This document shows, in pieces, positions 1-64,000 of a DNA stretch of 64,000 nt; position 1 is the first letter of the stretch; the number at the start of each line of letters is the position of its first letter. Below the pieces are notes generated by a model that worked only from the letters and a program-made list of their open reading frames with translations, was not told the DNA's origin and ran no database searches. The DNA comes from an uncultured Gammaproteobacteria bacterium (GTDB taxonomy: Bacteria; Pseudomonadota; Gammaproteobacteria; Steroidobacterales; Steroidobacteraceae). A program made the position numbers and the translations under genes. The stretch covers positions 3,884 through 67,883 of the forward strand of contig CAWDQL010000011.1 in NCBI GenBank assembly GCA_963804465.1, written 5' to 3'.

Positions 1-285
1 TCCGTAGGACCTGGGCTCGCTCAGCGCCTGGAGCGTGTCACCGACTGGCTCAGCGAACACGGCTTGCTCGCCTAATAGTTGTCAGTGCCGTGAGCGCGGA
101 TGGACGCGGCTGACCTCCCAGGTGAGGCGACCGGGCCAACGCGTCTCGCGGTACTCGGAGCGCTTCCGCAGCCTTTCGTGACGTAGATACCGGTGCGAGT
201 CGCTGGTCCGGCCTCAAGCCGTGACCCTGATCCCAGCGACACTCCAGCCATCTGGGTAGGCTTCCTGTTGAGGAAGCCGCTCATT

Positions 286-924
286 ATGTTAGTCAAATAC
301 GCCATGGTTGCCATGGCCGTATGTACGGCCGCGATCTGCAGCGCATCGCCCCCTATCTATAAATACGTCGATGCCGACGGCGTGGCGCATTTCACGGACA
401 AGCCGGACTCGAGACGATACGAGTTGATCGATCTCACTCCCAAGGGGTTGACGCGCAGTGGCGATCAATACGACCCCGGGCTGCTGGCGCGGGCCGTGCA
501 GTACGACGCCATCATTGAGGCGGAGGCGAAATCCGCAGGCGTTGAACCCAATCTGCTTAGGGCTGTAATCGTCGTCGAATCGGGTTTCAATTCCCGTGCA
601 GTCTCGAAGCGCGGCGCAGTTGGCCTCATGCAACTCATGCCCGCGACGGCAACGCGGTTTGGCGTATCCAATCGCTACGATCCGCGGCAGAACGTGCGCG
701 GCGGCGCCCTCTACCTTGGCTTTCTAATCACTCGGTTTCGCCAGAACGTGCGTCTCGCACTCGCCGCCTTCAATGCGGGGGAAGACGCGGTAGAGCGAAA
801 TTCGGGCCAGATTCCGCCTTTCATTGAAACGCTTGAATACGTCCCGAAAGTCCTCAAGATTTACCAGGCGCTGACCGAGCGGCAGCAGCGTCGGATTGGC
901 TTGGCTGCGCTGCCGCGAATCTAG
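286..924 (+). CDS. Secreted lytic transglycosylase (SLT domain) with DUF4124-like N-terminal region
   Basis: ORF 193..924. The in-frame ATG at 286 is followed by a signal-like MLVKYAMVAMAVCTAAICSA. YKYVDADGVAHFTDKP is DUF4124-type. VVESGFNSRAVSKRGAVGLMQLMPATA is the SLT catalytic Glu-Ser plus GLMQ motif. Confidence 0.8.
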   Translation: MLVKYAMVAMAVCTAAICSASPPIYKYVDADGVAHFTDKPDSRRYELIDLTPKGLTRSGDQYDPGLLARAVQYDAIIEAEAKSAGVEPNLLRAVIVVESGFNSRAVSKRGAVGLMQLMPATATRFGVSNRYDPRQNVRGGALYLGFLITRFRQNVRLALAAFNAGEDAVERNSGQIPPFIETLEYVPKVLKIYQALTERQQRRIGLAALPRI

Positions 925-1097
925 GGGCCGAGGAAATCCAGCGGGCACGGACGCACGCGCCTCGAAATCTGGCGATCGCGCGTGAGCTGCATTGGGGCAA
1001 CCAGCGCCGGCCCAACAGCCTTCGCGAAACTGGTGATTCCAGACGCCCGAATTTCCTAGTAAGCGTCCCTTTAGTTCCGGCGAAGCGCTCGGCGAGT

Positions 1098-1865
1098 TTA
1101 GGTATCTAGGGATACCAGGCCCTCACGGATGGCGTAGCGGGTGAGGTTTGCAATGTCGTGGATGTCGAGTGCGCTCATCAGCTCGCCCCGATACGCCTCG
1201 GCAGTCTTGGCACTGATTCCAAGCTGTTTCGCGATTTCCTTGGTGCTGTGACCTTCGGCGACCAGCTGCAGCACTTCGCGTTGGCGGGGCGTCAGTCGCT
1301 CGAGCGAGGTTCGCTCCCGATCGACCCGTTTGAGGCAGTCAGCGACTACGTACCCGGCGACCGCCGAGCTGAGGAACCTCTCGCCGCGCGCGGCGGCGCG
1401 TATGGCCAGCTCCAGTTCAGCGGGACTGTCGGTCTTTACCATGTAACCGACGGCTCCGGCGCGCAGCGCTCGGAGGACCGAATCTTCATCCGGTTTCATC
1501 GACAGAATCACGACGCGTGTGCTGGGAAAGGCACGCGCAATCCGTGCAGCGGCGTCCAGCCCATTTAGGTTGGGCATCATCAGGTCCAGGACGATGACGT
1601 CGGGCTGTCCGGTCGCGATCAGCCGAAGCGCCTCATGACCGTCGGCGGCCTCGCCGACGATTTCGATCCCAGGCGCTGTCTGCAGCAGCGCACGAATGCC
1701 GGCCCGGAACAGCGTATGGTCGTCCGCCAGTACAACGCGTATTGGCGCCCGTCCGGTGCCCCGACTCCGGCGCAGCCCCTGATCGGCTGCCCGGTGCGCG
1801 TCGTGCTGGCACTCGGGTGACCCGTCATGGTCGGCATTCAGGGAAAGCGCACGCTCTGTTCGCAC
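1098..1865 (-). CDS. NarL/FixJ (LuxR)-type response regulator, no adjacent kinase
   Basis: 255-aa ORF. REC domain (IRVVLADDHTLFRAG..., VIVLDLMMP) plus C-terminal LuxR HTH (LTPRQREVLQLVAEGHSTKEIAKQLGISAKTAEAYR). The true start is uncertain: the first ~45 aa look non-domain. Confidence 0.8.
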   Translation of the reverse strand: MRTERALSLNADHDGSPECQHDAHRAADQGLRRSRGTGRAPIRVVLADDHTLFRAGIRALLQTAPGIEIVGEAADGHEALRLIATGQPDVIVLDLMMPNLNGLDAAARIARAFPSTRVVILSMKPDEDSVLRALRAGAVGYMVKTDSPAELELAIRAAARGERFLSSAVAGYVVADCLKRVDRERTSLERLTPRQREVLQLVAEGHSTKEIAKQLGISAKTAEAYRGELMSALDIHDIANLTRYAIREGLVSLDT

Positions 1866-1964
1866 TGCCGTAAGCCCTGTTCCGCTGCCTACGGTACGTA
1901 TATTCCCTTATTGCATGTCGGGCGGATTGCGTTTTCCCGCCCTCACTTGCCTATGCTTGCTGCG

Positions 1965-2430
1965 TTAGCGGTGCGCCCGCCGGAATTGACTGGGTGTCTG
2001 GCCCTCAAGCCAGTGAAAGCTGCGCGAGAAGTGGCTCTGGTCGGCGAATCCGACCGACAGTGCAATGCTGGCGAGTGGTTCTTCGGTCGCCTTGAGCAAC
2101 TCCGCCGCCTTCTGTATCCGCTGCTCCAGCAGATAGCGATGTGGCGGCACTCCGACGCGCTGTTTGAATGCTCTGGCGAAATGATGCACGGACAATCCCG
2201 CGTGCGACGCCAGCGCTTCGATGGCGCTGTTCGCCCACATGGGTTTCGATGTATTCCCTGACCCTTCGGAGCTTGCCGGGCGCGAGCCCTCCCCGGGGAG
2301 CCTCGACGGCGAGATGGCAGTTCATCGAGCAGCGCGATGCGGGATGGGACAGCTGGCCATCCGCCATGCCCGAGCACTCCGGCTGATCCTGCAGCGTAGT
2401 CATGTCGTCGGATTTTCCGCCTTTTTTCAA
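1965..2430 (-). pseudogene. AraC-family regulator split by a 1-nt frameshift near 2225-2235
   Basis: ORF 2005..2430 gives ...LAPGKLRRVREYIETHVGEQ. ORF 1965..2240, in another frame, continues with ..SAIEALASHAGLSVHHFARAFKQ...FADQSHFSRSF (AraC HTH). Joining the two needs one base removed in gaacagcgcc. Confidence 0.65.
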
Positions 2431-2480
2431 AGGGCGGGGTGGGAGACAGCGGACTCCGAGTTGGCTAAGTAATTGATTAT

Positions 2481-2640
2481 TGGCTCCCGCGGTTGTACCA
2501 CAGGAACCTCCTAAGTCACTGAGTGCACGGGAGTTGCGCGACCTACGTGATCGAGTACCCGGCGTTAACCTTACCGTATGGGCGTGCAGTACTCTCTTCC
2601 AGTACTAGGTGCGTCCGGCTTCGTACAGCTTCAGCGTACT
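2481..2640. repeat. Copy D (most diverged) of the tRNA-Asn-3'-end-complementary intergenic repeat family
   Basis: TGGCTCCCGCGGTTG preceded by AT-rich taagtaattgattat. Shares the blocks AAGTnACTGAGTGCAC, GAGTACCC and CGTATGGGCGTGCAG with copies A-C. Hairpins AGGA-acc-TCCT and AGTACT-ctcttcc-AGTACT sit at the conserved positions. Confidence 0.45.
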
Positions 2641-2747
2641 TGCAACCGCGGCTTTGCTTCTGGAGACGACGGCATCGAGCCTTAAAGGCTAGCGAAACCG
2701 ACCGATACGCATGTATGTCCATTCAACACACAATGCGGGGGTAGATC

Positions 2748-3308
2748 ATGAGCGATAGAGCCGGCCTCGTGGCGCCGAGCAACGGATTCACACGGCGGCA
2801 GGCGATAGTCGGTGTCGCGGGTGCATTCGGGGGTCTGGTGGGCTCAACCGGCGCTTGGGCAGGAGCTGAGGATGGGATATCTCATACAGCGGACTCCATT
2901 CACCAGGAGCCTGTGTTCGCGGCCAGCCTGCAGCGCGTCTACGAAGCGCTTACCGATGCGAAACAATTTACCCGCGTCATACAGCTCAGTGGGGCCCTGC
3001 AGGCCATGCACCTGCCCGACAAACCCGCGGAGATCAGTAGCGAAGCAGGAGGTGCGTTTGCGCTTTACGGCGGGTACATCACGGGCCGCCAGGTCGAGCT
3101 GGTGCCGAACGTGCGGATTGTCCAGGCCTGGCGAGCGGGCAGCTGGCCTCCAGGGGCCTATTCGATTGTCAGGTTCGAGCTCGTGGAGCAGGGGCCCGGG
3201 TCCAAGATCGTCTTTGATCACACGGGCTTTCCTCAGGGCGAGGCGGAGAGCCTGGCATCGGGATGGAGAGTTCACTATTGGGAACCGCTTGCTAAGGTCC
3301 TGGCATAA
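2748..3308 (+). CDS. SRPBCC/AHSA1-domain protein with Tat-type signal peptide
   Basis: 186 aa. Twin-arginine signal TRRQAIVGVAGAFGGLVGSTGAWA, then an Aha1/START-like fold signature (VYEALTDAKQF..., GGYITGRQVELVPNVRIVQAWR, VFDHTGFP). Confidence 0.7.
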   Translation: MSDRAGLVAPSNGFTRRQAIVGVAGAFGGLVGSTGAWAGAEDGISHTADSIHQEPVFAASLQRVYEALTDAKQFTRVIQLSGALQAMHLPDKPAEISSEAGGAFALYGGYITGRQVELVPNVRIVQAWRAGSWPPGAYSIVRFELVEQGPGSKIVFDHTGFPQGEAESLASGWRVHYWEPLAKVLA

Positions 3309-3489
3309 AAAATGCGCAAGCGGTTTACGTCGCGTTCCTCTATTCAAATCGACGGCTTCCCGGAACGATCCTAGGGGCCTGGAGCGCGCGGCGCGCGCTA
3401 TGGCACTTAAGAAGTCTGCTCGGGGTCAGGAAACGACCGTCGATAGGCTGGTGTCTATCGAGGGTCGCTGAGCGGGCCGATCGGGGACA

Positions 3490-3888
3490 TCACGGCGGCC
3501 CCAGCACAGCAGCGGCCATTTCGGTATCCATGTATTCCGTTACCTCTACCAACTTGCCCTCGAGTAGACGGCACACGTAGCAGTAACTGTTGTTGTAGGC
3601 CTTGCCGGACTTGGTCGTTACTTTACCGCGCGCCTCGACGACTACGTAATCGCCTTCGGCAATCATACGGTGCGCCTCGCAGGTGTAGAGATCCGAAAAG
3701 CGAGCGAACAGGGGCTTCATAAGCTCATTCAGGACCGCCTGTCTTCCGCTCCATGTATGGCCCCAAGTGGAGGTGCCTGCGATCGTCCAGCAGAACTCCT
3801 CCGCCATGGCCTCTGCGAAGGGCTTGAGATTTCCTCGCGCCAGCTCCGCAAAGATATGCTGCATCACCGCCTTGTTATCGGTGCTCAT
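3490..3888 (-). CDS. SnoaL-like (NTF2-fold) protein
   Basis: 132 aa with the typical SnoaL/ketosteroid-isomerase-like pattern (VMQHIFAELARGN..., DYVVVEARGKVTTKSGKAYNNSYCYVCRLLEGKLVEVTEYMDT). Confidence 0.7.
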   Translation of the reverse strand: MSTDNKAVMQHIFAELARGNLKPFAEAMAEEFCWTIAGTSTWGHTWSGRQAVLNELMKPLFARFSDLYTCEAHRMIAEGDYVVVEARGKVTTKSGKAYNNSYCYVCRLLEGKLVEVTEYMDTEMAAAVLGPP

Positions 3889-3902
3889 CGCAACGCTCGG
3901 TG

Positions 3903-4517
3903 TTACCTCTTGGGATATGCCGTGAAAATGTAGTCATGCGTCGCGACAGGGGTATGGCACGCGTACCCGCATTCATGGCCGGTCATGGAGAGGGGTGAAG
4001 GCGCGAACGTGTCCGACGCTGGATCATAAGCGAATTGGGCATAGGCCCACCCGTGCGTGTTAGGGAATCTCTTGGAATCCTTCTCGATAAACGAAACCGT
4101 TTTGAGAGCCTCCGGGATCTCGACAAAATAAGGCGATACTGGGTTCTTCGTTTTGATCCACTCGATCTTCACAACCTTGGATCCCTCGGGGAAAGGCTTG
4201 CCATTGCCCGGAATCCCTTCCTTATAGGCGGCTATCATCACGGGATTCGCAAGAATCGCCTTGATACTAGTCTCCGTCGCACTCACCGCGACGTCCTGCC
4301 ACGTGTCGTATCCCCGAATATCAGAGAAGCCCAGCCCTTCTGGGACGGTGGTTCGTGGCTGCGCGTGCACGGTTTCCGGCCTGGGGCCGGTCGGCGCAGT
4401 GATCAGGACCGTGTGACTGAATTCCGTCAACCGCGGGCGCCGAGTCCTAATCGTCAAACGTCCCCTAATGCGGCGCCGGCCGCTCCGACACTTCCATCGG
4501 TTGTTGCATAATGACAT
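3903..4517 (-). CDS. Cytochrome P460-family haem protein (start uncertain, no clear signal peptide)
   Basis: C-terminal CGYACHTPVATHDYIFTAYPKR is the P460-type CXXCH region. Upstream, HGWAYAQFAYD and KVVKIEWIK are family-like. The annotated N-terminus is Arg-rich and overlaps ORF 4465..5007. Confidence 0.6.
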   Translation of the reverse strand: MSLCNNRWKCRSGRRRIRGRLTIRTRRPRLTEFSHTVLITAPTGPRPETVHAQPRTTVPEGLGFSDIRGYDTWQDVAVSATETSIKAILANPVMIAAYKEGIPGNGKPFPEGSKVVKIEWIKTKNPVSPYFVEIPEALKTVSFIEKDSKRFPNTHGWAYAQFAYDPASDTFAPSPLSMTGHECGYACHTPVATHDYIFTAYPKR

Positions 4518-5007
4518 CGAGCGCGATCACGAAGCCAAAAATGACCGTAAAGAAGTCGATCGTCAACGCAGTGACATAGGCTGCGGCGGTGTATTGGAGG
4601 CCTTCTAAAACGTAACCAAGCATCGCCAGTGTCACAGCGGAGCCGAGTACAACGAAAACCGCGAATATCGCGGGCGGCGGTAGTTTGCCGACCACCTTGC
4701 GGCGTCGGCACGGATAGGTGACCTGAAGAGACAGCATCGGTAGTGCGAAAAGCACGCCAGAGGCTCGCCAGATCCACTTTTCCTGAATGTCATAGAGCCC
4801 AAGTAGCGCCGGCAGCAGCGCACCCGCCGTCAATACGAAAATGTACGTCATGACCGTTTTTGCAAGGTATCTGTCGAGCAGTGACAACTTCGCTCCAGCG
4901 GCCGGTCGGAGGGTCAACAAGAGCGCCGAGAACCCCGCGAACGTGATCATCAGGCCGGCCAATGTGTACAAAAGGGTTGCACCTTTGATTTCCATGTTTT
5001 GCTCCAC
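4465..5007 (-). CDS. Hypothetical integral membrane protein (about 5 TM helices)
   Basis: 180-aa ORF with repeated hydrophobic 20-aa stretches (LLYTLAGLMITFAGFSALLL, TYIFVLTAGALLPALLGL, FAVFVVLGSAVTLAMLGYV, FFTVIFGFVIALDVI). I recognise no family. Confidence 0.5.
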   Translation of the reverse strand: MEQNMEIKGATLLYTLAGLMITFAGFSALLLTLRPAAGAKLSLLDRYLAKTVMTYIFVLTAGALLPALLGLYDIQEKWIWRASGVLFALPMLSLQVTYPCRRRKVVGKLPPPAIFAVFVVLGSAVTLAMLGYVLEGLQYTAAAYVTALTIDFFTVIFGFVIALDVIMQQPMEVSERPAPH

Positions 5008-5253
5008 CTAAGAACCAAACGTTTGCCAGCGTGGCCAAGCTGAAAGCATGTTCCTCATCGAATTGCGTGCGAGCAATGCGGCGTTCTTTTTGTCGATCGA
5101 CGGCTTCCCCGGTTGAAGCCGCACCCGGTCGCATCAGCCAGTGGCCGACTGATTAGGGCTGCATCGGTCTCGCGCCAAGTTGGGACAGTGCGATCGCCAA
5201 TCCAAAAGGGGGACCGGCGTGCTTCGCACCGGCCGCTGGAGGCACACCGCAGC

Positions 5254-7338
5254 TCACCGGCTGAAGTCGAAGAGATCGAACAGGTCGCCGATGGCCGGCG
5301 AATTGACGGGCACATACGGGTCGTCTCGCGTGACCGGATTGGGAAGGTTGTCGCGGCTGCGGTGGGTGATCGTGCGAACACCCCAGTTGCGCTCGATGAA
5401 CTTGGCCGTGGACACGTGATCGGTGTAGGTGTGCGAAATGTGTCCACCCGCGGAGTACGGCGACACGACGATCATCGGGATGCGCGTGCCGTCGCCGAAA
5501 AAGTCGAGCGGCTGCACATAGCCCGAATCGAAGTACCCGCCGCCCTCATCGAACGTGATGAAGATGGCCGTATCGGCCCACAGCCCGGGGTTCGACTGCA
5601 CCAGATCCACGATCTTCTTCACGAAGCCCTCGAACAGGATCAGCTTCGATGACGCTGGATGACCGTCGACTAGCTCGCTCGGCTTCACGTATGAGACCGC
5701 CGGCAGCGACCCGGCTGAGATGGCAGCGTAGAGGTCCGCGGTATCCTTGAGGTGGTGAGCGCGTGACTGCGGATTCGTCATGATCGAGGTGGAATATTGA
5801 GCCCAGTTGCAGATCTGACAGTACTGATCTCCGGGACTGACCTTGTACTTGTCGTTTAGGTAGCGATTGAACTGATCGCCGTAATAGGCCCATGACACCC
5901 GCTTAGCATCGAGCGCGTTGCCGATGTTGCGCACCGAGGAGGGCGGGATCGTATACACGGTGTTGTGGGCGTTCGCGTCCGTGTAGGCGTTACTACCGTC
6001 GCCGAAGTAGCCGGCGTTGTAGTTGTTGACCAGGTAGTAGTGACCGGCCGTGCAATTCGGGTCGACCGCGTGCTTAAGGGCCGCGAGGTAATTGCGGACT
6101 GGCGCCACACCGGGCTGCGTTGCATCGGAGCACTCGACGTACGAGCCGCCGCCATAGTTCGCGTGCGGCGCAACCGCGGTGGGCGAGCCGGAGCCGCCGC
6201 CGTAACCGTCTTCCGTGTAGAAGTTATTGGTGCCTGGCTGTGGATTGGGATTCTCGATTTCGGAGAGCGCACTCGTATGACCGGCCACCGGCGTTCCGGG
6301 AGCATGCGGGTCGAGCGGATTGACGGGCGGCACCCGCGCGTGGCCGTGTCCGTCGCTGAACCAGATTGCATCCCCCGTGCCGAGCATGATGTGGTTGGCC
6401 CCGGTGCCGCCGGCCACGGCCTGATGATAGTTGTCGCTCATCGAGTACGTGTCGGCCAGGTACTTCAGATACGGCGCATCGCCCTGCTGCACATTGTAGA
6501 AGCCCATGGAGGTCGAGCCCTCACCGGTCGACGCGTCGTTGAATCCGGCCGGCTGGGCCGCACCGTTGGAGCCCTCGCCGACAGTCACCTCCACCCAGGG
6601 AAACAGCCGTGCGGTGCAACCCGAACCGTTGGCTGGCGTCGCCGCCGCAGCGTCGCAATTCAGTTGCTGCCACATCTGAAAGAAGCGATGCACGGGGCTC
6701 GCTGCGTACGCGTCATACGGATAGCCCGGCGAGGAGAGTTGATACGGGCCCGGGGGCAGATTGCGCGCATCCGCGCCCTCGTAATGAATGCGGGCATCCG
6801 GTGTTCCAGTGGTCTGTCCCGTGCCTCCGGTCAGCAGATACTGGTAGTAGTCGTCCGCCAGACCGTTCTCGATGCTTTTCGCGGCGGCAATGTTGGCTTC
6901 TGTGACGCACGAGGTGCCCGACTTGATGCCAAGCTGTTGGCAGACATAGGGGATCGACGGTCCGCCTGCGAGCGCCGGCGGCAGCACGCTGTAGGGGGTT
7001 TTTAGCGGCGTCAGCTGGTAGGTCGCCAGATCGGATGCCGAGTACTGTAGAGCGGCACCATAGTTCGGGCCGGGCGAGCCGTCGGTCTTCACGATTCCCT
7101 TTGACAGCAGGTTCAGCACCGACTCCTGGTGGTGAACGGGCTGATAGGTGGCGAAGATCTGATCAAAGGTACGGTTCTCACCGATGATGATGATCACATG
7201 CTTAATCGGCGAGACTGTCTCTTTCTCATGCGCGAACGATGGTGTCGTGCAGCTCAAGAGCTGCGCGATCATTGCCCCGATGATCGCGTGCGACGCCGCG
7301 CGCTTGAGCGACTGTCTCCCTGACTGGACACATGGCAT
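5254..7338 (-). CDS. Phosphoesterase-family enzyme (AcpA acid phosphatase / non-haemolytic phospholipase C-like)
   Basis: 694 aa with an N-terminal signal. HVIIIIGENRTFDQIF, VSYVKPS..DGHP and IFITFDEGGGYFDSGY are hallmark PF04185-type motifs. Confidence 0.8.
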   Translation of the reverse strand: MPCVQSGRQSLKRAASHAIIGAMIAQLLSCTTPSFAHEKETVSPIKHVIIIIGENRTFDQIFATYQPVHHQESVLNLLSKGIVKTDGSPGPNYGAALQYSASDLATYQLTPLKTPYSVLPPALAGGPSIPYVCQQLGIKSGTSCVTEANIAAAKSIENGLADDYYQYLLTGGTGQTTGTPDARIHYEGADARNLPPGPYQLSSPGYPYDAYAASPVHRFFQMWQQLNCDAAAATPANGSGCTARLFPWVEVTVGEGSNGAAQPAGFNDASTGEGSTSMGFYNVQQGDAPYLKYLADTYSMSDNYHQAVAGGTGANHIMLGTGDAIWFSDGHGHARVPPVNPLDPHAPGTPVAGHTSALSEIENPNPQPGTNNFYTEDGYGGGSGSPTAVAPHANYGGGSYVECSDATQPGVAPVRNYLAALKHAVDPNCTAGHYYLVNNYNAGYFGDGSNAYTDANAHNTVYTIPPSSVRNIGNALDAKRVSWAYYGDQFNRYLNDKYKVSPGDQYCQICNWAQYSTSIMTNPQSRAHHLKDTADLYAAISAGSLPAVSYVKPSELVDGHPASSKLILFEGFVKKIVDLVQSNPGLWADTAIFITFDEGGGYFDSGYVQPLDFFGDGTRIPMIVVSPYSAGGHISHTYTDHVSTAKFIERNWGVRTITHRSRDNLPNPVTRDDPYVPVNSPAIGDLFDLFDFSR

Positions 7339-7549
7339 CGGAGACTCCCTTGATGGACGCTACCAACGAGACGTCAGGGCTAGGCCAGAAGAGGATATTG
7401 CGTGTTGTTGACGCTAAGAAGAACGAACACGCGAGGCGCAGGATGAGTATTAACTGTGCTGTACGTTGCCGCGGCGCGCGGCATTGCTTTGTTTGTAGTT
7501 GAATGATTTAGAGTAACTTAAGCGCAGAATGCATTGAAATATAAGTAGA

Positions 7550-7720
7550 TGGCTCCCCGGGTTGCGGCGGGAGACAGTAGCGCAAGTACCTGAGCTGCGC
7601 GGAATTCTTGCCAAGCTTTCGGCGCGGCTAGCCGGTAGCAGCCCCGCGAAACGTGGGCTGCGAGGATTTCGCGTGAGATGCGTTGAGAGTGGCGATGCAC
7701 CTACTGGCAACGAGCGGAAC
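7550..7720. repeat. Copy A of the tRNA-Asn-3'-end-complementary intergenic repeat family
   Basis: TGGCTCCCCGGGTTGCG...CGCAAGTACCTGAG...GGCTAGCC...GCAGCCCcgcgaaacgtGGGCTGCGAGGATTTCgcgtGAGAT. Preceded by the decamers agcgcagaat/gcattgaaat and TATAAG. Lies in the intergenic gap between the phosphoesterase gene and lctP. Confidence 0.6.
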
Positions 7721-7888
7721 TGAAGGAGCGTGTAAACTCATCAGCGCGCTGGCAAGCGAACACTGCGTACGCACGCACCGAAGATGAAACCAGCGCAGGC
7801 GGGGGCGGCGACACTCCTCTGGAGGTCCTCAACGACCTGGTGAGCAGGTAGCACGCTGCAAACAGCTTAAAATAACAAAGGGGGGACT

Positions 7889-9511
7889 ATGTTTCATCAA
7901 CTGCTTACGCCGGTCGGGGACAGTCTCGGGCTGTCCTTTATCGTGGCGGTGCTGCCGGTGCTGGCCGTGCTGCTGCTGCTCGGCGTGCTGCGGCGGCCTG
8001 CGTGGCAGGCGGCGCTCGCCGGATTGCTGGTCGGCCTCGTGGTCGCAGTCGGGCCGTGGCAGATGCCGTTCGGACTGGCGCTGCACTCGATGCTGCACGG
8101 CGCGACGTTTGCGCTGTGGCCGGTGATGTGGATCGTCGTCAACGCGCTCCTGCTTTACAACATCGCCGTGCACTCGGGCCGCTTCGACGCGTTCCGCTCG
8201 TGGCTCCTCACCCATCTGCCCGATGACCGCCGCGTGGTGCTGGTCGTGGTCGGGTTCTGCTTTGGAGCGCTGCTCGAGGGAATCGCCGGCTTCGGCACCC
8301 CGGTTGCGATCACGAGCTCGCTTCTCATCCTGGTCGGGTTTCCGCCGCTCGAGGCCCTGGTGTTCGTGTTGATTTTCAACACTGCGCCGGTGGCCTTCGG
8401 CGCCCTCGGTGTGCCGGTGACGGTGCTCGGGGCGGTGACCCACCTGGATGCGCCGACGCTGGGTGCGATGATCGGGCGGCAGCTGCCCGTACTGGCGGTG
8501 ATCCTGCCCTTTTACGTCATCGCGCTGTACGGCGGGTGGCGCTCGGTGCGCAAGCTCTGGCCGGTGCTGCTGGTGGCCGGCGGTAGCTTCGCCGTCGCGC
8601 AGTTCATCTCATCTAACTACATCAACTACACGCTCACTGACGTGCTCTCCTCGCTCAGCTCTCTGCTCGTGACGCTGGCCTTCGTCAAAGTCTGGCGTCC
8701 GACGCCGGAGCCGGAGTTTGCTATCAAGGGCACTACTACCGCCGGCGAGAGAGCAGCGGGCGCGGTGCCGGCATGGCAGGGGTGGCTGCCCTGGCTGATC
8801 GTCTCAGCAACCGTGATCCTGTGGACCTCGTTCTCGGTGGCGAAGAAGTTTCAGCAACAGATTCCCTGGCCCGCTCTGCACAAGGCCATCGCCATCACGC
8901 TCTACCACGACAAGCCCTATGATGCGATCTGGAACTTCCAGCCGCTCGGTACCGGCACGGCGATCCTGCTCGCCTGCGTCATCACCGCACTCCTGTTTCG
9001 GGTGTCGCCGGTAGCGTTCCTGGGCTGCGTGGCGCAGACCGTACGGCAGGTTTGGCTCGCGGTAATCACCGTGATGTTGATCATCGCGCTCGCCTACCTC
9101 ATGAACTATTCGGGCCTCGCGTACACCCTGGGGGAGGGAGCTGCGTCCACCGGTTATTTCTTCATCCTGTTCTCGCCCTTCCTCGGGTGGGTCGCGGTGC
9201 TGCTCTCGGGCAGCGATACCTCCGGCAACGCACTCTTCGGCAACCTGCAGGTAGTGGCGGCCGGGCAGCTTCACCTGAACCCCATCCTGTTCGCCGCGAC
9301 CAATTCCTCTGGTGGCGTGATGGGCAAGATGATCTCCCCGCAGAACATCGCTACCGGGGTCGCTGTGACCAAGCTCAAGGGCCACGAGGGCGCGGTATTC
9401 GCACGCATTTTCATCCACAGCATCATCCTGACACTCATGCTGGTGGCGCTGGTGGCGATCCAGCAGTTTCTGATTCCCGGTATCATTCCAAGCGCGCCCG
9501 CGACGCCCTGA
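7889..9511 (+). CDS. lctP: L-lactate permease (LctP family)
   Basis: 540 aa, polytopic. The N-terminus MFHQLLTPVGDSLGLSFIVAVLPVL and overall pattern are typical of LctP/LldP. Directly upstream of lutABC. Confidence 0.9.
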   Translation: MFHQLLTPVGDSLGLSFIVAVLPVLAVLLLLGVLRRPAWQAALAGLLVGLVVAVGPWQMPFGLALHSMLHGATFALWPVMWIVVNALLLYNIAVHSGRFDAFRSWLLTHLPDDRRVVLVVVGFCFGALLEGIAGFGTPVAITSSLLILVGFPPLEALVFVLIFNTAPVAFGALGVPVTVLGAVTHLDAPTLGAMIGRQLPVLAVILPFYVIALYGGWRSVRKLWPVLLVAGGSFAVAQFISSNYINYTLTDVLSSLSSLLVTLAFVKVWRPTPEPEFAIKGTTTAGERAAGAVPAWQGWLPWLIVSATVILWTSFSVAKKFQQQIPWPALHKAIAITLYHDKPYDAIWNFQPLGTGTAILLACVITALLFRVSPVAFLGCVAQTVRQVWLAVITVMLIIALAYLMNYSGLAYTLGEGAASTGYFFILFSPFLGWVAVLLSGSDTSGNALFGNLQVVAAGQLHLNPILFAATNSSGGVMGKMISPQNIATGVAVTKLKGHEGAVFARIFIHSIILTLMLVALVAIQQFLIPGIIPSAPATP

Positions 9512-9551
9512 GGCTGCTCATTCTGCGGAGCCGCACCTAAGGTCTACGCCC

Positions 9552-10295
9552 GTGCAAGTCGCCTTGTTCGTGCCGTGCTACGTCGACGCGTTCTTCCCCG
9601 AGGCCGCTGTGGCGACGCTCGAGCTGCTCGAACGCCTCGGCGTCGACGCCGAGTACCCGCTCGACCAGACCTGCTGCGGTCAGCCGATGGCCAACAGCGG
9701 CTGTCACGTAGAGGCCGCGGGCGCCGAGCGGCTGTTCGTGAAGAACTTCGCGGGCTTCGACTACATCGTGACACCCTCGGGCAGTTGCACCCACCACGTG
9801 CGCGAGCATCTCACCTCCATCCCGCAGACGGCCCAGGTGGCCCGGGTGCGAGCGCGCACCTTCGAGCTCGTGGAATTCCTGCACGACGTGCTCAAGGTGC
9901 GCGAGTTCCCTTGGGCGCAGTTCCCGCACAAGGTGGGCTTGCACATCGGCTGCGCGACGCTGCGGGGGCTGCGCGAGGCGAAAATGTCGGAGATCGACGA
10001 GCCGGCGTTCTCGAAGCCGCGGCAGCTGCTCGCCGCGGTCAAGGGCTTGCGCTTCGTGACACCCAACCGCCCGGACGAGTGCTGCGGATTTGGCGGCACA
10101 TTCTCGGTCTACGAGGAGCCGGTATCCGCGAAGATGGGGTACGACAAGGTGCAGGACTATGTCGGCGCCGGCGCCGAGTACATCGTCTCGCCCGACATGT
10201 CGTGCGTGATGCACCAGAAAGGTTGTGCTGAGCGTCTCGGCCTGCGGATAAAGTTCCTGCACATCGCGCAGGTACTGAACGGCGCACGGGCATGA
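9552..10295 (+). CDS. lutA: Lactate utilisation protein A (Fe-S oxidoreductase, CCG domains)
   Basis: 247 aa with Cys-rich CCG-type motifs (VPCYVD, TCCGQP, ECCGFGG, PDMSCVMH), as in LutA/YkgE. 4-nt overlap with the next gene. Confidence 0.85.
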   Translation: MQVALFVPCYVDAFFPEAAVATLELLERLGVDAEYPLDQTCCGQPMANSGCHVEAAGAERLFVKNFAGFDYIVTPSGSCTHHVREHLTSIPQTAQVARVRARTFELVEFLHDVLKVREFPWAQFPHKVGLHIGCATLRGLREAKMSEIDEPAFSKPRQLLAAVKGLRFVTPNRPDECCGFGGTFSVYEEPVSAKMGYDKVQDYVGAGAEYIVSPDMSCVMHQKGCAERLGLRIKFLHIAQVLNGARA

Positions 10296-11686
10296 AGCGC
10301 ATCGATCACGCAGAAGCGTCCTCGCGGTTCATTCGTGCGCGAGACCATATCGAGTTCCATGACAAGCGGCTATGGGACCTGCGCAAGAAGCGCGACCGCG
10401 AGAGCGAGGCGCTGCCCGAGTGGCAGGAGATGCGCGCGCTCGCCTCGGCGATCAAGGAGCATACGCTGACACACCTCGCCGACTATCTCGAGGAGTTCGA
10501 GCGGCAGGCGATCGCCAACGGGGCGCACGTGCATTGGGCCAAGGATGCTGCCGAGCACAACCAGCGGGTGTTCGACCTCCTGCATGCGCACCAGGCCAGA
10601 ACGCTGGTCAAAGCGAAGTCGATGCTCACCGAAGAGTGCGAGATGCGGCCATATCTGGAGGCGCGCGGCATCACCGTGGTAGAGACGGATCTCGGCGAGC
10701 GGATTCAGCAGCTGGACGATGAGCCGCCGAGCCACATCGTGGTGCCGGCCGTGCACAAGCTGCGCCGCGATGTGGCCGCGGTCTTCGCCCGCACGCTCGG
10801 CACCGACCCGGCCAATCATGATGTGCATTACCTCGCCGAGAGCCAGCGCCAGACGACGCGCCCGTACTTTCTGCGGGCGGATGCCGGGATGATCGGCGCG
10901 AATTTCGTCGTGGCCCGCACCGGCAGCATCGTCGTGTGCACGAACGAGGGCAACGCGGACCTCAGCATGAACCTGCCGCGGCTGGTGATCGCTTGCGTGG
11001 GAATCGAGAAGCTGGTTCCGCGGCTCGAGGACCTCGCCGTATTTATCCGCATGCTCTCACGCAATGCTCTCGGCTCGCCGATTACCCAGCTTACCTCGCA
11101 TCTGCGCGCGCCGCGGCCCGGCGCAGAGCTGCACATCGTGCTGGTCGACAATGGGCGGTCGGAGCGCCTTGGGATGCAGGACTTCTGGTACTCGCTCAAG
11201 TGCATCCGTTGCGGTGCCTGCATGAATACCTGCCCGGTATATCGGCGCAGCGGCGGTTTGAGTTATGGCGCGACTTACTCCGGACCGATCGGCGTCATCA
11301 TTGACCCGACTTTCAACCTGCGCAAATACAGTGGGCTGCCCTTCGCATCGACACTGAACGGCAGCTGCACCAACGTCTGTCCGGTCAAGATCAACATCCA
11401 TGAGCAGATCTACAAGTGGCGCAGGATTATCAGCGAGCGGCACCAGTTACCGATGGTCAAGAAGGAAGCGATGAAAATCGCCGGCCGCATCATGGCCAGC
11501 CCGCGGCTATATCGCGCTGCCATGAGCGCGGCCGGGGTCGGGGCGGAGTACCTGCCGCACTTCCTGGTGTACAACCGCCTGAATGCGTGGGGCAAGCAGC
11601 GCGAACTGCCGCAGGTCCCGCCTGCGACTTTCCGGCAGTGGTACTTGGCGAACCGGCTGAAGAAGCGTGCGGCCAAGCGAAAATGA
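10292..11686 (+). CDS. lutB: Lactate utilisation protein B (4Fe-4S, LUD domain)
   Basis: 464 aa with ferredoxin motifs CIRCGACMNTCPVY and CTNVCPVKI plus a LUD-type domain, LutB/YkgF-like. Confidence 0.9.
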   Translation: MKRIDHAEASSRFIRARDHIEFHDKRLWDLRKKRDRESEALPEWQEMRALASAIKEHTLTHLADYLEEFERQAIANGAHVHWAKDAAEHNQRVFDLLHAHQARTLVKAKSMLTEECEMRPYLEARGITVVETDLGERIQQLDDEPPSHIVVPAVHKLRRDVAAVFARTLGTDPANHDVHYLAESQRQTTRPYFLRADAGMIGANFVVARTGSIVVCTNEGNADLSMNLPRLVIACVGIEKLVPRLEDLAVFIRMLSRNALGSPITQLTSHLRAPRPGAELHIVLVDNGRSERLGMQDFWYSLKCIRCGACMNTCPVYRRSGGLSYGATYSGPIGVIIDPTFNLRKYSGLPFASTLNGSCTNVCPVKINIHEQIYKWRRIISERHQLPMVKKEAMKIAGRIMASPRLYRAAMSAAGVGAEYLPHFLVYNRLNAWGKQRELPQVPPATFRQWYLANRLKKRAAKRK

Positions 11687-12285
11687 GCAGTCGTGACGAC
11701 ATCCTCACGCGCGTTCGCCGTAACCAGCCGGCGCCCCGCGAGCTGCCCGTGATTCCGTTGTTCGACGCCGGGCGCTCCGCCTCACTGGCCACGTTCAGCG
11801 CGAGTCTCGAGCGCATGGGCGGGCGGGTGTTAGCGCCGGCACAGCCCGGAGAGCTGAACGCGTTGGTCAGCGGGCTGTTTCCGGACGCGAAAATCGTCTG
11901 TTCCGCCGTGCCCGAAGTCACCGGGAACCGTCGGCTACAGGACATCGAGGCACCCCAAGACCTCGCCGACGTCGATGTCGGAGTCGTGCGCGCCCTGTTC
12001 GGCGTGGCCGAGACCGGCTCGCTGTGGCTCAGCGAGCAGCAACTCGGGGAGAACGCCCTGGGCTTTCTATCGCAGCATCTCGTGGTACTCCTCGACCCCG
12101 AGGCGCTGGTCGTGAATCTCCACCACGCGTATCAGCATGGCGGGTTTGCCGCCGCACGCTACGCAGTGCTCATGACCGGTCCCTCCGCGACCGCCGATAT
12201 CGAAGGCGTGCTCATTCACGGCGCACAGGGGATTCGCACTCTGACCGTCGTTCCGGTCGCAGCTAACCATGTGGCGTGGTCGTGA
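11683..12285 (+). CDS. lutC: Lactate utilisation protein C (LUD domain)
   Basis: The in-frame ATG at 11683 overlaps the lutB stop (ATGA). MSSRDDILTRVRRNQP... gives 200 aa, LutC/YkgG-like. The ORF-track start at 11416 lies inside lutB. Confidence 0.85.
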   Translation: MSSRDDILTRVRRNQPAPRELPVIPLFDAGRSASLATFSASLERMGGRVLAPAQPGELNALVSGLFPDAKIVCSAVPEVTGNRRLQDIEAPQDLADVDVGVVRALFGVAETGSLWLSEQQLGENALGFLSQHLVVLLDPEALVVNLHHAYQHGGFAAARYAVLMTGPSATADIEGVLIHGAQGIRTLTVVPVAANHVAWS

Positions 12286-12529
12286 CGAAAAAGCGTGAAC
12301 TCCGCGCGCATGCCCTGGCGAGGCACGACTTATGCGGCAAGCTGAGTGTGAGCTCACGACTACCAGGAGACCCACTGCGATGTAGAGAAGACTATCCGGC
12401 TAGCCGAGTCGCCTCGACTCGGGGCCTCGCACAGAGGGGCGCCGCTCAGAGAGGCATTTGTACAGATGGCCTTGCTTGCCGAGGGTGCTAGGCTATCAGG
12501 TCAGTAGATATGGTTGTCCTGGGTTCAAA

Positions 12530-13708
12530 ATGAATATCCTCGAACGTGCTGGACGTTGCTCAAAGCCTCAGCTAAGCAAGCAGGTCTTGGCTTCCGTCTT
12601 GTTGTTGGCTTTCGCGATCTGGCCGCCCGACCTTTTGGCCTATCAAGACGCACAAGCTCCGGAGATGGCGGCAACGGCAGCGCCGCCTCCTGCGCCCCAG
12701 AGTCCCGAGCAATTGCAACAGCTGGTTGCGCCAATCGCGCTGTATCCAGATTCATTGGTAGCGCAGATTCTTGCGGCGTCCACGTTTCCCGAGCAAGTCG
12801 TCGAGGCCGATCGATGGGTACAAGCGAATCCTGGTTTACAGGGCAGCGCTTTGGGTCAAGCTCTGGACCAGCAGCCTTGGGACCCTAGCGTCAAGGCAAT
12901 CGCTGCATTTCCATCCGTCCTCGGAAATATGGACAAGAACCTGACTTGGACCTCATCGCTGGGCGACGCCTACTACAATCAGCAACAGGATGTGATGACT
13001 GCTATTCAAGTGATGCGCCAGCGGGCGCAAGCAGCGGGCAATCTGCAGAGCACGCCACAGCAAACCGTGGAGACGCAGGATTCGATGATTGCCATTGAGC
13101 CTGCTAGCCCCGATGTCGTTTACGTTCCTGCCTACGATCCGTGGTTGATTTACGGATACCCGATCGTGGCATGGCCAGGTTGGTACCCGTATCCCGGAAT
13201 CTGGTTTGCCGGTCCATATCTCTCCTTCGGGGTCGGTTTCGGAATCGGCTTCTTTGGAGGTTTTGGATGGGGTTGGGGCCATTGGGGATTCGATTGGTAT
13301 CACCGCTACCCAATTTATAACCATGCCAGGTACTACTCGCGGAGCAATACCTTTTATAACCGAAATAGCTACTACCGGGCAGGAGGCGCGCAAGGCGTAG
13401 CAACGAACGTGCAGCGCGGAGTGAGCACCAACCGAGCTGGATACGCCGAACGCCCTGCTGGCCCTGCCGGTGGACGCTCCACCGGCGTTTACAATAGCCC
13501 CGGCGCGACGCCGCACCCTTTCAGCGGAAGTGCGCCTGCTGCTCGGGGATATGCCGAACCTCATGGCGAGAGCGGCATCCGCTCGGGCGCTTTCAGCAAC
13601 TACGATCATGGCGGTGAGGTAAGAAGCTTTTCGTCACGGGGAAGCGCCAGTGTCGGTGGCGGCCACGGCGGCGGCGGCCATGCCGGCGGTGGAGGCCACC
13701 GCGGCTGA
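12530..13708 (+). CDS. DUF3300-family secreted protein with aromatic/Gly-rich C-terminal half
   Basis: The ATG at 12530 gives a signal-like start. LVAPIALYPDSLVAQILAASTFPEQVVEADRWV and WDPSVKAIAAFP are the DUF3300 signature. The tail is GWYPYPGIWFAGPYLSFGVGFGIGFFGGFGWGWGHWGFDWY ... GGGHGGGGHAGGGGHRG. Confidence 0.75.
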   Translation: MNILERAGRCSKPQLSKQVLASVLLLAFAIWPPDLLAYQDAQAPEMAATAAPPPAPQSPEQLQQLVAPIALYPDSLVAQILAASTFPEQVVEADRWVQANPGLQGSALGQALDQQPWDPSVKAIAAFPSVLGNMDKNLTWTSSLGDAYYNQQQDVMTAIQVMRQRAQAAGNLQSTPQQTVETQDSMIAIEPASPDVVYVPAYDPWLIYGYPIVAWPGWYPYPGIWFAGPYLSFGVGFGIGFFGGFGWGWGHWGFDWYHRYPIYNHARYYSRSNTFYNRNSYYRAGGAQGVATNVQRGVSTNRAGYAERPAGPAGGRSTGVYNSPGATPHPFSGSAPAARGYAEPHGESGIRSGAFSNYDHGGEVRSFSSRGSASVGGGHGGGGHAGGGGHRG

Positions 13709-13772
13709 CCGTGGTAAGCGAGGTCCCGTGACGTCCATGGCTCGTAGAGACTCGGAAATGGAGAGGCGCCAG

Positions 13773-14750
13773 ATGCGGCGAACAAAGCTGAAGATCGACA
13801 CTGGGCATGGGGCCAATCTGCCTAAACTGGCCGCAATCGCCACGCTCTTGATGGGGTGCTTTTGCCTCCGTTCCGTGGCGCAGCAACCAGGTCAGAAGAC
13901 ATTTTCATCGGCTGAGGAAGCGAGCAGCGCACTGGTCGCGGCTGTGCAGAGTGACGATGAAAAGGCGATGCTCAATTTGCTTGGTCCAGACGCAAAACAC
14001 ATCGTCTCGTCGGGGGATGAGGCCGAGGATGCCCGTAGCCGCGCTAATTTCGTGCAGAAGTATCTGGAAATGCATCGTCTGGTGAATGAGCCGGACGGAA
14101 CGACCATTCTGTATATCGGCGCGAGGAACTGGCCCACCCCCATACCGCTCGTGAATAAGGGCAATTCATGGTATTTCGACACGGAACTGGCTAAGAAGGA
14201 GATTTTGTACAGACGAGTTGGCCGGAATGAACTGTCGGCGATTCGGGTTTGCCAGGAACTCGTGGCGGCCGAAAACGAATATCGCCGCACGCAGCACGAC
14301 GAATATGCCAGCAGAATCACTAGCGATAACGGGCAACACAATGGTCTCTATTGGCAAGCGGCGGCGGGCGAACCCCAGAGTCCCGTCGGACCACTGGTGG
14401 CATCCGCGGTCGCTGAGGGCTATGCCGACGGGAAGGGCGCTCTAACTCCATACCGCGGTTATTACTTCCGTATCCTGTCGCGGCAGGGGAAACATGGCCC
14501 GGGCGGAGCGAAGAGCTACGTCATAAACGGCAAGATGACTGAAGGATTTGCCTTCACGGCTTTCCCGGCCCAATACCGGTCGTCCGGCGTAATGACCTTT
14601 ATCGTCGGCAGCGATGGAGTCATATATGAGAAGGATCTCGGGAAAGAGACCAACGATCTTGCCGGACACATGAAGACATACGATCCAGATGCTACCTGGC
14701 ACAAGGCTCAAGACACGCAAGCGAGCGCCCGCGAATCGGAAAGCAAGTAA
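13773..14750 (+). CDS. DUF2950-family secreted protein
   Basis: Start chosen at the ATG preceding the hydrophobic LAAIATLLMGCFCLRSVA. NWPTPIPLVNKGNSWYFDT, GRNELSAIRVC, DGLYW-like NGLYWQ and PYRGYYFRILSRQG..SGVMTFIV match DUF2950 as I recall it. This is the usual partner of DUF3300. Confidence 0.7.
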   Translation: MRRTKLKIDTGHGANLPKLAAIATLLMGCFCLRSVAQQPGQKTFSSAEEASSALVAAVQSDDEKAMLNLLGPDAKHIVSSGDEAEDARSRANFVQKYLEMHRLVNEPDGTTILYIGARNWPTPIPLVNKGNSWYFDTELAKKEILYRRVGRNELSAIRVCQELVAAENEYRRTQHDEYASRITSDNGQHNGLYWQAAAGEPQSPVGPLVASAVAEGYADGKGALTPYRGYYFRILSRQGKHGPGGAKSYVINGKMTEGFAFTAFPAQYRSSGVMTFIVGSDGVIYEKDLGKETNDLAGHMKTYDPDATWHKAQDTQASARESESK

Positions 14751-14873
14751 ACGGGGCTTAGACCGCGGCACTTGCTGATTGAGCTCCTGACACTCTCCAG
14801 GTCATCGGCGTCGCCGGATTTGCGACCGTAGGCTCGGCAAAGAAGTCCTGGCGGGCGTCTCACGTGAAGTCGC

Positions 14874-16832
14874 GTGCGAGCGCTCCAAGTGCGCCGTACA
14901 CTTGCTGGGCACGCTGCCCAGTCATCATGCGCAGGAGCCCTCGAAAGCTTCGGGGAGACTAACGTGAGTACTAGCGCAACTGTGCCTGAAGTCATCCTGT
15001 ACCACGGCAAAATCACGACGCTCGATGAATCGCGGCCAGAGGCCAGCGCAGTCGCTATCGCACAGGAAAGGTTTCTGGCGGTGGGCCGCGAGGAAGAGAT
15101 CGTGCCGCTGGCCGCCAAAGCGACACGCGTCATCGATCTCAAAGGCCGCAGGGCCCTGCCAGGCCTCATCGACAACCATCTGCACATTATCCGCGGCGGT
15201 CTGAATTTCAATATGGAGCTGCGGTGGGATGGTGTGCGGTCACTCGCAGTCGCGATGGAAATGCTAAAGCGCCAGGTGGCGCGTACGCCGGCGCCGCAAT
15301 GGGTGCGCGTAGTAGGTGGTTTCACCGAGCAGCAGTTTGCTGAAAAGCGCCTGCCCACCATAGCCGAACTCAACGCGGCCGCACCCGATACGCCGGTTTT
15401 CATCCTGCATCTCTACGACCGGGCGATCCTCAACGGTGCGGCGCTGCGTGCGGTTGGCTATACGAAGGCTACTCCAAATCCTCCCGCCGGCGAGATCATC
15501 CGCGACGGCGCGGGCAATCCCACGGGGCTGCTGCTTGCGAAACCCAACGCAGGCATTCTTTATGCGACTCTCGCCCGGGGGCCGAAGCTGCCGTTTGACT
15601 ACCAGCTAAACTCGACCCGCCACTTCATGCGTGAGCTCAACCGGCTCGGCGTGACGGGAGCGATTGATGCCGGAGGAGGTTTTCAGAACTACCCGGAGGA
15701 CTATGCGGTAATCGAGAAGCTGGCCGCCGACGGTAACCTGACCGTCCGCTTGGCTTACAACCTCTTTACGCAGAAGCCGAAGCAGGAGAGGGAGGATTTT
15801 CTCACCTGGACGCGCAGTTCCAAGTACAAACAGGGCGACGAATACTTTCGTCACAACGGCGGTGGGGAGATGCTGGTGTTCTCCGCGGCGGACTTCGAGG
15901 ATTTCCGCCAGCCGCGCCCGGATATGCCGCCGCAAATGGAGTCCGAGCTCGAGGAAGTCGTGCGGATTCTTGCGCAGAACCGCTGGCCGTGGCGCCTGCA
16001 TGCTACTTACGACGAAACGATCAGCCGGGCACTCGATGTGTTTGAGCGCGTGAATCGAGACATCGCCTTCGACGGTTTGCACTGGTTCTTTGATCACGCC
16101 GAAACGATCTCGGATCGCTCGATCGATCGTGTCGCGCGCCTGGGTGGCGGAATCGCCATCCAGCACCGGATGGCCTATCAGGGTGAATACTTTGTGGAGC
16201 GCTACGGAGCGCGGGCCGCCGAAAGCACGCCGCCCATTAGGAAAATCATGCGGCGAGGCGTTCGTACCTCGGCCGGGACCGATGCCACGAGGGTGGCCTC
16301 CTACAATCCGTGGGTCTGCCTCAACTGGCTCGCGACCGGTCGCACTGTCGCCGGTCTTGGCCTATACCCCGAGAGCAATTGCCTGGACCGCGAGACGGCG
16401 CTGCGGATGTGGACTGAGCGTGTCACATGGTTCTCCAACGAGGAGGACGCCAAGGGGCGCATCAAGGCAGGACAGTACGCGGATCTCATTGTGCCCGATC
16501 GGGATTATTTCGTTTGCCCGGCTGCTGAGATCGCGGACACGACTTCGGTTCTCACGATCGTCGGAGGAAAGGTGGTCTATGCCGAGGGCGAGTTTGCCTC
16601 TCTTGATGAGGCCGCGCCGCCACCGGCGATGCCGGACTGGTCTCCGGTAAGGACCTACGGAGGGTACGCCGGCTGGGCAGCTCCGACGGCTGGCCAAATG
16701 CCGAGCGGCGCACGCTGCGTGTCGGATGGGTGCCATGTGCACGGGACGGGGCAGGTCGCTTCAGCGCAGCTGCCAGTCGACGACCTGCATGCATTCTGGG
16801 GCGCGCTGGGCTGTAGCTGCTGGGCGATCTAA
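14874..16832 (+). CDS. Amidohydrolase-family metal-dependent hydrolase (Amidohydro_3 type)
   Basis: 652-aa ORF. ILYHGKITTLDE.., PGLIDNHLHIIRGG (HxH) and WRLHATYDE are typical. The start may be the GTG near 14964. Confidence 0.8.
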   Translation: MRALQVRRTLAGHAAQSSCAGALESFGETNVSTSATVPEVILYHGKITTLDESRPEASAVAIAQERFLAVGREEEIVPLAAKATRVIDLKGRRALPGLIDNHLHIIRGGLNFNMELRWDGVRSLAVAMEMLKRQVARTPAPQWVRVVGGFTEQQFAEKRLPTIAELNAAAPDTPVFILHLYDRAILNGAALRAVGYTKATPNPPAGEIIRDGAGNPTGLLLAKPNAGILYATLARGPKLPFDYQLNSTRHFMRELNRLGVTGAIDAGGGFQNYPEDYAVIEKLAADGNLTVRLAYNLFTQKPKQEREDFLTWTRSSKYKQGDEYFRHNGGGEMLVFSAADFEDFRQPRPDMPPQMESELEEVVRILAQNRWPWRLHATYDETISRALDVFERVNRDIAFDGLHWFFDHAETISDRSIDRVARLGGGIAIQHRMAYQGEYFVERYGARAAESTPPIRKIMRRGVRTSAGTDATRVASYNPWVCLNWLATGRTVAGLGLYPESNCLDRETALRMWTERVTWFSNEEDAKGRIKAGQYADLIVPDRDYFVCPAAEIADTTSVLTIVGGKVVYAEGEFASLDEAAPPPAMPDWSPVRTYGGYAGWAAPTAGQMPSGARCVSDGCHVHGTGQVASAQLPVDDLHAFWGALGCSCWAI

Positions 16833-16834
16833 CG

Positions 16835-17100
16835 CGGCGGCTTTCGCGCAAGCGTCACGGGATCTGGGGTTGCATCCGAACGTTCTGCGCAAGTGGGTAA
16901 AGGATTCCAGGGAGAACGCCGAGCAGGCCTTCCCTGGTCCGCACGGGGCGGCTCCCAACATGGGAATAGAGTCCTTCCGTCAACTTGCCGACGGCGCTGG
17001 CAAAGTCAGGGAAGGAAGCAGGGTACCCGTCGAGGTCAGGAGATCTCTTAGTGATTCGCGCTGCGTGAGCGAACAACCTAAGACGAGACTCCAAGCTGCT
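16835..17100 (+). pseudogene. Remnant of an IS3-family transposase OrfA
   Basis: ORF 16726..17106 contains AAAFAQASRDLGLHPNVLRKWVKDSRENAEQAFPGPHG, which matches the IS3/IS911 OrfA HTH-to-FPG region. It has no start, no OrfB and a decayed leucine-zipper part. Confidence 0.55.
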
Positions 17101-17331
17101 GGTTGACCATGACCCGGAGGCGCGGCATTGCTAGAGCACTACTCGATAGGACTTTAGTTGCCGCACTGACTTGACCGCTCCGCAACATTTTGGAGGACAG
17201 GCTCACAACCGGCGGCTAGGGTTGCGCAGAAGCTTTCAAGAACCGACTCCAGCTGAGTCATCTCCATAGACATCTAGCCCAAAGAAAAGCCGTCCACCAA
17301 CGTCCAAGTTTCAATCACAGGGGGCAGGGTT

Positions 17332-17383
17332 CGCGCAGCCGCGACCTGGTCCGGGAATCACCCAGCCAACTCGCGGCTGCGCG
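17332..17383 (-). terminator. Perfect 13-bp inverted repeat 32 nt downstream of katG (possible terminator)
   Basis: cgcgcagccgcga (17332-17344) and tcgcggctgcgcg (17371-17383) with a 26-nt loop. No clear U-tract follows, so confidence is low. Confidence 0.35.
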
Positions 17384-17415
17384 GGATAGGAACCCTTAGG
17401 CCCTATCTTCCGGGA

Positions 17416-19698
<2,283 letters not shown>

Positions 19699-19815
19699 TC
19701 AATAGAAAGGCTCTATCGTGACCACGGGGGCGGGAACGGCGACGTTGGCGGAATTTGAACGGAATCCACGAATCTCGCGACTCAAAGCACAGTTCCAACG
19801 TCATGGAGAGTAGCA

Positions 19816-21030
19816 ATGCAGTTGAATCGCGCCACCCGCAACGCGGTGGCTTCCTTCTCCCTCGGGGTAGTCGGCGCTCTGACTCTCGTCGCCTGCGGAG
19901 GCGGCGGCGGGGGCTCTGCCAGCAGCACCAGCAATAGTCAGCCGAGTGCGCAAGCGAGCAGCGGATTTGCCGACACCGCATTGGTGTCGGACAAGGTCGG
20001 GGTTGTCGCTACCACCACTACGATTGACGCCAACTTGTCCAATCCCTGGGGTGTGGCGATCGGCCCGGGCCTGCCTTTCTGGATCGCCGACAACAACAGT
20101 AATCTCTCGACCCTTTACAGCGGCATGGGCGAGAACGAGACCGGCAGCGTCACCGGCTCGAACGAGGTCGGAATCGCCATTGCGGACTCTGCAGCCGGCG
20201 TGCCCGCCAACCCCACCGGCCAGGTCTACAACGGCAACGGAGGCTTCCTCATTGCTACGAGTGCGGGCCAGGAGTCAGCGCTGTTCATCTTTGACGGAGA
20301 GGGCGGCACCATCGCAGCCTGGGCAACCGACAGCGGCGCGACCGCAGTCACGGCGTACGACGACGGCGTGGCGAACGGTGCCAATCACGCCGTGTACAAG
20401 GGGTTAGCACTGGGCAGTGTCGGCGGTTCATCGTTCCTCTACGCGACTGACCTGCATAACAACAAGGTCGACGTGTTCGATACTAACTTCGCCAAGCCGG
20501 CCGATATGCAGGGGAAATTCATTGACCCTGAGGTCCCCGCAGGCTTTGTGCCCTTCGGCATAGTGGCTCTGAATGGCCAGTTATTCGTCAGCTTCACGAT
20601 GCAGGACGCAGCGAAGCACGACGAAACGACAGGCGCGGGTCTGGGTTACGTTGACGTATTCGACTTCAGTGGCAACTTCGTAAGCCGATTCGCATCGGCC
20701 GGTGCGCTCAATGCGCCTTGGGGAATGGCACTCGCGCCTGCGGGGTTCGGTTCGCTGGCAGGGGATCTGCTGATCGGCAACTTTGGCGACGGCAAGATAA
20801 CCATCTTCGCTCCCAACGGCACCGCATTGGCGACTTCCATGGGGGCGCTCACGGTCACTAACGGTGGAGCCATAGCCATCCCCGGCCTGTGGTCGCTGGT
20901 GTTTGGCAACGGTGACCCCGATAAGCCCCTGACGACGCTCTTCTACACCGCCGGCTTTGCGGATCAGACGGATGGAGTCTTCGGCAGCATCGCAGCGACG
21001 AGCGCTACTCCGCCGCCCAACCCGTATTGA
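19816..21030 (+). CDS. TIGR03118-like beta-propeller lipoprotein
   Basis: Lipobox LTLVAC followed by a Gly/Ser linker. NPWGVAIGPGLPFWIADNNSNLSTLY and repeated propeller-like blades. The family assignment is from memory of TIGR03118. Confidence 0.6.
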   Translation: MQLNRATRNAVASFSLGVVGALTLVACGGGGGGSASSTSNSQPSAQASSGFADTALVSDKVGVVATTTTIDANLSNPWGVAIGPGLPFWIADNNSNLSTLYSGMGENETGSVTGSNEVGIAIADSAAGVPANPTGQVYNGNGGFLIATSAGQESALFIFDGEGGTIAAWATDSGATAVTAYDDGVANGANHAVYKGLALGSVGGSSFLYATDLHNNKVDVFDTNFAKPADMQGKFIDPEVPAGFVPFGIVALNGQLFVSFTMQDAAKHDETTGAGLGYVDVFDFSGNFVSRFASAGALNAPWGMALAPAGFGSLAGDLLIGNFGDGKITIFAPNGTALATSMGALTVTNGGAIAIPGLWSLVFGNGDPDKPLTTLFYTAGFADQTDGVFGSIAATSATPPPNPY

Positions 21031-21290
21031 GCGATCAGGGGAACCCGGGACCCGACATAAGGCCATTATTCGTGTAGGTGGGGTCGGTATCGGGCAAGTC
21101 GGTGAGTTCTGAGTGTGTGCCGCGTGGGCTCGTGCCGGGTGCGAGCCCACGCCTCTTAGAACCACCGGCGAGATGGCTAACGACCAATCGCTCTAACGGG
21201 CCGGCGACCAGTTCGCTCAAAAAGCGTGCCCCTACTGAAGAAAAGCATGAGCCGGCGGTGTGCACGGAACTGCTGGAATTATAAGGTTAT

Positions 21291-21465
21291 TGGGCTCCCC
21301 GGGTTGCAGTCCGAGTGTCTCGCAAGCCATTGAGTGCACAGCAATCCCGTCCGATCCGTCGAGACGACTACCCCTGCCGTTATCCCGGCAAACGTGGGCT
21401 GCGAGGATCGGGCGTGATCGCTGGCGTGAACTGCTGAGCAAGCTACGCCAGTTGACTTGGTTCTA
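21291..21465. repeat. Copy B of the tRNA-Asn-3'-end-complementary intergenic repeat family
   Basis: TGGGCTCCCCGGGTTGCagtcCGAGtgtCTCGCAAG...GACTACCCC...AAACGTGGGCTGCGAGGATCgggcgtGATC. Preceded by tgcacggaac/tgctggaatt and TATAAG. Confidence 0.6.
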
Positions 21466-22983
21466 AGGAGGAGGGGATTGGAGACTCCGATTCGCAGGCA
21501 GACCGCCCATGCGCGCATCCGACCGATTCCACCAGCCACCCCCCAGTGCTTGAAATAGTGCAACCGTATCAGCGTAACGATTGACCTGCGCCTGCACTTG
21601 GGCGCTGACGGCGGTTTGATAGGTCTGTTCGGCGCTCAGTAGCTGAAGATAGCTAGCGTAGCCGGCGCGCTGCTGAGCACGCACGACATCCAGTGTCACC
21701 TTGGCCGCTTCTGTGCTCGCCGCGGAGGCGCGCAGTGCGTCGGCGTCGTGCTCGAGAGCAGCCAGGGTATCGGCCACATTCTGAAACGCCGCGATCACGG
21801 CGCCGCGGTATTGTTCCTGCGCCTCGAGGTAGGCCGCGCGTGCGGCGCGCTCCCTGTGCATCAGCGCGCCGCCCTGAAAGATCGGCTGAGTGACCTGGGC
21901 ACCCAGGTCCCAGAAACCCGCATCGCCCGATGTGAGACTGCTCAGAGTCAACGCTGAGGCACCGAGGTCGCCCGTGATGGTGAAGCCGGGTAAGCGATTG
22001 GCGACGGCCACTCCGATCTGCGCGGAGGCGATGTGCAGGTTCTCTTCAGCCTGACGCACGTCCGGGCGCTGTTCGATGAGTCGGAAGGGCACGCTCAGCG
22101 GCAATTCCTGCGGAAGCTTCAGCTTTGACAGCTCGAACTGCTCGGGCAGTCCCTCGCTGGCCAGGGCGCCGGAGAGTGCTGCCAGCAGGTCGCGCTGCTG
22201 CGCGAGCTGCTTAAGCAGCGGGGGCAGCGTGGCGCTCGCCTGAGCAACCTGGGCTTCCTGTGCGGCCACATCGAGCCGGCTGGCGTATCCGCTCGCCTCC
22301 TGCCGGCGCAGTACCTCCAGGCTTTTCTCGTCTGAGGCGATGAGCTCGCGAGTCGTCCTGACCTGCTCGCGAACGCCGGCCTCCTGGATGGCCGCGACCA
22401 CGACGTTGGCGGTTAAAGCGAGATATGTGGCGGTGAACTCGAAGCGCGTCTGCTGTTCCGCGGCGGCCATTGACTCAACCAGCCGCCGGTTCAATCCGAA
22501 CACGTCGGGTACAAACGACACGCTGACCTCAGGCGTGAAGAGATTGAAGAGCAGAGCGCCGGAGCTGGGCGTCGGGGAAAGCTCGGCCGAGGTCTTGGTG
22601 CGGCTCGCGGCGAAACCTGCGGAAACGGTTGGGTAATACGCGCCTCGTTGCGCGAGCATGTTCTCGTGCGCAACGGTGAGCGCCGCTTCGGCGGCCTTTA
22701 GGTCCGGATTGGCTTTCAGCGCGCGCTCGACCAGGGCGTTCAACGCGGGCGACTCGAATAGCTCCCACCATTCGCCAGGAATGTCCTGCCCGTCGAGGAA
22801 GCGCTGCGCCTCGCCCCCTGCCAGGTTTGCAGCGGACGCGGTCGGGGCCAGGGGAGCCTGAGTGTAGCGGGTGACATCGGGCGCGGCGGGGCGCACGAAA
22901 TTCGGCCCCACCGTACACCCAGCCAACAGCAGTGTGAGCGCCGGTACTGCGCAGCGTTTGGCAGAGGCGTTGCGGACGATCAT
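21463..22983 (-). CDS. RND efflux outer-membrane factor lipoprotein (NodT family)
   Basis: 506 aa with lipobox LLLAGC, then TVGPNFVRP and a two-repeat OEP architecture. 4-nt overlap with the RND pump gene. Confidence 0.9.
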   Translation of the reverse strand: MIVRNASAKRCAVPALTLLLAGCTVGPNFVRPAAPDVTRYTQAPLAPTASAANLAGGEAQRFLDGQDIPGEWWELFESPALNALVERALKANPDLKAAEAALTVAHENMLAQRGAYYPTVSAGFAASRTKTSAELSPTPSSGALLFNLFTPEVSVSFVPDVFGLNRRLVESMAAAEQQTRFEFTATYLALTANVVVAAIQEAGVREQVRTTRELIASDEKSLEVLRRQEASGYASRLDVAAQEAQVAQASATLPPLLKQLAQQRDLLAALSGALASEGLPEQFELSKLKLPQELPLSVPFRLIEQRPDVRQAEENLHIASAQIGVAVANRLPGFTITGDLGASALTLSSLTSGDAGFWDLGAQVTQPIFQGGALMHRERAARAAYLEAQEQYRGAVIAAFQNVADTLAALEHDADALRASAASTEAAKVTLDVVRAQQRAGYASYLQLLSAEQTYQTAVSAQVQAQVNRYADTVALFQALGGGWWNRSDARMGGLPANRSLQSPPP

Positions 22984-25900
22984 GTGTGCGCCTCCGGGAC
23001 CGCGAAGCTGTCTCGGCCGAGGAACGGCATGTAACAGGCCGGCACCACGACCAGAAGCAGTATCGAGCCGAGCAGCATGCCGCCAACCACTACGGCAGCC
23101 AAAGGACGTTGCACTTCGCTGCCGATGCCGGTCGAAAGCGCTGCCGGCAGCAGCCCGATGCCTGCTGACAGGCTCATCATCAGCAGGGGCCGCATGACGC
23201 GGGTCGCCGCCCTGAGCATCGCCTCATCGGCGGAATGCGTGAGGCGCCGCTGCTGCGTGAAGGTCGTAATCATCAGAATGCCGATCATGACGGCGACGCC
23301 GAACAGGGACACGAACCCAATGGCAGCGGAAATGCTGAAGCTGAGACCGAAGAGATAGAGCGCGAAAATGCCGCCCGCGATCACGAAGGGAATACCGAGC
23401 AGCGCCAGGAGGCACTCGCGCGCGGAGTTGAAGAGCGCGTACAGCAGGCCAAGGATCAGGACGAGACTCACCGGAATGACAATGGCCAGCCGTTCCTTGG
23501 CGGCCTGAAGCTGCCCGAACTCGCCGGCCCACACCAGGCGATACCCGCTTGGCAATTTCACATCACGTGCGATGCGCTCCTGCGCCTCGGCAACGGTGCT
23601 GCCCAGGTCACGCTCCCGGACACTGAACTTCACCGGTATGAAGCGCTGATTGCTCTCGTGATAAATCCACGCGGCGCCGGTGTCGACGTCAATGGCGGCC
23701 AGTTCCCTCAGGGGAATGTAAGCGTTGGTGCCTGCGCCTGTCGCAGCGGCAACCCGAATGTTGCCAATGCTCTGCACCGAATCACGGAAGTCCTTCGGGT
23801 AGCGGACGGCGATATCGAACTGCCGATCGCCCTCGAGCACCGTCGTGGCTGAGGCGCCTGCGGTCGCAGCCTGGATCACGGTGTTGACATCTCCCGTATT
23901 CAACCCGTACCGCGCGGCACGGCCGCGATCGACCTTGATGTCGAGATTCGGCTGTCCAAGCACCGGGAACACTCCGAGGTCCGTTATGCCCCGGATATGG
24001 CTCATTTCCTCCCGCACCCGCTCGGCGAGCTGCGTGAGAGTTTCGAGATTCGGGCCGATGATCTTGACGGAGTTGACCGCCTTCACCCCCGAGATGGCTT
24101 CCTCGATGTTGTCCTGAATGTACTGTGAGAAGTTGAAATTGACCCCTGGGAGCTCGCGCTGAAACATCGCATTGATCCTGTCGGTGAGCTGCTCCTTCGT
24201 GAGGCCCGCGGGCCATTGCTCCTGGGGCTTGAGCACCGCGAAGAGCTCGACGTTGGAGAAGGGCGAAGCGTCGCTACCGTCATCGGGGCGGCCGTGCTGG
24301 GAGAACACGGTTACCACCTCAGGGAAGCGCTTGAGGATGGCGCGCATCTTGCGCGTCGCAGCCTCGCCGTCCTCGAGCGACAGCGTCATGGGCATCGAGG
24401 CGCGGATCCAGTAGTTGCCTTCCTCGAGTGCGGGCAGGAATTCACTTCCGAGCCGGGGCACCAGCCAGGCCGCGGCGGCGAGCGCCACGAGGCCCGCGAC
24501 GATGAAGACAGAGCGGCGGGCGAGCACGAAGCGCAGCACGGGATCGTAGAGGCGGTGCAGCGCACGAACGATCAGCGTTTCGCTTTCGGCCACGTGTTCG
24601 GGGAGCAACAATGAGGCCAGCGTCGGGGTCACGGTGAAGGTGGCGATGAGGGCTCCCGCCAGCGCGTAACCGTAGGTACGCGCCATCGGCCCAAAGATGG
24701 CTCCTTCGACCCCCTGCATCGTGAACAGCGGAACGAACGCGGCCGCCACGATGAGTGCCGCAAAGAACACGGCACGATCGACCTGAACGGCGCTGACGAG
24801 GATCAGTCTCAGGCGATCGGTCCAACCGTGTACCGGAGTCGCATGATGCGGCGTAGTCGAGGGATCGGGACCCCACTCACCGCGTGCCAGGCGCTGCAGC
24901 AATCCCTGTCGCTCGGCCAGCGGCGCCTGGAAATTGCGAAAGACGTTCTCGACCAGGATGACGGCGGATTCGACGATGATCCCGAAGTCCACGGCTCCGA
25001 GGGAGAGGAGGTTGGCGCTCTCGCCTCTGGCCACCAGCGCGATGATCGCAAACAGCAGCGCAAAGGGAATGTTGACGCCCACGATGATGGCGCTGCGCAG
25101 GTCACCGAGAAAGATCCACTGGATCAGAAAAACCAGCAGGCAGCCGAACGCGAGGTTGTGCAGTACCGTGTGAGTAGTGACGTCCACCAGCGCACCGCGG
25201 TCGTAGATCGGGACCAGTCGCACGCCGGGCGGGAGACTGCCGTCGTGATTCATCGAATCGATCTCGGCCTTGACCTTCGGCAGCATGTCGGCGGTCTTTT
25301 CCGTGCGACTCATGACAACGATGCCAGCCACGGCGTCGTCTTCACTGTCGTGGCCCCAGATGCCGAGGCGCGGAACGAACCCTACCGACACCCGGGCAAC
25401 GTCCTTGATCTGCACCGGCACCCCGCCCGACTGGGTGAGCACGATGTCCTGAATGTCGTCGAGCCTTGAGCCCCGGGTCAGATCGTCGTTGCCGCCATCG
25501 TCGATAAGACCCACGCCGCGGATGTTGATCGACTGCTGGCCAACGCGGATCTCCCGACCGCCGACGTTGGCGTTCGCGTTGCCGAGCGCACCCAACACCT
25601 GCGCGACGCTCAGGTTGTAGCCTTCGAGCTTGTGGGGGTCGACTTCCACCTCGAATTGCTTGCTCGGTCCGCCCCAGCTGTTGACCTGAACGATGCCGGG
25701 GATGGTCAGCAAGCGACGGCGCACGATCCAGTCCTCAACGGTGCGCAGATTGGTCAGACCGAAATGCTTCGGCCCCACCACCTGGTAGCGGTAGATCTCG
25801 CCGGTGGTGCTGTTTTGCTGGATCTGAGGCGTTACGCCACCGGGCAGATTGACGTTCTGCTGCAGGGCGATCGCCGCCTGTGCATAAGCGAAGTGAAAGT

Positions 25901-26204
25901 CGACGCCGTACTTGAAGACCACGCGCACAAACGACAGTCCGTAGAAGGATGTCGAGCGAATGACGTCGATCCCCGGGGTCGTGTACAAGCCGATTTCCAT
26001 CGGTCGCGTGTAGTAGCGCTCCATCTCCTCGGCCGACAGCCCCGGAGCCTGGGCTGTGATCTCGAGGATGACGGGGGTCGGATTGGGATAGGCCTCGATG
26101 TTGAGCGCCTTGAACGCAACGAGTCCCGCGCCGGCGAACAGCAGCAGACCGAACACCACCATGGCACGGCGGCTCAGGCAGAAGGCGACGAGGGACTTGA
26201 ACAC
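22980..26204 (-). CDS. RND efflux permease, CusA/CzcA-like (heavy-metal efflux family)
   Basis: 1074 aa, 12-TM RND. The N-terminus MFKSLVAFCLSRR...LNIEAYPNPTPVILEITAQAPGLSAEEME resembles the CusA/CzcA family. Substrate is not determinable from sequence alone. Confidence 0.85.
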   Translation of the reverse strand: MFKSLVAFCLSRRAMVVFGLLLFAGAGLVAFKALNIEAYPNPTPVILEITAQAPGLSAEEMERYYTRPMEIGLYTTPGIDVIRSTSFYGLSFVRVVFKYGVDFHFAYAQAAIALQQNVNLPGGVTPQIQQNSTTGEIYRYQVVGPKHFGLTNLRTVEDWIVRRRLLTIPGIVQVNSWGGPSKQFEVEVDPHKLEGYNLSVAQVLGALGNANANVGGREIRVGQQSINIRGVGLIDDGGNDDLTRGSRLDDIQDIVLTQSGGVPVQIKDVARVSVGFVPRLGIWGHDSEDDAVAGIVVMSRTEKTADMLPKVKAEIDSMNHDGSLPPGVRLVPIYDRGALVDVTTHTVLHNLAFGCLLVFLIQWIFLGDLRSAIIVGVNIPFALLFAIIALVARGESANLLSLGAVDFGIIVESAVILVENVFRNFQAPLAERQGLLQRLARGEWGPDPSTTPHHATPVHGWTDRLRLILVSAVQVDRAVFFAALIVAAAFVPLFTMQGVEGAIFGPMARTYGYALAGALIATFTVTPTLASLLLPEHVAESETLIVRALHRLYDPVLRFVLARRSVFIVAGLVALAAAAWLVPRLGSEFLPALEEGNYWIRASMPMTLSLEDGEAATRKMRAILKRFPEVVTVFSQHGRPDDGSDASPFSNVELFAVLKPQEQWPAGLTKEQLTDRINAMFQRELPGVNFNFSQYIQDNIEEAISGVKAVNSVKIIGPNLETLTQLAERVREEMSHIRGITDLGVFPVLGQPNLDIKVDRGRAARYGLNTGDVNTVIQAATAGASATTVLEGDRQFDIAVRYPKDFRDSVQSIGNIRVAAATGAGTNAYIPLRELAAIDVDTGAAWIYHESNQRFIPVKFSVRERDLGSTVAEAQERIARDVKLPSGYRLVWAGEFGQLQAAKERLAIVIPVSLVLILGLLYALFNSARECLLALLGIPFVIAGGIFALYLFGLSFSISAAIGFVSLFGVAVMIGILMITTFTQQRRLTHSADEAMLRAATRVMRPLLMMSLSAGIGLLPAALSTGIGSEVQRPLAAVVVGGMLLGSILLLVVVPACYMPFLGRDSFAVPEAHT

Positions 26205-26235
26205 GGAGCGGGGCTGCGACTTGCTCAGGAAGCGG

Positions 26236-27225
26236 TCAGTCGCTCGGCGGGGCCTCGAGCAGATTGCTCAGGAAAACTCCGCCCTCGGTCACTGCGAGCT
26301 CGTTGGCCTTGAGTCCTGAAAGCACCTGATAGCGTCCGTCGCGCTGGAGGCCGAGCGTGAGAGAGCGCTCGGCGAAGTGGCGTTGATCGGTCGTGACCCA
26401 GGTGATCATCGAGCCATCGCCCTCGCGAACGACGGCGGTAGTGGGGACGGCGAGGCTCTTCACGGGCTCTGCGGTGCGGATAACGATAGTGGCGAGCATT
26501 CCGGGCCGAAGGTCGCCCTTCGGATCCTCCACTCGGGCGCGCGCGGTCAGGCGGTGCGTGTTTGGGTCAATCGTCGAGTAGACCCTCGCCACGCGGCCGA
26601 TGTACTCGCGATCGGAATAGGCGGGGACCTTCACGGTGACGCTCTGTCCGGTGCGTACCCGCGGGCTGTCGGTTTCGGGGACGTTGGCAATCACCCACGT
26701 GGTGTGAGCAGCTGTTCCGGGCGAATCGAACTGGCCGGTCGCAACCATGCGATCGATCTCGGCGTCCGTCTTGCCGAGCGCGCGCAGCGCATCACGGGCG
26801 GCTTTGACAGCGGCCGCCGCGGTCTGTTGTGCGGCGATGGCTCCCTCGAGTTCTTTAGGTGCGATGCCATTCGCCTCGCCCAAGGACTGCGCGCGCATTA
26901 GCTCCTTGCGGGTCATCTCGAGATTCGCTGCGGCGCTGATGAGGGTGGCCTCTGCCTGGATGACCGCAGGATCTTCATCGAAACTGACCGTGCCGACGGT
27001 CTCGGACTCGACGGCGAAGGAAAATGTACCCACAGGCTCGACCTTGAGGGCACTGCGCTGCTCGGGAGACAAGTCGAGCGCTTTGGCGGCGGGGGCCGCG
27101 GGGCCCGGCCCCGAAGTACCCGGATCAGCAGCGGACGGCCCAGGGCTGCGGCGACAGCCGAACGCGAGCAACGCAAGGCCGGTCGCTGCGCTGATCAGCA
27201 GAATGCGGCGGGCAGAATTCAGCAT
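26236..27225 (-). CDS. RND efflux periplasmic adaptor (membrane fusion protein)
   Basis: Start at the ATG at 27225 (MLNSARRILLISAATGLALLAFGC). Coiled-coil hairpin plus beta-barrel regions (GQSVTVKVPAY..., GMLATIVIRT). Confidence 0.85.
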   Translation of the reverse strand: MLNSARRILLISAATGLALLAFGCRRSPGPSAADPGTSGPGPAAPAAKALDLSPEQRSALKVEPVGTFSFAVESETVGTVSFDEDPAVIQAEATLISAAANLEMTRKELMRAQSLGEANGIAPKELEGAIAAQQTAAAAVKAARDALRALGKTDAEIDRMVATGQFDSPGTAAHTTWVIANVPETDSPRVRTGQSVTVKVPAYSDREYIGRVARVYSTIDPNTHRLTARARVEDPKGDLRPGMLATIVIRTAEPVKSLAVPTTAVVREGDGSMITWVTTDQRHFAERSLTLGLQRDGRYQVLSGLKANELAVTEGGVFLSNLLEAPPSD

Positions 27226-27375
27226 ATCGGTCGGCAATAGATAAGAGAGGGCATCGGGGATAGCGCCCCACGGAGACTGCAGACGGTCAGGGCCTGCCGG
27301 CAGTCTAGGGAGCCGGCGTGAGCAAGGGGGTGAAAAGAGCATTACCGATCGGTAATGCTCGCGGCGCGAAAGACT

Positions 27376-28746
27376 CTAGGCGCCGACCGCGGGCAGCACC
27401 AGGCGCGCGATCAAACCGGGCCCGGCGTCCTCGAGTTGGAGGCTCCCGCCGTGCAAGCGTGCGATCGCCCGCACACTCGCGAGGCCCAGCCCCCAACCGG
27501 GAACAGCGCGATCGAGCCGGTAGAAGCGGGTGCCGACGCGCGTGCGCTCCTCCTCGGGTATCCCGCGCCCATTGTCACGCACGGTAAGGGTTACCGAGGC
27601 GCCCTCGCGGCGGGTATCGACCTGGATCGCGCCGCCGCTGGGGGTGTATTTGATCGCGTTGTCGATCAAGTTCGCGATCGCGTTTGCGAGCAGGTCGCCA
27701 TCGCCCGTGACGCTAGGCTGGGAGTCCAGCGTGTGAGTGAGCGTCAGGCCCTTGGCCTCCGCCACCGCGTCGTAGAGATCGAGGGCGTTGACCGCGATCG
27801 CGTTCAGCGAGACTGTGGCGAAGGTCTGCCGGCGAGCACCCGATTCGACTTCGGCGATTCGCAGCAGCTTGTCGAATACGACGTTGAGGTCCTGGATCTC
27901 GGCAATCGCGAATCCAACCGCCTCCGGCAAGACGTCCGCGGGTTTGGCGGCGTTCTGAGCCGTATACAGACGCGCGAGAACTCGTGACAGTGGCGTGCGA
28001 ATGTTGTGGGCGATCGTATTGGAGACGTGCCGGACGCCTTCCATGAGAGCGTGGATCCGATCCAGCATCGCGTTGATGTCGCGGCTCAGGCGCGCGAATT
28101 CATCCTCTTGTGCCGAGATCGGCACCCGCTGCGCCAGGTCGCCGCGCTCGATCTGGGCAGCCGTTGCGCGGATGGTGCCGATACGACGTTCGAGCTGCCG
28201 CCGAAACAGCAACGCCCCGCCAACCGCCATCAGGAGTGTCACGGTCGCACCAGAAAAGATCGCATCGCGAATGATCTCCTTGAGCTCATGCTGGTCCTGC
28301 ATGTCTCGCCCGACGATGAGGATGCTGCCATCGTTGAGTGCCGTAACGCGCAGCCGGCTTCGGGAGGGCCTGCCGGCGCGCAGGACCTGGCGCTCGGAGA
28401 TGCTGTGCATCGGCGTGGTGATCTCCGGCGTGACCGCGAGATTACCCGCGACAACGTGGCGGTCCGGCGCGACCAGGGTGTAGACCTCGGTGTCGGAATC
28501 GATACCGTCCCCAAGGAGATTGTTGATGCGGCTGCCCAGGGCGGGGGAGCCGCCGCTCTTGTAGTAGTCCACGAGTCGTTGTGTCGTGATATCGATCTGG
28601 CCGTCGATGCGCCGCTGCCAGACGCCGACAGTCTGCGCGTAGAACACCACCAGCAGCACGGTCATCGTGAATACCACCAGCGCCCCGAAGATCAGCGCCT
28701 GGCGAAAGGCAATCGAGGACCACCAGCGCGCGAGCGCACCGCTCAT
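27376..28746 (-). CDS. Sensor histidine kinase (2 TM, HAMP, HisKA, HATPase_c)
   Basis: Start at the ATG at 28746 overlaps the regulator stop (ATGA). H-box HNIRTPLSRV, N box NLIDNAIKYT and G boxes DNGRGIP / GWGLGLA. Confidence 0.85.
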   Translation of the reverse strand: MSGALARWWSSIAFRQALIFGALVVFTMTVLLVVFYAQTVGVWQRRIDGQIDITTQRLVDYYKSGGSPALGSRINNLLGDGIDSDTEVYTLVAPDRHVVAGNLAVTPEITTPMHSISERQVLRAGRPSRSRLRVTALNDGSILIVGRDMQDQHELKEIIRDAIFSGATVTLLMAVGGALLFRRQLERRIGTIRATAAQIERGDLAQRVPISAQEDEFARLSRDINAMLDRIHALMEGVRHVSNTIAHNIRTPLSRVLARLYTAQNAAKPADVLPEAVGFAIAEIQDLNVVFDKLLRIAEVESGARRQTFATVSLNAIAVNALDLYDAVAEAKGLTLTHTLDSQPSVTGDGDLLANAIANLIDNAIKYTPSGGAIQVDTRREGASVTLTVRDNGRGIPEEERTRVGTRFYRLDRAVPGWGLGLASVRAIARLHGGSLQLEDAGPGLIARLVLPAVGA

Positions 28747-29447
28747 CCCTCTGCCTCTCGCGATGGCGCGGCAGACGAGAGCGTATAGCCGACGCCGCGC
28801 ACCGTGTGGATGAGCGGAACCGACGCATCCTTGTCGATCTTGCTTCTCAGGCGACTGATATGTACGTCGATTACGTTGGTCTGCGGATCGAAGCGATAGT
28901 CCCACACCGACTCCAGCAGCATGGTCCGAGTTACGACGCGTCCCTGGTGCAGGAGCAGGTAGGCGAGCAGGCGAAATTCCCGCGGTTGCAACGCGATGGG
29001 CCGCCCGGCTCGCTCCACGCTGCGGGCGATAAGATCCACCCGCATATCGGCTACGCGCATCTCCCGCATAGCCTCGTCCGGTTGTGAGCGCCGCAGGACG
29101 GCCTCGATACGCGCCGCAAGCTCGGAGAACGCGAACGGCTTGGTTAGATAGTCGTCGCATCCGTCCTTGAGGCCGCGGACCCGCTCATCGGTCGCAGCAA
29201 GTGCGCTCAGGACGACGACCGGGGTCTTGCGGCCTAATGAGCGCAGTGTCCTGAGTATCGACAGGCCGTCCACGTCGTTCGGCAGCATGCGGTCGAGGAT
29301 GATCAGGTCCCATGCGTCTTCCACCGCTCGGCCGATGGCGTCGACGCCATTTCGGCAGACGGCGACCCCCCAGCCGAGCTCGCGCAACCCGGTAGCAACG
29401 TATTGGGCGTTCTCCGTGTCGTCCTCGATGATGAGGCAACGCCGCAT
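28743..29447 (-). CDS. OmpR-family response regulator
   Basis: MRRCLIIEDD..., DLIILDRMLP, and a winged helix with REFRLLAYLL..., VHISRLRSKIDK and IHTVRGVGY. Confidence 0.9.
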   Translation of the reverse strand: MRRCLIIEDDTENAQYVATGLRELGWGVAVCRNGVDAIGRAVEDAWDLIILDRMLPNDVDGLSILRTLRSLGRKTPVVVLSALAATDERVRGLKDGCDDYLTKPFAFSELAARIEAVLRRSQPDEAMREMRVADMRVDLIARSVERAGRPIALQPREFRLLAYLLLHQGRVVTRTMLLESVWDYRFDPQTNVIDVHISRLRSKIDKDASVPLIHTVRGVGYTLSSAAPSREAEG

Positions 29448-29727
29448 GATTGGGTGCCGAACTCGTAAAGTGCCCATAGTATCGCGCAGGTCTGCGGCTC
29501 CCGAAGGCAAGCCCTCATTTTCAGAGCGGACCTTTCCAATCGGTAATCTTCAGGGCTTTCTTTGCGGCCACGCCAGCTGTGATCCGCCTTGCAAGTGCGC
29601 CCCATCGAGCGATGCGCGCGAGAGTCACCTTCACCCTATCAGCCACCGTGGCGGACTTCGGGTGTTCAGGGTATTAAGCTATCTACTACCTGAGATAGAC
29701 TCAGTAATATAATGATATATAATGAAT

Positions 29728-29772
29728 TTGCCCCCCGGGTTGGAGTCGAACCAACGACCAACGGATTAACAG
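29728..29772 (-). other. Isolated 3' half (anticodon loop to 3' end) of a tRNA-Asn(GUU) gene; att-like direct repeat
   Basis: Minus strand reads CTGTTAATCCGTTGGTCGTTGGTTCGACTCCAACCCGGGGGGCAA. It is 40/45 identical to the same part of the intact tRNA-Asn at 58453..58527, with a compensatory T-stem change (GTTGG/CCAAC vs GTAGG/CCTAC). No 5' half is present. Confidence 0.75.
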
Positions 29773-29890
29773 CCGGCCTCCGTGCTCTCTGGCACTCCTC
29801 GCCACACCTCTCCACACTTTGGCCGAGTTCGTACCCCTTGATTCCTGAGTCGTTAGGTATCGCGCAGCTTGCGGCCAGGTGTGTGCAGGA

Positions 29891-29996
29891 GTGTCGCGCG
29901 GACTAAGTCACTGCACTGAATTTGCACGGAATGGCCAACGGAGTTTCGCGGCTTTGGTGCATTTGGTCGGGCGATGGCTCCGTGCAATTCCGTGCA
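29891..29996. repeat. Iterated 10-nt TGCACnGAAT sites (2 direct + 2 inverted) within a 48-nt block repeated at 54662..54708
   Basis: tgcactgaat (29912-21) and tgcacggaat (29923-32) on the top strand. gctccgtgca (29977-86) and attccgtgca (29987-96) are their reverse complements. gtgtcgcgcggactaagtcactgcactgaatttgcacggaatggcca is about 80% identical to 54662..54708. Confidence 0.5.
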
Positions 29997-30162
29997 CTGC
30001 GACCCTCGGGGTGTAATTCCGTTGCTCGCCGGTTCGATTCCCGCGTGCATGCGTCCAATTGTTCCTTGTTGCCGAAGGCGGCATACATGCTTGGGCGACA
30101 AATTCCCATTGCCTTCTTGACGTCACTGAGCCGCCTCGCATCCGCAAACGGTTGGGAGCTGA

Positions 30163-30912
30163 TCAGAGGTTTGCCATTCCTCCATCAACGTTGAGCTCAA
30201 CTCCCGTGATGTAGGAGGCGTCATCAGAGGCGAGGAACGCCACCGCGCCTGCGATTTCTTCCGGGCGCCCGATCCGCCCCAGCGGGACACGAGAGGATAT
30301 GCCCGCCTTGAAGCCGTCGATCTGCTCTTCGGTCAGGCCGCTGCGCCCGAAAATGGGTGTGGCAATCGGTCCCGGAGCCACGGCATTGACCCGAATGTTC
30401 CGCGCCTTCAGTTCGGTGGCGGCCGTACGGGCAAAAGAACGCACGGCGGCCTTGGTGGCCGCATAGATTCCCATGTTCTCGGTGCCCTTGCTGGCTGCGA
30501 CGCTGGTATTGAGGATTACGGAGGCCCCGGCATTGAGATGCGGGATCGCCTTCTGAAGTGTGAAATACACGCCCTTTACGTTGGTCGCGAACAGCTCGTC
30601 AAACAGCGCTGCCTGCGAGGCGGAGTAGGGCGCGAATTTGGCGATTCCAGCGTTCGCGAACAGTACGTCGATCTTGCCGACCTTGGCCTCGACAACGGAG
30701 AACAGCCGCTCGATGTCCTCGAGCTTTGATGCGTCGGACTGCAACGCCACAGTTCCGGAGCCGATCGCACTCACCGCCGCGTCCAGGGTCCTTCGGTCCC
30801 GTCCGGTGATCACTACCCGCGCCCCTTCCTCGTGCAAGCGCTTGGCGCTCGCCAGGCCGATACCGCTGTTACCACCTGTCACCACCGCCACTTTGCCTTC
30901 GAGTCTCTTCAT
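30163..30912 (-). CDS. SDR-family oxidoreductase
   Basis: 249 aa with VVTGGNSGIGLASA (TGxxxGIG), NAG and YAATKAAVRSF (YxxxK). Confidence 0.9.
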   Translation of the reverse strand: MKRLEGKVAVVTGGNSGIGLASAKRLHEEGARVVITGRDRRTLDAAVSAIGSGTVALQSDASKLEDIERLFSVVEAKVGKIDVLFANAGIAKFAPYSASQAALFDELFATNVKGVYFTLQKAIPHLNAGASVILNTSVAASKGTENMGIYAATKAAVRSFARTAATELKARNIRVNAVAPGPIATPIFGRSGLTEEQIDGFKAGISSRVPLGRIGRPEEIAGAVAFLASDDASYITGVELNVDGGMANL

Positions 30913-30995
30913 GATGAATCTCCTGGTTCGAATTGCGTTAGTACAGTATTATTGCACTATGGAACCAGTTGCAAAGACCGTATGAGAATGAGCAT

Positions 30996-31310
30996 ATGAC
31001 CCGTTTCGTGCATCCCGCGGCTGAGGACATCACGCTCGCAGGAGTGCTCGGCGCGCTGAGCGATCCAATGCGGCTCAGGATCTTCAAAAAACTGCTCGAG
31101 AGTCGCGACGGATCGCTGTCGTGCTCGGCAGCGGCGCCCTGTCCAGAAATGGCTAAGTCCACGCTTTCACATCACTTCCGCGTGTTGCGTGATTCCGGGT
31201 TGATCCGGACGACAAAGCAGGGCGTGGAAAACCTCAATTGCGTGCGCTGGGGTGAGGTGAACGCGCGTTTCCCGGGTCTGCTCAAGGCCATCATGAAGTT
31301 TCAGCGGTGA
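30996..31310 (+). CDS. ArsR/SmtB-family transcriptional regulator
   Basis: Start at the ATG at 30996. LSDPMRLRIFKKLL..., STLSHHFRVLRDSGLI (HTH_5). Divergent from the SDR gene. Confidence 0.8.
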   Translation: MTRFVHPAAEDITLAGVLGALSDPMRLRIFKKLLESRDGSLSCSAAAPCPEMAKSTLSHHFRVLRDSGLIRTTKQGVENLNCVRWGEVNARFPGLLKAIMKFQR

Positions 31311-31374
31311 AGGCCTGTGTGCCTTCCTCTGCAAAATGGCGCACAACTTGAGTAATGATTAACAGGAATTACCT

Positions 31375-32304
31375 ATGAGAGCGTTGATAGTCGGAGCGGG
31401 GAGCGTCGGCGGCTATTTCGGCGGCCGCCTGGCGGCTGCGGGACGAGACGTGACCTTCCTCGTCCGCCCTCGGCGCGCCGCCCAGCTGGCGGCTGGGCTC
31501 ACGATAATCAGTAAGGGCGAGGAGACCAGGGTACTCGTCAAGGCGATCACGATGGGCAAGCCGGCGGAGGAGTTCGATCTCATCCTCCTGGCAGTCAAGG
31601 CCTATCAGCTGGATGCCGCGATCGATGACTTCGGGGCCTATGTCACTCAGGGGAGCATGATTGTGCCCGTGCTCAACGGGATGAAGCATGTGGACGTTCT
31701 GCGTTCCCGTTTTGGATCGCCCCATGTCATTGGTGGGGTCGCGAAAATTGCGAGCACGCTGGATGAGGAGGGCCGGATATTGGATCAAGCTGATTTCCAT
31801 GACCTGGCTTACGGCGAATGGAGTCGCGAAAGGTCCGGCCGTATCCTGGCTCTCGACCAGTTCATGACAGGAGCCGGTTTCGATGCCCGGCTGTCCGCCG
31901 ACATCGAGCGGGACATGTGGGAAAAGTGGGCCATGCTGGCCAGTCTCGGCGCCATCACTTGTTTGCTGGATGGCGACATCGGTCAAGTGGCGCGCGCACC
32001 GGGCGGTACCGATCTCGTCAACAGTCTTTTCGGAGAGATCGTGGCTGCCATTGATGCGGCCTGGCGACCGCTCTCGAACCCGTTCAAGGCTCAAGTCCTG
32101 TCGCTATTAACCGATCGGCGGTCCAGTCTGACCTCCTCGATGTATCGCGACATGAAGGGTGGTTACCCTGTCGAGGTGGATCAGATCATTGGCGATCTGG
32201 TGGTGAGAGCGACCGAGAAGGGAATCGCCACACCTCTATTGTCCGCTGCTTTGACGCGGCTAAGAGTTTACGAACAGGTGCGGGCGGGCAGGAGCGGCCG
32301 GTGA
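31375..32304 (+). CDS. Ketopantoate reductase family protein (PanE/ApbA)
   Basis: 309 aa. N-terminal Rossmann MRALIVGAGSVGGYFGGRLA, then ApbA and ApbA_C regions (VPVLNGMKH, TSSMYRDMKGG..EVDQIIG). Confidence 0.8.
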   Translation: MRALIVGAGSVGGYFGGRLAAAGRDVTFLVRPRRAAQLAAGLTIISKGEETRVLVKAITMGKPAEEFDLILLAVKAYQLDAAIDDFGAYVTQGSMIVPVLNGMKHVDVLRSRFGSPHVIGGVAKIASTLDEEGRILDQADFHDLAYGEWSRERSGRILALDQFMTGAGFDARLSADIERDMWEKWAMLASLGAITCLLDGDIGQVARAPGGTDLVNSLFGEIVAAIDAAWRPLSNPFKAQVLSLLTDRRSSLTSSMYRDMKGGYPVEVDQIIGDLVVRATEKGIATPLLSAALTRLRVYEQVRAGRSGR

Positions 32305-32677
32305 CAACTCCCCGAATGGCCTATGCGTGTCCGTCGGACTCGACCAGGGCCGCTTAACGTGGTGTTAGCGACCGTTCGACGCTCCAGCAGGTGGCTCGCG
32401 GTTATTTACGGCGCGAGCGGTGACGCTGACGTGGCCGTGTTCTCCATTGATTCATACGGCGATCTCACGCCCGCAGCGACCTCGAGCTCGATCGGCGTGA
32501 GCGCCTTTAGCGGCGTGGCGATAAGCGAGTAGCGGCGATTTGCAGCTGCCGATGGCCCGGCTCTCGAGTGAGCGGGTGGCCAGGTATGATCCGTCGTAAG
32601 AAGTTGACTTGTTTGCCGGTCTCCTGAGGAGAGTGGTCCTGAGGTGAGGCCTTCATCACCCATCGAGGAGACAGCGG

Positions 32678-33061
32678 ATGAAATGCATTGCCGCAACCCT
32701 GGCGCTGATCCTGGTACTCGCGATCGGTACGGCGGGAGCCGCCGAGGCGCCCTTCGACGAGGCTACCTTTCACGAGCTTCTCGCGAGCGGCCAGCCGGTG
32801 GCCCTGGACTTCTCCGCCAGCTGGTGCCCGACCTGCCGCGCCCAGGCTCCGCTCTTGCGCTCGATCACGGGCGAGCCTGGGTTCAAGAACCTCACGCTGC
32901 TGGTCGCCGACTACGACAAGGAGACGGCGCTGCGCAAGACCTACAACGTGAGCATGCAGAGCACGCTGATCGTGTTCCGTAACGGCAAGGAAGTCGCGCG
33001 CTCGACGGGCGACACCAGCCGCTCGGGGCTCACCCGCCTGCTCGGCACCGCGCTGCACTAG
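32678..33061 (+). CDS. Periplasmic thioredoxin-family protein
   Basis: 127 aa with a signal peptide (MKCIAATLALILVLAIGTAGA) and a WCPTC active site. Confidence 0.8.
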   Translation: MKCIAATLALILVLAIGTAGAAEAPFDEATFHELLASGQPVALDFSASWCPTCRAQAPLLRSITGEPGFKNLTLLVADYDKETALRKTYNVSMQSTLIVFRNGKEVARSTGDTSRSGLTRLLGTALH

Positions 33062-33075
33062 CGCTCCGTTGCGGG

Positions 33076-33804
33076 ATGAGCTTCGGCCCCAGCACGTACG
33101 CTCTCGGCGCGCTGGCCGGCGTGCTGACGATGCTCTCCCCCTGCGTTCTGCCACTGGCGCCGATTCTCATGGCCGCCGCGGTCGGGCAGCACCGCCTCGG
33201 GCCGCTCGCGTTGGCGGCAGGCGTCGCGAGCTCTTTCACGCTCCTCGGAGTCATCCTGGCTGCCTTCGGCGCGCGGCTCGGGCTTGGCAACGAAGCGTTC
33301 AGAATTGTTGCTGCAGTGCTGTTCGTCGCCGTCGGCATGCTGCTGGTCTCGAGCCGCCTGCAGGCCGCCTTTGCGCAGCTCACCGCAAGGCTCGCCGGTG
33401 CTGGGGAGAACCTGCTGACGCGCTTCACCTTCGACGGGCTCGGGGGCCAGTTCGCGCTTGGGGCGCTGCTCGGCATCGTCTGGACCCCATGCGTCGGTCC
33501 CACTCTGGGCGCCGCCGTGACCCTTGCCAGCCGCGGCCAGGATCTCGGTGAAATCGCGATGCTGATGTTCGTGTTCGGAATCGGGGCCAGCCTGCCGCTG
33601 ATCGCGATCGGGGTCCTGTCGCGCGCGGCCTTCACGCGCAGCCGCAGCTCCCTGCGTGCCGTCGGTGTCTGGGGTCGAAGCGTCCTCGGCGTGCTCCTCA
33701 TGGCTCTCGGGCTTCTGAGTCTCACCCACGCGGATCGTACGCTCGAGGCGTGGCTCCTCGATCATACTCCCGCATGGCTGACGGCCCTTACGACGCGGTA
33801 CTGA
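33076..33804 (+). CDS. CcdA/DsbD-type thiol-disulfide transmembrane electron carrier
   Basis: 242 aa, 6 TM, with SPCVLPLAP and WTPCVGPTLG motifs. Adjacent to the thioredoxin gene. Confidence 0.8.
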   Translation: MSFGPSTYALGALAGVLTMLSPCVLPLAPILMAAAVGQHRLGPLALAAGVASSFTLLGVILAAFGARLGLGNEAFRIVAAVLFVAVGMLLVSSRLQAAFAQLTARLAGAGENLLTRFTFDGLGGQFALGALLGIVWTPCVGPTLGAAVTLASRGQDLGEIAMLMFVFGIGASLPLIAIGVLSRAAFTRSRSSLRAVGVWGRSVLGVLLMALGLLSLTHADRTLEAWLLDHTPAWLTALTTRY

Positions 33805-33850
33805 GGATCGCGCCTCTACTGATCTGCCTTCGCGTCCGCAACCACCCAGG

Positions 33851-34009
33851 GCGCGTGGGGAGATTCGCGAGGGTCTCGAGATCGAGCTGCTCCTCGACAT
33901 GTTGACCGGGCCGTTCTACTACCGCGGACTCTTCGGACACGCGCCGATCACCACGCACATGACTCACGACGTCGTCGAGTACGTTCTCCGGATCGTCAGG
34001 CGTCCCTAG
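33851..34009 (+). pseudogene. 3' remnant of a TetR-family regulator gene
   Basis: Hand translation gives ARGEIREGLEIELLLDMLTGPFYYRGLFGHAPITTHMTHDVVEYVLRIVRRP*, a typical TetR C-terminal ligand-domain end. No HTH-encoding 5' part lies upstream. Confidence 0.5.
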
Positions 34010-34253
34010 CTGATGAGGGATTGCCAATCGCAAGCGCGCAGCGCAGCTGAGGCGGAACCCTTTGCTTGCCACGGCGAGCGACTTGCGGCCCTGAGTTACG
34101 TGCCGTATGGGCATGTGTATGGTTCACGCTCATTAGATCGTGCTGGCAAGGTTGTCGGTGCGCGCTTCTGCGTCGTCGCGAGAGCGCCAATCCTGCGATA
34201 GCCGCGATTGTCTCTGCTAGGCTAGGACGGTCGGAAGCGTCATTCGGGCAAGA

Positions 34254-34625
34254 TTGGCAATGATGGGCGGAACATTGATAAAGACACTTCAAAGCGTTCC
34301 TATACCGGCTTTACTCCTGATCGCAACTGCGCTGGAAGCCAGCGGCGACGCCATTGTCAGATTGGCGATCTACGATCACGTCGGTCTGATCCGTATCGGG
34401 CTGTTTCTCGCTGGCGCGGCGCTGCTGTTAGGCTACGGATCGTTTCTCAACCTAGCACCGCTCGACTTTGGGCGCGTGGTCGGGCTCTACATTGCGACGC
34501 TATTTGTGGTCTGGCAGGTCATTAACGTCATCGTCTTCCGATCGTTCCCGACAATGCCCATCTTGGTCGGTGGTGCCTTGGTGATCGCTGGAGGTGCGAT
34601 CATCAGTCTTTGGAAGCCCGCTTAA
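34254..34625 (+). CDS. Small 4-TM membrane protein, YnfA/UPF0060-like
   Basis: 123 aa. LLLIATALEASGDAIVRL and GRVVGLYIATLFVVWQVIN...GGALVIAGGAIISLW resemble YnfA (ATALxExxG..., GRVYAAYGG...). Confidence 0.5.
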   Translation: MAMMGGTLIKTLQSVPIPALLLIATALEASGDAIVRLAIYDHVGLIRIGLFLAGAALLLGYGSFLNLAPLDFGRVVGLYIATLFVVWQVINVIVFRSFPTMPILVGGALVIAGGAIISLWKPA

Positions 34626-34749
34626 GACAGTTCAAAATAATTCCCCACCGATCGGCGATTACCGACAAAGGCGCTGGCTTAGGCATGCCACCTTTCCTGG
34701 TCTCAGAGGTGACCCCATCAAGCGCAGCGGGCCGGGGCATAGGCTCGTG

Positions 34750-36525
34750 ATGGAGAGCGAGGAGAGCCGTCGACTGCCGCTGCCGCAGCTCTCCCTGCTG
34801 GCACTCGGCCTCGGAGTCATCACTGGCCTTGGCGCCGTGCTTTTCCGAGATCTGATCGGCCTCGTTCACAATCTGCTGTTCGCCGGTCAGGCGATCGTCC
34901 ACTACGACGCCAACATCTTCACCGCGCCCGCGCCATGGGGTCCGCTGGTGATCCTGGTTCCAGTGCTGGGCGCCGTCCTCGTGACCTTCCTGGTGACCAA
35001 TTTTGCTCCCGAGGCCAAGGGCCACGGGGTGCCGGAGGTAATGGACGCGATCTACTACAGGGGCGGAGTGATCCGGCCGGTCGTGGCGTTGGTGAAATCC
35101 CTGGCCTCGGCCATCGCGATCGGCAGCGGTTCATCAGTCGGGCGGGAAGGGCCGATCATCCAGATCGGCTCGGCGCTCGGCTCCACGCTGGGTCAGATCA
35201 TCCGTATGCCGGCGGGCCAGCGGATCTCGCTGGTCGCCGCGGGCGCAGGAGCCGGCATCGCGGCCACGTTCAATACTCCAATCGGCGGGGTGATGTTCGC
35301 CATCGAGCTGATGATGCCCGAGGTGAGCGTGGAGACCTTTCTTCCGGTCGCGGTCGCGACGGGGACTGCGACATTCGTGGGCCGCTGGTTCCTCGGTGAT
35401 GCGCCCGCGTTCCACGTGCCCCCGCTTCAAGCCATGGCCGTCGATTCGAGCGCGTTGCTTGTGCTCGTCCTGTTCGCGGTGCTGGGCGCCCTCTGCGGTC
35501 TTGGGGCGGCAGGTTTCATCCGCGGGCTGCATCTGGCGGAGGATCTCTTCGATCGGATCAAGTCGCGTTACGTGCGGCACATGCTCGGCATGCTGATTGT
35601 CGGTGTGCTCATGTACCTCCTGCTCCGCACGCTGGGTCAGTACTACGTCGATGGCGTCGGCTACGCGACCGTTCAGGCAGTGCTGGCAGGGCAGATCTCG
35701 ACATTCTGGCTGCTGGGCCTACTGAGCGCCTGCAAGCTGTTGGCCACCTCCCTCAGCTTGGGATCGGGCTCTTCCGGCGGCATCTTTTCGCCGTCGTTGT
35801 TCATGGGCGCCATGCTTGGCGGGGGCTTCGCGGCGCTCCTGAACGCCATCGGTTTGCCAATTCAGCTCAGCGTTCCCGCCTTCGCCATGGTCGGCATGGG
35901 CGCGATGGTGGGCGGCGGAACCGGCGCGGTCATGACCGCTGTCACGATGATCTTTGAGATGACCCTCGACTACAGCATCGTGATGCCGCTGATCGTGGCG
36001 GTAGCCGTGAGCATCGGCGCGCGCCGGGTGCTCTCTCGCGAGACCATCTACAGCTTGAAGCTTGTGCGCCGCGGCCGGGCCATTCCAAAGGCGCGTCACG
36101 CCAATATGTTTCTGGTGCGCTCCGCGCGCCAGGTGATGGACGCCGACATCCAGGTGTTGCCGGCGGAGGCGAGTTTCGATGACTATCTGCGCCAGCCCGA
36201 GCATGCCGGGCGTCTGCGCCACGTCGTGGTCACCGACAATGGTCACATTTACGGGGTGATCCGCGTCAACACGGGCCTCCGCCGAGGCTTGGAGGGCGCC
36301 CATACCGGCGTGAGCTTGCGCGATGTCGCCAGCCGCAATTTCACGGTGGTAGGGGAGAACGAAACCGCCTTCGACGTTATCCGCCGCATGTGGCGCCGGG
36401 GTGCCATCATGGCGGTAGTCGTGCGCGGGCGAGGGATCCCACGTGGAAGCGACGTTGCCGGCGTGATTACCAAAGAGCATGTCGCTGACTCGGTCGCGGA
36501 CAGCGTCAAAGCCTATCCTGAATAG
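34750..36525 (+). CDS. ClC-family chloride channel/antiporter with C-terminal CBS pair
   Basis: Start at the ATG at 34750. Selectivity motifs GHGVPE, GREGPIIQIG and GIFSPSLFMG. The C-terminal ~130 aa has a CBS-pair pattern. Confidence 0.9.
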   Translation: MESEESRRLPLPQLSLLALGLGVITGLGAVLFRDLIGLVHNLLFAGQAIVHYDANIFTAPAPWGPLVILVPVLGAVLVTFLVTNFAPEAKGHGVPEVMDAIYYRGGVIRPVVALVKSLASAIAIGSGSSVGREGPIIQIGSALGSTLGQIIRMPAGQRISLVAAGAGAGIAATFNTPIGGVMFAIELMMPEVSVETFLPVAVATGTATFVGRWFLGDAPAFHVPPLQAMAVDSSALLVLVLFAVLGALCGLGAAGFIRGLHLAEDLFDRIKSRYVRHMLGMLIVGVLMYLLLRTLGQYYVDGVGYATVQAVLAGQISTFWLLGLLSACKLLATSLSLGSGSSGGIFSPSLFMGAMLGGGFAALLNAIGLPIQLSVPAFAMVGMGAMVGGGTGAVMTAVTMIFEMTLDYSIVMPLIVAVAVSIGARRVLSRETIYSLKLVRRGRAIPKARHANMFLVRSARQVMDADIQVLPAEASFDDYLRQPEHAGRLRHVVVTDNGHIYGVIRVNTGLRRGLEGAHTGVSLRDVASRNFTVVGENETAFDVIRRMWRRGAIMAVVVRGRGIPRGSDVAGVITKEHVADSVADSVKAYPE

Positions 36526-36590
36526 GCTCGGCTAGCTGGAATGGCCAACGCTGGTTGTTGAATGCGAGGGCCGGGCTGGCGCTCGTCTCC

Positions 36591-37217
36591 CTACCGCACT
36601 GAGGCGTACGGTGCCGCGGCTGCCCAGAGTTCAGCGGCACCGAGGCGCACTCGAAAGTCCGGGTTCGAATACACGTAGCGGATGATTCCGGACGTATCGA
36701 TGATGAACACCGACGGCACCGGCAATTCGTGGAGCGGCTCGCCGGTCGTCGCATCGAGGTCGACGCCGTACTTGCGCTGCTGTGCCAGCGTCGCTTCGTC
36801 CACGTGGTAAGCGATGTGGAACGCCTTCGCGGCCTCGAGACGGCTGTCCGACAAGAGGGTGTAGTGAATATCCGTCGCCTTGAGGCTCGAGTACAGGATC
36901 GCGGGTCGGTCGGTGCTCAGGAACACGATCTCGAATCCGCTGTCGCGCAGCTTTGGCTCAACATGCCGGAGGTCGTTCAGCTGCGTGTTGCAGTACGGAC
37001 ACCAGCCGCCGCGATAGAAGATGACGATCGTTGGCTTGTGGTAGCCATCGGGGCTGAACGTGCGGACAGCGCCTTCCTTGGTCCTCGCCGAGAAGGCCGG
37101 CGCGCGCGCACCGGCCGGCAGCGGGTGAACCTGGTTGGGATCGGTCGGGATGTCGGCTGCGGCCGTGACCGCAAGCAGGGTGGCCGCGAGCGCAAAGGAC
37201 AGGTACGAAAGCGTCAT
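36591..37217 (-). CDS. Secreted AhpC/TSA (redoxin)-family thiol peroxidase-like protein
   Basis: 208 aa with a signal peptide, FYRGGWCPYCNTQL redox motif and thioredoxin fold. Confidence 0.75.
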   Translation of the reverse strand: MTLSYLSFALAATLLAVTAAADIPTDPNQVHPLPAGARAPAFSARTKEGAVRTFSPDGYHKPTIVIFYRGGWCPYCNTQLNDLRHVEPKLRDSGFEIVFLSTDRPAILYSSLKATDIHYTLLSDSRLEAAKAFHIAYHVDEATLAQQRKYGVDLDATTGEPLHELPVPSVFIIDTSGIIRYVYSNPDFRVRLGAAELWAAAAPYASVR

Positions 37218-37271
37218 GGGAATTCTCCGGTGAGCCGGGCGGCACCAGCCGCCATGCAGTTGGGTTGAAGC

Positions 37272-37952
37272 TTAGGCGGCCGCGACGTGCCGGAACATGT
37301 ATCGGCGGGCCTCAGCGTCCATTTCCGTCTTGAACGTGAAGCGGTCTTTGAGAGCGTTCGCGCGTTGTGCTGCCGGCCGGGCGCTGATCAAATCGAACCA
37401 GCGCTTCAGATTCGGGAACGTCGCCCACGCGTCATCGCCGAGGATGAAGGGCACGACGCGAGCCCAGCCCCACGCCGCCATGTCCACGATCGTGTACTCG
37501 CTACCGAGCAAATAGGGCCCGTTCGCGAGTTGTGCGTCGAGAATGCCGTAGTGGCGGCGCGCCTCGAACTGGTAGCGCTCGACGGCGTAGTCGAGGCCCT
37601 TCGGCGCGAAGTGCTTGAAGTGGACCGCCTGGCCCGAGTAGGGTCCGACGCCCGTCGCGATGAACATCATCCACGAGAAGAGCTCGGCACGTGCCTTGGG
37701 CGTGTGCTTCGGGAGGAACTGGCCCGTCTTCTCGGCGAGGTATAACAGGATCGCGTTGCTGTCGAAGACGCGCACCTCGCCGTCGACAATGGCCGGTACC
37801 TTGCTGTTGGGGTTGATCGCGATGAAGTCCGGAGCGAACTGCTGCCCTTGGCGCGTATCGACCGGGATCACCTCGTACGGCAGGCGGCATTCCTCGAGGA
37901 ACAGCGCGACCTTGGCGGGGTTTGGCGAGGTGTTGTAGTAGAACTTGATCAT
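37272..37952 (-). CDS. Glutathione S-transferase (Nu-class/YfcG-like)
   Basis: 226 aa. MIKFYYNTSPNPAKVALFLEE..., INPNSKVPAIVDG and a GST_C region. Confidence 0.85.
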   Translation of the reverse strand: MIKFYYNTSPNPAKVALFLEECRLPYEVIPVDTRQGQQFAPDFIAINPNSKVPAIVDGEVRVFDSNAILLYLAEKTGQFLPKHTPKARAELFSWMMFIATGVGPYSGQAVHFKHFAPKGLDYAVERYQFEARRHYGILDAQLANGPYLLGSEYTIVDMAAWGWARVVPFILGDDAWATFPNLKRWFDLISARPAAQRANALKDRFTFKTEMDAEARRYMFRHVAAA

Positions 37953-37975
37953 GTCACAGGCTCCGGAGTAGTCAG

Positions 37976-38674
37976 TCAGCGGATGGTGTCGGCGGTCTGC
38001 CCGAAAAGGATCTTGCGGCTCTCCTCGGTGACGACTGGGCCGGAACGGAGTGCCTCACCGCGAGCGTAGGCGCGCACGGTCGCGGGCCGGGCAGCGATTT
38101 CATGGAACCAGCGCGCGAGCGACGGGAACTGCGCGAGGTCCTGAGATTGCATCTGCCACGGCACGATCCACGGGTAGGACGCGACGTCCGCGATCGTGTA
38201 CTCGCTCCCTGCAAGGTACGGCACGGTTGCGAGTCGGCGATCGAGAACCCCATAGAGGCGATTGGTTTCCTTGACGTAGCGGTCGATCGCGTACGGGATC
38301 TTCTCGGGGGCATAGCGGCTGAAATGGTGGTTCTGTCCGGCCATGGGGCCGAGGCCGCCGACCTGCCAGAACAGCCACTCGAGCACCGTCTTCTGGCCGC
38401 GCCGATCGCTCTGCCACAGGCGGCCGGCTTTCTGGGCGAGGTAGACGAGGATAGCGCCTGACTCGAACACTGTTATCGGTTCGCCACCGTCGGCCGGCGC
38501 CCGGTCGATGATCGCGGGCATCCGGTTGTTCGGGCTGAAAGCCAGGAACTCGGGCTTGAACTGATCACCCTTCGAGATGTCCACCGGCACTATCCGGTAA
38601 TCGCCGCCGACTTCTTCGAGGAACATCGTGATCTTGTGGCCGTTCGGCGTTGGCCAGTAATAGAGCTCGATCAT
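37976..38674 (-). CDS. Glutathione S-transferase (Nu-class/YfcG-like), paralogue of the preceding gene
   Basis: Start at the ATG at 38674. MIELYYWPTPNGHKITMFLEE..., FSPNNRMPAIIDR and a GST_C region. Confidence 0.85.
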   Translation of the reverse strand: MIELYYWPTPNGHKITMFLEEVGGDYRIVPVDISKGDQFKPEFLAFSPNNRMPAIIDRAPADGGEPITVFESGAILVYLAQKAGRLWQSDRRGQKTVLEWLFWQVGGLGPMAGQNHHFSRYAPEKIPYAIDRYVKETNRLYGVLDRRLATVPYLAGSEYTIADVASYPWIVPWQMQSQDLAQFPSLARWFHEIAARPATVRAYARGEALRSGPVVTEESRKILFGQTADTIR

Positions 38675-38736
38675 AGGATGGCCTCGTGCTGTGGTGAGCT
38701 GTCTGTTGGCGCTTCGGCGTCGGGGGGACGATTGGC

Positions 38737-39429
38737 TCAGAACCGCTCGACCCAGGGTCGCAGTTCGATTTCCCACGTCCATGCGTCGCGCGGTTGGCGG
38801 GCAAGCTGTAGGTAGGTCTCGGCGATCGAGTCGGGTTCGAGCACGCTCGCCGGGTGCGCAGGATCTGATAGGCTGCCGGGCCGTCGGATGACGCCGTCGA
38901 TGACGATATGGGCGACGTGGATCCCGAGCGGTGCGAGTTCGCGTGCCATGCTTTGAGCGAGCCCGCGCAGCGCAAACTTGCCCATTGCGAACGGCGCCGA
39001 TTGCGCATAGCCCTTGGTGCTGGCAGATGCCCCGGTCAGGAGTATCGTTCCGCGGCCGCGTGGCACCATCTGGCGCGCCGCCGCCTGGCTCACGAGAAAA
39101 CCGCCATACGCGGTTACGGCGATGGCGCGCCGGACTTCGGCGGGATCGAGATCGACGAGGGGACCGCGCAGACGCCCGCTCGCGTTGTAGACGACGAGTT
39201 CCGGCTCGCCGAGAGCGTGGGTCACGGCGTCGAAGAGCGCCGCGACAGCCGGTGCCTCGCTCGCGTCACAGACGAATGCACGCGCGCCGCTTTCGGTCTC
39301 GAGGTCGCGGAGCTTCTCTATAGTCCGGGCTGCGAGCGCCACCTGGTAGCCCTCGATTCGCAGGCGCCGCGCGAGCGCCGCGCTCAGTCCCGCCCCTGCG
39401 CCCACAATCAAAGCGGTCGGCTCAGTCAT
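38737..39429 (-). CDS. SDR-like NAD(P)-binding oxidoreductase
   Basis: Start at the ATG at 39429. ALIVGAGAGLSAALARRL Rossmann motif. The YxxxK region is atypical (FAMGKFA). Confidence 0.75.
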   Translation of the reverse strand: MTEPTALIVGAGAGLSAALARRLRIEGYQVALAARTIEKLRDLETESGARAFVCDASEAPAVAALFDAVTHALGEPELVVYNASGRLRGPLVDLDPAEVRRAIAVTAYGGFLVSQAAARQMVPRGRGTILLTGASASTKGYAQSAPFAMGKFALRGLAQSMARELAPLGIHVAHIVIDGVIRRPGSLSDPAHPASVLEPDSIAETYLQLARQPRDAWTWEIELRPWVERF

Positions 39430-39439
39430 GTTCGTGGCC

Positions 39440-40339
39440 TCACATTGATGTTCTAAGCAATCTGCCGCCTTCGGCCTCCTCAACGTCGAGCGATAGGCAC
39501 CCGCAAGTACCTTTAGCATTGACCGGGTTGTTGAAGACGAAATTGACCGCCGCATCTGCTCGCAGCAACTCGTCAATCGGCGCTGGGCCCTGCAAGAGAA
39601 ATCCCTGTGCGTAGTCCACGCCGAGCTCGCGCAACCGCTGCAGGATTTCCGGCTGATCGACGAATTTGGCTACCGTCTTCACGCCGATTCTCCTGGCGAC
39701 TTCAACAAAGCGGTGAACCGCGGCTTCGTCGAGCGAATCCCTCAGCAGATGACGGATGAATTGGCCATCAATCTTCAGGTAGTCGACCTTCAACGTCTTC
39801 AGATGGCCGCAGGATGAGATGTCGGCGCCAAAATCGTCGAGCGCGACCTTCACGCCCGCCGCACGCACCTTCTGAATGAAGATAGTTGCGTCGGCGAGAT
39901 TAGTCACCACTGCGGTTTCGGTGATCTCAAAGCACAGCTTCGCGCAGACCTGTGGTCCGATCTCGGCCAGAATATCGATCGCCCAGGCATGGAAGGCGCG
40001 ATCGCTCACGGACTGTCCGGACAGATTCACGCTCAGTGAGTCGATCATATCGAGTGACGGCAAGGCTTTCATCCACGCGCAGGCTTGTTTGACAACCCAC
40101 CGATCGATGCGCGACACGAGGTGGAAGCGCTCGGCCACACCGGGAAGGCCGACGTCGGCCTTTATCGAAACGCGATCGGCATCGACCAGACTGATAAGGG
40201 AGATCGGAACATGGCATACGCTCGACGCCACCCGGGCTAAGGCGTCAAACGCTGCCTCCGGTGCGCTGTCGAGCACTTCCAATGCCCTGAGGCCATCGAG
40301 GGATTCCGCCTCGTTCTCGCGATTCGGCGTGCGTTGCAT
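39440..40339 (-). CDS. Degenerate EAL-domain protein: GAF N-terminal fragment joined to the C-terminal two-thirds of an EAL domain
   Basis: LEVLDSAPEAAFDALARVASSVCHVPISLISLVDADRVSIKADVGL is GAF-like. It joins directly to AERFHLVSRIDRWVVKQAC...EITE...DDFGADISSCGHLKTLKVDYLKIDGQFI...AKFVDQPE...GVDYAQGF. The EALxR motif region and any GGDEF domain are absent. Confidence 0.65.
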   Translation of the reverse strand: MQRTPNRENEAESLDGLRALEVLDSAPEAAFDALARVASSVCHVPISLISLVDADRVSIKADVGLPGVAERFHLVSRIDRWVVKQACAWMKALPSLDMIDSLSVNLSGQSVSDRAFHAWAIDILAEIGPQVCAKLCFEITETAVVTNLADATIFIQKVRAAGVKVALDDFGADISSCGHLKTLKVDYLKIDGQFIRHLLRDSLDEAAVHRFVEVARRIGVKTVAKFVDQPEILQRLRELGVDYAQGFLLQGPAPIDELLRADAAVNFVFNNPVNAKGTCGCLSLDVEEAEGGRLLRTSM

Positions 40340-40540
40340 CTCCAAAACGACTCCCGTCTTGCACAATGCGCGGCCTGCGCGCCAGGTGGACCACAAACCG
40401 GTCAGCGGAAGCACAGCCTTCACGCGGGCGGCGGTGCTGTGCGCATGCCTCAGTCCCGCGGCGGGTTGCTCGATGCATTCAGCGCGGCAAGCAGCGCCGC
40501 GCATGATGCGCGCAGGCGCCGCGCGACGGCACACACCGCA

Positions 40541-41275
40541 TCAGATCTGCGCCGTACCACCGTCGACGAACAGCTCGATTCCGGTAATGAAACTGGAGTC
40601 CTCCGATGCGAGGAACAGCGCCGTGCTCGCGATCTCCTCCGGCTGTCCGATCCGGCCCATTGGCACGAGAGACACGAACGCGTTCTTCATTTCCTGCGGA
40701 ACACCCGCGAACACACCCGTCTCGATCGGTCCGGGGCTGATGACATTCACCCGAATCTTTCGAGACCTGAGGTCATTAGTCCAGGAGCGGGCGAATGAGC
40801 GCACAGCGGCCTTGCTGGCGTTGTAAAGGCTCATTCCCTCGAAGCCTTTCACGCCCGCGATGGAGCCAGTCATGATGATCGATGCGCCGTCCCGCAGGAG
40901 CGGGAGTGCCTTTTGCACGGTGAACAGCGTGCCGCGTACGTTGAGGTCGAATGTCTTAGCGAAACTCTCCTCTGTTATCTTTGCGAGCGGAATGTTGAAT
41001 TCGCCCAGGCCTGCGCTGGCGTAGAGCACGTCGATATGACCCTTCTGGTCCTTGACCGTGCGGTAGAGCCGATCGATGTCAGGAAGTTTGCTTGCGTCTC
41101 CCTGAACACCCGTGACGTTGCGGCCAATTGCCGCGACGGCTGAATCAAGTTCCTTCTGCCGACGACCCGTGATGAAGACGTACGCGCCTTCGGCGACGAA
41201 GCGCTTCGCAGTCGCCAATGCCATTCCTGAGGTAGCGCCCGTGATTACTGCAACTTTGCCTTGAAGCTTGCCCAT
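40541..41275 (-). CDS. SDR-family oxidoreductase
   Basis: Start at the ATG at 41275. VITGATSGMALATA and YNASKAAVRSF. Divergent from the LysR gene. Confidence 0.9.
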   Translation of the reverse strand: MGKLQGKVAVITGATSGMALATAKRFVAEGAYVFITGRRQKELDSAVAAIGRNVTGVQGDASKLPDIDRLYRTVKDQKGHIDVLYASAGLGEFNIPLAKITEESFAKTFDLNVRGTLFTVQKALPLLRDGASIIMTGSIAGVKGFEGMSLYNASKAAVRSFARSWTNDLRSRKIRVNVISPGPIETGVFAGVPQEMKNAFVSLVPMGRIGQPEEIASTALFLASEDSSFITGIELFVDGGTAQI

Positions 41276-41453
41276 GAGGATTCTCCCGCTGCGTTCTGTG
41301 GCCCGTGGATCACCACGGGTGAGAGTGTGAGACGCTTGCGGGGTGCTGATAAGTGGGTCTAAATTGATATAATTCATACGGTGGACGTATGAATTGGGAT
41401 GGTGCGCCCGTCTGCGGGCCCGGCCGCGTCAAGCCTCAACGACAGGAGATACC

Positions 41454-42389
41454 ATGGATCGCCTCGCCTTGATGACGTCGTTCGTCCGCGCGGTGGAGAC
41501 CGGGAGCTTTTCAGCCGTGGCGCGAGAGCTGGGGACCACCCAGCCCAATATCAGTCGCCACATCGCCTCGCTCGAGCAGCATCTCGGCACCCGGTTGCTG
41601 CATCGCTCGACGCGCAAGTTGACTCCGACCCCCGAAGGCGAGCGCTACTACGCTGATACCCGTCGCGTGCTCGATGCGATCGCCGAAGCGGAGTCCAACG
41701 TTCGCGGCCAGGAGATACCCAGCGGCGTGCTGCGTGTAGCTTGTCCGACGCTTCTCGGACGCTCGTACCTGCTGCCTCGCGTGAAGACCTTTCTGAATCG
41801 TTACCCTGAGGTGGAGCTGGATCTGCAGATCGGCGACCGCTTTATCGATCTGATCGAAGAGGGCGTGGACGTAGCCATTCGCATTGGCGCACTCAAGGAC
41901 AGTGCGCTCAAGGCGCGCCGCATCGGGATGGGCGAGCGCGTGTGCGTCGCTGCCCCGGACTATCTAGCGCGACACGGGGCGCCAAAGGTGCCGACCGACC
42001 TAAAGAGGCATGACTGCATCCTCTACACATTGTTGTCGTCTGGTCATGTCTGGCCATTCAAGGATCGTGACGTCGCCGTGCACGGTCGCTTCAGAGTCAA
42101 CACCCCGGATGGGATACTCGCTGCAACCTTGGACGGGCTCGGAATTGCCTACTCGCCGGTGTGGTTGTTTGAAGACGCGCTGCTGGATGGTCGAGTGCAA
42201 CTGCTTCTGGAGGACTATCCAGGACCACCGACTCCGATCCAGATGATCTACCCCGAGCGGCGGCTCCTGCCTCAGCGAGCGAAGGTGTTCATGGATTTTG
42301 TTGCGGAAGAATTCGCCCACGAGCCGGCGCTGAACGAGGGGGCAGTTGCCCAACTGAGAAGCCGCAGGCGGCGCCCCAACAAGCGCTGA
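41454..42389 (+). CDS. LysR-family transcriptional regulator
   Basis: Start at the ATG at 41454. FSAVARELGTTQPNISRHIASLEQHLGTRLLHRSTRK HTH plus a LysR substrate-binding domain. Confidence 0.9.
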   Translation: MDRLALMTSFVRAVETGSFSAVARELGTTQPNISRHIASLEQHLGTRLLHRSTRKLTPTPEGERYYADTRRVLDAIAEAESNVRGQEIPSGVLRVACPTLLGRSYLLPRVKTFLNRYPEVELDLQIGDRFIDLIEEGVDVAIRIGALKDSALKARRIGMGERVCVAAPDYLARHGAPKVPTDLKRHDCILYTLLSSGHVWPFKDRDVAVHGRFRVNTPDGILAATLDGLGIAYSPVWLFEDALLDGRVQLLLEDYPGPPTPIQMIYPERRLLPQRAKVFMDFVAEEFAHEPALNEGAVAQLRSRRRRPNKR

Positions 42390-42469
42390 CTACAAAGATG
42401 TCGCGCAGACGGCGATTTCGGACGTCCGACGCTAAGCCTGGCCGCCTTAACGCCTTTATGGCCGATTCG

Positions 42470-42527
42470 GGCTGCGAAGTCGGAACGCACGAGGAGTACG
42501 ACAAGATCGACGCGGAGACAGTGTGAT
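42470..42527 (+). pseudogene. Last ~15 codons of a HigB-family toxin gene
   Basis: Hand translation gives ...GCEVGTHEEYDKIDAETV*, matching the conserved HigB_toxin C-terminus (..FVGTHAEYDKID..). The stop overlaps the antitoxin start (GTGTGATGA). The upstream sequence shows no HigB similarity. Confidence 0.45.
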
Positions 42528-42900
42528 GAAAGCCACCTTGTTCGTCATTGAAAATGACAGAGATCACGCCGAGGCGAAGGCGTTGATCAAGACGCTCATC
42601 GGATCCGAGGATGCCGCGGATCAGGCGCGCATGACAGCTCAGGCACGTCTGATCGAGGCCTACAAGCGCGCCCGCTGGCCGCGGCGCACGCCGTCGCTGC
42701 CGGACCTCCTTACCTACTTAATGGAGCAGCACGGTCTTCGCGGGCTGATTTGGTACCACTTCTGAGGACGCCCAGCCGGTCTTCTGAACTCAACAGCGTG
42801 TCTCCAGATGGCGGCCATAGGACCACTGGGCCTGTTGCTATCCGGTCACTTCTGATTGTTCGATGTCTGAAATGTGACAGTGACCGAGGCCTTCTTATCA
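42523..42900 (+). pseudogene. HigA-type (XRE HTH) antitoxin gene with multiple frameshifts
   Basis: ORF 42523..42765 reads KATLFVIENDRDHAEAKALIKTLIGS...RLIEAYKRARWP...LLTYLMEQHGLR. The expected continuation ADLVPLL..PSRSSE.. is in the next frame (ORF 42750..), and a further shift follows (..LQMAAIGPLGL..). Confidence 0.55.
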
Positions 42901-43109
42901 GCGAAGGATTTTCGAAGGAATTTGCAGAGTTACAGCGCAATCCAATACTGGCCGGCTGCGCTTTGCACAAACCCGCACGGCGACCCAAGCTCCCCAGCTA
43001 GCGTGAAATGCCGCGCGTGCCACCTTTGACATCTGACGGTGCAGGGCGTATTTATTTCTTCGGTCGGGAACGCTAGAACAAGACTAAACAGTATCCGCGG
43101 GAGACTCAG

Positions 43110-44546
43110 ATGACCTCACGCGAGTTAAGCTTTGAGTTTTTTGCCGCTGTGAGGCTGTTACGACTTGGCTCCCTGGCCACGTTGGTCCTCGGCGGATCGG
43201 CGCTGATGCTCGTTTCAATGCCGGCACAAGCCGTCCCACCTTTCGCCCGGCAGACGGGTTTGGCCTGCGAGGCCTGCCATACAGTACCCCCGGAGCTGAC
43301 GGCATTCGGCCGGCGCTTCAAGCTCAACGGATACACCCTGACCACGAGACCACCGCTGGTCCAGGACGTCGACGACTACAAGCGGAACACGGTATGGCTC
43401 TCCGATCTGCCGGGACTCGGCATCCTGTTGCAGGCCACCTACAACCATTACGACCGGGCGCCACCCGATAGCCAGGTGCCTGGCGCCACTGCGCAGAGCG
43501 AGAATCTCGAGTTTCCACAGCAATGGAGCATCATCGCCGCCGGGGCGGTCACCGACCACGTCGGTGGCTTTCTGCAGATGACCTATACGCAGCCCAGCGG
43601 GACGTTCGGCGTCGATAACACCGAGATCAGATATTCGGACCACACGGATAACAATGATTGGGTCTGGGGCTTGCTGGCCAACAACAATCCGGGCAACCAG
43701 GATGTATGGAACTCGGTTGGGGCGTATCCCACCCTCGACTTCTCCAACCAGTCGCTCTGGAGTTCGGGAGGAATCGCCGGCGCCGCCCTGTCTGGGCCGT
43801 TCTTTGAGGGCCTTGGGGGGTTGGTAGCCGGTCCGACCGCCTACGTCTGGTACAAGGATTCGTTTTATCTTGGACTGTCCGAGTATCACGCCGCCGTGTC
43901 CGGCAGTGTGAGCACCACGCTCGACAGCAGCAACCTCGCCGTGGGCGGCGGCGTCGTCCAGAATTGGGCCCCGTATTGGCGCGCCGCCTATGAGCACGAC
44001 TGGGGCTACAACGCGATATCGGTTGGCACCAGCGGCATGTACACCAAGTTCACGCCGAGCCTCATCGCGGGCCAGACAGTCGACCCCGGATTCATCAACC
44101 GCTATCTGGATGTGAGCGTTGACACGCAGTACCAATACAACGGTCAACACAACAATGTCTCGTTCCTCGCCCGCTACACCCATGAGACCCAGGAGAACGA
44201 CCCCGGGCTGGTGCCGACCTATTTCAGCAACTCGGTCGATCATCTCGACGCATGGAACGTGACGGCAACGTATTACTACAACCGTCACTATGGCGGCCTG
44301 ATCAACTTCGCTCGCACCACCGGTACTTCCGATGCCACCTTCTATGGAGGTAGTGGCTCACCGGGCAACCAGTACGAGGTGTTCGAGCTCGACTGGCTGC
44401 CCTGGTTCAACTTCAGGTTCATGCTGCAGTACAACGTTTACCAGGTCGTCAACAACAACCAGAACCCGTTCATTCTCTTGCAGGCAAGCCATCCCAAGGC
44501 ATCGGACAACAACACGTGGGATTTGGGCCTATGGATGGACTTCTGA
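43110..44546 (+). CDS. Cyc2-like fused monohaem cytochrome-porin (outer membrane)
   Basis: 478 aa. Signal peptide ends AQA|VPPF. PPFARQTGLACEACHT carries the CXXCH directly after the cleavage site, then FGRRFKLNGYTL. About 420 aa of alternating-polarity strands follow, rich in Y/W/G/N, and the C-terminal residue is Phe (LGLWMDF), as in OM beta-barrels. Confidence 0.6.
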   Translation: MTSRELSFEFFAAVRLLRLGSLATLVLGGSALMLVSMPAQAVPPFARQTGLACEACHTVPPELTAFGRRFKLNGYTLTTRPPLVQDVDDYKRNTVWLSDLPGLGILLQATYNHYDRAPPDSQVPGATAQSENLEFPQQWSIIAAGAVTDHVGGFLQMTYTQPSGTFGVDNTEIRYSDHTDNNDWVWGLLANNNPGNQDVWNSVGAYPTLDFSNQSLWSSGGIAGAALSGPFFEGLGGLVAGPTAYVWYKDSFYLGLSEYHAAVSGSVSTTLDSSNLAVGGGVVQNWAPYWRAAYEHDWGYNAISVGTSGMYTKFTPSLIAGQTVDPGFINRYLDVSVDTQYQYNGQHNNVSFLARYTHETQENDPGLVPTYFSNSVDHLDAWNVTATYYYNRHYGGLINFARTTGTSDATFYGGSGSPGNQYEVFELDWLPWFNFRFMLQYNVYQVVNNNQNPFILLQASHPKASDNNTWDLGLWMDF

Positions 44547-45214
44547 TGAAAACCCTGACAAGTAATGTGGTCATGGTCGCCGCGATCGCACTCACGGCCA
44601 CAACCGTTCGTGATGCACCTGCGGCGCCGCTGCCGCCTGTAGGCGGCACGACGAGCGTCGTGCCGCCTGATGCCTCGACTTTGGACGCTCGGGCGCTGGT
44701 GAGCATGGCCTGCTCCAAGTGCCATGGCGCTAACGGAGTCAGCATCTCGCCGCTCTTTCCTATTCTGGCCGCACAGCGACCGGGCTACATCGAGATGGAG
44801 TTACAGCTATTTCGGCAGCGTGAGCGCAGCGATCCCCACGCGCGCGCCTTCATGTGGGGGATAGCGCGAGCTCTTACTGACGAGCAAATCGAGGGGCTCG
44901 CGCAGTACTTCTCGAGCCAACCACCCGCGAGCGGCACGCCGTCGCGCGACCCAGCCTTGGCCGAGAAGGGCAAGAGGATCTATGAAAACGGGGTGCCGGA
45001 GCGTGACATTCTCGCTTGCCTTCCCTGCCACGGTCCCAACGCCGAGGGAGTGCGCACATTTCCACGGCTGGCCGGCCAGCATCGAGACTATCTTGCGCGA
45101 GAACTGCACGAGTTCACCGGTCAGCTGCGCGAAAGCGAAGTCATGCATCGCTTCACTCAAAACCTCACCGCGGGTGAGATCGCCGCAGTGACCGAGTATC
45201 TTGCCTCCAAGTAG
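44546..45214 (+). CDS. Periplasmic dihaem cytochrome c4-type protein
   Basis: The ATG at 44546 overlaps the preceding stop. Signal peptide, then two CXXCH motifs (CSKCHGANG, CLPCHGPNAEG) in two ~90-aa repeats. Confidence 0.8.
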   Translation: MKTLTSNVVMVAAIALTATTVRDAPAAPLPPVGGTTSVVPPDASTLDARALVSMACSKCHGANGVSISPLFPILAAQRPGYIEMELQLFRQRERSDPHARAFMWGIARALTDEQIEGLAQYFSSQPPASGTPSRDPALAEKGKRIYENGVPERDILACLPCHGPNAEGVRTFPRLAGQHRDYLARELHEFTGQLRESEVMHRFTQNLTAGEIAAVTEYLASK

Positions 45215-45219
45215 ATCCT

Positions 45220-46008
45220 GTGTCGGAGAGGGAAGCGATGAATAGCCGAACAAGCGGAGGAATGCAGTGCTCGCGCCGGTCGTTTTGGCTGCCTGCGGGA
45301 TTGGCGGTGCTCGGGATCGCCGGTTCATTGGCGGCGCTGCCCGCATCAGCCGACTACCAGGTGGTCGCCGTCACTAACGGCGGCACCATCGACGGTGTGG
45401 TTACGCTCTCAGGCGCCGCGCCCGCCATGCCGCCGATCAAGGTCGACAAAAATCCGGATTACTGCGGAGCGAGTATTCCCGATCCGACGTACACGGTCGG
45501 TTCTTCCGGCGGGTTGGCGAACGTGATTGTCTATCTCAAGGACATCACCAAGGGCAAGGCTGCGCCCAGCGAACCGCTGGCGTTGGTCAACAACCATTGC
45601 ATGTTCTCGCCGCGAGCGCAGGGAGCGATGGTCGGGGAACAGATCAAGGTCTCCTCGGACGACCCGGTTCTGCATAACACCCATCTGCGATTCGGCCAAA
45701 ACAATGCGACGATTTTCAACATCGCGCTGCCTTTCAAGGGATTCTCCGTGACCAAGCCGCTGCCGGAGCGTCCGGGGCTGATCGATGTCAAGTGCGACGT
45801 ACACGAGTGGATGCGCGCGTGGATCATGGAACTCGACAATCCCTACTACGCGACGAGTGATGCTGACGGTCATTTCACCATCAAGGATGTGCCTGCGGGC
45901 AGCTACACGCTGGAGATCTGGCATGAGGCCGCAGGTGAGAAATCCCAGCCGGTGGTGGTCGCGGCCGGCAAAACCACCAAGTTGAAGATCACGGTAGCGG
46001 CAAAATGA
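45220..46008 (+). CDS. Tat-exported cupredoxin-like protein with CarboxypepD_reg-like beta-sandwich
   Basis: Twin-Arg signal CSRRSFWLPAGLAVLGIAGSLAALPASA. Candidate type-1 Cu ligands are H in DDPVLHNTHL and C-x2-H-x2-M in VKCDVHEWM (amicyanin-like spacing). The C-terminal DADGHFTIKDVPAGSYTLEIWHE is CarboxypepD_reg-like. Confidence 0.55.
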   Translation: MSEREAMNSRTSGGMQCSRRSFWLPAGLAVLGIAGSLAALPASADYQVVAVTNGGTIDGVVTLSGAAPAMPPIKVDKNPDYCGASIPDPTYTVGSSGGLANVIVYLKDITKGKAAPSEPLALVNNHCMFSPRAQGAMVGEQIKVSSDDPVLHNTHLRFGQNNATIFNIALPFKGFSVTKPLPERPGLIDVKCDVHEWMRAWIMELDNPYYATSDADGHFTIKDVPAGSYTLEIWHEAAGEKSQPVVVAAGKTTKLKITVAAK

Positions 46009-46072
46009 GCCAACTTCATCTCCGGGAGTTGCCCTGGCGGGTAAGGGATCGGCCTCATCGCGAGAGGTACAT

Positions 46073-46825
46073 ATGTTAGTTCGCGTCGCCCAATTGGTTC
46101 CGATGGTCGCGGGTCTGTTGCTTGCAGTTGGCACCGCCGGGGCGGACACCGGGGACGCTCGCAACGGCAAGGCGGTGTACGAACGTTGGTGCATCGGGTG
46201 TCACGGCGCGGAAGGCAACGGCCAAGGCGAGTCCGCCCAGTACATGAGCCCCAAGCCGCGAGACTATCGCGAAGGTACCTTTAAATGGCGCTCCACGCCG
46301 TCCGGCTCGCTGCCGCTCGACTCCGACCTCGAACACACCCTGCTGAACGGGGTCTACGGCACGTACATGCCGAGCTGGCGCTTCCTCGGTGAGCGGGAGC
46401 GTGAGGACGCAATCGCCTACATCAAGACCTTTGCGCCGCGATTCGCGAGTGAGCAACCCCAGAAACCGATCAGCATCCCGCCCAATCCGGGTTATGGCGA
46501 TGAGTCGGTCAAACGCGGAGCGGCGATCTACCAGAAGTACAACTGCGGACAGTGTCACGGCGCCGGCGGGCGCGGCGACGGGCCCTCCGCGCGGGGGCTC
46601 AAGGATGACTGGGGCAACGCCATCGTTCCGTACGACCTGACCAAGGGACACATCAAGTGCGGCGACGAGCCCACCGATATCTATCGAGTGTTCATGACTG
46701 GTTTATCAGGCACCCCCATGCCGTCGTTCGCCGACTCAATGAGCCCCGCGGACGCTTGGGATCTGGTGCACTTCATAGAGAGCTTGAGTCCGGAGTACCC
46801 GAAGAACGTGACCGCGGCTCGTTAA
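46073..46825 (+). CDS. Dihaem c-type cytochrome (paralogous to the C-terminal half of the CcoO fusion)
   Basis: Signal/anchor, then CIGCHGAEGNGQG and CGQCHGAGGRGDG. FKWRSTPSGSLPLDSDL parallels FKFRLTQGSLPTDGDL in ORF 48327..49934. Confidence 0.8.
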   Translation: MLVRVAQLVPMVAGLLLAVGTAGADTGDARNGKAVYERWCIGCHGAEGNGQGESAQYMSPKPRDYREGTFKWRSTPSGSLPLDSDLEHTLLNGVYGTYMPSWRFLGEREREDAIAYIKTFAPRFASEQPQKPISIPPNPGYGDESVKRGAAIYQKYNCGQCHGAGGRGDGPSARGLKDDWGNAIVPYDLTKGHIKCGDEPTDIYRVFMTGLSGTPMPSFADSMSPADAWDLVHFIESLSPEYPKNVTAAR

Positions 46826-46851
46826 AGACCCGACAGAACCAATAATCAGGG

Positions 46852-48330
46852 GTGAGCGCCATGCCAGAGGCGGGAACAGCAGCAGAGGCGTTGCACGGCC
46901 CATACGCGGGACTGGATCTGGATGCACTGGTCGATTGGCCGGTGGTGCGAGCCTGGCTGTACTGGGGCATGTTCTGGCTGATGGTCGCACCCACGGTGGG
47001 CGCGTTGCTCGCCGGGATGTTCGACTATCCCGAGTATCTCGGCACCAATCTGGCGCTGACCTTCGGGCGACTGCGCCCGGTGCATGTCAACGGCGTCATC
47101 ATGGGCGCATTCTCCGGCCTCTTTATCGGGGAATGCTATTACCTGGTGCCGCGTCTGTGCGGGGTGCGGGTCGCGTTCAATCGCTGGGGCGTCGTTTTCG
47201 CCTGGGTGTGGAACGTGTTCCTGGCGGCCGGACTGATCGCGATACCGCTCGGCTACAACCACGGGCTCGAGGCCGGCGAGCTGCCGCTGCTCGCGGAAAT
47301 TCCGATCTTTATCTGCACTGCCGTCGTCACTTTGCAGTTTCTGACGACGATCGGCCGGCGGCTGGATCCGGCGCTCTACGTGGCACTCTGGTACCTGATC
47401 GGTGCCTTCGTGTGGACGTCGCTGAATCTGGTATTGGGCAGTTTCATCCTGCCCTACACGATCGCGGGCATCAACAGTGCGGCGTTCCACGGACTCTATA
47501 TTCACTATATCGTCGGCCTGTGGATCACGCCGGCGGGTTACGTGTTGATCTACTATTTTCTCCCGCTCAGCGTGCGCAACCCGCTCTACGCTCACAAGCT
47601 CTCGCTGGTTGGGTTCTGGTCGCTCGCCTTGTTTTATCCCTTCGTCGGCATTCACCACTATCTCTACAGCCCGATCGCCGACTGGGCCGAGACGCTGGCG
47701 ATCATCACCTCGATGCTCCTGATCATTCCGGTGTGGACCGTGCTGGTGAACTTCTTCGGCACGGTGAACGGCCGCTGGCGCGAGTTCGGGGCGAATCTGC
47801 CGGCGAAATTCCTGATCATGGGCGCGATCATGTACTTCTTCGGCTGCTTTCAGGGCTCGCTCGAGGCGTTGCGCTCGATCCAGCAGCCAACCCATTTCAC
47901 GGACTTCGTGATTTCACATTCGCATCTCACGGTGTTCGGAACCTTCGTGGTGTGGGCGATGGGCGGATTGCTGTACATGTGGCCGCGCATGTGCGGGCGA
48001 GAACTGTGGTCGTTCAAACTCGGCAACTGGTCTTTTTGGCTGATCACGGTCGGCATCTCCACCATGGGTATTGTGCTGAGCGCCGCGGGTCTCCAGCAGG
48101 GCTTCCAGTGGATGAACGGCGCCGAGTGGGTGGACACGGTGGTGCAGATGCGGGCGTATTGGCTGGTACGCACCCTGGCGGGAATCTCGATGGATGTCGG
48201 GATGTCGCTCCTGGTCATCAATCTCATGATGACCGCTCTCAATAGGTCGGATAAGGCAATTGGCTTTAAGCCCGCCAGGCGTGAGCCAGACGGCTTGACT
48301 CCGGCTGCGGCCGGGGAGCTCGCCCGATGA
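46852..48330 (+). CDS. ccoN: cbb3-type (C-family) haem-copper oxidase catalytic subunit
   Basis: 492 aa, 12+ TM. RLRPVHVNG (haem b His), AAFHGLYIHY (helix-6 CuB His) and FYPFVGIHHYLY (Tyr six residues before the HH pair, i.e. the cbb3 cross-link Tyr plus CuB His pair). FVISHSHLTVFG is the HxH for haems b3/b. Confidence 0.9.
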   Translation: MSAMPEAGTAAEALHGPYAGLDLDALVDWPVVRAWLYWGMFWLMVAPTVGALLAGMFDYPEYLGTNLALTFGRLRPVHVNGVIMGAFSGLFIGECYYLVPRLCGVRVAFNRWGVVFAWVWNVFLAAGLIAIPLGYNHGLEAGELPLLAEIPIFICTAVVTLQFLTTIGRRLDPALYVALWYLIGAFVWTSLNLVLGSFILPYTIAGINSAAFHGLYIHYIVGLWITPAGYVLIYYFLPLSVRNPLYAHKLSLVGFWSLALFYPFVGIHHYLYSPIADWAETLAIITSMLLIIPVWTVLVNFFGTVNGRWREFGANLPAKFLIMGAIMYFFGCFQGSLEALRSIQQPTHFTDFVISHSHLTVFGTFVVWAMGGLLYMWPRMCGRELWSFKLGNWSFWLITVGISTMGIVLSAAGLQQGFQWMNGAEWVDTVVQMRAYWLVRTLAGISMDVGMSLLVINLMMTALNRSDKAIGFKPARREPDGLTPAAAGELAR

Positions 48331-49934
48331 ACGCCCGCATGGTCGCACTGGTGGCCGGGGTCGGCTTCTTCTTCCTTGCGCTGGTCACCCAGGGTGTGCT
48401 GCCCTTTTTCGAGCCCTCGGCGACCACCAACCACGTAACGGCCGTGATCCGCAACGATCTCGGCCAGCTTAAATGGATGGCAACGTCGGCCACCGACTAC
48501 ACGCCCCTCGAGAACCGAGGCAGGCTCATCTATCTGCGCGAGGGCTGTTGGTATTGCCATTCGCAGTACGTGCGGCCGGTGACCGGCGAGACGCGTCGCT
48601 GGGGACCGGTGAGCGAAGCCGGTGAATATGCGTACGACGTGCCGCATCTGTTCGGTACACGGCGTATCGGTCCGGACCTGACCCGCGTCGGGCTCAAGTA
48701 CGGCGACGAGTGGCACCTGGCGCATTTCTGGGATCCGCGCATGCTCACGCCCGAATCGATCATGGACCCTTATAGGGGCCTGTTCGATGCACCGTCGGAG
48801 GCGGTGAAGATCGTCGCGAGAACACCCTCGGGGCAGACGCTCGAGCGCACTGCAGTGACCGAGAAGCTGTTCGATTTCGCCAGCAAGGAGCAGGTGAAGC
48901 TCACGCCGAATGCCGACGGCCTGCTGTTCGTCCCGCTGGCCGCACAGGGCAAATACCCGGTGATCTGGACGCCCAACAAGGAATACGCCGGCGGCAGCGT
49001 CAAGCTTGCCATCGAGACCCAGGATGTCGAGGCGCTGATCGCCTACGTGCAGAAGCTCGGCATGAACCGCGGCAAGTGGCGGGATCTGTTCGAGCCGCAG
49101 CTGATGGACGGGGCCGGGTTGAGCATGCCGCGCTCGCAGGAATGGATTGAGCATGGCAAGGAGGTCTACGAGCGGCGCTGCATGGGTTGCCACGGTGTGC
49201 ATGGCGACGGCAATGGGCCGGCCGCAACCTTCCTGTACAAGCAACGGCCGCGCAATTTCACCCAGGGCGTCTTCAAGTTCAGGCTGACCCAGGGGTCGCT
49301 CCCGACCGATGGCGATCTGCTGCGCACCATAACGCGCGGGGTGCGCGGCACCGCGATGCCCCCCTGGTACAATTTGCCGCTCAATGATCGGCTCGCCGTG
49401 ATGCAGTACATCAAGTACGTGCTGGCGGTGGACCGCTCCGATCCCACGAAGCCCCAGTCCTACTTCCTCGAGCAGCCGCCCGACGTGCCCTTGTATATCC
49501 CGCCGCCGCCCGCCCCGACCCCGGCCCTCGTCGCGCACGGCAAGGAGGTGTGGCAGAACGCGAAATGCTGGCAGTGCCACGGCACGACCGGCAAAGGCGA
49601 TGGCGAGAGCGCGGTGGGGCTCGATGACGACTTCAATTTCCCGATTCGCCCCGCGGACCTCACCGGCGGCCAGTTCAAATCCGGCTCTTCGGTGACCGAC
49701 ATCTTCAGGACCATCTCCACGGGGTTCAGCGGAACACCGATGCCCTCCTACCACGACTCGTTTCCGGATGCGGACCGCTGGGCGTTGGCTTACTATATTC
49801 TGACGCTTTCCGCCTTCACTGACCCGCTGACGGGAGAGCCGTTGAAGATCTCTGCCGCGGATCGTGTGGCACTGGACAATCCGATGCTGGAAACGCCAGG
49901 TCCAGAGCAGGCCTATGGACTCATACAACCTTAG
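48327..49934 (+). CDS. CcoO fused to a dihaem cytochrome c domain (trihaem subunit)
   Basis: The N-terminal 200 aa are CcoO-like (TM anchor, YLREGCWYCHSQYVRP, GTRRIGPDLTRVGLKYGDEWHLAHFWDPR, SIMDPY). The C-terminal half has CMGCHGVHGDGNG and CWQCHGTTGKGDG. 4-nt overlap with ccoN. Confidence 0.85.
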   Translation: MNARMVALVAGVGFFFLALVTQGVLPFFEPSATTNHVTAVIRNDLGQLKWMATSATDYTPLENRGRLIYLREGCWYCHSQYVRPVTGETRRWGPVSEAGEYAYDVPHLFGTRRIGPDLTRVGLKYGDEWHLAHFWDPRMLTPESIMDPYRGLFDAPSEAVKIVARTPSGQTLERTAVTEKLFDFASKEQVKLTPNADGLLFVPLAAQGKYPVIWTPNKEYAGGSVKLAIETQDVEALIAYVQKLGMNRGKWRDLFEPQLMDGAGLSMPRSQEWIEHGKEVYERRCMGCHGVHGDGNGPAATFLYKQRPRNFTQGVFKFRLTQGSLPTDGDLLRTITRGVRGTAMPPWYNLPLNDRLAVMQYIKYVLAVDRSDPTKPQSYFLEQPPDVPLYIPPPPAPTPALVAHGKEVWQNAKCWQCHGTTGKGDGESAVGLDDDFNFPIRPADLTGGQFKSGSSVTDIFRTISTGFSGTPMPSYHDSFPDADRWALAYYILTLSAFTDPLTGEPLKISAADRVALDNPMLETPGPEQAYGLIQP

Positions 49935-49950
49935 GCGAGAGGGGTAGGTC

Positions 49951-50127
49951 ATGGCAGACTACGAAATACTCGGCCCCTACGCGCTGGCAATCCTGATGGG
50001 ATTGGGCTCCATATGTATCTTCATCTGGGGAGTCATGGGTGGAGCCCTGACTGAGACCGACCGGGCAGCCCTCGACTTCTATTACGCGGAGATGGCAAAT
50101 GACCAATTCAAGGACTCACACACATGA
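49951..50127 (+). CDS. CcoS-like small membrane protein (58 aa, below the ORF-track cutoff)
   Basis: Hand translation gives MADYEILGPYALAILMGLGSICIFIWGVMGGALTETDRAALDFYYAEMANDQFKDSHT. One TM followed by an acidic tail, as in CcoS/FixS. The stop overlaps the next start (ATGA). Confidence 0.45.
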   Translation: MADYEILGPYALAILMGLGSICIFIWGVMGGALTETDRAALDFYYAEMANDQFKDSHT

Positions 50128-50315
50128 CGGGTCATGACGCTCCGAACGCCGGGCACGAGACGCACGACCTGCATGAATACGCCGGTGGCTACATAAAGGC
50201 GCGCGAAGGGATCATTCCGGTCTGGTTGTTGGTTCTCTACTTCGGGCTGTTCGCGTGGTCGTGCTACTACCTCGTGCACTACTGGGGCGGACTCGGGCCC
50301 GGTCGAATCGGGTAG
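50124..50315 (+). CDS. Stand-alone FixP_N-like (CcoP N-terminal) membrane domain
   Basis: 63 aa. HETHDLHEYAGGYIKAREGIIPVWLLVLYFGLFAWSCYYLVHYW resembles the CcoP N-terminal domain (HxWDG..E..NPLP.WW...F..T..F...Y). Confidence 0.5.
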   Translation: MTGHDAPNAGHETHDLHEYAGGYIKAREGIIPVWLLVLYFGLFAWSCYYLVHYWGGLGPGRIG

Positions 50316-50505
50316 TCGGCGCGCTCAATCGGGGGGTGTCCTGCGGGCTCCCGAGCGGGTATCGGTAGGGTTTCTCAACCGGAGATCGAAGCTTTGCGCG
50401 GCGTCAAAATTCTGTTCGGGGTCGCGGTCATCAACCTCATGGTGTTGGCTTTTGAGCTCGCCATGAATGTGATCCGCACCGCACTCGGCTGAGAGGAACG
50501 CAACC

Positions 50506-50631
50506 ATGCTGGCTCAAACTGCATTCTCTTTTGCCAGGGCTAGCTCGCTGCAGGTCGTCGCGTTCGTCGGCTTCGCGGTCTTTATGGTCGGCTTCTTTAT
50601 CTGGGTCGCTTTGCTGGCGCGCAGAAAATAG
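50506..50631 (+). CDS. Possible CcoQ-like 41-aa single-TM peptide
   Basis: GAGAGGA lies 7 nt upstream of the ATG. MLAQTAFSFARASSLQVVAFVGFAVFMVGFFIWVALLARRK is a TM helix ending in W..RRK, like FixQ. The call rests on position and shape only. Confidence 0.3.
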   Translation: MLAQTAFSFARASSLQVVAFVGFAVFMVGFFIWVALLARRK

Positions 50632-50686
50632 CGGCCAGTCACCTGCCTTGCCCCGAAGGCGGGCGCTTTGTCGGGGCACATCGGCC

Positions 50687-51418
50687 ATGACCTACTACGC
50701 GCTGCTGTTCGTCGCCGGCATCGCGGGCAGTTTTCATTGCATCGGGATGTGCGGAGGCTTTGCCTGCGCACTGGGGGGTGATCCGCGCGGACCCGGCGCC
50801 ACCGCCGTCCGTCATGCGCTCTACAATACCGGAAGGTTGACCACCTACTGTTTCCTGGGAGGGCTCGCCGGCGGCCTGGGCTGGGCGATCTACATGTGCC
50901 TGGGGACAAGGTCGCAACTGGGAATTCCGCTCCTCAGCGAGTCGCTCAACGCTGCGCAGCGGGCTCTGGCCGTGATAGCCGGGCTCCTGATGATCCTCAT
51001 GGCGCTGCAGTTCTTCGGCTTCCGAGGCTTGCACCGCGTCGCGACCGGATTCGGCGGCTCGACGCTCGTCATCGCGTTGCGGAGCCTCCTCACCAGGCGG
51101 GGTCACGGCGCGCCGCTTGCCTTCGGTGTGCTCAACGGCTTTCTGCCGTGCCCCCTGGTCTACGCCATGCTCGCCCAGGCCGCGAGTACCTTTGACGTCC
51201 TGTCCGGCTGTCTCACCATGGCGGCGTTCGGTCTGGGAACCTTCCCGACCATGCTCGCCATGGGCGGACTCGGCCGGCTGCTTGCGCCCACGTGGCGGCA
51301 GCGCGGCGTCCGGCTGGCTGGGAGCTTCATCCTGGCACTGGGGCTCGTCACGCTCGGCCGGGGCATCGTCCCGATGGCGGCCGGCCACGGCCTGCACCAC
51401 CTCTGGCATTTCGCATGA
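50687..51418 (+). CDS. DsbD_2/TauE-like membrane protein with HCxxMCGG motif
   Basis: Start at the ATG at 50687. FHCIGMCGGFACAL and GFLPCPLVYAML motifs, 6-7 TM. The stop overlaps the ATPase start (ATGA). This family is commonly found next to ccoI/ccoS. Confidence 0.65.
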   Translation: MTYYALLFVAGIAGSFHCIGMCGGFACALGGDPRGPGATAVRHALYNTGRLTTYCFLGGLAGGLGWAIYMCLGTRSQLGIPLLSESLNAAQRALAVIAGLLMILMALQFFGFRGLHRVATGFGGSTLVIALRSLLTRRGHGAPLAFGVLNGFLPCPLVYAMLAQAASTFDVLSGCLTMAAFGLGTFPTMLAMGGLGRLLAPTWRQRGVRLAGSFILALGLVTLGRGIVPMAAGHGLHHLWHFA

Positions 51419-53607
51419 CGGCGCCTCCCGAGGGTCTGTGCCGCCACTGCCTGCTGCCGCTCGGGCGGCGTGGGTTTGCCCGCACCGTGAACGGCGAGAA
51501 TTGCCAGTTCTGTTGCTATGGCTGCTGCATCGCCTATCAGGTGAAGAGCGGCAGCGGCGAGGCGTCGGAGGCGGCGTGGCTCCTGGTGCGCCTCGGCGTG
51601 GGCAGCTTTTTGTCGATGAACATCATGCTGTTCAGCCTCTTAGTGTATTCGGGGGCGTTCACCGGGGCCGACCGGCGCGTGCTTCCCACGATTCATCTGC
51701 TACTCTGGGGGCTCGCGACGCCGGCGGTAGTGATCCTCGGCGAGCCTTTTCTGCGTGAGACTTGGTCGCAGGCTCGGCGCGGGCAGTTGAGCTCGTCCGC
51801 GCTCATCATCCTCGGCTCGCTTGCCGCTTACATCTATTCCACTCTCGCAGTCTTCCGGCTGGGCGGCCATATTTATTTCGATACCGCCGCGATGGTGCTG
51901 ATGCTGTTTACGCTCGGCCGCTATCTCGAAGCGGCAGGGCGCGCGCGGGCGTCGCGCGATCTCGCGCCGCTGTTGGCTGCGGAAAGCGAATCGGCCACGG
52001 TGGTTGAAGGGGTCGAAGAGCAGCGCCGGCCGGTGCGGGAGGTGCGTGCTGGGATGCTGGTGCGCGTCAAGCCGGGCGAACGGATCCCGGTCGATGGCCT
52101 GATCGTGGATGGCTGCTCGCATACTGATGACTCAGTCATCAGCGGCGAGAGCAGGCAGATCGCGAAGACGGTCGGCGGCTCGGTCCTCGCAGGCAGCATC
52201 AATCTTGACGGTCCGTTGCTGATCCGCAGCAGCGGCTCTGGAGACGAAAGTCGCTGGGCACAGATCTGCCGGTCGGTCCGAGACGCTTTACGGCAGTCGA
52301 GCCGCACGCAGCGTATCGCCGATCGCGTCGTGGGCGCGTTCGTGCCGTTCGTGCTCGCCCTCGCCGGCGTAACCCTGGCTTTTTGGGCACAGCGCCTGCC
52401 GCTCGATCAGGCGATGCTCGCTGCTCTCTCGGTGCTGGTGGTGGCCTGTCCGTGTGCGGTCGGCCTGGCCGCCCCGATGGCGCACTCGCTCGGCATCGGG
52501 CAGTTGGCCCGACACGGTTGCCTGGTCCGCAGTCCGGGCGCGCTCGAGGCACTGGCCGTCACGCGCCTGATCGCCTTCGACAAGACCGGGACGCTGACTC
52601 TGGGCTGGCCGCAGCTCGTCGATCTTGCGATCGATGGGGTAGGGGAGGATGAGGTACTCGCCCGGCTGGCGGGTCTGGAGCGCCATTCCGAGCATGGCTT
52701 GGCGCGTGCCATCGCTCTGGCAGCCAGCGCGCGCGGCCTCGATCCGATCGCCACCGAGGATGTCCGAATCGTTCCCGGACGCGGCTTGCGCGGCGTTGTC
52801 GATGGCGAGTGGGTCGCCGCCGGGAGTGCGGCGTTGATGCACGAGCTGGGCTGGCCGCTGCCGCCGGCCCTGGTCGAGCGCGCCGAGGCGATGGCGACGA
52901 GCGGCCATTCGGTGGTGTTCATCGGTTGGAGCGAGAAAGCCTGCGCCGGGCGGGCCCGAGCCGCGCTGTCGTTCGACGACACGCCGCTCCCCGAGGCGCG
53001 AGCCACCATTGAGGCATTGCGCGCTCTCGGAATCCGGGTGATGTTGCTGACCGGCGATCACGCGGGTGCAGCCGCGCGTGTCGCGGCCACGGTCGGCGTG
53101 GACGATTGGCAGGCCGGCCTCCTGCCGGAGGCCAAACGGATCGCTCTCGATCAATGCCGACCAAGCCACGGCGCCGTGGCGATGGTCGGCGACGGCCTGA
53201 ATGACGGCCCCGGACTGGCGTGGGCGGATGTCGGCATCGCCGTTGGCTCGGCGACCGATCTGGCACGCGAAACCGCCGATCTGGTGCTTCCTCGGGGCGG
53301 CCTCTGGCTGCTGCCCTGGGTGGTCGGCCGGGCCCGTGCGGTGCGTGCGAGTATCCTCAGCAACCTGGCATGGGCATTCGGCTACAACCTGATCGCACTG
53401 ACCTGCGCCGCGCTCGGGCTGCTGCAGCCGATCCTGGCGGCGGCTGTCATGGCCGGTTCGAGTCTGTTGGTCGTGCTGAACTCGCTGCGCCTGGAGCGAC
53501 TTCCCGGGCCAAGTTATCCGAGCGCGCTGCAGTCATCTGCGGCCGAGCGAGCGGCGAGTGAGCCGCAGCCTAGAGAGCAAGCCCCTACTTTCAAGGCAGC
53601 GGCTTGA
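51415..53607 (+). CDS. ccoI: CcoI/FixI-type copper-translocating P1B-ATPase
   Basis: N-terminal Cys cluster CRHC...CQFCCYGCC, TM CPC (VVACPCAVG), DKTGTLT and GDGLNDGP. Confidence 0.85.
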   Translation: MTAPPEGLCRHCLLPLGRRGFARTVNGENCQFCCYGCCIAYQVKSGSGEASEAAWLLVRLGVGSFLSMNIMLFSLLVYSGAFTGADRRVLPTIHLLLWGLATPAVVILGEPFLRETWSQARRGQLSSSALIILGSLAAYIYSTLAVFRLGGHIYFDTAAMVLMLFTLGRYLEAAGRARASRDLAPLLAAESESATVVEGVEEQRRPVREVRAGMLVRVKPGERIPVDGLIVDGCSHTDDSVISGESRQIAKTVGGSVLAGSINLDGPLLIRSSGSGDESRWAQICRSVRDALRQSSRTQRIADRVVGAFVPFVLALAGVTLAFWAQRLPLDQAMLAALSVLVVACPCAVGLAAPMAHSLGIGQLARHGCLVRSPGALEALAVTRLIAFDKTGTLTLGWPQLVDLAIDGVGEDEVLARLAGLERHSEHGLARAIALAASARGLDPIATEDVRIVPGRGLRGVVDGEWVAAGSAALMHELGWPLPPALVERAEAMATSGHSVVFIGWSEKACAGRARAALSFDDTPLPEARATIEALRALGIRVMLLTGDHAGAAARVAATVGVDDWQAGLLPEAKRIALDQCRPSHGAVAMVGDGLNDGPGLAWADVGIAVGSATDLARETADLVLPRGGLWLLPWVVGRARAVRASILSNLAWAFGYNLIALTCAALGLLQPILAAAVMAGSSLLVVLNSLRLERLPGPSYPSALQSSAAERAASEPQPREQAPTFKAAA

Positions 53608-53770
53608 AATTGCCCACACCCGGGGAGAGAGCGCCCCCACGACCGGAGACGCAAGTCCTTGCGTGCGCGTTCTTGGTTGCGAGCGAGCGGTCGGCTCCGG
53701 TGATGCGCCGGCCTCGGTGTACCCCCGGGGCCCGGCAGGGCGCTAGGACCTAACGAGGAGAGCGGAGACT

Positions 53771-54361
53771 ATGAAGCGGTACTTGCTGGCATTTTGCCTT
53801 GCCGTTTTTCCCGCGGCGATTTGCGCCCAACAGGCAGATCCCTGTGCCGGATTGGTGGGCGTTGCTCTAGGTCAGTGCCAAGCCAATCAGCAGAAGGTTC
53901 AACAGCAGCAGCTGGAGCAACAGCAACAACAACTCGCGCAACAGCAGCAACAGCTGGCACAACAGCAACGACAACTAGCAGAACAGCAGCAACAGCTGGC
54001 ACAACAGCAGCAACAGCTTCGAGAGCAACAGGAGCGACAGAACCAACTCAACGAACAACAACGGCAAAATCAACAGCAGTTGGACACTATGCGAGAGCAG
54101 AGTGAGGTTCTCAGTAAGCAAATGGAGCATGGGAAATCATCGAATCAATCTGTACAGCCAGCGGCGACAGATGATTCGAAGCGTCGAGAACTTAAGAGCT
54201 GGAAAGCAGACAATCCCTGGTACGGGACAGACTATGCTAGAACACAGCTTGCGATGCGCTATGCCAAGCAACTTCAACGCGAGCGGCCGGACCTGGTGGG
54301 TCGTCCCTTTCTTGATGCCATTTCAGCCAAGGTGAGGGACACATTCGGTCCAGGTCAGTGA
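53771..54361 (+). CDS. Secreted Gln-rich heptad-repeat (coiled-coil) protein
   Basis: Signal peptide MKRYLLAFCLAVFPAAICA, then six consecutive QQQLxxQ heptads (QQQLEQQ QQQLAQQ QQQLAQQ QRQLAEQ QQQLAQQ QQQLREQ). A non-repetitive C-terminal ~70 aa follows (WKADNPWYGTDYARTQLAMRYAKQL...). Confidence 0.6.
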   Translation: MKRYLLAFCLAVFPAAICAQQADPCAGLVGVALGQCQANQQKVQQQQLEQQQQQLAQQQQQLAQQQRQLAEQQQQLAQQQQQLREQQERQNQLNEQQRQNQQQLDTMREQSEVLSKQMEHGKSSNQSVQPAATDDSKRRELKSWKADNPWYGTDYARTQLAMRYAKQLQRERPDLVGRPFLDAISAKVRDTFGPGQ

Positions 54362-54402
54362 GGTTTGGCCGACGACCACGGCCGATCTTCCGGAGAACTC
54401 TA

Positions 54403-54624
54403 ATGCGCGGCGTCGTTTTCGGAATGTGTGCACTTGCTGCGGCCGGTGTGTTCGCCACGATGTTTCTTGCAATCTGGAGCTCCCGTCGTGCGAGCGACGA
54501 AGAGCAGAACTTACACCAGAGTGTCGTCAGCGAGTTCGTATGGGCGGCGATTCCGTGTCTGATGCTCATTGCGGCCGCCATCTCAGCGGCAATCGCGATC
54601 ATCGCGTCCAGGGCGCCCAACTAA
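54403..54624 (+). CDS. Two-TM mini-protein resembling the COX2 transmembrane domain only
   Basis: MRGVVFGMCALAAAGVFATMFLAIWSSRRASDEEQNLHQSVVSEFVWAAIPCLMLIAAAI follows the TM1-loop-(h)E(i)xW(t)xIP-TM2 pattern of cytochrome oxidase subunit II. No cupredoxin domain follows. Confidence 0.35.
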   Translation: MRGVVFGMCALAAAGVFATMFLAIWSSRRASDEEQNLHQSVVSEFVWAAIPCLMLIAAAISAAIAIIASRAPN

Positions 54625-54661
54625 TAGCTCCTGCTTGGGGTGTCACGTTTCCGACGGCCAG

Positions 54662-54950
54662 GTGTCGCGCTGAGTAATCCGTGCACTGAATTTGCACGAA
54701 ATGACCACAAAAGAGGGAAACGTGAGCCGCTAGGGCACACTCAAGTGCTTGAATTACGCGCAATTTGGCTCCCCGGGTTGGGGCGCGGACGGTCGCGCAA
54801 GTACCTGAGGAGCAAGGAATTCCAGTCAGGCTTTCGGTGCGGCTACCCCTGTGGCAGCCCCGAGAAACGTGGGCTGTGACGATCCCGCGTGGGATAGCCG
54901 CCGAGCTCAGATCCTCGCGGTGTCACACGAGCAACTGCTTTTTGGTCTGA
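54662..54950. repeat. Copy C of the repeat family including its left arm (48-nt block shared with 29891..29938)
   Basis: The left arm gtgtcgcgctgagtaatccgtgcactgaatttgcacgaaatgacca spans 54662-54708. The core TGGCTCCCCGGGTTGGGGCGCGgacggtCGCGCAAGTACCTGAG...GGCTACCCC...GCAGCCCcgagaaacgtGGGCTGTGACGATCCCgcgtGGGAT starts at 54766. Confidence 0.6.
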
Positions 54951-55042
54951 CGCTCGCAGCGCGAACAGATGCCTGTAGGAACTTTAGAGGGGAATCAATC
55001 GGGCAGGTCTCAGCGCATGGCTTCAGGCACCTGCAGTCAAGC

Positions 55043-56359
55043 CTAGCCGGGGATAAACATCCTCACCGCGGCCGCACCCATGACCGCGGTCGCAATCCAG
55101 CCGAGGATGATGAGCGGCCGACTCGCGGTGTAATCGCCCATCACGGACTTTTTTGATACCAGCAGGATGATGACGATCATGAGGGGTACTGCGACGACCC
55201 CATTAATGACCGCGCTCCAAAATAGGGCCTTCATCGGGCTGATCGGCGAATATTGGATGCCGAGACCCACGAGCACGCTGACAGCGATGACGGCGTAGAA
55301 TCCGCGAGCGTCAACTGCCTTGCGTTCAAGACCCCAGTTCCACCCCATGGCCTCGCAAAGTGCGTAGGCGCCAGAGCCCGCGAGCACCGGCACGCCGATC
55401 AATCCGACGGCGAGAATACCTAGGGCGAAGAGTAGGTAGGCAAAGTTACCCGCGAGCGGACGAAGAGCGCTCGCCGCCTCCGCTGCAGTATTGATGTCGG
55501 TTATTTGCGCGACGTTGAGCGTCACGGCGGTCGCCAGAATGATGAAGTAGGCTGTGACATCCGAGTAGAACATGCCGCTCCAGGTGTCCCAGCGGATGCG
55601 GTGCAGTTCCGAAGCTGCGTGGCTAGCATCGCGCACGAGCGGTGCGCTTCCCCGTGCGGCCTGCATGTCCTCGACCTCTTCGGATGCCTGCCAGAAAAAC
55701 AGGTAGGGACTGATAGTGGTGCCGAATACGCCGACCACTACCGCGGCCGTGTTGGAATTCACTGTGAAGCGGGGCCACACCGTGCGAAGCGCCACTTCAC
55801 CCCAGGGGACGTGAACCGTGAAAAGGACGGCCGCGTAGGCCAGCAGCGCGAGCGTCAACCACTTCAAGAAGAAAACGTAACGGTGATAGGGGACGAACAC
55901 CTGCAGCAGCAACGTTCCGATCACCAAGAACCCCGTCATGAGATGACGATTGAAACCCGTGACCAGCTCTGCGACTTCCCCCATCGCAGCAACGTCGGCC
56001 GCGATGTTGAGGGTATTGGCGATGAGCAGCAGCAGCACGACGCCTTGGAGCACCCCGGGGGGAAACGCGGTCTTGATATTCGCAGCGAGTCCTTTCCCGG
56101 TGACCCGGCCGATGAACCCGCACATCGACTGGATCGCGGCCATCAGCGGGAAGGCCAGCGGCATTGTCCATAGCATGTTGAGGCCGAACTGCGCGCCCGC
56201 CTGGGAGTAGGTCGCTATGCCGCTTGGATCGTCGTCGGCGACACCGGTAATGAGCCCAGGTCCCACGCGCGCCAAGGGATGCTCTTTCAGGCGACTCCAA
56301 AGGACCCGGAGTGCGGACTGACGCTGCGGTTCATGGCTTCCATCTCGAGAGCTGCGCAT
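55043..56359 (-). CDS. NRAMP-family transporter with non-canonical metal-site residues
   Basis: 438 aa, 11 TM. The TM1 motif is GPGLITGVADDDPSGIATY (DPSG instead of DPGN). The TM6 motif is GTTISPYLFFW (T-x-x-S instead of A-x-x-M). Confidence 0.85.
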   Translation of the reverse strand: MRSSRDGSHEPQRQSALRVLWSRLKEHPLARVGPGLITGVADDDPSGIATYSQAGAQFGLNMLWTMPLAFPLMAAIQSMCGFIGRVTGKGLAANIKTAFPPGVLQGVVLLLLIANTLNIAADVAAMGEVAELVTGFNRHLMTGFLVIGTLLLQVFVPYHRYVFFLKWLTLALLAYAAVLFTVHVPWGEVALRTVWPRFTVNSNTAAVVVGVFGTTISPYLFFWQASEEVEDMQAARGSAPLVRDASHAASELHRIRWDTWSGMFYSDVTAYFIILATAVTLNVAQITDINTAAEAASALRPLAGNFAYLLFALGILAVGLIGVPVLAGSGAYALCEAMGWNWGLERKAVDARGFYAVIAVSVLVGLGIQYSPISPMKALFWSAVINGVVAVPLMIVIILLVSKKSVMGDYTASRPLIILGWIATAVMGAAAVRMFIPG

Positions 56360-56432
56360 AGGCTTAACTCTGACCAGGGACCCGTTCCATGGGGGTGCGC
56401 ACCTTGGGTTGGCGTGGCGTGGTCATCGTGAC

Positions 56433-56939
56433 CTACGACACGTTCGCCGCCGATGCCAGGATCGTGTGGATCAGCTTGGTTTTGCTGTCCACGCCGACGT
56501 GCGCCTTCATCCCGAAGTACCACTGCTTGCCCTTCGCCACCTGGTGCATCTCAGGATCGCGCTTGCCGTCCTTGTTCTTGGTCGAGCTCGGCGCGCCGAT
56601 AATCGTCGCGTCCACGATAGTGCCGTTGGAGATCTTGATGCCGCTGCGGTGCAGGTGCTCGTTCACCGCGCGCAGCAGCGTCTTACCGAGCTTGTTCCTC
56701 TCGAGCAGGTGCCGGAACTTGCAGATCGTCGTCTCGTCGGGCGCACCTTCCGCCCCCAGGTCGATGCCCACAAAGCTACGCATCGCCGCCGAGTCGTACA
56801 GTTCTTCCTCCACCGCCGGGTCCGAGAGGTTGAACCACAGCTGCAGGAAGTAGATCCGCAGCATCCGCTCCAGCGGTATCGGCGGCCGGCCGCCTTGCTC
56901 GCCAATCTTCGGATACACCGTCGCCACCGCCGCGGTCAC
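56433..56939 (-). mobile_element. IS5-family transposase gene fragment (both ends missing)
   Basis: RPPIPLERMLRIYFLQLWFNLSDPAVEEELYDSAAMRSF...TICKFRHLLE...GTIVDATIIGAPSSTKNKDGKRDPEMHQVAKGKQWYFGMKAHVGVD...AANV is colinear with the IS5 InsH central region. It stops before the rest of the DDE domain. I found no inverted repeats. Confidence 0.8.
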
Positions 56940-57078
56940 TAATTGCAGCGAATGGCAATGGCGGGGGCGAGCGACGGTGTCCCGCGCACCGTATAGCTGT
57001 GCCGTTGGCTATCATCGTGCGCTGGCGCACGCAGGCGAATAAATTCGATGTCACGAGACGCGGAGTTGGACCCTGGCA

Positions 57079-58416
57079 GTGAACAGTAGTCAGCCCACCG
57101 CTCGCAATGCCGCGCAGCTGATCCTCATCGTCGGCGGTGGAGCGGGCGGCTTGGAGCTCGCCACCAGGCTCGGCAACAAATGTGGCAAACGCGGCACGGC
57201 GCAGATCGAGCTGATCGACAAGAGCCGCACACACCTGTGGAAGCCGCTGCTGCATGAGGTTGCTGCCGGAAGCATGGATCTGGGCGTGCACGAGCTCAGT
57301 TATCTGGCTCAGTCGTACTGGCATCACTTCCGCTTCCGCCTTGGAGAGATGATCGGCCTCGACAGACAAAGGCACGAGGTGCAGGTGGCGGCCGTCGTCG
57401 ATGAGGAGGGGAACGAGATCACATCGCAGCGTGTATTCCATTACGACACGCTGGTGATCGCAATCGGCAGTCTCACTAACGATTTCGGCACTCCCGGCGT
57501 CAAGGAACATGCGATCGCCCTTGAGACATCGAGCGAGGCAACGCGCTTTCATCGGCGCCTTGTCAACGCCCTTATGCGCGCACACGCGCAGCCAGAACCG
57601 CTTCGGCCAGAGCAGTTGCAGGTTGCGATCATCGGTGCGGGGGCCACCGGCGTCGAGCTCGCCGCCGAGCTGCACAACACGACACGCGAACTGGTGGCGT
57701 ACGGCCTCGACCGAATCGATCCGGACCGGGACATCAAGCTCAACGTTATCGAGGCGGCTGATCGGATCCTGCCAGCATTGCCAAAGCGTCTTTCTGATGC
57801 TGCCACCAAGCTCCTTCAGAGCAAGGGTGTACGGGTGCGAACGTCGGCGCGTGTCGCCGAGGTGTTGCCGAACGGAGTCAGACTCGCGAGTGGGGAAATC
57901 ATTCCGGCGGAATTGGTCGTATGGGCAGCCGGCGTGAAGGCTCCGGATTTCCTCAAGGACCTGGACGGACTCGAGACAAACCGCGCGAACCAATTGGTCG
58001 TGAGGCAGACGCTCCAGACAACGCGGGACGAGAACATCTTCGCCATCGGCGACTGCGCCGCCTGCCCCTGGCCAGGGAAGGATGCGAACGTGCCGCCCCG
58101 CGCGCAGGCCGCGCATCAGCAGGCGACCTACATGGCCAGACGGATCGCAAACCGATTTGACGGTAAACCACTGCCGCCTTACCGCTACCGCGACTTCGGG
58201 TCCCTGGTCTCGCTGGGCGAGTACACCACCGTGGGCAACCTGATGGGATGGCTGGTTGGCGGCAACATGGTGATCGAGGGTTACATCGCCCGGTTGATGT
58301 ACGTCTCACTCTACAAAATGCATGAGCTGGCAGTACACGGTTACGCGAAGGTGGCGCTCGACACCCTCGCGCGGCTCATCACCCGGCGTACTGAGCCGCA
58401 TGTGAAGCTACATTGA
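57079..58416 (+). CDS. ndh: Type II NADH:quinone oxidoreductase (NDH-2)
   Basis: 445 aa with two Rossmann motifs (ILIVGGGAGGLELA, VAIIGAGATGVELAAEL), IFAIGDCAA and a C-terminal amphipathic region. Confidence 0.85.
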   Translation: MNSSQPTARNAAQLILIVGGGAGGLELATRLGNKCGKRGTAQIELIDKSRTHLWKPLLHEVAAGSMDLGVHELSYLAQSYWHHFRFRLGEMIGLDRQRHEVQVAAVVDEEGNEITSQRVFHYDTLVIAIGSLTNDFGTPGVKEHAIALETSSEATRFHRRLVNALMRAHAQPEPLRPEQLQVAIIGAGATGVELAAELHNTTRELVAYGLDRIDPDRDIKLNVIEAADRILPALPKRLSDAATKLLQSKGVRVRTSARVAEVLPNGVRLASGEIIPAELVVWAAGVKAPDFLKDLDGLETNRANQLVVRQTLQTTRDENIFAIGDCAACPWPGKDANVPPRAQAAHQQATYMARRIANRFDGKPLPPYRYRDFGSLVSLGEYTTVGNLMGWLVGGNMVIEGYIARLMYVSLYKMHELAVHGYAKVALDTLARLITRRTEPHVKLH

Positions 58417-58452
58417 GAATCGATAGAAGGATTAGTGTGTAAGTATTTGAAA

Positions 58453-58527
58453 TGGCTCCCCGGGTAGGAATCGAACCTACGACCAACGGATTAACAGTCC
58501 GATGCTCTACCGCTGAGCTACCGGGGA
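58453..58527 (-). tRNA. tRNA-Asn (anticodon GUU)
   Basis: Minus strand reads TCCCCGG TA GCTC AGCGGTA GAGC A TCGGA CTGTTAA TCCGT TGGTC GTAGG TTCGATT CCTAC CCGGGGA G CCA. 75 nt, full cloverleaf, encoded CCA. Confidence 0.9.
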
Positions 58528-58580
58528 ACCGGGAGGGACTAGCGAAGGGCGCGGATTCTCCGGTACCGGCCTCCGCGACG

Positions 58581-59001
58581 TCAAGGAATGGGCTTCACGA
58601 AGCGCGACCGCCGGGTTCGGCCTGAGATCTCCTGGTTCCGCCGGCGCCAGCGCCGCAGCAAGCCGCCGTACGCCACGAGGTTGAGGGTGAGTAGCAGGGC
58701 GGCGGAGCACCCACTGGATGTTCCAGGTCAGTCCGGGTGGATAGAGCACCCGCACCAGGTAGTGAGCGAGGAAGCCCTCGCTGTAGCCGGCTTCGCCGGC
58801 AAGCAGCCGCCAGTGGTTCTCGAGCGGGGTCAGCGGGCAGATCGAGTGCGAGACCTCGACCCAGCCGCCCCAGACGAGCGCCGGCAGATGGAAGAGCGCG
58901 ATCCAGCGCCAGCGCCACGTCAGAAATCCACCAAAGACGACGAAACTCGTGAACGCGAAGTGCACCACGACCAGGGCATCGGCGAGCGCGGACCAGAGCA
59001 T
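58581..59001 (-). pseudogene. DUF2784-family membrane protein gene with an apparent frameshift near 58715
   Basis: MLWSALADALVVVHFAFTSFVVFGGFL...HLPALVWGGWVEVSHSICPLTPLENHWRLLAGEAGYSEGFLAHYL is DUF2784-like. After ..TWNIQWV the expected hydrophobic end SAALLLTLNLVAYGGLLRRWRRRNQ..KPIP* is in another frame, with its stop at 58581-83. The uncorrected ORF 58507..59001 would run into tRNA-Asn. Confidence 0.55.
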
Positions 59002-59046
59002 GGGTCGCGACGGCGCTGTCCTGCCCAGCCGGCGGGCGGCGCACCC

Positions 59047-60246
59047 TCAGGCGATCTCGGCGACGACGCGCGTCACGAGGAAACGCGCGATGCGGTCCAG
59101 GGCTTTCTCGAGCGTCTGCATGCTGCAGGCGAAGGAGAGGCGGACGTGCCCCGGGGCGCCGAAGCCCGAGCCCGGGACTACTGCGACCCCGGCGTCGTTG
59201 AGCAGCATCTCAGCGAACTCGTTGTCGTCGCGGCAGCCGAGCGAGGCAATCGCGCGCGACACCTCGGCGAAGGCATAGAACGTCCCTTCGCCGGGCAGGC
59301 AGCTCACACCGGGGACGGAATTCAGCGCCCGCACCACGAAGTCCCGGCGCTCCTTGAAGGCCTGGTTCATTTTGACAACGCAGGTCTGATCGCCGTTGAG
59401 CGCCGCCACCGCAGCCTTCTGCGAGATGCTGGAGGGATTGGACGTCGACTGGCCCTGGATGGTGCTCATCGCGGCGATGATTTCCTTCGGCCCGCCGCAG
59501 TACCCGATGCGCCAGCCCGTCATCGCATACGCCTTGGAGACGCCGTTGATGGTCACGGTTCGCCCGTAGAGCTCGGGCACGGCGGTCACCAGGCTGCAGA
59601 AGGGCTCGGCCCCCCAATAGATCTTCTCGTACATGTCATCGGTGCCGATCACGATGCGCGGGTGCTCGAGCAGCACTTCGCCCAAGGCCCTGAGCTCGGC
59701 ACGCGAATAGGCGGCGCCGGTCGGGTTGCAGGGGCTATTGAGAATGACGAGCCGCGTCTTCGGCGTGATCGCCGCGGCGAGCTGGCGCGGGGTAACTTTA
59801 TAGCCCTGGGCGTAGCCTGCGAGCGGCATCACGGGCAGCCCGTCCGCGAGCAGCACCATGTCGGGGTAGGAGACCCAGTAGGGCGCCGGAATGACAGCCT
59901 CATCGCCCGGGTCGAGCACCGCCACGCAGAGGTTGTAGATCGTCTGCTTGGCACCGGACGACACCATGACCTGCCCGCGCTCGTAGCTGAGACCGTTGTC
60001 GCGCTGGAACTTGGCGATGATGGCGTCCTTCAGCTCATCGATCCCCTCGACGTGCGTGTAGCGCGTGAAGCCACCCTTGATGGCATCGATTCCCGCCTGC
60101 CCGATGTGGGCGGGGGTATCGAAATCCGGCTCGCCCGCCCCCAAACCTATGACGTCCTTGCCTTCCGCCTTGAGGCGCGCGGCGCGCGCGGTGACGGCGA
60201 GAGTGGGTGAGGGCTTGACGCGCTGGACGCGGCGGGAGACGGGCAA
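59047..60246 (-). CDS. Class-I PLP-dependent aminotransferase (aspartate aminotransferase type)
   Basis: 399 aa. GEPDFDTP, SNPSNPTG-like SPCNPTG and SKAYAMTGWRIGY (PLP lysine). Confidence 0.85.
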   Translation of the reverse strand: MPVSRRVQRVKPSPTLAVTARAARLKAEGKDVIGLGAGEPDFDTPAHIGQAGIDAIKGGFTRYTHVEGIDELKDAIIAKFQRDNGLSYERGQVMVSSGAKQTIYNLCVAVLDPGDEAVIPAPYWVSYPDMVLLADGLPVMPLAGYAQGYKVTPRQLAAAITPKTRLVILNSPCNPTGAAYSRAELRALGEVLLEHPRIVIGTDDMYEKIYWGAEPFCSLVTAVPELYGRTVTINGVSKAYAMTGWRIGYCGGPKEIIAAMSTIQGQSTSNPSSISQKAAVAALNGDQTCVVKMNQAFKERRDFVVRALNSVPGVSCLPGEGTFYAFAEVSRAIASLGCRDDNEFAEMLLNDAGVAVVPGSGFGAPGHVRLSFACSMQTLEKALDRIARFLVTRVVAEIA

Positions 60247-60373
60247 GGTCGCTCACTCCTTTGATAGGTGCTGCGAGCCGCTATATTAGGAGATTGGCTC
60301 CGCGTCGGCCATTACGGAGCAGACCGCGGATCGAGCACTTCCACCCACAGTAAGAGCACAGCACCAGACCTGT

Positions 60374-62410
60374 ATGGAAGCCAAGGAGCAGCGGCCCTTC
60401 AGACTCGAGGCGGATTTCGCGCCCGCGGGCGATCAGCCGCAGGCGATCGACAAGCTCGTCGAAGGCCTGAACGAGGGTCTTGCGCACCAGACGCTGCTCG
60501 GCGTGACGGGATCCGGCAAGACATTCGCAGCGGCCAGCGTCATTGAGCGCGTGCAGCGCCCGACGATGGTGCTCGCGCACAACAAGACGCTCGCGGCGCA
60601 GCTGTACGGTGAGTTTCGCGAGTTCTTCCCGCACAACGCCGTCGAGTACTTCGTCTCCTACTACGACTACTACCAGCCGGAAGCCTACGTGCCGTCCTCC
60701 GACACCTATATCGAGAAAGACGCCTCGGTGAATGAGCACATCGAGCAGATGCGTCTGTCCGCGACAAAGGCGCTGCTCGAGCGTCCTGACTCGATCATCG
60801 TCGCGACCGTCTCCTCGATCTACGGCCTGGGCGACCCGCAGGCCTATCTCGCGATGGTGCTGCATTTGAAACGCGGCGACCGGCTCGAGCAGCGCGCGCT
60901 GCTCAGGCGCCTCGCCGACATGCAGTACACGCGCAACGAGCTCGATCTCACGCAGGGGACCTATCGCGTACGCGGCGACGTCATCGACATCTTTCCCGCG
61001 GAATCCGAGCGCCAGGCGGTGCGGGTAGAGCTGTTCGACGACACGATCGACTCCATCACGCTGTTCGATCCACTGACCGGGGCGGTCGATCGCAAGGTGC
61101 CGCGTTTCACGGTCTACCCCGGCACCCACTACGTGACGCCGCGCGAGCGGCTGACCGGGGCGGTCGATCAGATCCGGGAGGACCTCGGGGTGCGGCTTAA
61201 GGAGCTGCGTGCGGCGGGAAGGCTGCTCGAGGCGCAGCGTCTGGAGCAGCGCACGCGCTTCGACATGGAGATGATCAAGGAGGTCGGCTACTGCGCCGGC
61301 ATCGAGAACTACTCGCGCTATCTCTCAGGCCGCGCGCCGGGAGAGCCGCCACCGTGCCTGTTCGATTATTTGCCAAAGAACTCACTCCTCGTGGTCGATG
61401 AGAGTCACCAGACGATCCCGCAGCTCGGCGCCATGTACCGCGGCGACCGCTCGCGCAAAGAGGTTCTGGTCGAGTATGGTTTCCGCCTGCCATCCGCGCT
61501 CGATAACCGTCCGCTCAAGTTCGAGGAGTGGGAGAGCCTCGCCCCGCAGATGATCTTCGTGTCCGCGACCCCGGGCGGATACGAGGCGAAGCACTCATCC
61601 CAGGTGGTCGAGCAGCTCGTTCGTCCGACGGGGCTCGTCGACCCGCAAGTCGAGGTGCGCCCTGTGGCGACCCAGGTGGACGACGTGCTGTCGGAGATCA
61701 GGAAGTGCGCCGAGCGCCGCGAGCGGGTGTTGATCACGACACTTACGAAGCGCATGGCGGAGGACCTGACCGACTATCTCTCCGAGCACGGCGTGCGTGT
61801 GCGGTACCTGCACGCCGACATCGAGACCGTCGAGCGGGTCGAGATCATCCGCGATCTGCGCCTTGGCAAATTCGACGTGCTGGTGGGGATCAACCTGCTG
61901 CGCGAGGGGCTCGACATGCCCGAGGTGGCCCTCGTTGCGATCCTGGACGCCGACAAGGAAGGCTTCCTGCGCTCGGACAATTCACTCATCCAGACGATCG
62001 GCCGCGCCGCGCGCAACATCAATGCGCGCGCGATCCTCTATGCGGACCGGGTGACCGGCTCCATGCAGCGGGCGATGGATGAGACCGATCGCCGGCGCAG
62101 GAGGCAGCTCGACTACAACGTGGCGCACGGCATCACTCCGCGCGGGATCGAGAAGCGGGTCACCGACATCATGGAGGGCGCGCGGAGTGAGGCACCGAGC
62201 CCGGGCGGCCGCCGCCGCGGCGAGAAGCCGCGCACGGCGGCGGATCTGCGCCCCGAGGCGCTGGTGAAGGAGATCAAGAAGCTCGAGGCCGAGATGTACC
62301 GCAAGGCGCGCAACCTCGAGTTCGAGGAGGCGGCGGGGCTGCGCGATGAGATCGCCAGGCTCAAGCAGCTCGAGCTCGGATTTCCCGCACCACCGGCCGA
62401 CCTGAGGTGA
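60374..62410 (+). CDS. uvrB: Excinuclease ABC subunit B
   Basis: 678 aa. GDQPQAI, Walker [18 protein letters not shown], helicase C motifs and a C-terminal UVR domain ([17 protein letters not shown]). Confidence 0.95.
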
Positions 62411-62530
62411 GCTTGCGGTATGCAAAGCGCTTTGGGACGCCCTAAGTGCTTGGAAATCCAAGCTTTAGCTTGCGTGGATCCCATCTCTTCTTGTATCGTT
62501 CGCGCCCCTCGTTGGGTGCGATGCGTTTTC

Positions 62531-62605
62531 AGGCGCGTAGCTCAGTGGTAGAGCATCACCTTGACATGGTGGTGGTCGGTGGTTCGATCCCACTCGCGCC
62601 TACCA
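62531..62605 (+). tRNA. tRNA-Val (anticodon GAC)
   Basis: AGGCGCG TA GCTC AGTGGTA GAGC A TCACC TTGACAT GGTGG TGGTC GGTGG TTCGATC CCACT CGCGCCT A CCA. 75 nt cloverleaf. Confidence 0.9.
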
Positions 62606-62614
62606 GACAAAATG

Positions 62615-62661
62615 AAGGGGCGCTCCTTAAGGGTCGAGACCTCAAGGGAGCGCCCTTTTTT
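62615..62661 (+). terminator. Rho-independent terminator after tRNA-Val
   Basis: GGGGCGCTCC (62617-26) pairs with GGAGCGCCC (62647-55). A run of six T follows. Confidence 0.7.
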
Positions 62662-62709
62662 GCTGTCCCTTAAGATCGTCCGAGGACGCTGAGTTTCTCT
62701 GAGGACCCG

Positions 62710-64000
62710 ATGCCCGTCGTTACCTTGCCCGATGGCAGTCAGCGCCGCTTCGACCACCCGGTGAGGGTGGAAGAAGTCGCGGCCGGAATCGGCGCGGGAC
62801 TGGCGCGTGCGGCGCTCGCCGGGCGTGTCGACGGCAAGCTCGTCGACACCTCCTATGTCATCGACAGGGACGCGAACCTCGCCATCGTCACCGACAAGGA
62901 CCCGGCGGGGCTGGAGATCCTCAGGCACTCGACCGCGCACCTGCTGGCGCAGGCGGTGAAGGAGCTGTTCCCCGAGGCGCAGGTGACCATAGGTCCCGTG
63001 GTCGAGGACGGCTTCTACTACGACTTCGCCTTCAAGCGACCGTTCACGCCCGAGGATCTGGCGGCGATCGAGAAGAAGATGGCGCAGCTCGCGCAGGCGG
63101 ACGAGAAGGTCACGCGGCGCGTGATGCCGCGCGATGCGGCGGTGAAGTTCTTCCGCGACCAGGGCGAGGTCTACAAGGCCGAGATCATCGCCGGCATTCC
63201 CGACAAAGAGGACATCAGCCTCTACGGGCAGGGCAACTGGGTCGACCTGTGCCGCGGACCGCACGTGCCGTCCACGGGCAAGCTCAAGGCTTTCAAGCTC
63301 ACCAAGGTCGCGGGCGCTTATTGGCGCGGCGATTCGCGCAACGAGATGCTGCAGCGGATCTACGGCACCGCCTGGCCCGACAAGAAGCAGCTCGATGCCT
63401 ACCTCACCCGGCTCGAGGAGGCGGAGAAGCGCGATCACCGCCGGATCGGTAAGGAGCTCGATCTCTTCCACCTGCAGGAGGAGGCGCCGGGAGCCGTTTT
63501 CTGGCATCCGAAGGGCTGGACGGTATTCCAGTCGCTCATCCAGTACATGCGCGAGCGGCAAGCGGCCGCCGGCTACCAGGAGGTGAATGCGCCCGAGCTG
63601 ATGGACGCCTCACTCTGGCAGCAGTCGGGGCACCTTGAGAAGTTCGGTGAGAGCATGTATCTCACCAAGACCCCGGATGAGCGCATCTACGCCATCAAGC
63701 CGATGAATTGTCCCGGCCACGTGCAGATCTTCAAGCACGGACTGCGCAGCTACCGCGAGCTTCCGGTGCGCTTCGCCGAGTTTGGCAAGGTGCACCGCTA
63801 CGAGCCCTCGGGCGCGCTGCATGGACTCATGCGCGTGCGCGCTTTCACCCAGGACGACGGTCATGTGTTCGTGACCGAGGAGCAGATTACCTCTGAGTGC
63901 GTGGCGATCACGAGGCTGATCCTCGATATCTACCGCGACTTCGGCTTCGATGAGGTAGCGATCAAGTACGCCGACAGGCCGGCGAAGCGCATCGGCGACG
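62710..64000 (+). CDS. thrS: Threonyl-tRNA synthetase, 5' part (continues beyond the window)
   Basis: From the ATG at 62710, [28 protein letters not shown] (TGS domain), [46 protein letters not shown] and [12 protein letters not shown]. No stop before 64000, so it is absent from the ORF track. The antisense ORF 62542..63561 is a shadow. Confidence 0.9.

Follow-up and report, generated by a model that had tools for sequence, protein, structure and literature searches.

Repeats downstream of a tRNA-Asn gene

The DNA analysed here (the window) is a 64-kb stretch of a Steroidobacteraceae genome, in which we identified an intact tRNA-Asn gene, a tRNA-Asn fragment and four homologous intergenic copies of a ~160-nt sequence (Table 1). 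These copies, A to D, were placed by a covariance model scan of the whole window, in which no further copy was found. The model bears out the first-pass annotation, which had located four related copies at these places and on one strand (plus). All four copies and the fragment lie downstream of the tRNA-Asn 3' end and in the tRNA's own orientation: copy C is found 3.7 kb downstream of the gene, followed after 25 kb by the tRNA fragment, after a further 8 kb by B, after 14 kb by A and after 5 kb by D.

Table 1. Positions of the tRNA-Asn gene and of the related sequences in the window
Feature	Position	Strand	Description
Copy D	2481-2637	+	52.6 bits; core TGGCTCCCGCGGT; degenerate, another subfamily
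Copy A	7550-7709	+	130 bits; core and arm
Copy B	21292-21451	+	98.8 bits; core GGGCTCCCCGGGT and divergent arm
tRNA-Asn 3' fragment, 46 nt	29727-29772	+	3' end to anticodon loop, same orientation
Copy C	54766-54926	+	123 bits; 13-nt tRNA-derived core TGGCTCCCCGGGT and ~150-bp element arm
tRNA-Asn 3' flank	58417-58452	+	Resembles integrase-proximal arm (..gTAAGTatTTGAAAt) of phage-like elements
tRNA-Asn (GTT), intact	58453-58527	-	ARAGORN; Rfam tRNA model, 72.9 bits

The 3' end of the tRNA-Asn gene is the core of all copies. The window contains four exact occurrences of the 12-mer GGCTCCCCGGGT, all of them on the plus strand, in copies A, B and C and in the tRNA-Asn gene, against a chance expectation of ~0.01 in 128 kb (arithmetic under a uniform model); copy D carries GGCTCCCGCGGT in its place. 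It had been suggested that each copy begins with the reverse complement of the tRNA-Asn 3' end, which is correct for a plus-strand reading. However, the tRNA-Asn gene is on the minus strand, and thus the copies, as DNA, repeat its 3' end directly and in the same orientation, and are not antisense sequences. The conserved blocks described earlier are real: AAG-N4-TGAG, CTAcCCC, gAaac.TGGGCTG and cgtGagAt were kept across 39 distinct copies. No terminal inverted repeats were common to the copies. Each window copy was nearer to one from another contig than to its siblings in the window (copy C was 86% identical to L034, and copy D 60% identical to L062 versus at most 42% to its window siblings), which suggests that the copies were acquired independently.

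A metagenome scan yielded 36 more copies. The length of the tRNA match tracks the tRNA, with 15-16 nt matching TTGG-type tRNA-Asn genes (L061, L064 and L068) and 23 nt (TGGCTCCCCGGGTTGGAATCGAA) in the subfamily formed by L029, L032, L037, L038 and L041. Across contigs, one left flank was joined to differing arm subfamilies (L036 and L040 versus L057; L032 and L037 versus L050), as expected if exchange occurs at the core. Co-orientation within a contig was without exception (four copies in the window, three in L049, and two each in L010, L047, L055 and L056). Conservation is higher in the arm than elsewhere in these decayed islands. The arm is the sole part common to islands with unrelated cargo, being kept after the integrase genes are gone; its higher conservation would be compatible with a role in its own right. 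A coding function was considered and rejected, because the frame that is open through the commonest subfamily is closed in others and indel lengths are not divisible by three. A genome scan gave 19 hits, of which 18 were chance matches and L010 was the sole real one, and a search of IMG/VR viral contigs with the element pattern gave no match.

Integrases, flanks and variable DNA

Several contigs link the repeat directly to integrase genes. In L048, a tyrosine integrase that is intact (389 aa; PF00589, E = 3e-25) stops 33 nt short of the core, reading into it, and the arm follows. The same layout of int, core and arm was observed in L034 and L052, and an integrase remnant was present in L010. 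In phage lambda, the attP core lies between P and P' arms with integrase arm-type and IHF sites, in the order int-attP-sib. As in lambda, the integrase gene reads toward the core, two putative arm-type direct repeats and an IHF-consensus-like motif stand between int and core (two CCGGACAAA(y) repeats spaced by 11 nt, along with TAAGTNATTGAT, as sequence matches), and a conserved ~150-bp arm lies across the core, with a putative second IHF-like motif, YAA-N4-TTGA, matching in 23 of 39 copies. The predicted layout of the integrase-side arm is therefore that of a lambda-type arm, although the arm sequences themselves are unrelated to those of lambda. The far arm also contains a weak match (8/11 by eye) to the integrase-side repeat, and we do not claim such a repeat there because of this weakness.

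The integrase family has ~70 members at at least 55% identity, and sits at the end of phage-like elements with terminase, SSB, AAA_25, Toprim and a MerR-type gene. These elements read toward a genuine minus-strand tRNA-Asn gene, either 75-150 nt off (L072, L073 and L078) or ~1 kb off (L070 and L074), and adjoin aminotransferase-uvrB-tRNA-Val-thrS, which is also the neighbourhood of the window. L078 is an IMG/VR viral contig, the only one there with a relative of the integrase, and ends at tRNA-Asn. A 73%-identical integrase in L079-L081 was not at a tRNA-Asn gene. Contigs in which integrase-side arm, core and far arm follow one another (L048, L034 and L027, compared with L061) look like attP, although they may be tandem junctions. 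No second core was found within 10 kb upstream of the integrases. Since no intact element was seen with both ends, the placement of the arm at the far end relies on the int-core-arm contigs together with L061 and L068. L061 was also considered as a complete small island and rejected, because the ORF beside its tRNA encodes a histidine kinase rather than an integrase and an IS66 fragment lies inside. In the window itself, Pfam revealed no integrase (PF00589) among the ~35 largest genes, nor was any excisionase or transposase seen in the 64 kb, so that mobility here is historical at best.

The DNA downstream of tRNA-Asn is variable. Relatives with a 93-94% identical aminotransferase do not share the same content beyond tRNA-Asn: the nearest 7 kb are free of copies in L064, and L066-L068 have one copy 3.4 kb from the gene, enclosing an S9 peptidase and a PIN/FitA toxin-antitoxin pair, after which core genes resume. 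The aminotransferase-uvrB-thrS side is conserved among L064, L066-L068 and the window, whereas the other side differs. The polymorphism between relatives that the first-pass annotation had asked about is found for the downstream region as a whole, but no precise empty site was seen for any window segment. In many contigs, toxin-antitoxin modules and IS elements follow the arm.

On the basis of these observations, it is likely that the copies are attR or tandem-attP-type junctions of tyrosine-integrase elements that inserted into the 3' end of tRNA-Asn. Such junctions, in fossil form, had been one of three options offered earlier, and they are favoured by what was directly observed, namely the anatomy of the copies, integrases abutting the repeat and their family lying beside real tRNA-Asn genes, the co-orientation, and the region that varies among relatives. 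Another of those options was that the copies descend from tRNA-Asn as a non-autonomous dispersed repeat (MITE- or SINE-like) and multiplied through transposition or local duplication, and not through site-specific integration. Several intergenic copies with no coding capacity, and metagenome contigs that frequently break at the element and so suggest a multi-copy sequence, would agree with it. However, the absence of terminal inverted repeats common to the copies, the position of all visible arrangements downstream of tRNA-Asn and in one orientation, the integrase abutting the element, the different subfamilies of the window copies (which are not local duplicates) and the occurrence of only one strict copy in a related 4.28-Mb contig make this the least credible of the explanations considered, with hardly any probability left to it.

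The left flanks provide a more complex picture. The flank of copy A (7505-7549) matched a genuine tRNA-Asn 3' trailer, that of L064 (score 31 versus 16.4 +/- 2.6 for shuffles, 0/200 as high), and the left flank of copy B was also trailer-like, less clearly than that of A. The TATAAG and TGCnnnGAAT-like sites upstream of the copies do not form a promoter for them: they are part of gattgaaatataagtaat, and this sequence also stands directly after the genuine tRNA-Asn gene of L064. The fragment at 29727-29772, presumably the 'tRNA-Asn fragment' of the first-pass annotation, matched tRNA-Asn by blastn (40/40 window, 92.5% identity); its left flank has the AT-richness of a tRNA trailer (score 26 versus 17.0 +/- 2.4, 1/200 as high), and the fragment is the junction of a different island type. 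The flank of copy D (2440-2480), with a score of 21 versus 15.1 +/- 2.4 (5/200 as high), is a remnant of an integrase-side arm and contains a perfect IHF-consensus-like TAAGTAATTGATT. The 3' flank of the intact tRNA-Asn gene was set beside the arms of L072 and L078; its best match was to integrase-side arms (score 21 versus 15.8 +/- 2.3 for shuffles, 11/200 as high), a modest support for the view that it is probably the remnant of a lost integrase-bearing element.

It should be noted that the left flanks of A and B, being trailer-like and not integrase-arm-like, speak against serial integration in its simple form. Simple serial integration predicts a single native trailer, and hence the history was more complicated unless some elements carry arms that resemble trailers. 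A further explanation is that trailer, tRNA 3' end and arm form a resident chromosomal unit into which islands integrate. This unit may be a minus-strand gene whose 3' end is tRNA-like, or a site that acts as pseudo-attB or decoy. Such a unit would account for several trailer-type junctions in one window, given the native-looking trailers at A and, less clearly, B, and integrase-bearing arms are joined to this unit as they are to real tRNA-Asn genes. On the other hand, it is the arm side that looks mobile (toxin-antitoxin modules, IS elements and variable cargo), one trailer is joined to different arm subfamilies, and on the minus strand neither an acceptor-stem partner nor a tRNA-like fold was seen. 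We therefore regard a resident unit as very unlikely.

RNA structure and transcription

The remaining option of the first-pass annotation was a small-RNA family whose 5' end pairs with tRNA-Asn, based on hairpins conserved in position and on the argument that the top strand must be the RNA. More generally, the ~150-nt region might be a functional plus-strand RNA, acting in cis as the 3' UTR of the int mRNA in the attP form, or in trans as a small RNA. The trans version may use its 5' end, which is able to pair with the acceptor end of tRNA-Asn, and the cis version may, by analogy with lambda, retroregulate int in the excised (attP) form. In lambda, sib is responsible for retroregulation of int, and integration separates sib from int. 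The order of int, core and conserved region with small hairpins mirrors int-attP-sib, and the conservation of the arm exceeds that of the rest of the islands. Moreover, the inverted repeats H1, H3 (GCAGCCC..GGGCTGC) and H4 (GATCTC..GAGATT) recur at fixed positions, and a few compensatory changes could be observed (ATCCC/GGGAT in C and L028, AGTACT/AGTACT in D).

However, the larger body of results does not favour a functional RNA. At gathering thresholds, Rfam matched only two tRNAs in the window, and nothing relevant was found for copy A at E <= 10; the copies thus match no known RNA family. The mean folding-energy z-score was -0.2 on the plus strand and -0.36 on the minus strand, and predicted folds differed between members. 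Calculation of the energy of each hairpin revealed that those of the minus strand are as stable as those of the plus strand. In a MAFFT alignment, 75.0% of cells were paired versus 74.6% after shuffling (150/500 as high), with a covariation score of 0.140 versus 0.141; in an alignment fitted to the covariance model, the corresponding values were 74.4% versus 73.5% (49/500 as high) and 0.148 versus 0.140 (82/500 as high). About 25% of cells were unpaired, and both measures were at the level of shuffled controls. Neither RNAalifold, with 4 and with 36 copies on both strands, nor a comparison of every pair of alignment columns on either strand gave a signal above controls. Neither a sigma-70-like promoter nor an intrinsic terminator was found in or beside the element, and the supposed promoter is tRNA trailer. 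No long RNase III-type hairpin, as in lambda sib, is evident here.

Thus, local inverted repeats do exist at conserved positions, but they fold equally on both strands and their covariation equals that of controls, and for these reasons the argument for a top-strand RNA fails. The complementarity to tRNA-Asn is trivial, because each copy repeats the tRNA gene. A larger alignment lacking supported covariation had been named in advance as something that would tell against a small RNA pairing with tRNA-Asn; this is the result that we obtained, and the Rfam, energy and strand analyses agree with it. A riboswitch or leader was rejected as well, because the copies have different genes as neighbours, in every orientation to them. 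We found no evidence for a new structured RNA in these repeats, and a functional RNA of either kind, in cis or in trans, seems unlikely.

Probable attachment sites and comparable islands

Integration into tRNA 3' ends is a well-known process, and the tRNA-Asn gene of the window is the integration target (attB/attL side). The element family behind the attachment junctions comprises prophages and phage-like or P4-like islands. In the mechanism that we propose, the first 12-15 nt of each copy (23 nt in one subfamily) are the core common to element and tRNA gene, within which strand exchange takes place, and the next ~150 bp are the arm that belongs to the element itself, at its integrase-distal side. 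Integration would restore the tRNA and leave a partial tRNA 3' end beside the arm at the far end of the island. Related elements would re-integrate at the same hotspot (tandem accretion) and then lose their integrases, giving rise to the array seen in the window. The conserved blocks of the arm may be bound by proteins of the recombination complex, as IHF-like and integrase arm-type sites, and integrase-less segments might remain movable through an integrase acting in trans.

It is improbable that the arm is more than a passive scar, either as a modular recombination site or as a sib-like transcript. As the former, it may enable a phage integrase supplied in trans to capture integrase-less cargo and stack it at tRNA-Asn, which, if true, would make the array resemble an integron, with its cassettes anchored on a tRNA gene. 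As the latter, a transcript of the arm, like that of lambda sib, may tie integrase expression to the integration state.

Hotspots at asn-tDNA, direct repeats of tRNA 3' ends, tandem accretion and CIMEs (cis-mobilizable elements) that keep att sites without an integrase have all been described (PMC4891358, PMC5704250). Islands and prophages at asn-tRNA genes with repeats of the tRNA 3' end, forming composites by accretion, include Klebsiella pneumoniae asn1 and the Yersinia HPI (PMC4891358). The islands described here share with them the tRNA-Asn 3' end as target, a direct repeat (16-17 bp there and 12-23 bp here), tandem islands at one hotspot, a tyrosine recombinase integrase and, at times, longer repeats between composite islands (PMC4891358). 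In contrast, our hosts are soil Steroidobacteraceae known from metagenome-assembled genomes (MAGs), the integrase belongs to another family, a ~150-bp arm, conserved in many islands, prolongs the repeat, and no integrase was found in the window. CIMEs and the accretion-mobilization of ICESt1-type elements (Pavlovic 2004; Bellanger 2011; reviewed in PMC5704250) are similar in that att-bounded segments have lost their integration genes and in that tandem arrays build up as new elements integrate into a resident's att site (PMC5704250). They differ in that no conjugation genes were seen here, the integrase-bearing relatives are phage-like or P4-like, and mobilization in trans is putative.

The attachment-site reading raises no new question, and has some practical consequences. 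The signature of core and arm (covariance model R1) provides a border finder for such islands in soil metagenomes. With regard to genome scans, where a conserved intergenic repeat opens with a tRNA end in complement, an attachment-site repeat is the simplest reading, and small hairpins conserved in position in four copies are not evidence of RNA. Finally, ~56 kb of this Steroidobacteraceae genome is marked as accessory DNA stacked at a tRNA-Asn hotspot, and this DNA carries genes for lactate utilisation, a catalase-peroxidase, an RND efflux pump, a cbb3-type oxidase, Nramp and NDH-2.

Repeats of the tRNA-Asn 3' end in the window

By use of a covariance model, four intergenic repeats (copies A-D) were recovered at the places named in the first-pass annotation, and no further copies were found in the window. 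The exact 12-mer GGCTCCCCGGGT occurred four times in the window, always on the plus strand: in copies A, B and C and at 58454, the last site being the tRNA-Asn gene. Because this gene lies on the minus strand, its plus strand reads TGGCTCCCCGGGTAGGAATCG; the copies repeat its last 13 nt directly and in the same orientation, and all of them lie downstream of its 3' end. The match previously described as a reverse complement of the tRNA-Asn end is real, whereas its antisense sense only reflects the strand that was read. The fifth repeat, a tRNA-Asn fragment, differs from the window's tRNA-Asn in its T-arm, which is of the TTGG/CCAAC type seen in relatives and not of the TAGG type; its left flank is rich in AT and resembles a trailer. 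It probably represents an island junction made by an integrase with a crossover point in the anticodon loop.

Copies of the repeat and tRNA-Asn sequences in the window
Feature	Position (nt)	Strand	Basis or remark
Copy D	2481-2637	+	Covariance model
Copy A	7550-7709	+	Covariance model
Copy B	21292-21451	+	Covariance model
Copy C	54766-54926	+	Covariance model
tRNA-Asn 3' fragment (46 nt, up to the anticodon loop)	29727-29772	Co-oriented with tRNA-Asn	Fifth repeat
tRNA-Asn	58453-58527	minus	ARAGORN and Rfam

We consider it likely that the copies are att-type junctions, each joining a tRNA-derived core (the first 12-15 nt) to a ~150-bp arm of an element. The arm would be the element's own DNA, on the side away from the integrase. 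Related elements would have integrated serially at the tRNA-Asn hotspot and then lost their integrases, giving the array tRNA - 3.7 kb - C - 25 kb - fragment - 8 kb - B - 14 kb - A - 5 kb - D. This array matches composite islands formed by tandem accretion, at times with long repeats in between (PMC4891358), and cis-mobilizable elements that lack an integrase and retain att sites (PMC5704250).

The genes next to the copies were ordinary and lay in every orientation relative to them, including phospholipase C, lactate permease-lutABC, katG, an RND efflux operon, cbb3-type oxidase, P-type ATPase, Nramp and NDH-2; a Pfam search of roughly 35 of the largest window genes revealed neither an integrase nor a transposase. 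On the other side of tRNA-Asn were the core genes aminotransferase, uvrB, tRNA-Val and thrS-infC-rpmI-rplT-pheS. The source of the window is a soil MAG (GCA_052148015.1), assigned to Steroidobacteraceae by homologues of this aminotransferase.

Several minor features were also observed. On the plus strand at 7467-7493, ~65 nt left of copy A, a strong terminator-like hairpin with a T-run (TGCCGCGGCGCGCGGCA TTGCTTTGTT) has no plus-strand gene upstream; its position is that of the integrase terminator in the related contigs L070 and L072, and it may once have terminated a gene, since lost, at the end of an island. Near the tRNA-Asn fragment, the plus strand at 30018-30041 carries a T-arm-like sequence (GGTTCGATTCCCGCG), not called as a tRNA by ARAGORN, which may be another tRNA gene fragment. 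The 10-mer TGCACNGAAT forms clusters of three at 29912-29996 and 54676-54702, just inside both ends of the 25-kb segment between the fragment and copy C. Within them, the 24-mer GCACTGAATTTGCACGRAATGRCC is repeated exactly (29913 and 54683), a pairing seen in none of 100 shuffles, and a kindred TGCACGGAAC lies at 21261, left of copy B. The clusters look like putative arm-type protein-binding repeats of that island.

Tests for a structured RNA

It had been suggested that the copies might encode a small RNA whose 5' end pairs with tRNA-Asn. At gathering thresholds, Rfam matched only two tRNAs in the window, and nothing relevant was matched by copy A at E <= 10. For the 145-nt element, folding energies were indistinguishable from those of dinucleotide shuffles (mean z-score -0.2 on the plus and -0.36 on the minus strand), and predicted folds varied between members. 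The small inverted repeats noticed earlier do recur (H1 after GGTTG; H3, GCAGCCC..GGGCTGC; H4, GATCTC..GAGATT), whereas their supposed strand preference does not hold: mean plus and minus energies were -4.0 and -4.7 (H1), -10.7 and -11.2 (H3), and -5.5 and -5.1 kcal/mol (H4), so that the G-T argument for the top strand as the RNA fails.

A 29-pair model of the helices, about a quarter of whose cells were unpaired, was then counted on two alignments. On a MAFFT alignment of 36 copies, 75.0% of cells paired versus 74.6% in shuffles (150/500 as high), with covariation scores of 0.140 and 0.141, respectively. On 40 copies fitted to the covariance model, an alignment that favours structure, pairing was 74.4% versus 73.5% (49/500 as high) and covariation 0.148 versus 0.140 (82/500 as high); with 39 distinct sequences, many closely related, these tests have limited power. 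Covariation, whose absence from a larger alignment the first-pass annotation had itself listed as refuting the RNA reading, did not rise above shuffles. No sigma-70-like promoter or intrinsic terminator was found in or at the element, and the upstream TATAAG and TGCnnnGAAT sites are part of a tRNA trailer or an element arm, not of a promoter for the element. Thus, covariation, folding energy, Rfam and promoter/terminator searches all leave the small-RNA proposal unsupported.

Flanks of the copies and the linked integrase

Two kinds of flank were found left of the core: (i) the tRNA-Asn 3' trailer and (ii) the 3' end of an integrase gene reading into the core. The first kind (..attgaaatataagNNNNt) stands directly after genuine tRNA-Asn genes in the related contigs L064 (gattgaaatataagtaat/TGGCTCCCCGGGTTGGAATCGAACC) and L066-L068, and the flank of copy A resembles it (score 31 versus 16.4 +/- 2.6 in shuffles). 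The second is represented by an intact 389-aa tyrosine integrase in L048 (PF00589, E = 3e-25; stop 33 nt before the core), an integrase C-terminus in L034 and L052, and a remnant in L010. In L010 and L048 the reading frame closes 33-43 nt ahead of the core; in L034 (3-466) and L052 it stays open through the core and continues 42 nt into the arm, so the C-terminal tail would differ in the integrated form.

The L048 integrase has ~70 relatives at >=55% identity. On long contigs, these lie at the end of phage-like elements (terminase, SSB, AAA_25 helicase-like, Toprim and MerR/HTH_17 genes), each reading toward an opposite-strand tRNA-Asn gene at a distance of 146 nt (L072, L073), ~50 nt (L078, an IMG/VR viral contig) or ~1 kb (L070, L074). 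The targeted tRNA-Asn genes adjoin aminotransferase-uvrB-tRNA-Val-thrS, which is the window's neighbourhood. Between integrase and core are two direct CCGGACAAA(y) repeats 11 nt apart, followed by TAAGTNATTGAT, whose other strand fits the IHF consensus WATCAANNNNTTR by sequence match. A modest likeness to this integrase-side arm was seen in the 36 nt after the window's tRNA-Asn and in the copy D flank (score 21 versus ~15.5 +/- 2.3 for both; 11/200 and 5/200 shuffles as high, respectively). It should be noted that in L079-L081 a same-family integrase (73% identical) ends a Prim-Pol/PriCT_2 island beside skp-lpxD-fabZ-lpxA with no tRNA-Asn gene or core nearby; thus, tRNA-Asn is not the only target of the family.

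To the right of the arm, 13 contigs carried a RelE-like/HTH toxin-antitoxin module in either orientation, and others had IS110, IS66 or rve-type elements or unrelated cargo. The toxin begins at +248, reading away from the arm, in L010, L034, L036, L040, L052 and L058, and the antitoxin ends at +153 on the other strand in L027, L030, L039, L043, L050, L056 and L061, which implies inversion or independent capture of the module.

Exchange at the core and variation among relatives

Among 185,579 species genomes, scanned with a pattern whose first 10 nt were left free, only one real relative was found (L010, adjoining a RelE-type toxin-antitoxin pair); it retains TGGCTCCCCG although the pattern did not demand it. 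A metagenome scan gave 37 matches, 36 of them real, all from soil. Additional copies came from nhmmer and covariance-model searches (three in L049; two each in L010, L047, L055 and L056; one in L066-L068), and copies sharing a contig always had the same direction. Conserved arm blocks (AAG-N4-TGAG, CTAcCCC, gAaac.TGGGCTG and cgtGagAt) are, we infer, putative protein-binding sites of the recombination complex. The motif YAA-N4-TTGA was present in 23/39 arms.

The core match varies in length with the tRNA: 13 nt for the tRNA-Asn of the window, 15-16 nt for the TTGG-type tRNA-Asn of L061, L064 and L068, and 23 nt (TGGCTCCCCGGGTTGGAATCGAA, reaching the T loop) in the subfamily L029/L032/L037/L038/L041. 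One and the same left flank was linked to arms of different subfamilies (L036 and L040 versus L057; L032 and L037 versus L050), as exchange at the core predicts. A single 4-kb contig, L061, contains in order trailer, core, arm, toxin-antitoxin module, IS66 fragment, histidine kinase, flank, core and tRNA-Asn body; in L027, its tRNA-side flank is joined to core and arm, as expected after excision or in tandem.

In genomes with a 93-94% identical aminotransferase, the conserved side was syntenic and the DNA after tRNA-Asn varied: no copy within 7 kb in L064; one copy at 3.4 kb in L066-L068, with an S9 peptidase and a PIN/FitA pair in the enclosed interval and with yaeQ and rluA beyond; and 56 kb with five repeats in the window. 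Integrase linkage, co-orientation and this variable region bear out the earlier idea of fossil att junctions from serial integration at tRNA-Asn; that of a tRNA-derived dispersed repeat found no support. Every window copy was nearer to a copy on another contig than to its siblings (A, 84% identity to L034 versus 79% to C; C, 86% to L034; D, 60% to L062 versus <=42% to siblings), a similarity pattern suggesting that the copies were acquired separately and did not arise by duplication in place.

Simple serial integration predicts a single native trailer at the outermost junction. Against that prediction, left flanks were trailer-like at the tRNA-Asn fragment (at 29.7 kb), at A, where the likeness is clear, and at B, where it is weak, with integrase-arm-like ones at D and tRNA-Asn; some elements may carry trailer-like arms, or else rearrangements may have occurred. 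The tRNA-proximal flank of the L068 island also has a trailer-like look. Because conservation in these otherwise decayed islands is highest in the arm, the arm may have a separate function, either as a recombination site that is used in trans or as a sib-like element in cis, though this seems improbable. In L049, three co-oriented copies of different subfamilies (at 1153, 4876 and 5921) lie within 5 kb; the middle island, only ~1 kb of arm and toxin-antitoxin pair, may be the smallest propagated unit.

Follow-up and report, generated by a model that had tools for sequence, protein, structure and literature searches.

The gene block and its first two cytochromes

The window, a stretch of 64,000 nucleotides from an uncultured soil Steroidobacteraceae bacterium, contains 13 genes tightly packed on the same (+) strand between positions 43110 and 54624. 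All the ORFs of the initial annotation are present on this strand, although the conserved block proved longer than that list and also takes in two genes at 53771-54361 and 54358-54624. Direct reading of the sequence confirmed the four stop/start overlaps that had been proposed: the stop of the first gene, cyc2, and the start of the second, encoding a cytochrome c4, share the sequence TGATG (44544-44548), and ATGA overlaps occur at 48327-48330, 50124-50127 and 51415-51418. The remaining intergenic gaps measure 16-64 nt, with the exception of one of 190 nt ahead of an ORF for a 41-aa peptide; no terminator signal rises above chance across the block, and Shine-Dalgarno-like sequences precede its genes. 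Four starts were corrected to their likely true positions, namely 44546 (c4), 45238 (ORF3), 50687 (the DsbD_2 protein) and 51415 (the ATPase). We infer that the block is a single, probably co-transcribed operon in which a Cyc2-type iron oxidase and periplasmic carriers are combined with a divergent oxygen reductase of the cbb3 type and its assembly genes.

The product of ORF1 (43110..44546; 478 aa), annotated by NCBI as hypothetical and without a Pfam or NCBIfam family match, had been proposed to be a Cyc2-like outer-membrane haem barrel. It bears a signal peptide and only one CXXCH (CEACH, residues 53-57), together with AVPPFARQT (residues 41-49) and PEL (residues 61-63), which match the AXPXFARQT and PXL motifs that define Cyc2 (Keffer et al. 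2021). The AF2 model (pLDDT 75.6, pTM 0.76) has 16 long strands, and its best Foldseek matches are 16-strand porins, including OprP (2o4v). Motifs and model thus agree with all the sequence and structure criteria published for Cyc2, and ORF1 probably encodes a monohaem cytochrome of the outer membrane joined to a porin of 16 strands, much as first suggested. Translationally coupled to it is the gene for a 222-aa dihaem cytochrome c4 (44546..45214; haem motifs CSKCH and CLPCH), whose best solved relative is the A. ferrooxidans c-552/Cyc1 (1H1O; E 2.7e-33, compared with about 1e-22 for other c4 cytochromes), bearing out the c4-type assignment made earlier. Among 80 species genomes found through Cyc2, 76 have a c4 homologue directly downstream of the Cyc2 homologue.

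Carriers, oxidase and maturation proteins

The third gene (45238..46008) had been labelled a Tat-signal cupredoxin. The cupredoxin part of this label stands, being visible only to deep profiles: the family profile matches amicyanin (E 7e-8) and the cupredoxin domain of NiR (E 2e-8), hhalign returns a probability of 95% with the cupredoxin ligands in register, and none of H152, C192, H195 and M198 varies among 57 diverse homologues. The Tat part is uncertain because the twin-arginine varies among close homologues. Pfam assigns to the same protein a C-terminal CarboxypepD_reg (transthyretin-like) domain, and its AF2 model is poor (pLDDT 48.7). Next comes a periplasmic dihaem cytochrome c (46073..46825; CIGCH and CGQCH), which matches, with E 1e-55, chain B of 6H5L (the dihaem protein that partners an HAO-like enzyme of Kuenenia), and which is a paralogue of the C-terminal extension of CcoO, with 44% identity to its residues about 276-495.

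The catalytic subunit (46852..48330; Pfam COX1, 2.8e-68) is a divergent CcoN-like member of the C-family (cbb3-type) haem-copper oxidases. It scores 217 bits with TIGR00780, below the cut-off of 583, and matches solved cbb3 CcoN at E ~1e-50 as against ~1e-8 for NorB, which places it far nearer to cbb3 than to NOR. Every haem and CuB ligand is kept, these histidines and the tyrosine of the Y-x5-HH motif all aligning with solved cbb3 CcoN. The overlapping gene (48327..49934) encodes a CcoO with a fused dihaem cytochrome c module standing in for CcoP. This fusion, too, was correctly recognized from the outset: FixO (residues 54-246) and two cytochrome c domains are called, with solved CcoO matching at the N-terminal end and 6H5L_B at the C-terminal end. 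Haem motifs number one in Cyc2, two each in the c4 and the free dihaem cytochrome, and three in the CcoO fusion (CWYCH, CMGCH and CWQCH).

Downstream lie three small membrane peptides kept in all full-block loci; none of the names that the initial annotation gave them has an above-threshold match. The 58-aa peptide (49951..50127; 76-91% identity) is weakly FixS/CcoS-like, at a sub-threshold E of 0.071; the 63-aa peptide (50124..50315) resembles the N-terminal helix of CcoP (FixP_N; E 6.6e-4), again below threshold (19.8 bits, cut-off 24.9); the 41-aa peptide (50506..50631; 68-88% identity), formerly "CcoQ-like", has no family match and is called as a gene in one related locus (L088). A membrane protein with the previously noted HCxxMCGG motif (50687..51418) carries a DsbD_2 domain (PF13386, 2.4e-42) and is predicted to act in oxidase maturation or in thiol or metal handling. 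It is followed by a CcoI/FixI-type copper-translocating P1B-ATPase (51415..53607), an assignment upheld by a TIGR01511 score of 434.5 bits (cut-off 397), with a CPC motif and an N-terminal CxHC...FCCYGC visible in the sequence. Of the two genes added to the block, the first encodes a Q-rich secreted protein (53771..54361) without a family match, which travels with cyc2: it lies 3' of the ATPase in seven related loci (L002, L003, L008, L009, L010, L013 and L088) and is divergent, upstream of cyc2, in two that are without the oxidase (L011 and L012). The second, an 88-aa membrane protein (54358..54624), is 93% identical in L002 and L003 and marks the end of the DNA shared with the closest relatives, nucleotide homology ending at about 54598.

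Recurrence of the block and its genomic surroundings

A search of other genomes for the same gene order found it conserved elsewhere. The full block is present in seven of the 80 species genomes found through Cyc2, and in the closest oxidase clade cyc2-c4 lies upstream in 23 of the 24 metagenome contigs with enough upstream DNA. As the identical gene order is repeated in many independent contigs, the arrangement exceeds chance. The cyc2-c4 pair has also been independently appended behind a canonical ccoNOQP-ccoG-ccoI cluster in two gammaproteobacterial genomes (L037 and L084), in the former of which a DsbD_2 family member sits between ccoI and cyc2. A sister oxidase cassette, with a CcoN 76-81% identical, retains the cupredoxin, oxidase and maturation genes and carries a metallophosphoesterase and a SoxA-like cytochrome instead of cyc2-cyc1; this swap for another periplasmic redox module suggests that the electron-input modules are exchangeable. 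Since the oxidase cassette and cupredoxin are also found without Cyc2 (39 related contigs), the cassette is not in itself a system for iron oxidation. The cyc2-c4 pair, for its part, is without an oxidase nearby in about 69 of the 80 genomes, and mosaic breakpoints lie between cyc2 and the other operon genes.

The neighbours in the window include a lactate permease, LutB, GSTs, an SDR and KatG, in keeping with the organoheterotrophic surroundings described initially; no carbon-fixation or reverse-electron-flow genes were found in the window, and base composition gives no signal of a foreign island. An Nramp divalent-metal importer adjoins the block and lies near cyc2 in two further loci (L021 and L061) as well. 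Of the decayed TA and IS genes said to flank the block, the IS element is borne out by a truncated transposase downstream, while the "decayed antitoxin" has no family match.

Proposed electron path and its relation to known systems

We lean, with modest confidence, towards a self-contained respiratory operon that would conduct electrons from a small dissolved extracellular reductant, probably Fe2+, to O2, presumably with conservation of energy. The single haem of Cyc2, inside the 16-strand outer-membrane porin, would accept one electron and pass it to the Cyc1-like dihaem c4; from there it may travel via the cupredoxin, the free dihaem cytochrome or both to the dihaem extension of CcoO, and on to CcoN, the predicted site of O2 reduction. 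Assembly and metallation of this particular oxidase would fall to the DsbD_2 protein, the CcoI Cu-ATPase and the small peptides.

Alternatively, the block might be a microaerobic terminal oxidase operon fed by bc1 via c-type cytochromes and cupredoxin, with cyc2-c4 as a separate neighbouring module (e.g., for surface Fe(II) detoxification or redox sensing) that does not feed the oxidase. Cytochromes c4 are ordinary donors to cbb3 oxidases, which counts against the Fe(II)-to-O2 reading, and the cassettes with cupredoxin that lack Cyc2, the prevalence of cyc2-c4 pairs away from oxidases and the breakpoints beside cyc2 point the same way. We nevertheless regard this as unlikely, given the near-constant place of cyc2-c4 upstream of the nearest oxidase clade, the small gaps with no terminator standing out, the repeated association with a cbb3 cluster in a second, unrelated arrangement and the occupation of the same slot by a different redox module in the sister cassette. 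The conduit may also be real with a donor other than free Fe2+, such as Fe(II) in organic complexes, humics or quinones in reduced form, Mn(II) or Cu(I), in a soil that is acidic and rich in organic matter. Every biochemically tested Cyc2 oxidises Fe(II) (Keffer et al. 2021), and the small pore with its internal haem is predicted to pass only small dissolved ions, so that such a donor seems rather improbable; yet the same authors consider the function of homologues outside Cluster 1 uncertain and allow for additional functions, a Mn(II) role has been proposed for the Cyc2 homologues of Ca. Manganitrophus, Cyc2 genes have been discussed in bog-lake work on extracellular electron transfer linked to DOM, and the recurrent Nramp importer would be compatible with another metal.

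Expression in the source strain is uncertain, because the DNA upstream is not conserved, similarity to every relative breaking off at most ~50 nt from the start codon of cyc2, and because this locus lacks the two-component system that 9 related loci carry upstream. Together with a frame-broken ORF just upstream and the truncated transposase downstream, this would suit a silent or decaying remnant whose upstream control region was lost by rearrangement. We hold that to be very improbable: none of the 13 reading frames is broken, their identity to those of relatives is 88-97%, many related contigs are likewise without the two-component system, and the genes retain their Shine-Dalgarno-like sequences.

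Under the favoured Fe(II)-to-O2 reading, the block would correspond, with a cbb3-type oxidase, to the classic operon for iron oxidation in Acidithiobacillus, the Fe-induced rus operon of A. ferrooxidans (cyc2-cyc1-cup/acoP-coxBACD-rus), a parallel already drawn in the initial annotation. The first three genes, for Cyc2, dihaem c4 and cupredoxin, are in the same order, the terminal oxidase follows in one unit, making the cyc2-cyc1-cupredoxin-oxidase order identical, and oxidase biogenesis genes adjoin. The block differs in having a C-family oxidase (CcoN/CcoO::dihaem) rather than aa3, no rusticyanin gene, an amicyanin-like cupredoxin with a transthyretin-like tail and no specific AcoP match, an extra dihaem cytochrome and cco-type maturation genes (Cu-ATPase, DsbD_2), and in its host, an uncultured soil Steroidobacteraceae as opposed to an acidophilic autotroph. 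The same three kinds of components and the same proposed direction of electrons recur in the Cyc2 to Cyc1 to cbb3 model for Mariprofundus and Gallionellaceae and in Leptospirillum (Cyt572/Cyt579/cbb3). The corresponding Leptospirillum genes are reported as unclustered, and in Ferrovum JA12 the cyc2-like FERRO_13930 and cbb3 FERRO_02560/02570 have distant locus tags, whereas here all the genes are contiguous, with a divergent CcoN and with the CcoO fusion instead of CcoP. CcoN and CcoO also occur in the canonical ccoNOQP-ccoGHIS clusters, as do a Cu-ATPase of the CcoI type, a FixS-like small peptide and a neighbouring DsbD_2 protein; unlike them, the block has no separate CcoP and no CcoG, has dedicated input genes attached, and its CcoN and CcoO fall far below the NCBI equivalog cut-offs.

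Published precedents also include a Cyc2 in a Steroidobacteraceae MAG and Cyc2-Cyc1 pairs in heterotrophs (Bradyrhizobium, Rhodanobacteraceae, Burkholderiales). The latter show the same pairing of Cyc2 with a Cyc1-like c4, but occur alone or with HiPIP and other cytochromes, outside oxidase operons. Our literature search found no published description of the present gene arrangement. Here cyc2, carriers, cbb3-type oxidase and assembly genes are contiguous in one block, the most likely role of which, judging by homology and synteny, would be to let a heterotroph respire O2 with electrons from Fe(II).

Components of the gene block

Thirteen consecutive genes occupy the plus strand from 43110 to 54624. 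Reading the junctions directly from the sequence, we found four stop/start overlaps, a TGATG at 44544-44548 and ATGA motifs starting at 48327, 50124 and 51415, which agrees with the very small gaps and overlaps between same-strand ORFs that the initial annotation had described; purine runs resembling Shine-Dalgarno sequences precede the remaining, non-overlapping starts. A consensus scan of the block returned no sigma-70-like promoters, and terminator-like hairpins were as frequent as in shuffled sequence; hence, neither provides an argument for internal transcript ends.

The first gene (ORF1, 43110-44546) is annotated in the source Steroidobacteraceae metagenome-assembled genome (MAG) as a “hypothetical protein”. 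Sequence searches recovered no match in Pfam or NCBIfam, neither of which holds a model covering Cyc2, and nothing useful among all PDB chains. Published features of Cyc2 are a signal peptide, a single CXXCH, a length of at least 365 aa, a 16-strand porin, a PXL four residues past the CXXCH and, upstream of it, the motif AXPXFAR[Q/K][T/Y], which is called unique to Cyc2 (Keffer et al. 2021, PMC8406198). All the sequence motifs among these are present in ORF1, which upholds its initial annotation as a Cyc2-like porin-cytochrome. Its hydrophobic N-terminus ends in AQA ahead of VP, with the cleavage region aligning in 38 homologues; its sole CXXCH is CEACH (residues 53-57), consistent with one haem; AVPPFARQT spans residues 41-49, and the segment H57-T-V-P-P61-E-L63 supplies the PXL as PEL (61-63). 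Across the 38 homologues, in which identity falls to 41%, F45 is nearly invariant and A46, R47, Q48, T49, P61 and L63 are invariant. The AlphaFold2 model of the 478-aa protein (pLDDT 75.6, pTM 0.76) has 16 long strands, as structure prediction had been expected to give, with residues 8-34 forming a lone helix and the haem segment being of low confidence. In Foldseek searches this model recovered the 16-strand porins OmpF/OmpC/Omp-Pst and OprP (E 1e-8 to 1e-10), and OprP is the reported Cyc2 template (Keffer et al. 2021, PMC8406198). A 64%-identical homologue is named “iron:rusticyanin reductase” by JGI, and the Cyc2 of Acidithiobacillus ferrooxidans reportedly links to homologues from heterotrophs. 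Based on these motifs and the model, we assign ORF1 to the Cyc2 family and predict it to be an Fe(II) oxidase of the outer membrane.

Three genes for candidate periplasmic carriers follow. ORF2 (44546-45214), initially read as a dihaem c4-type cytochrome, indeed comprises two class-I cytochrome c domains with two CXXCH motifs, and among solved structures it is most similar to the A. ferrooxidans cytochrome c-552/Cyc1 (1H1O; 172 residues aligned at E 2.7e-33), with the E-values of other c4 cytochromes weaker by ten orders of magnitude. ORF3 (45238-46008) was more difficult to classify: Pfam initially gave only CarboxypepD_reg, the excised putative cupredoxin domain had no Pfam match, a shallow family profile matched PDB entries only through the C-terminal domain, hhalign with the shallow alignment gave a probability of 1.3%, and the AlphaFold2 model is poor over the putative cupredoxin domain (pLDDT below 50 at residues 111-206). 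The cupredoxin call reached significance only with a deep alignment built from a search of 1.8 billion representatives, which also revealed a large family (918 clusters at 50% identity with E ≤ 1e-30). The type 1 copper ligands H152, C192, H195 and M198 are invariant in 57 members sharing 32-47% identity; the family profile matches amicyanin (E 7e-8), the cupredoxin domain of nitrite reductase (E 2e-8) and pseudoazurin; and hhalign against plastocyanin, amicyanin and pseudoazurin, using hand-entered reference sequences, gave 95% with the ligands in register. Together, the ligands, the profile matches and the hhalign result argue that ORF3 encodes an amicyanin-like cupredoxin ending in a transthyretin-like domain. 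The cupredoxin part of its earlier description as a Tat-signal cupredoxin is thus retained, and the Tat part is uncertain, since the twin-arginine is not conserved among close homologues. Public names for this family include “carboxypeptidase regulatory-like domain protein” and “polysaccharide lyase family 4 domain II”, despite the invariant copper ligands, and a 70%-identical copy stands alone in one related locus (L089). ORF4 (46073-46825) encodes a dihaem cytochrome that matches the dihaem partner of PDB 6H5L (E 1e-55) and shares 44% identity with the C-terminal extension of the CcoO encoded downstream.

The oxidase genes begin with ccoN (46852-48330), whose product displays six conserved histidines and the helix-7 cross-link tyrosine in register with the CcoN of 9g6b/3mk7. 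It matches solved cbb3 subunits with E about 1e-50 as against only about 1e-8 for NorB, on which ground we reject a nitric-oxide reductase reading. Both CcoN and CcoO (48327-49934) fall far below the NCBI equivalog cut-offs (ccoN TIGR00780, 217.6 versus 583; ccoO TIGR00781, 138.4 versus 200.7), which marks a divergent subfamily of C-family (cbb3-type) enzymes rather than the canonical enzyme. As initially proposed, CcoO carries a fused dihaem module, i.e., two extra haem c domains, and the block has no gene for a separate membrane-anchored dihaem CcoP; a 63-aa FixP_N-like peptide is encoded separately. The three small membrane peptides after CcoO are conserved in every related locus; of their earlier labels, CcoS-like and FixP_N-like rest on sub-threshold matches to FixS and FixP_N, and CcoQ-like has no match behind it. 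The 41-codon ORF at 50506-50631 has no family match and is very probably a real oxidase-associated peptide, because it is conserved in every full-block locus (68-88% identity) and in most contigs reaching that far of a related “sister” oxidase cassette (49-66%). A DsbD_2 protein (50687-51418) and a Cu P1B-ATPase (51415-53607) end the oxidase and maturation set. The latter scores 434.5 against TIGR01511 (cut-off 397), contains a CPC motif and lies beside cco genes, supporting its original CcoI-type label; the N-terminal metal-binding domain PF12156 was not reported in it and is present in the CcoI of the related contig L037.

Distribution, variation and boundaries of the block

To study conservation, we scanned one genome per species, counting those with a Cyc2 motif and a confirmed relative, and obtained at least 579 genomes. 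Among the best 80 of these, a c4 gene lies directly downstream of cyc2 in 76, with three of the four exceptions at a contig edge. The full block is found in 7 of the 80, every one a Steroidobacteraceae-like gammaproteobacterial MAG, and in three further ENA contigs; thus, the search for the same gene order elsewhere, which the initial annotation had recommended, succeeded. A metagenome search starting from CcoN, which removes the bias of selecting by Cyc2, found cyc2-c4 in 23 of the 24 contigs that had 4.1 kb or more of DNA upstream and a CcoN of no less than 87% identity. In one sub-clade (L014, L015, L060 and L101-L128), the cupredoxin and free dihaem genes are in reversed order, giving cyc2-c4-dihaem-cupredoxin-ccoN.

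Nucleotide comparisons with close relatives revealed a mosaic. From about 44650, i.e., from c4 on, the related loci L091 and L002 match the window at 91-99% identity, as opposed to only 59-78% over the porin part of cyc2 (43450-44500), and L092 shows the reverse mosaic. This pattern suggests either that recombination has replaced alleles or that a surface-exposed protein is under strong diversifying selection.

On the left, similarity to every relative is lost no more than about 50 nt ahead of the cyc2 start codon (region 42390-43150). Nine related loci have an OmpR-type response regulator and a histidine kinase directly upstream of cyc2; this system is absent there in the window and in many other related loci, and two-component genes occur in the window only at 27388-29441 on the minus strand, as paralogues with 35-44% identity. 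In L002/L003, a DoxX protein and a multicopper oxidase (4480-6262 of those loci) are encoded some 4 kb upstream of cyc2, before the two-component system. On the right, conservation extends through a Q-rich secreted protein (53771-54361) without a family match, whose gene follows that of the ATPase in seven related loci. This protein seems to accompany cyc2, because it adjoins cyc2 divergently even in two loci that lack the oxidase (L011 and L012).

Beyond the block, an Nramp divalent-metal transporter gene adjoins it on the minus strand (55043-56359); Nramp homologues also occur 3-4 kb downstream of cyc2 in two betaproteobacterial MAGs (L021 and L061). The decayed flanking genes described earlier were borne out for the insertion sequence, whose truncated transposase (56433-56939, minus strand) retains DUF772 and only the first 60 of 200 DDE-domain positions. 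The supposed decayed antitoxin (42523-42765) found no family match, and its resemblance to HigA-type antitoxins is our presumption. The neighbouring genes (lactate permease, LutB, two GSTs, SDR, KatG, an RND pump and UvrB) are ordinary for a heterotroph, in keeping with the organoheterotrophic surroundings first noted, and the GC profile of the window is unremarkable, with no island signal.

Alternative modules upstream of the oxidase

Contigs whose CcoN is 76-81% identical retain the cupredoxin, CcoN, CcoO::dihaem, peptides, DsbD_2 and ATPase genes. All 18 that extend far enough upstream lack cyc2; the cyc2-c4 slot of this sister cassette (L131-L169, L099 and L123) instead contains a metallophosphoesterase and a SoxA/TsdA-type monohaem cytochrome (e.g., L142, 7269-9845), often with an FCSD-like flavoprotein close to this input module. 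The same metallophosphoesterase and SoxA/TsdA-type input is found in two contigs whose CcoN is group-A-like. Two other contigs, L037 (1346-11964) and L084, encode cyc2-c4 behind a canonical ccoN-ccoO-ccoP-ccoG-ccoI-DsbD_2 cluster of the same strand, after a gap of 30 nt in L037, and provide an independent link between Cyc2 and cbb3. From these contigs and the sister cassette, it follows that cyc2-c4 joined cbb3 clusters more than once and that the slot ahead of the divergent oxidase holds alternative redox modules.

Proposed electron route and its significance

The best reading of the block is an Fe2+-to-O2 conduit. Electrons from Fe2+ would enter through Cyc2, pass to the Cyc1-like c4 cytochrome and then to the cupredoxin and/or the ORF4 dihaem cytochrome, and reach O2 via the dihaem module of CcoO and CcoN, while the genes downstream of ccoN/ccoO would build this oxidase. 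These parts and their linkage are directly observed; the donor, the order of carriers, co-transcription and energy conservation are what we infer.

The main rival is mere adjacency, with a generic micro-oxic oxidase lying beside a Cyc2-c4 pair of another role. Cyc2-c4 pairs do mostly stand alone and the oxidase can occur without them, which favours this explanation; against it, the repeated joining of cyc2 to cbb3 clusters and the alternative modules in the slot are what one would expect if the upstream genes feed the oxidase. A second alternative grants the conduit and replaces its donor by complexed Fe(II), humics or Mn(II). According to the third, the upstream region has been lost and the copy in the window is silent; the end of similarity just ahead of cyc2 speaks for this, and the absence of the upstream two-component genes from many other related loci too speaks against it.

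The conduit reading draws further on known systems. Like the rus operon, the iron-oxidation operon of A. ferrooxidans, the block has the order cyc2-cyc1-cupredoxin-terminal oxidase in one unit with biogenesis genes alongside. It differs in that the rus oxidase, part of an Fe-induced operon, is aa3-type (coxBACD) whereas that of the block is C-family, in lacking a rusticyanin gene, and in adding a dihaem cytochrome and cco-type maturation genes. A Cyc2-Cyc1-cbb3 model has been published for neutrophilic iron oxidisers, with no report of the genes forming a single unit; earlier work also records a Cyc2-like gene in a Steroidobacteraceae MAG and, in heterotrophs, Cyc2-Cyc1 pairs. The initial annotation knew of no account of this arrangement, and our literature search likewise turned up no report of cyc2 within a cbb3 operon; this negative is weak evidence because most subscription journals lay outside the search. 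The accessible portions of papers on Tenderia, Manganitrophus, Ferrovum and Antarctic chemolithotrophs do not describe Cyc2-cbb3 adjacency.

Electron flow from Cyc2 through a periplasmic cytochrome to cbb3 is the working model of iron oxidation at non-extreme pH, so far based mainly on co-expression and on genes scattered over genomes. The block would encode this entire route, including oxidase assembly, as a single putative operon. Its recurrence in many soil genomes, and its mirroring of rus, the only experimentally dissected iron-oxidation operon, lend the model independent genomic support, and at 11 kb the block is compact enough to be cloned and expressed in another host to test the model. 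Cyc2 of PV-1 has already been expressed in E. coli carrying pEC86 (ccm genes). The block also points to a common soil lineage as a probable lithoheterotrophic oxidiser of Fe(II), one whose key gene still carries the label “hypothetical protein”, and thereby bears on how metagenomes are read for iron and carbon cycling in soil and peat. A broader reading, which we advance tentatively as a possibility we do not yet favour, is that the uncultured, abundant Steroidobacteraceae of soil and peat possess a family of cassettes for lithotrophic respiration that are portable. Every such cassette would combine a divergent cbb3-type oxidase dedicated to it with a cupredoxin and maturation genes of its own, and would accept plug-in inputs, Cyc2-Cyc1 for Fe(II) or a SoxA-like cytochrome with the metallophosphoesterase for another donor, with the cyc2 porin swapped by recombination between near-identical operons. 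If this is true, Fe(II) oxidation in soils would owe a significant and as yet uncounted share to organoheterotrophs.

Follow-up and report, generated by a model that had tools for sequence, protein, structure and literature searches.

The gene at positions 43110-44546 (forward strand) of the window, that is, of the whole 64-kb stretch of DNA that was analysed, probably encodes a Cyc2-type outer-membrane iron oxidase that feeds electrons to a Cyc1-like c4 cytochrome and a cbb3-type oxidase specified downstream (a probability of about 0.75). By the sequence evidence, the protein truly belongs to the established Cyc2 family, whose members join an outer-membrane pore to a cytochrome with a single haem and serve bacteria in drawing electrons from dissolved iron. 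The kind of family is therefore not new, and neither is its occurrence in this lineage, as Cyc2 has previously been reported in Steroidobacteraceae MAGs (PMC8357290). The features of the gene and its product are as follows.

43110..44546, + strand: cyc2 homologue, a fused monohaem cytochrome-porin (open reading frame, motifs, homology and barrel model)
43099..43104, + strand: Shine-Dalgarno sequence GGGAGA, 5 nt 5' of the cyc2 ATG, read from the sequence
43110..43232, + strand: predicted Sec signal peptide, residues 1-41 (inspection)
43230..43298, + strand: Cyc2 signature, A41-V-P-P-F-A-R-Q-T49, C53-E-A-C-H57 (haem attachment) and P61-E-L63 (regular expression)
43413..44543, + strand: predicted 16-strand beta-barrel, residues 102-477, followed by the Phe478 beta-signal (AlphaFold2 model)

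Sequence features and family membership

The open reading frame, 43110-44546 with its stop codon, specifies 478 aa, signal peptide included, a length which the original prediction had considered fitting for Cyc2 and which lies above the published minimum of 365 aa. The signal peptide, judged by its n/h/c-region pattern and the A-x-A rule, has an Arg in the n-region, the hydrophobic stretch LGSLATLVLGGSALMLVSM, and the anticipated AQA ending, with cleavage at A-Q-A/V (…PAQA/VPP). This position was kept in an alignment of 24 sequences, and aligned with SAWA/LP of canonical Cyc2. The mature protein would comprise 437 aa (48.5 kDa, pI 4.6); Gly, Asn, Thr, Ser, and Tyr are abundant in it and Lys and Cys scarce. 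There are only two cysteines in all, C53 and C56, and both belong to the single CXXCH. The lone haem motif had been placed less than 15 residues from the mature N-terminus, and it is indeed present there in VPPFARQTGLACEACHT, with C53 as the twelfth residue after the predicted cleavage site; FGRRFKLNGYTL was found in the translation immediately after it, and the chain ends, as described, with LGLWMDF and so with a C-terminal Phe.

Keffer et al. (2021) recognise Cyc2 by a signal peptide, a single CXXCH, the motifs AxPxFAR[Q/K][T/Y] and PxL, and a length of at least 365 aa, and regard AxPxFAR[Q/K][T/Y] upstream of CXXCH as unique to Cyc2 (PMC8406198). All of these sequence features are found in the protein of 43110-44546, the upstream motif as A41-V-P-P-F-A-R-Q-T49 (by regular expression) and PxL as P61-E-L63, with P61 four residues beyond H57. 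The signature P-x-F-A-R-Q-T-G-x-x-C-x-x-C-H, which the original prediction had named, agrees with the published one (PMC8406198).

A word-indexed search recovered 839 homologues of the protein, an exhaustive profile search matched 4578 clusters at 50% identity (E ≤ 1e-3), and a scan of species-representative genomes returned at least 591 matching stretches, so that the pattern seen in the Cyc2 homologue is more than chance. Counts of loci given here and below refer to the best 80 of these at least 591 stretches, among which were 79 full-length homologues; the 80 came from uncultured MAGs throughout, with no characterised iron oxidiser among them. All 79 full-length homologues carried exactly one CXXCH and a PxL at +4 from it, 71 of the 79 had the strict upstream AxPxFAR motif (most of the others showing a change of F to Y), and 78 ended in Phe or Tyr. 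In the 24-sequence alignment, where identity fell to 43%, the columns of CXXCH, ARQTG, PELT, and GRRF were invariant, and no invariant Met or second His was present as a distal haem ligand. Searches of Pfam, NCBIfam, and PDB, with the single sequence and with a profile, returned no named family, but these libraries are without a curated Cyc2 model and the result is no argument against membership. In IMG, the homologue P0033 bears the name iron:rusticyanin reductase, the EC name for Cyc2.

For comparison with a characterised member, a rus operon was retrieved from metagenome contigs using the Cyc1 sequence taken from the 1H1O alignment. In the Acidithiobacillus operon obtained, Cyc1 shared 99% identity with PDB 1H1O, and cup corresponded to AcoP (E 9e-104). 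The Cyc2 homologue shared 33% identity over 470 aa with the canonical rus-operon Cyc2 (BLASTP, E 8e-47), and a profile comparison made with hhalign gave a probability of 100% (E 4.4e-59, 433 columns). The two proteins have in common the signal peptide, xPxFARQTG-x2-CxxCH-x3-PxL, the barrel, and an aromatic C-terminus. Accepted Cyc2 clusters have been published as sharing 17-30% identity with one another, a range that 33% exceeds. Set beside published cross-cluster values of 17-23%, the 33% suggests that the protein may be placed in the cluster that contains A. ferrooxidans. Its identity to the Acidithiobacillus type likewise implies that it is not a Cluster 1 Cyc2. No named Acidithiobacillus match was present among the best 120 matches to the Acidiphilium-type plasmid homologue.

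The region following the haem motif had been described as about 420 residues of short amphipathic strands rich in Tyr, Trp, Gly, and Asn, and the original observation was upheld in all its details. The AlphaFold2 model has 16 long strands. These strands, each of at least 8 residues, span residues 102-477 (pTM 0.71), with block-mean pLDDT values mostly of 70-92, while the haem domain was poorly modelled (pLDDT ~30, residues 27-100). The closest folds in PDB were 16-strand porins, the best Foldseek matches being OmpC, OmpF, Omp-Pst1, and OprP (E 5e-10 to 1e-7; target-normalised TM 0.5-0.65). The OprP structure 2O4V was among them, and is also the template reported for Cyc2 by Keffer et al. (PMC8406198). 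The porin domain is thus predicted to be a 16-strand beta-barrel. These general porins are, at ~10-14% identity, without detectable sequence homology to the Cyc2 homologue and, unlike it, have no haem domain.

The downstream gene cluster and the rus operon

The genes surrounding cyc2 are as follows.

41394..42389, + strand: LysR-family regulator, 5' of cyc2 (Pfam)
44546..45214, + strand: dihaem c4-type cytochrome, Cyc1-like (CSKCH, CLPCH; PDB 1H1O match)
45220..46008, + strand: 262-aa conserved protein, probable start ATG 45238, with a C-terminal CarboxypepD_reg/fn3_3 beta-sandwich
46073..46825, + strand: second dihaem cytochrome c (CIGCH, CGQCH; two Pfam Cytochrom_C domains; PDB 6H5L_B, E 1.1e-55)
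46852..48330, + strand: ccoN, catalytic subunit of a cbb3-type (C-family) haem-copper oxidase (PF00115, E 2.8e-68)
48327..49934, + strand: fused ccoO-ccoP (FixO domain and two cytochrome c domains; three CXXCH)
49951..50315, + strand: two small membrane ORFs of 58 and 63 aa, with tentative FixS and FixP_N similarity
50531..53607, + strand: DsbD_2-family membrane protein and P-type ATPase, CcoI/FixI-like (Pfam; start codons uncertain)

From 43110 to 49934 the genes lie on a single strand with gaps of no more than 65 nt and without a terminator signal above chance, and may be co-transcribed. The ATG of the Cyc1-like gene overlaps the cyc2 stop codon in TGATG at 44544-44548 (cttcTGATGaaa), which points to translational coupling of the two. 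The best PDB match of the Cyc1-like protein was cytochrome c-552 of 1H1O (E 2.7e-33, against ~1e-22 for generic c4 cytochromes), and it was 35% identical to the Cyc1 of the rus operon (E 9e-40). This gene pair was conserved, the Cyc1-like gene lying directly 3' of the cyc2 homologue in 76 of the best 80 loci, and three of the other four being cut by contig ends. Scans for promoters, terminators, and FNR boxes near cyc2 gave nothing above chance. The LysR gene was present upstream in two of the best 80 loci (~31-35% identity), and was dropped as a candidate regulator of cyc2 because it is not conserved beside it in related loci.

Sequence comparison identifies the oxidase as a cbb3-type enzyme of the C-family, since CcoN matched the cbb3 CcoN structures 9G6B and 3MK7 at ~1e-50, and NorB at 1e-8. 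Its score against TIGR00780, 218 bits, is below the cutoff of 583 bits and marks it as divergent. The start of ccoO-ccoP overlaps the ccoN stop by 4 nt, and the small ORFs beyond matched FixS and FixP_N at E 0.07 and 7e-4. The DsbD_2 protein and the P-type ATPase are probably cbb3 maturation genes, and were co-conserved with ccoN and ccoOP in 11 of the best 80 loci. The whole arrangement, from cyc2 to cbb3, recurs in 11 of these 80, and as these alone join cyc2 to an oxidase, the link appears to be clade-specific.

The 262-aa protein has a signal-peptide-like N-terminus and conserved residues H152, H155, and C192-x2-H195-x2-M198. This H…C-x2-H-x2-M pattern prompted its examination as a possible counterpart of AcoP or rusticyanin among the type-1 copper proteins, a candidacy that found no support: hhalign gave a probability of 1% against AcoP, no cupredoxin match was found in Pfam or PDB, and the PDB profile search returned beta-sandwich domains of carbohydrate-binding type alone. 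An AlphaFold2 model was unusable (pLDDT 41). Among the best 80 loci, the gene travels with the cbb3 genes and not with cyc2.

The rus operon of A. ferrooxidans has the order cyc2-cyc1-cup-coxBACD-rus, and its Cyc2 is classified as iron:rusticyanin reductase (EC 1.16.9.1). Like the cluster of the window, it begins with cyc2, continues with a homologous dihaem c4 cytochrome, and leads into an oxidase operon on the same strand. There are also differences. The oxidase of the window cluster is cbb3-type (ccoN, fused ccoOP) whereas that of the rus operon is aa3-type (coxBACD), and the position of cup (AcoP) is held by the unrelated 262-aa gene. No domain of rusticyanin or of another cupredoxin was found in any gene of the window cluster (Pfam; PDB for the 262-aa protein). 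The hosts differ as well, A. ferrooxidans being an acidophilic lithoautotroph and the host of the window an uncultured soil/peat gammaproteobacterium with organotroph-like genes in the neighbourhood. The gene order suggests a cluster that works like the rus operon, a cbb3 enzyme substituting for aa3, and yet, given its C-family oxidase instead of coxBACD, is not a true rus operon.

Other relatives show partial correspondences. Cluster 1 Cyc2 proteins, found in the neutrophilic iron oxidisers Mariprofundus ferrooxydans PV-1, Sideroxydans, and Gallionella, share their defining criteria with the window protein (PMC8406198), and the pathway model for this group likewise ends in a cbb3-type oxidase, under microoxic conditions (PMC7029218). 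No description of cyc2 beside cbb3 genes in neutrophilic iron oxidisers was found in the pathway literature examined. The Cyc2-like 'cytochrome C' of Ralstonia solanacearum megaplasmids, Caballeronia, Paraburkholderia, and Acidiphilium plasmids belongs to the same family (tblastn E 1e-18 to 2e-42, 27-33% identity), and the Ralstonia cluster P0354 matched the Cyc2 profile at E 3.8e-79. The Ralstonia gene encodes AVPAFARQTGMACMACH…PEL and has a dihaem cytochrome directly downstream, with no cbb3 genes seen within 4 kb. In contrast to the uncultured host of the window, these are cultured organisms, and the family is thus present in bacteria not known to oxidise iron.

Proposed function and alternative readings

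In the proposed mechanism, the Cyc2 homologue would be exported by the Sec pathway, lose its signal peptide, and receive one haem c on C53 and C56, with H57 as axial ligand. The remaining ~380 residues would form a 16-strand beta-barrel in the outer membrane, with the short haem domain of the N-terminus kept inside the pore or next to it. Fe(II), either extracellular or entering the pore, could then be oxidised, and no Fe(III) would form within the cell. From Cyc2 the electron would pass to the dihaem c4 cytochrome in the periplasm, whose synthesis is presumably coupled to that of Cyc2, then probably by way of the second dihaem cytochrome and the haems of CcoO-CcoP, in an order that may vary from this one, to the cbb3-type oxidase, which would reduce O2 at low oxygen tension. 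The published pathway model runs in the same way from Cyc2 to Cyc1 to a terminal oxidase (PMC7029218). Keffer et al. warn that the function of Cyc2 beyond the well-studied groups is unverified (PMC8406198).

The reading that deserves most attention beside this one, although we consider it unlikely, accepts the protein as a true Cyc2 homologue and assigns it a role other than energy-yielding iron oxidation, either Fe(II) detoxification or the uptake of electrons from different donors outside the cell, for example reduced humic substances or metals in organic complexes. Donors of this sort are plausible in the habitats of the close relatives, which, among the best 80 matches, were MAGs of Danish soil, SPRUCE peat, palsa, and bog origin. 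The other genes of the window are organotroph-like (lactate use, efflux, GSTs), no carbon fixation genes were seen within its 64 kb, homologues exist in non-iron-oxidisers such as Ralstonia, and Keffer et al. allow that Cyc2 may have additional functions (PMC8406198). A lake study reportedly also invokes cyc2-bearing bacteria that exchange electrons with dissolved organic matter. Against this, cyc2 is directly coupled to the genes of a c4 cytochrome and of a cbb3 oxidase, a proton pump, which suggests that the electrons are conserved for respiration, and the nearest relative to have been characterised is a genuine respiratory iron oxidase. Respiratory iron oxidation by the Cyc2 homologue remains the preferred reading, and it also has to be weighed against electron flow in the outward direction, with respiratory electrons delivered to extracellular Fe(III) or other acceptors as in the MtrCAB-type conduits of metal reducers. 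Outer-membrane cytochrome conduits are reversible in principle, and the direction of flow cannot be read from the sequence, but cyc2 is joined here to a terminal oxygen reductase and not to a quinol dehydrogenase such as CymA, and the protein has one haem motif, with neither a multihaem wire nor a decahaem partner nearby; no gene with more than three CXXCH was present in the window cluster. As the characterised members of the family all act as oxidases (PMC8406198, PMC7029218), outward flow is highly improbable.

MtoAB, PioAB, and MtrCAB likewise provide an outer-membrane electron route between extracellular iron and the periplasm, and consist of two or three proteins, with a decahaem cytochrome enclosed in a porin of 26 strands (PMC10654088). 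In place of such separate proteins the window encodes one polypeptide, and its single haem motif and 16-strand model rule out a complex of this type. The least probable reading of all is that of an ordinary diffusion porin with an incidental N-terminal CXXCH and no haem. It could draw on the resemblance of the barrel to general porins and on the missing family name in the Pfam, NCBIfam, and PDB sequence searches, but is effectively refuted by the conservation of CXXCH and its flanking signature over hundreds of genomes and by the confinement of the protein's sole two cysteines to this motif. The full-length homology to a biochemically characterised Cyc2 and the pairing with a c-type cytochrome gene in 76 of the best 80 loci argue against it as well. 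The original prediction had named, as the outcome that would overturn it, a non-haem porin family in which CXXCH is not conserved; the 79 full-length homologues, every one with its single CXXCH, are the opposite of this.

Significance of the locus

For iron oxidation by microbes there is at present no better marker gene than Cyc2, although, to our knowledge, its function has been verified in three organisms only. The locus adds nothing new about the kind of protein. Its value lies in bringing together an outer-membrane oxidase, the c4 partner of the periplasm, and a terminal oxidase of high affinity in a single run of genes on the same strand, an arrangement that supports, through gene linkage, the published model of electron transfer from Cyc2 to Cyc1 to cbb3. 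Tentatively, one uncultured clade of soil/peat gammaproteobacteria (probably Steroidobacteraceae) may have joined the cyc2-cyc1-like pair to a divergent cbb3 operon, forming a self-contained and co-transcribed 'iron to oxygen' module, a functional analogue of the rus operon that would use a high-affinity oxidase, dispense with a cupredoxin, and reside in otherwise organotrophic hosts. The 11 related genomes of this clade, drawn from the best 80 matches, are a place to test iron-dependent respiration by organotrophs, and the size of the family, with more than 4500 clusters and at least 591 genomic stretches, shows the extent of the potential iron oxidation in soils and peat that has yet to be characterised. 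If the module is active, facultative microaerobic oxidation of Fe(II) or of reduced humics would be widely distributed in abundant heterotrophs of the soil that do not at present count as iron oxidisers.

The cyc2 homologue and its family

A gene for a Cyc2-type cytochrome-porin had been proposed at 43110-44546, and these coordinates proved exact. It stands at the head of a cluster on the same strand.

Features of the cyc2 cluster
5 nt 5' of the cyc2 ATG, + strand: ribosome-binding site GGGAGA, from the sequence
43110-44546, + strand: cyc2 homologue, 478 codons plus stop, ORF read from the sequence
ATG at 44546, + strand: dihaem c4 cytochrome (Cyc1-like), 35% identity to Cyc1, E 9e-40
45220-46008 (probable start ATG 45238), + strand: 262-aa protein, between the two dihaem cytochrome genes
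46073-46825, + strand: second dihaem cytochrome, PDB 6H5L_B, E 1e-55
48327-49934, + strand: fused ccoO-ccoP, after ccoN
after ccoO-ccoP, + strand: two small membrane ORFs
after these, + strand: DsbD_2-family protein and P-type ATPase of the CcoI/FixI kind

Every sequence string cited in the original prediction was correct on re-reading of the ORF. The N-terminus shows the n-, h- and c-regions of a Sec signal peptide, with the expected A-Q-A end followed by VPPFARQTGLACEACHT, and the only two cysteines, C53 and C56, both lie within the single CXXCH (H57) already recognised, where haem would be attached. Gly, Asn, Thr, Ser and Tyr are abundant in the mature protein (437 aa, 48.5 kDa, pI 4.6), whose last residues are …LGLWMDF, with the terminal Phe that had been pointed out.

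Searches of Pfam, NCBIfam and PDB sequences gave zero matches, and other lines of evidence were therefore needed to identify the protein as Cyc2. Six features define Cyc2 according to Keffer et al. 2021 (PMC8406198): a signal peptide, a single CXXCH, the motif AxPxFAR[Q/K][T/Y], reported as unique to Cyc2, PxL four residues downstream of the CXXCH, a minimum length of 365 aa, and a porin of 16 strands. All five sequence features were found in the window protein, including the motif upstream of the CXXCH, which had been put forward as a Cyc2 signature, and the length of 478 aa, which had been thought to fit. As to the beta-barrel, also anticipated, the AlphaFold2 model built from the alignment (mean pLDDT 67, pTM 0.71) predicts 16 long beta-strands in residues 102-477, while the haem region (residues 27-100) is of low confidence, as expected when predicted without haem. 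Foldseek matched the model to the 16-strand porins OmpC, OmpF and Omp-Pst1 in the PDB (E 5e-10 to 1e-7), and also to OprP 2O4V, the Cyc2 template reported by Keffer et al. An outer membrane location is predicted.

The ORF and its motif are more than chance. A word-indexed search returned 839 homologues. When 1.84 billion cluster representatives were searched exhaustively with the profile, 4578 clusters matched at E<=1e-3, of which 2041 reached E<=1e-10 and 555 reached E<=1e-30. Invariant in an alignment of 24 sequences, with members down to 43% identity, were C53, C56, H57, A46-R-Q-T-G50, P61-E-L-T64 and G67-R-R-F70. Among 79 full-length homologues from species-representative genomes and two plasmid records, all had exactly one CXXCH, so kinship with a porin family lacking a conserved CXXCH, the outcome that would have spoken against the original prediction, was not what was found. 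P-x-L four residues beyond it was likewise universal (79/79), the C-terminal residue was Phe or Tyr in 78, and the strict A-x-P-x-F-A-R-[QK]-[TY] occurred in 71, most others having a Phe to Tyr change. Five homologues without the motif are missing the N-terminal portion of the aligned region, which suggests that their gene calls are truncated. Long extensions before the signal peptide were seen in the homologue P0033 (590 aa) and in several locus ORFs (L045, L049, L061); the latter arose because ORF extraction began at the first possible start codon, and for P0033 a wrongly called start is more probable than an additional domain. In the alignment of the window protein, residues 42-100 hold no invariant Met or second His, so the distal haem ligand is not evident from sequence; H178 is kept in about 90% of aligned sequences, and no Met of the mature protein is conserved.

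Relationship to the Cyc2 of the rus operon

The best 80 genome loci with a cyc2 homologue were all from uncultured MAGs, and Acidithiobacillus was absent among the matches listed for an Acidiphilium-type query. The gene downstream of cyc2 had its best PDB match in 1H1O, deposited as cytochrome C-552 (E 2.7e-33), compared with about 1e-22 for generic c4 cytochromes. We take 1H1O to be the c4 cytochrome of A. ferrooxidans, the cyc1 product, as supported by reference 45 of PMC10654088. Metagenome contigs were scanned with the 1H1O residues taken from its alignment with the window cytochrome. One contig (L083) encodes a Cyc1 99% identical to 1H1O, with a 490-aa gene upstream and cup, coxB, coxA and coxC downstream, an order that is that of the published rus operon (PMC10654088), and its cup product matches AcoP (PDB 7Z3B, E 9e-104). 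On these grounds L083 is a true rus operon of Acidithiobacillus, whose first gene (490 aa) is the canonical cyc2.

The window protein is 33% identical to this Cyc2 over 470 residues (E 8e-47), and an hhalign comparison of its family profile with this Cyc2 (probability 100%, E 4.4e-59) spans everything from the cleavage site through the C-terminal residue. In published identity tables, accepted Cyc2 proteins share only 17-23% between clusters, and the nearest relatives listed for A. ferrooxidans Cyc2 are 27-30% identical to it, so the window protein falls comfortably within the family. It most likely belongs to the cluster holding A. ferrooxidans Cyc2, as judged from pairwise identity rather than a tree. 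Independent hints agree with the assignment. P0033 (64% identity) carries the IMG name iron:rusticyanin reductase, the name given to Cyc2 in the EC system. The same motif is present in homologues on megaplasmids of Ralstonia, a genus listed with Cyc2 homologues by Keffer et al. (PMC8406198), and others occur in Burkholderiales and Acidiphilium, which connect to A. ferrooxidans Cyc2 in the similarity network of PMC10654088.

A plasmid labelled A. ferrooxidans YQ-N3 (CP084173.1, locus L081) and the Acidiphilium cryptum JF-5 plasmid NC_009469.1 gave identical match statistics (27.0% identity, E 3e-23, 110 bits each). Their Cyc2-like gene has FAAQT in place of FARQT, adjoins a transposase, and has relatives only in Acidiphilium, Acidocella or Acetobacteraceae; the plasmid labelled A. 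ferrooxidans may derive from Acidiphilium, or be a recent transfer.

The gene cluster downstream of cyc2

The cyc2 stop overlaps the start of the c4 cytochrome gene (cttcTGATGaaa; ATG at 44546), an arrangement typical of translational coupling, and this gene, the 262-aa gene, the second dihaem cytochrome gene and ccoN follow on one strand with gaps of 65 nt or less, and are probably co-transcribed. CcoN matched the cbb3 structures 9G6B and 3MK7 at about 1e-50, against 1e-8 for nitric oxide reductase. Its score of 218 bits falls short of the 583-bit cut-off of the NCBIfam ccoN model, and it is therefore a divergent form, which suggests a divergent cbb3 subtype. The CcoP-like half of the fused protein (residues 271-494) and the free dihaem cytochrome share a match to 6H5L_B, a 'conserved hypothetical cytochrome protein' (E 1e-50 for the former), and look like paralogous modules.

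In the 262-aa protein the N-terminus resembles a signal peptide, and the C-terminal part is a CarboxypepD_reg/fn3_3 beta-sandwich. Its conserved residues include C82, C127, H152, H155 and C192-x2-H195-x2-M198 (H195 is Gln in 1 of 19 sequences), a pattern resembling a type-1 copper loop; no cupredoxin or AcoP relationship was demonstrable. Its close homologues in soil metagenomes number in the hundreds, and its gene keeps company with the cbb3 genes. Scans for promoters, terminators and FNR boxes gave no signals exceeding chance. The upstream LysR gene is unconserved beside cyc2 in the best 80 loci; between the two lies a putative 80-aa ORF (42523-42765, +) with no Pfam match, separated from cyc2 by 344 bp of non-coding sequence.

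Among the best 80 loci, a c4 cytochrome homologue follows cyc2 in 76, three of the four exceptions stopping at a contig edge, while the whole arrangement through to cbb3 occurs in 11 (L001-L003, L009-L014, L017, L057), seven of which have the 262-aa gene and second cytochrome in swapped order. Across these 11, CcoN is 88-94% identical and Cyc2 only 46-78%. Given these differences, the locus is built of two modules: the cyc2-cyc1-like pair, which is widespread, and a cbb3 oxidase cluster to which the 262-aa gene belongs. Within this set they are joined in the window's clade only. The rus operon has an aa3 oxidase, AcoP and rusticyanin, whereas the window cluster has a cbb3 oxidase and neither of the latter two was detected in it; the cluster works like the rus operon but is not one.

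Elsewhere the window carries a lactate permease and LutB-type lactate-utilisation protein (7889-12285, +), a large KatG-like haem peroxidase (17416-19680, -) and a three-component RND efflux system adjoining a histidine kinase (21463-27342, -), all ordinary content for an aerobic organotroph, as well as tRNA-Asn (58453-58527) and tRNA-Val (62531-62605). An Nramp-family divalent-metal transporter (55043-56359, -) lies about 1.4 kb past the cluster's last gene, and homologues (54-83% identity) occur within 10 kb of cyc2 in three other loci (L029, L045, L056); a link to Fe(II)/Mn(II) handling is possible.

Proposed electron pathway and alternatives

The published model of the Cyc2 pathway (PMC7029218) is the best-supported reading of the locus. 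Fe(II), the presumed donor, would give up its electron at the outer membrane to the one haem of the cytochrome-porin. The first periplasmic carrier would be the c4 cytochrome; the second dihaem cytochrome and the haems of CcoO and CcoP would probably come next, delivering the electron to the cbb3 oxidase for the reduction of O2 at low oxygen.

The motif and cysteine counts, the conservation in 79 of 79 homologues and the 16-strand model contradict three other readings: an incidental CXXCH on a porin, an MtoAB-type complex and an outward-directed conduit. The main rival reading, a less likely one, is a true Cyc2 serving instead in Fe(II) detoxification, or in electron uptake from reduced humic substances. 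The relatives come from peat and soil, the family occurs also in bacteria not known to oxidise iron, and the rest of the window's gene content (lactate use, a haem peroxidase, RND efflux and glutathione transferases) fits an ordinary organotroph, but the linkage of cyc2 to a proton-pumping oxidase argues for energy conservation, without proving it.

The Cyc2 family is already well described, and published MAGs of Steroidobacteraceae include Cyc2 carriers (PMC8357290, MAG 28); the closest named relatives among the matches listed are Steroidobacteraceae MAGs, at 79% identity or less. A limited literature search turned up no account of cbb3 genes directly preceded by cyc2, and this operon-like joining is the one mildly interesting feature of the locus.
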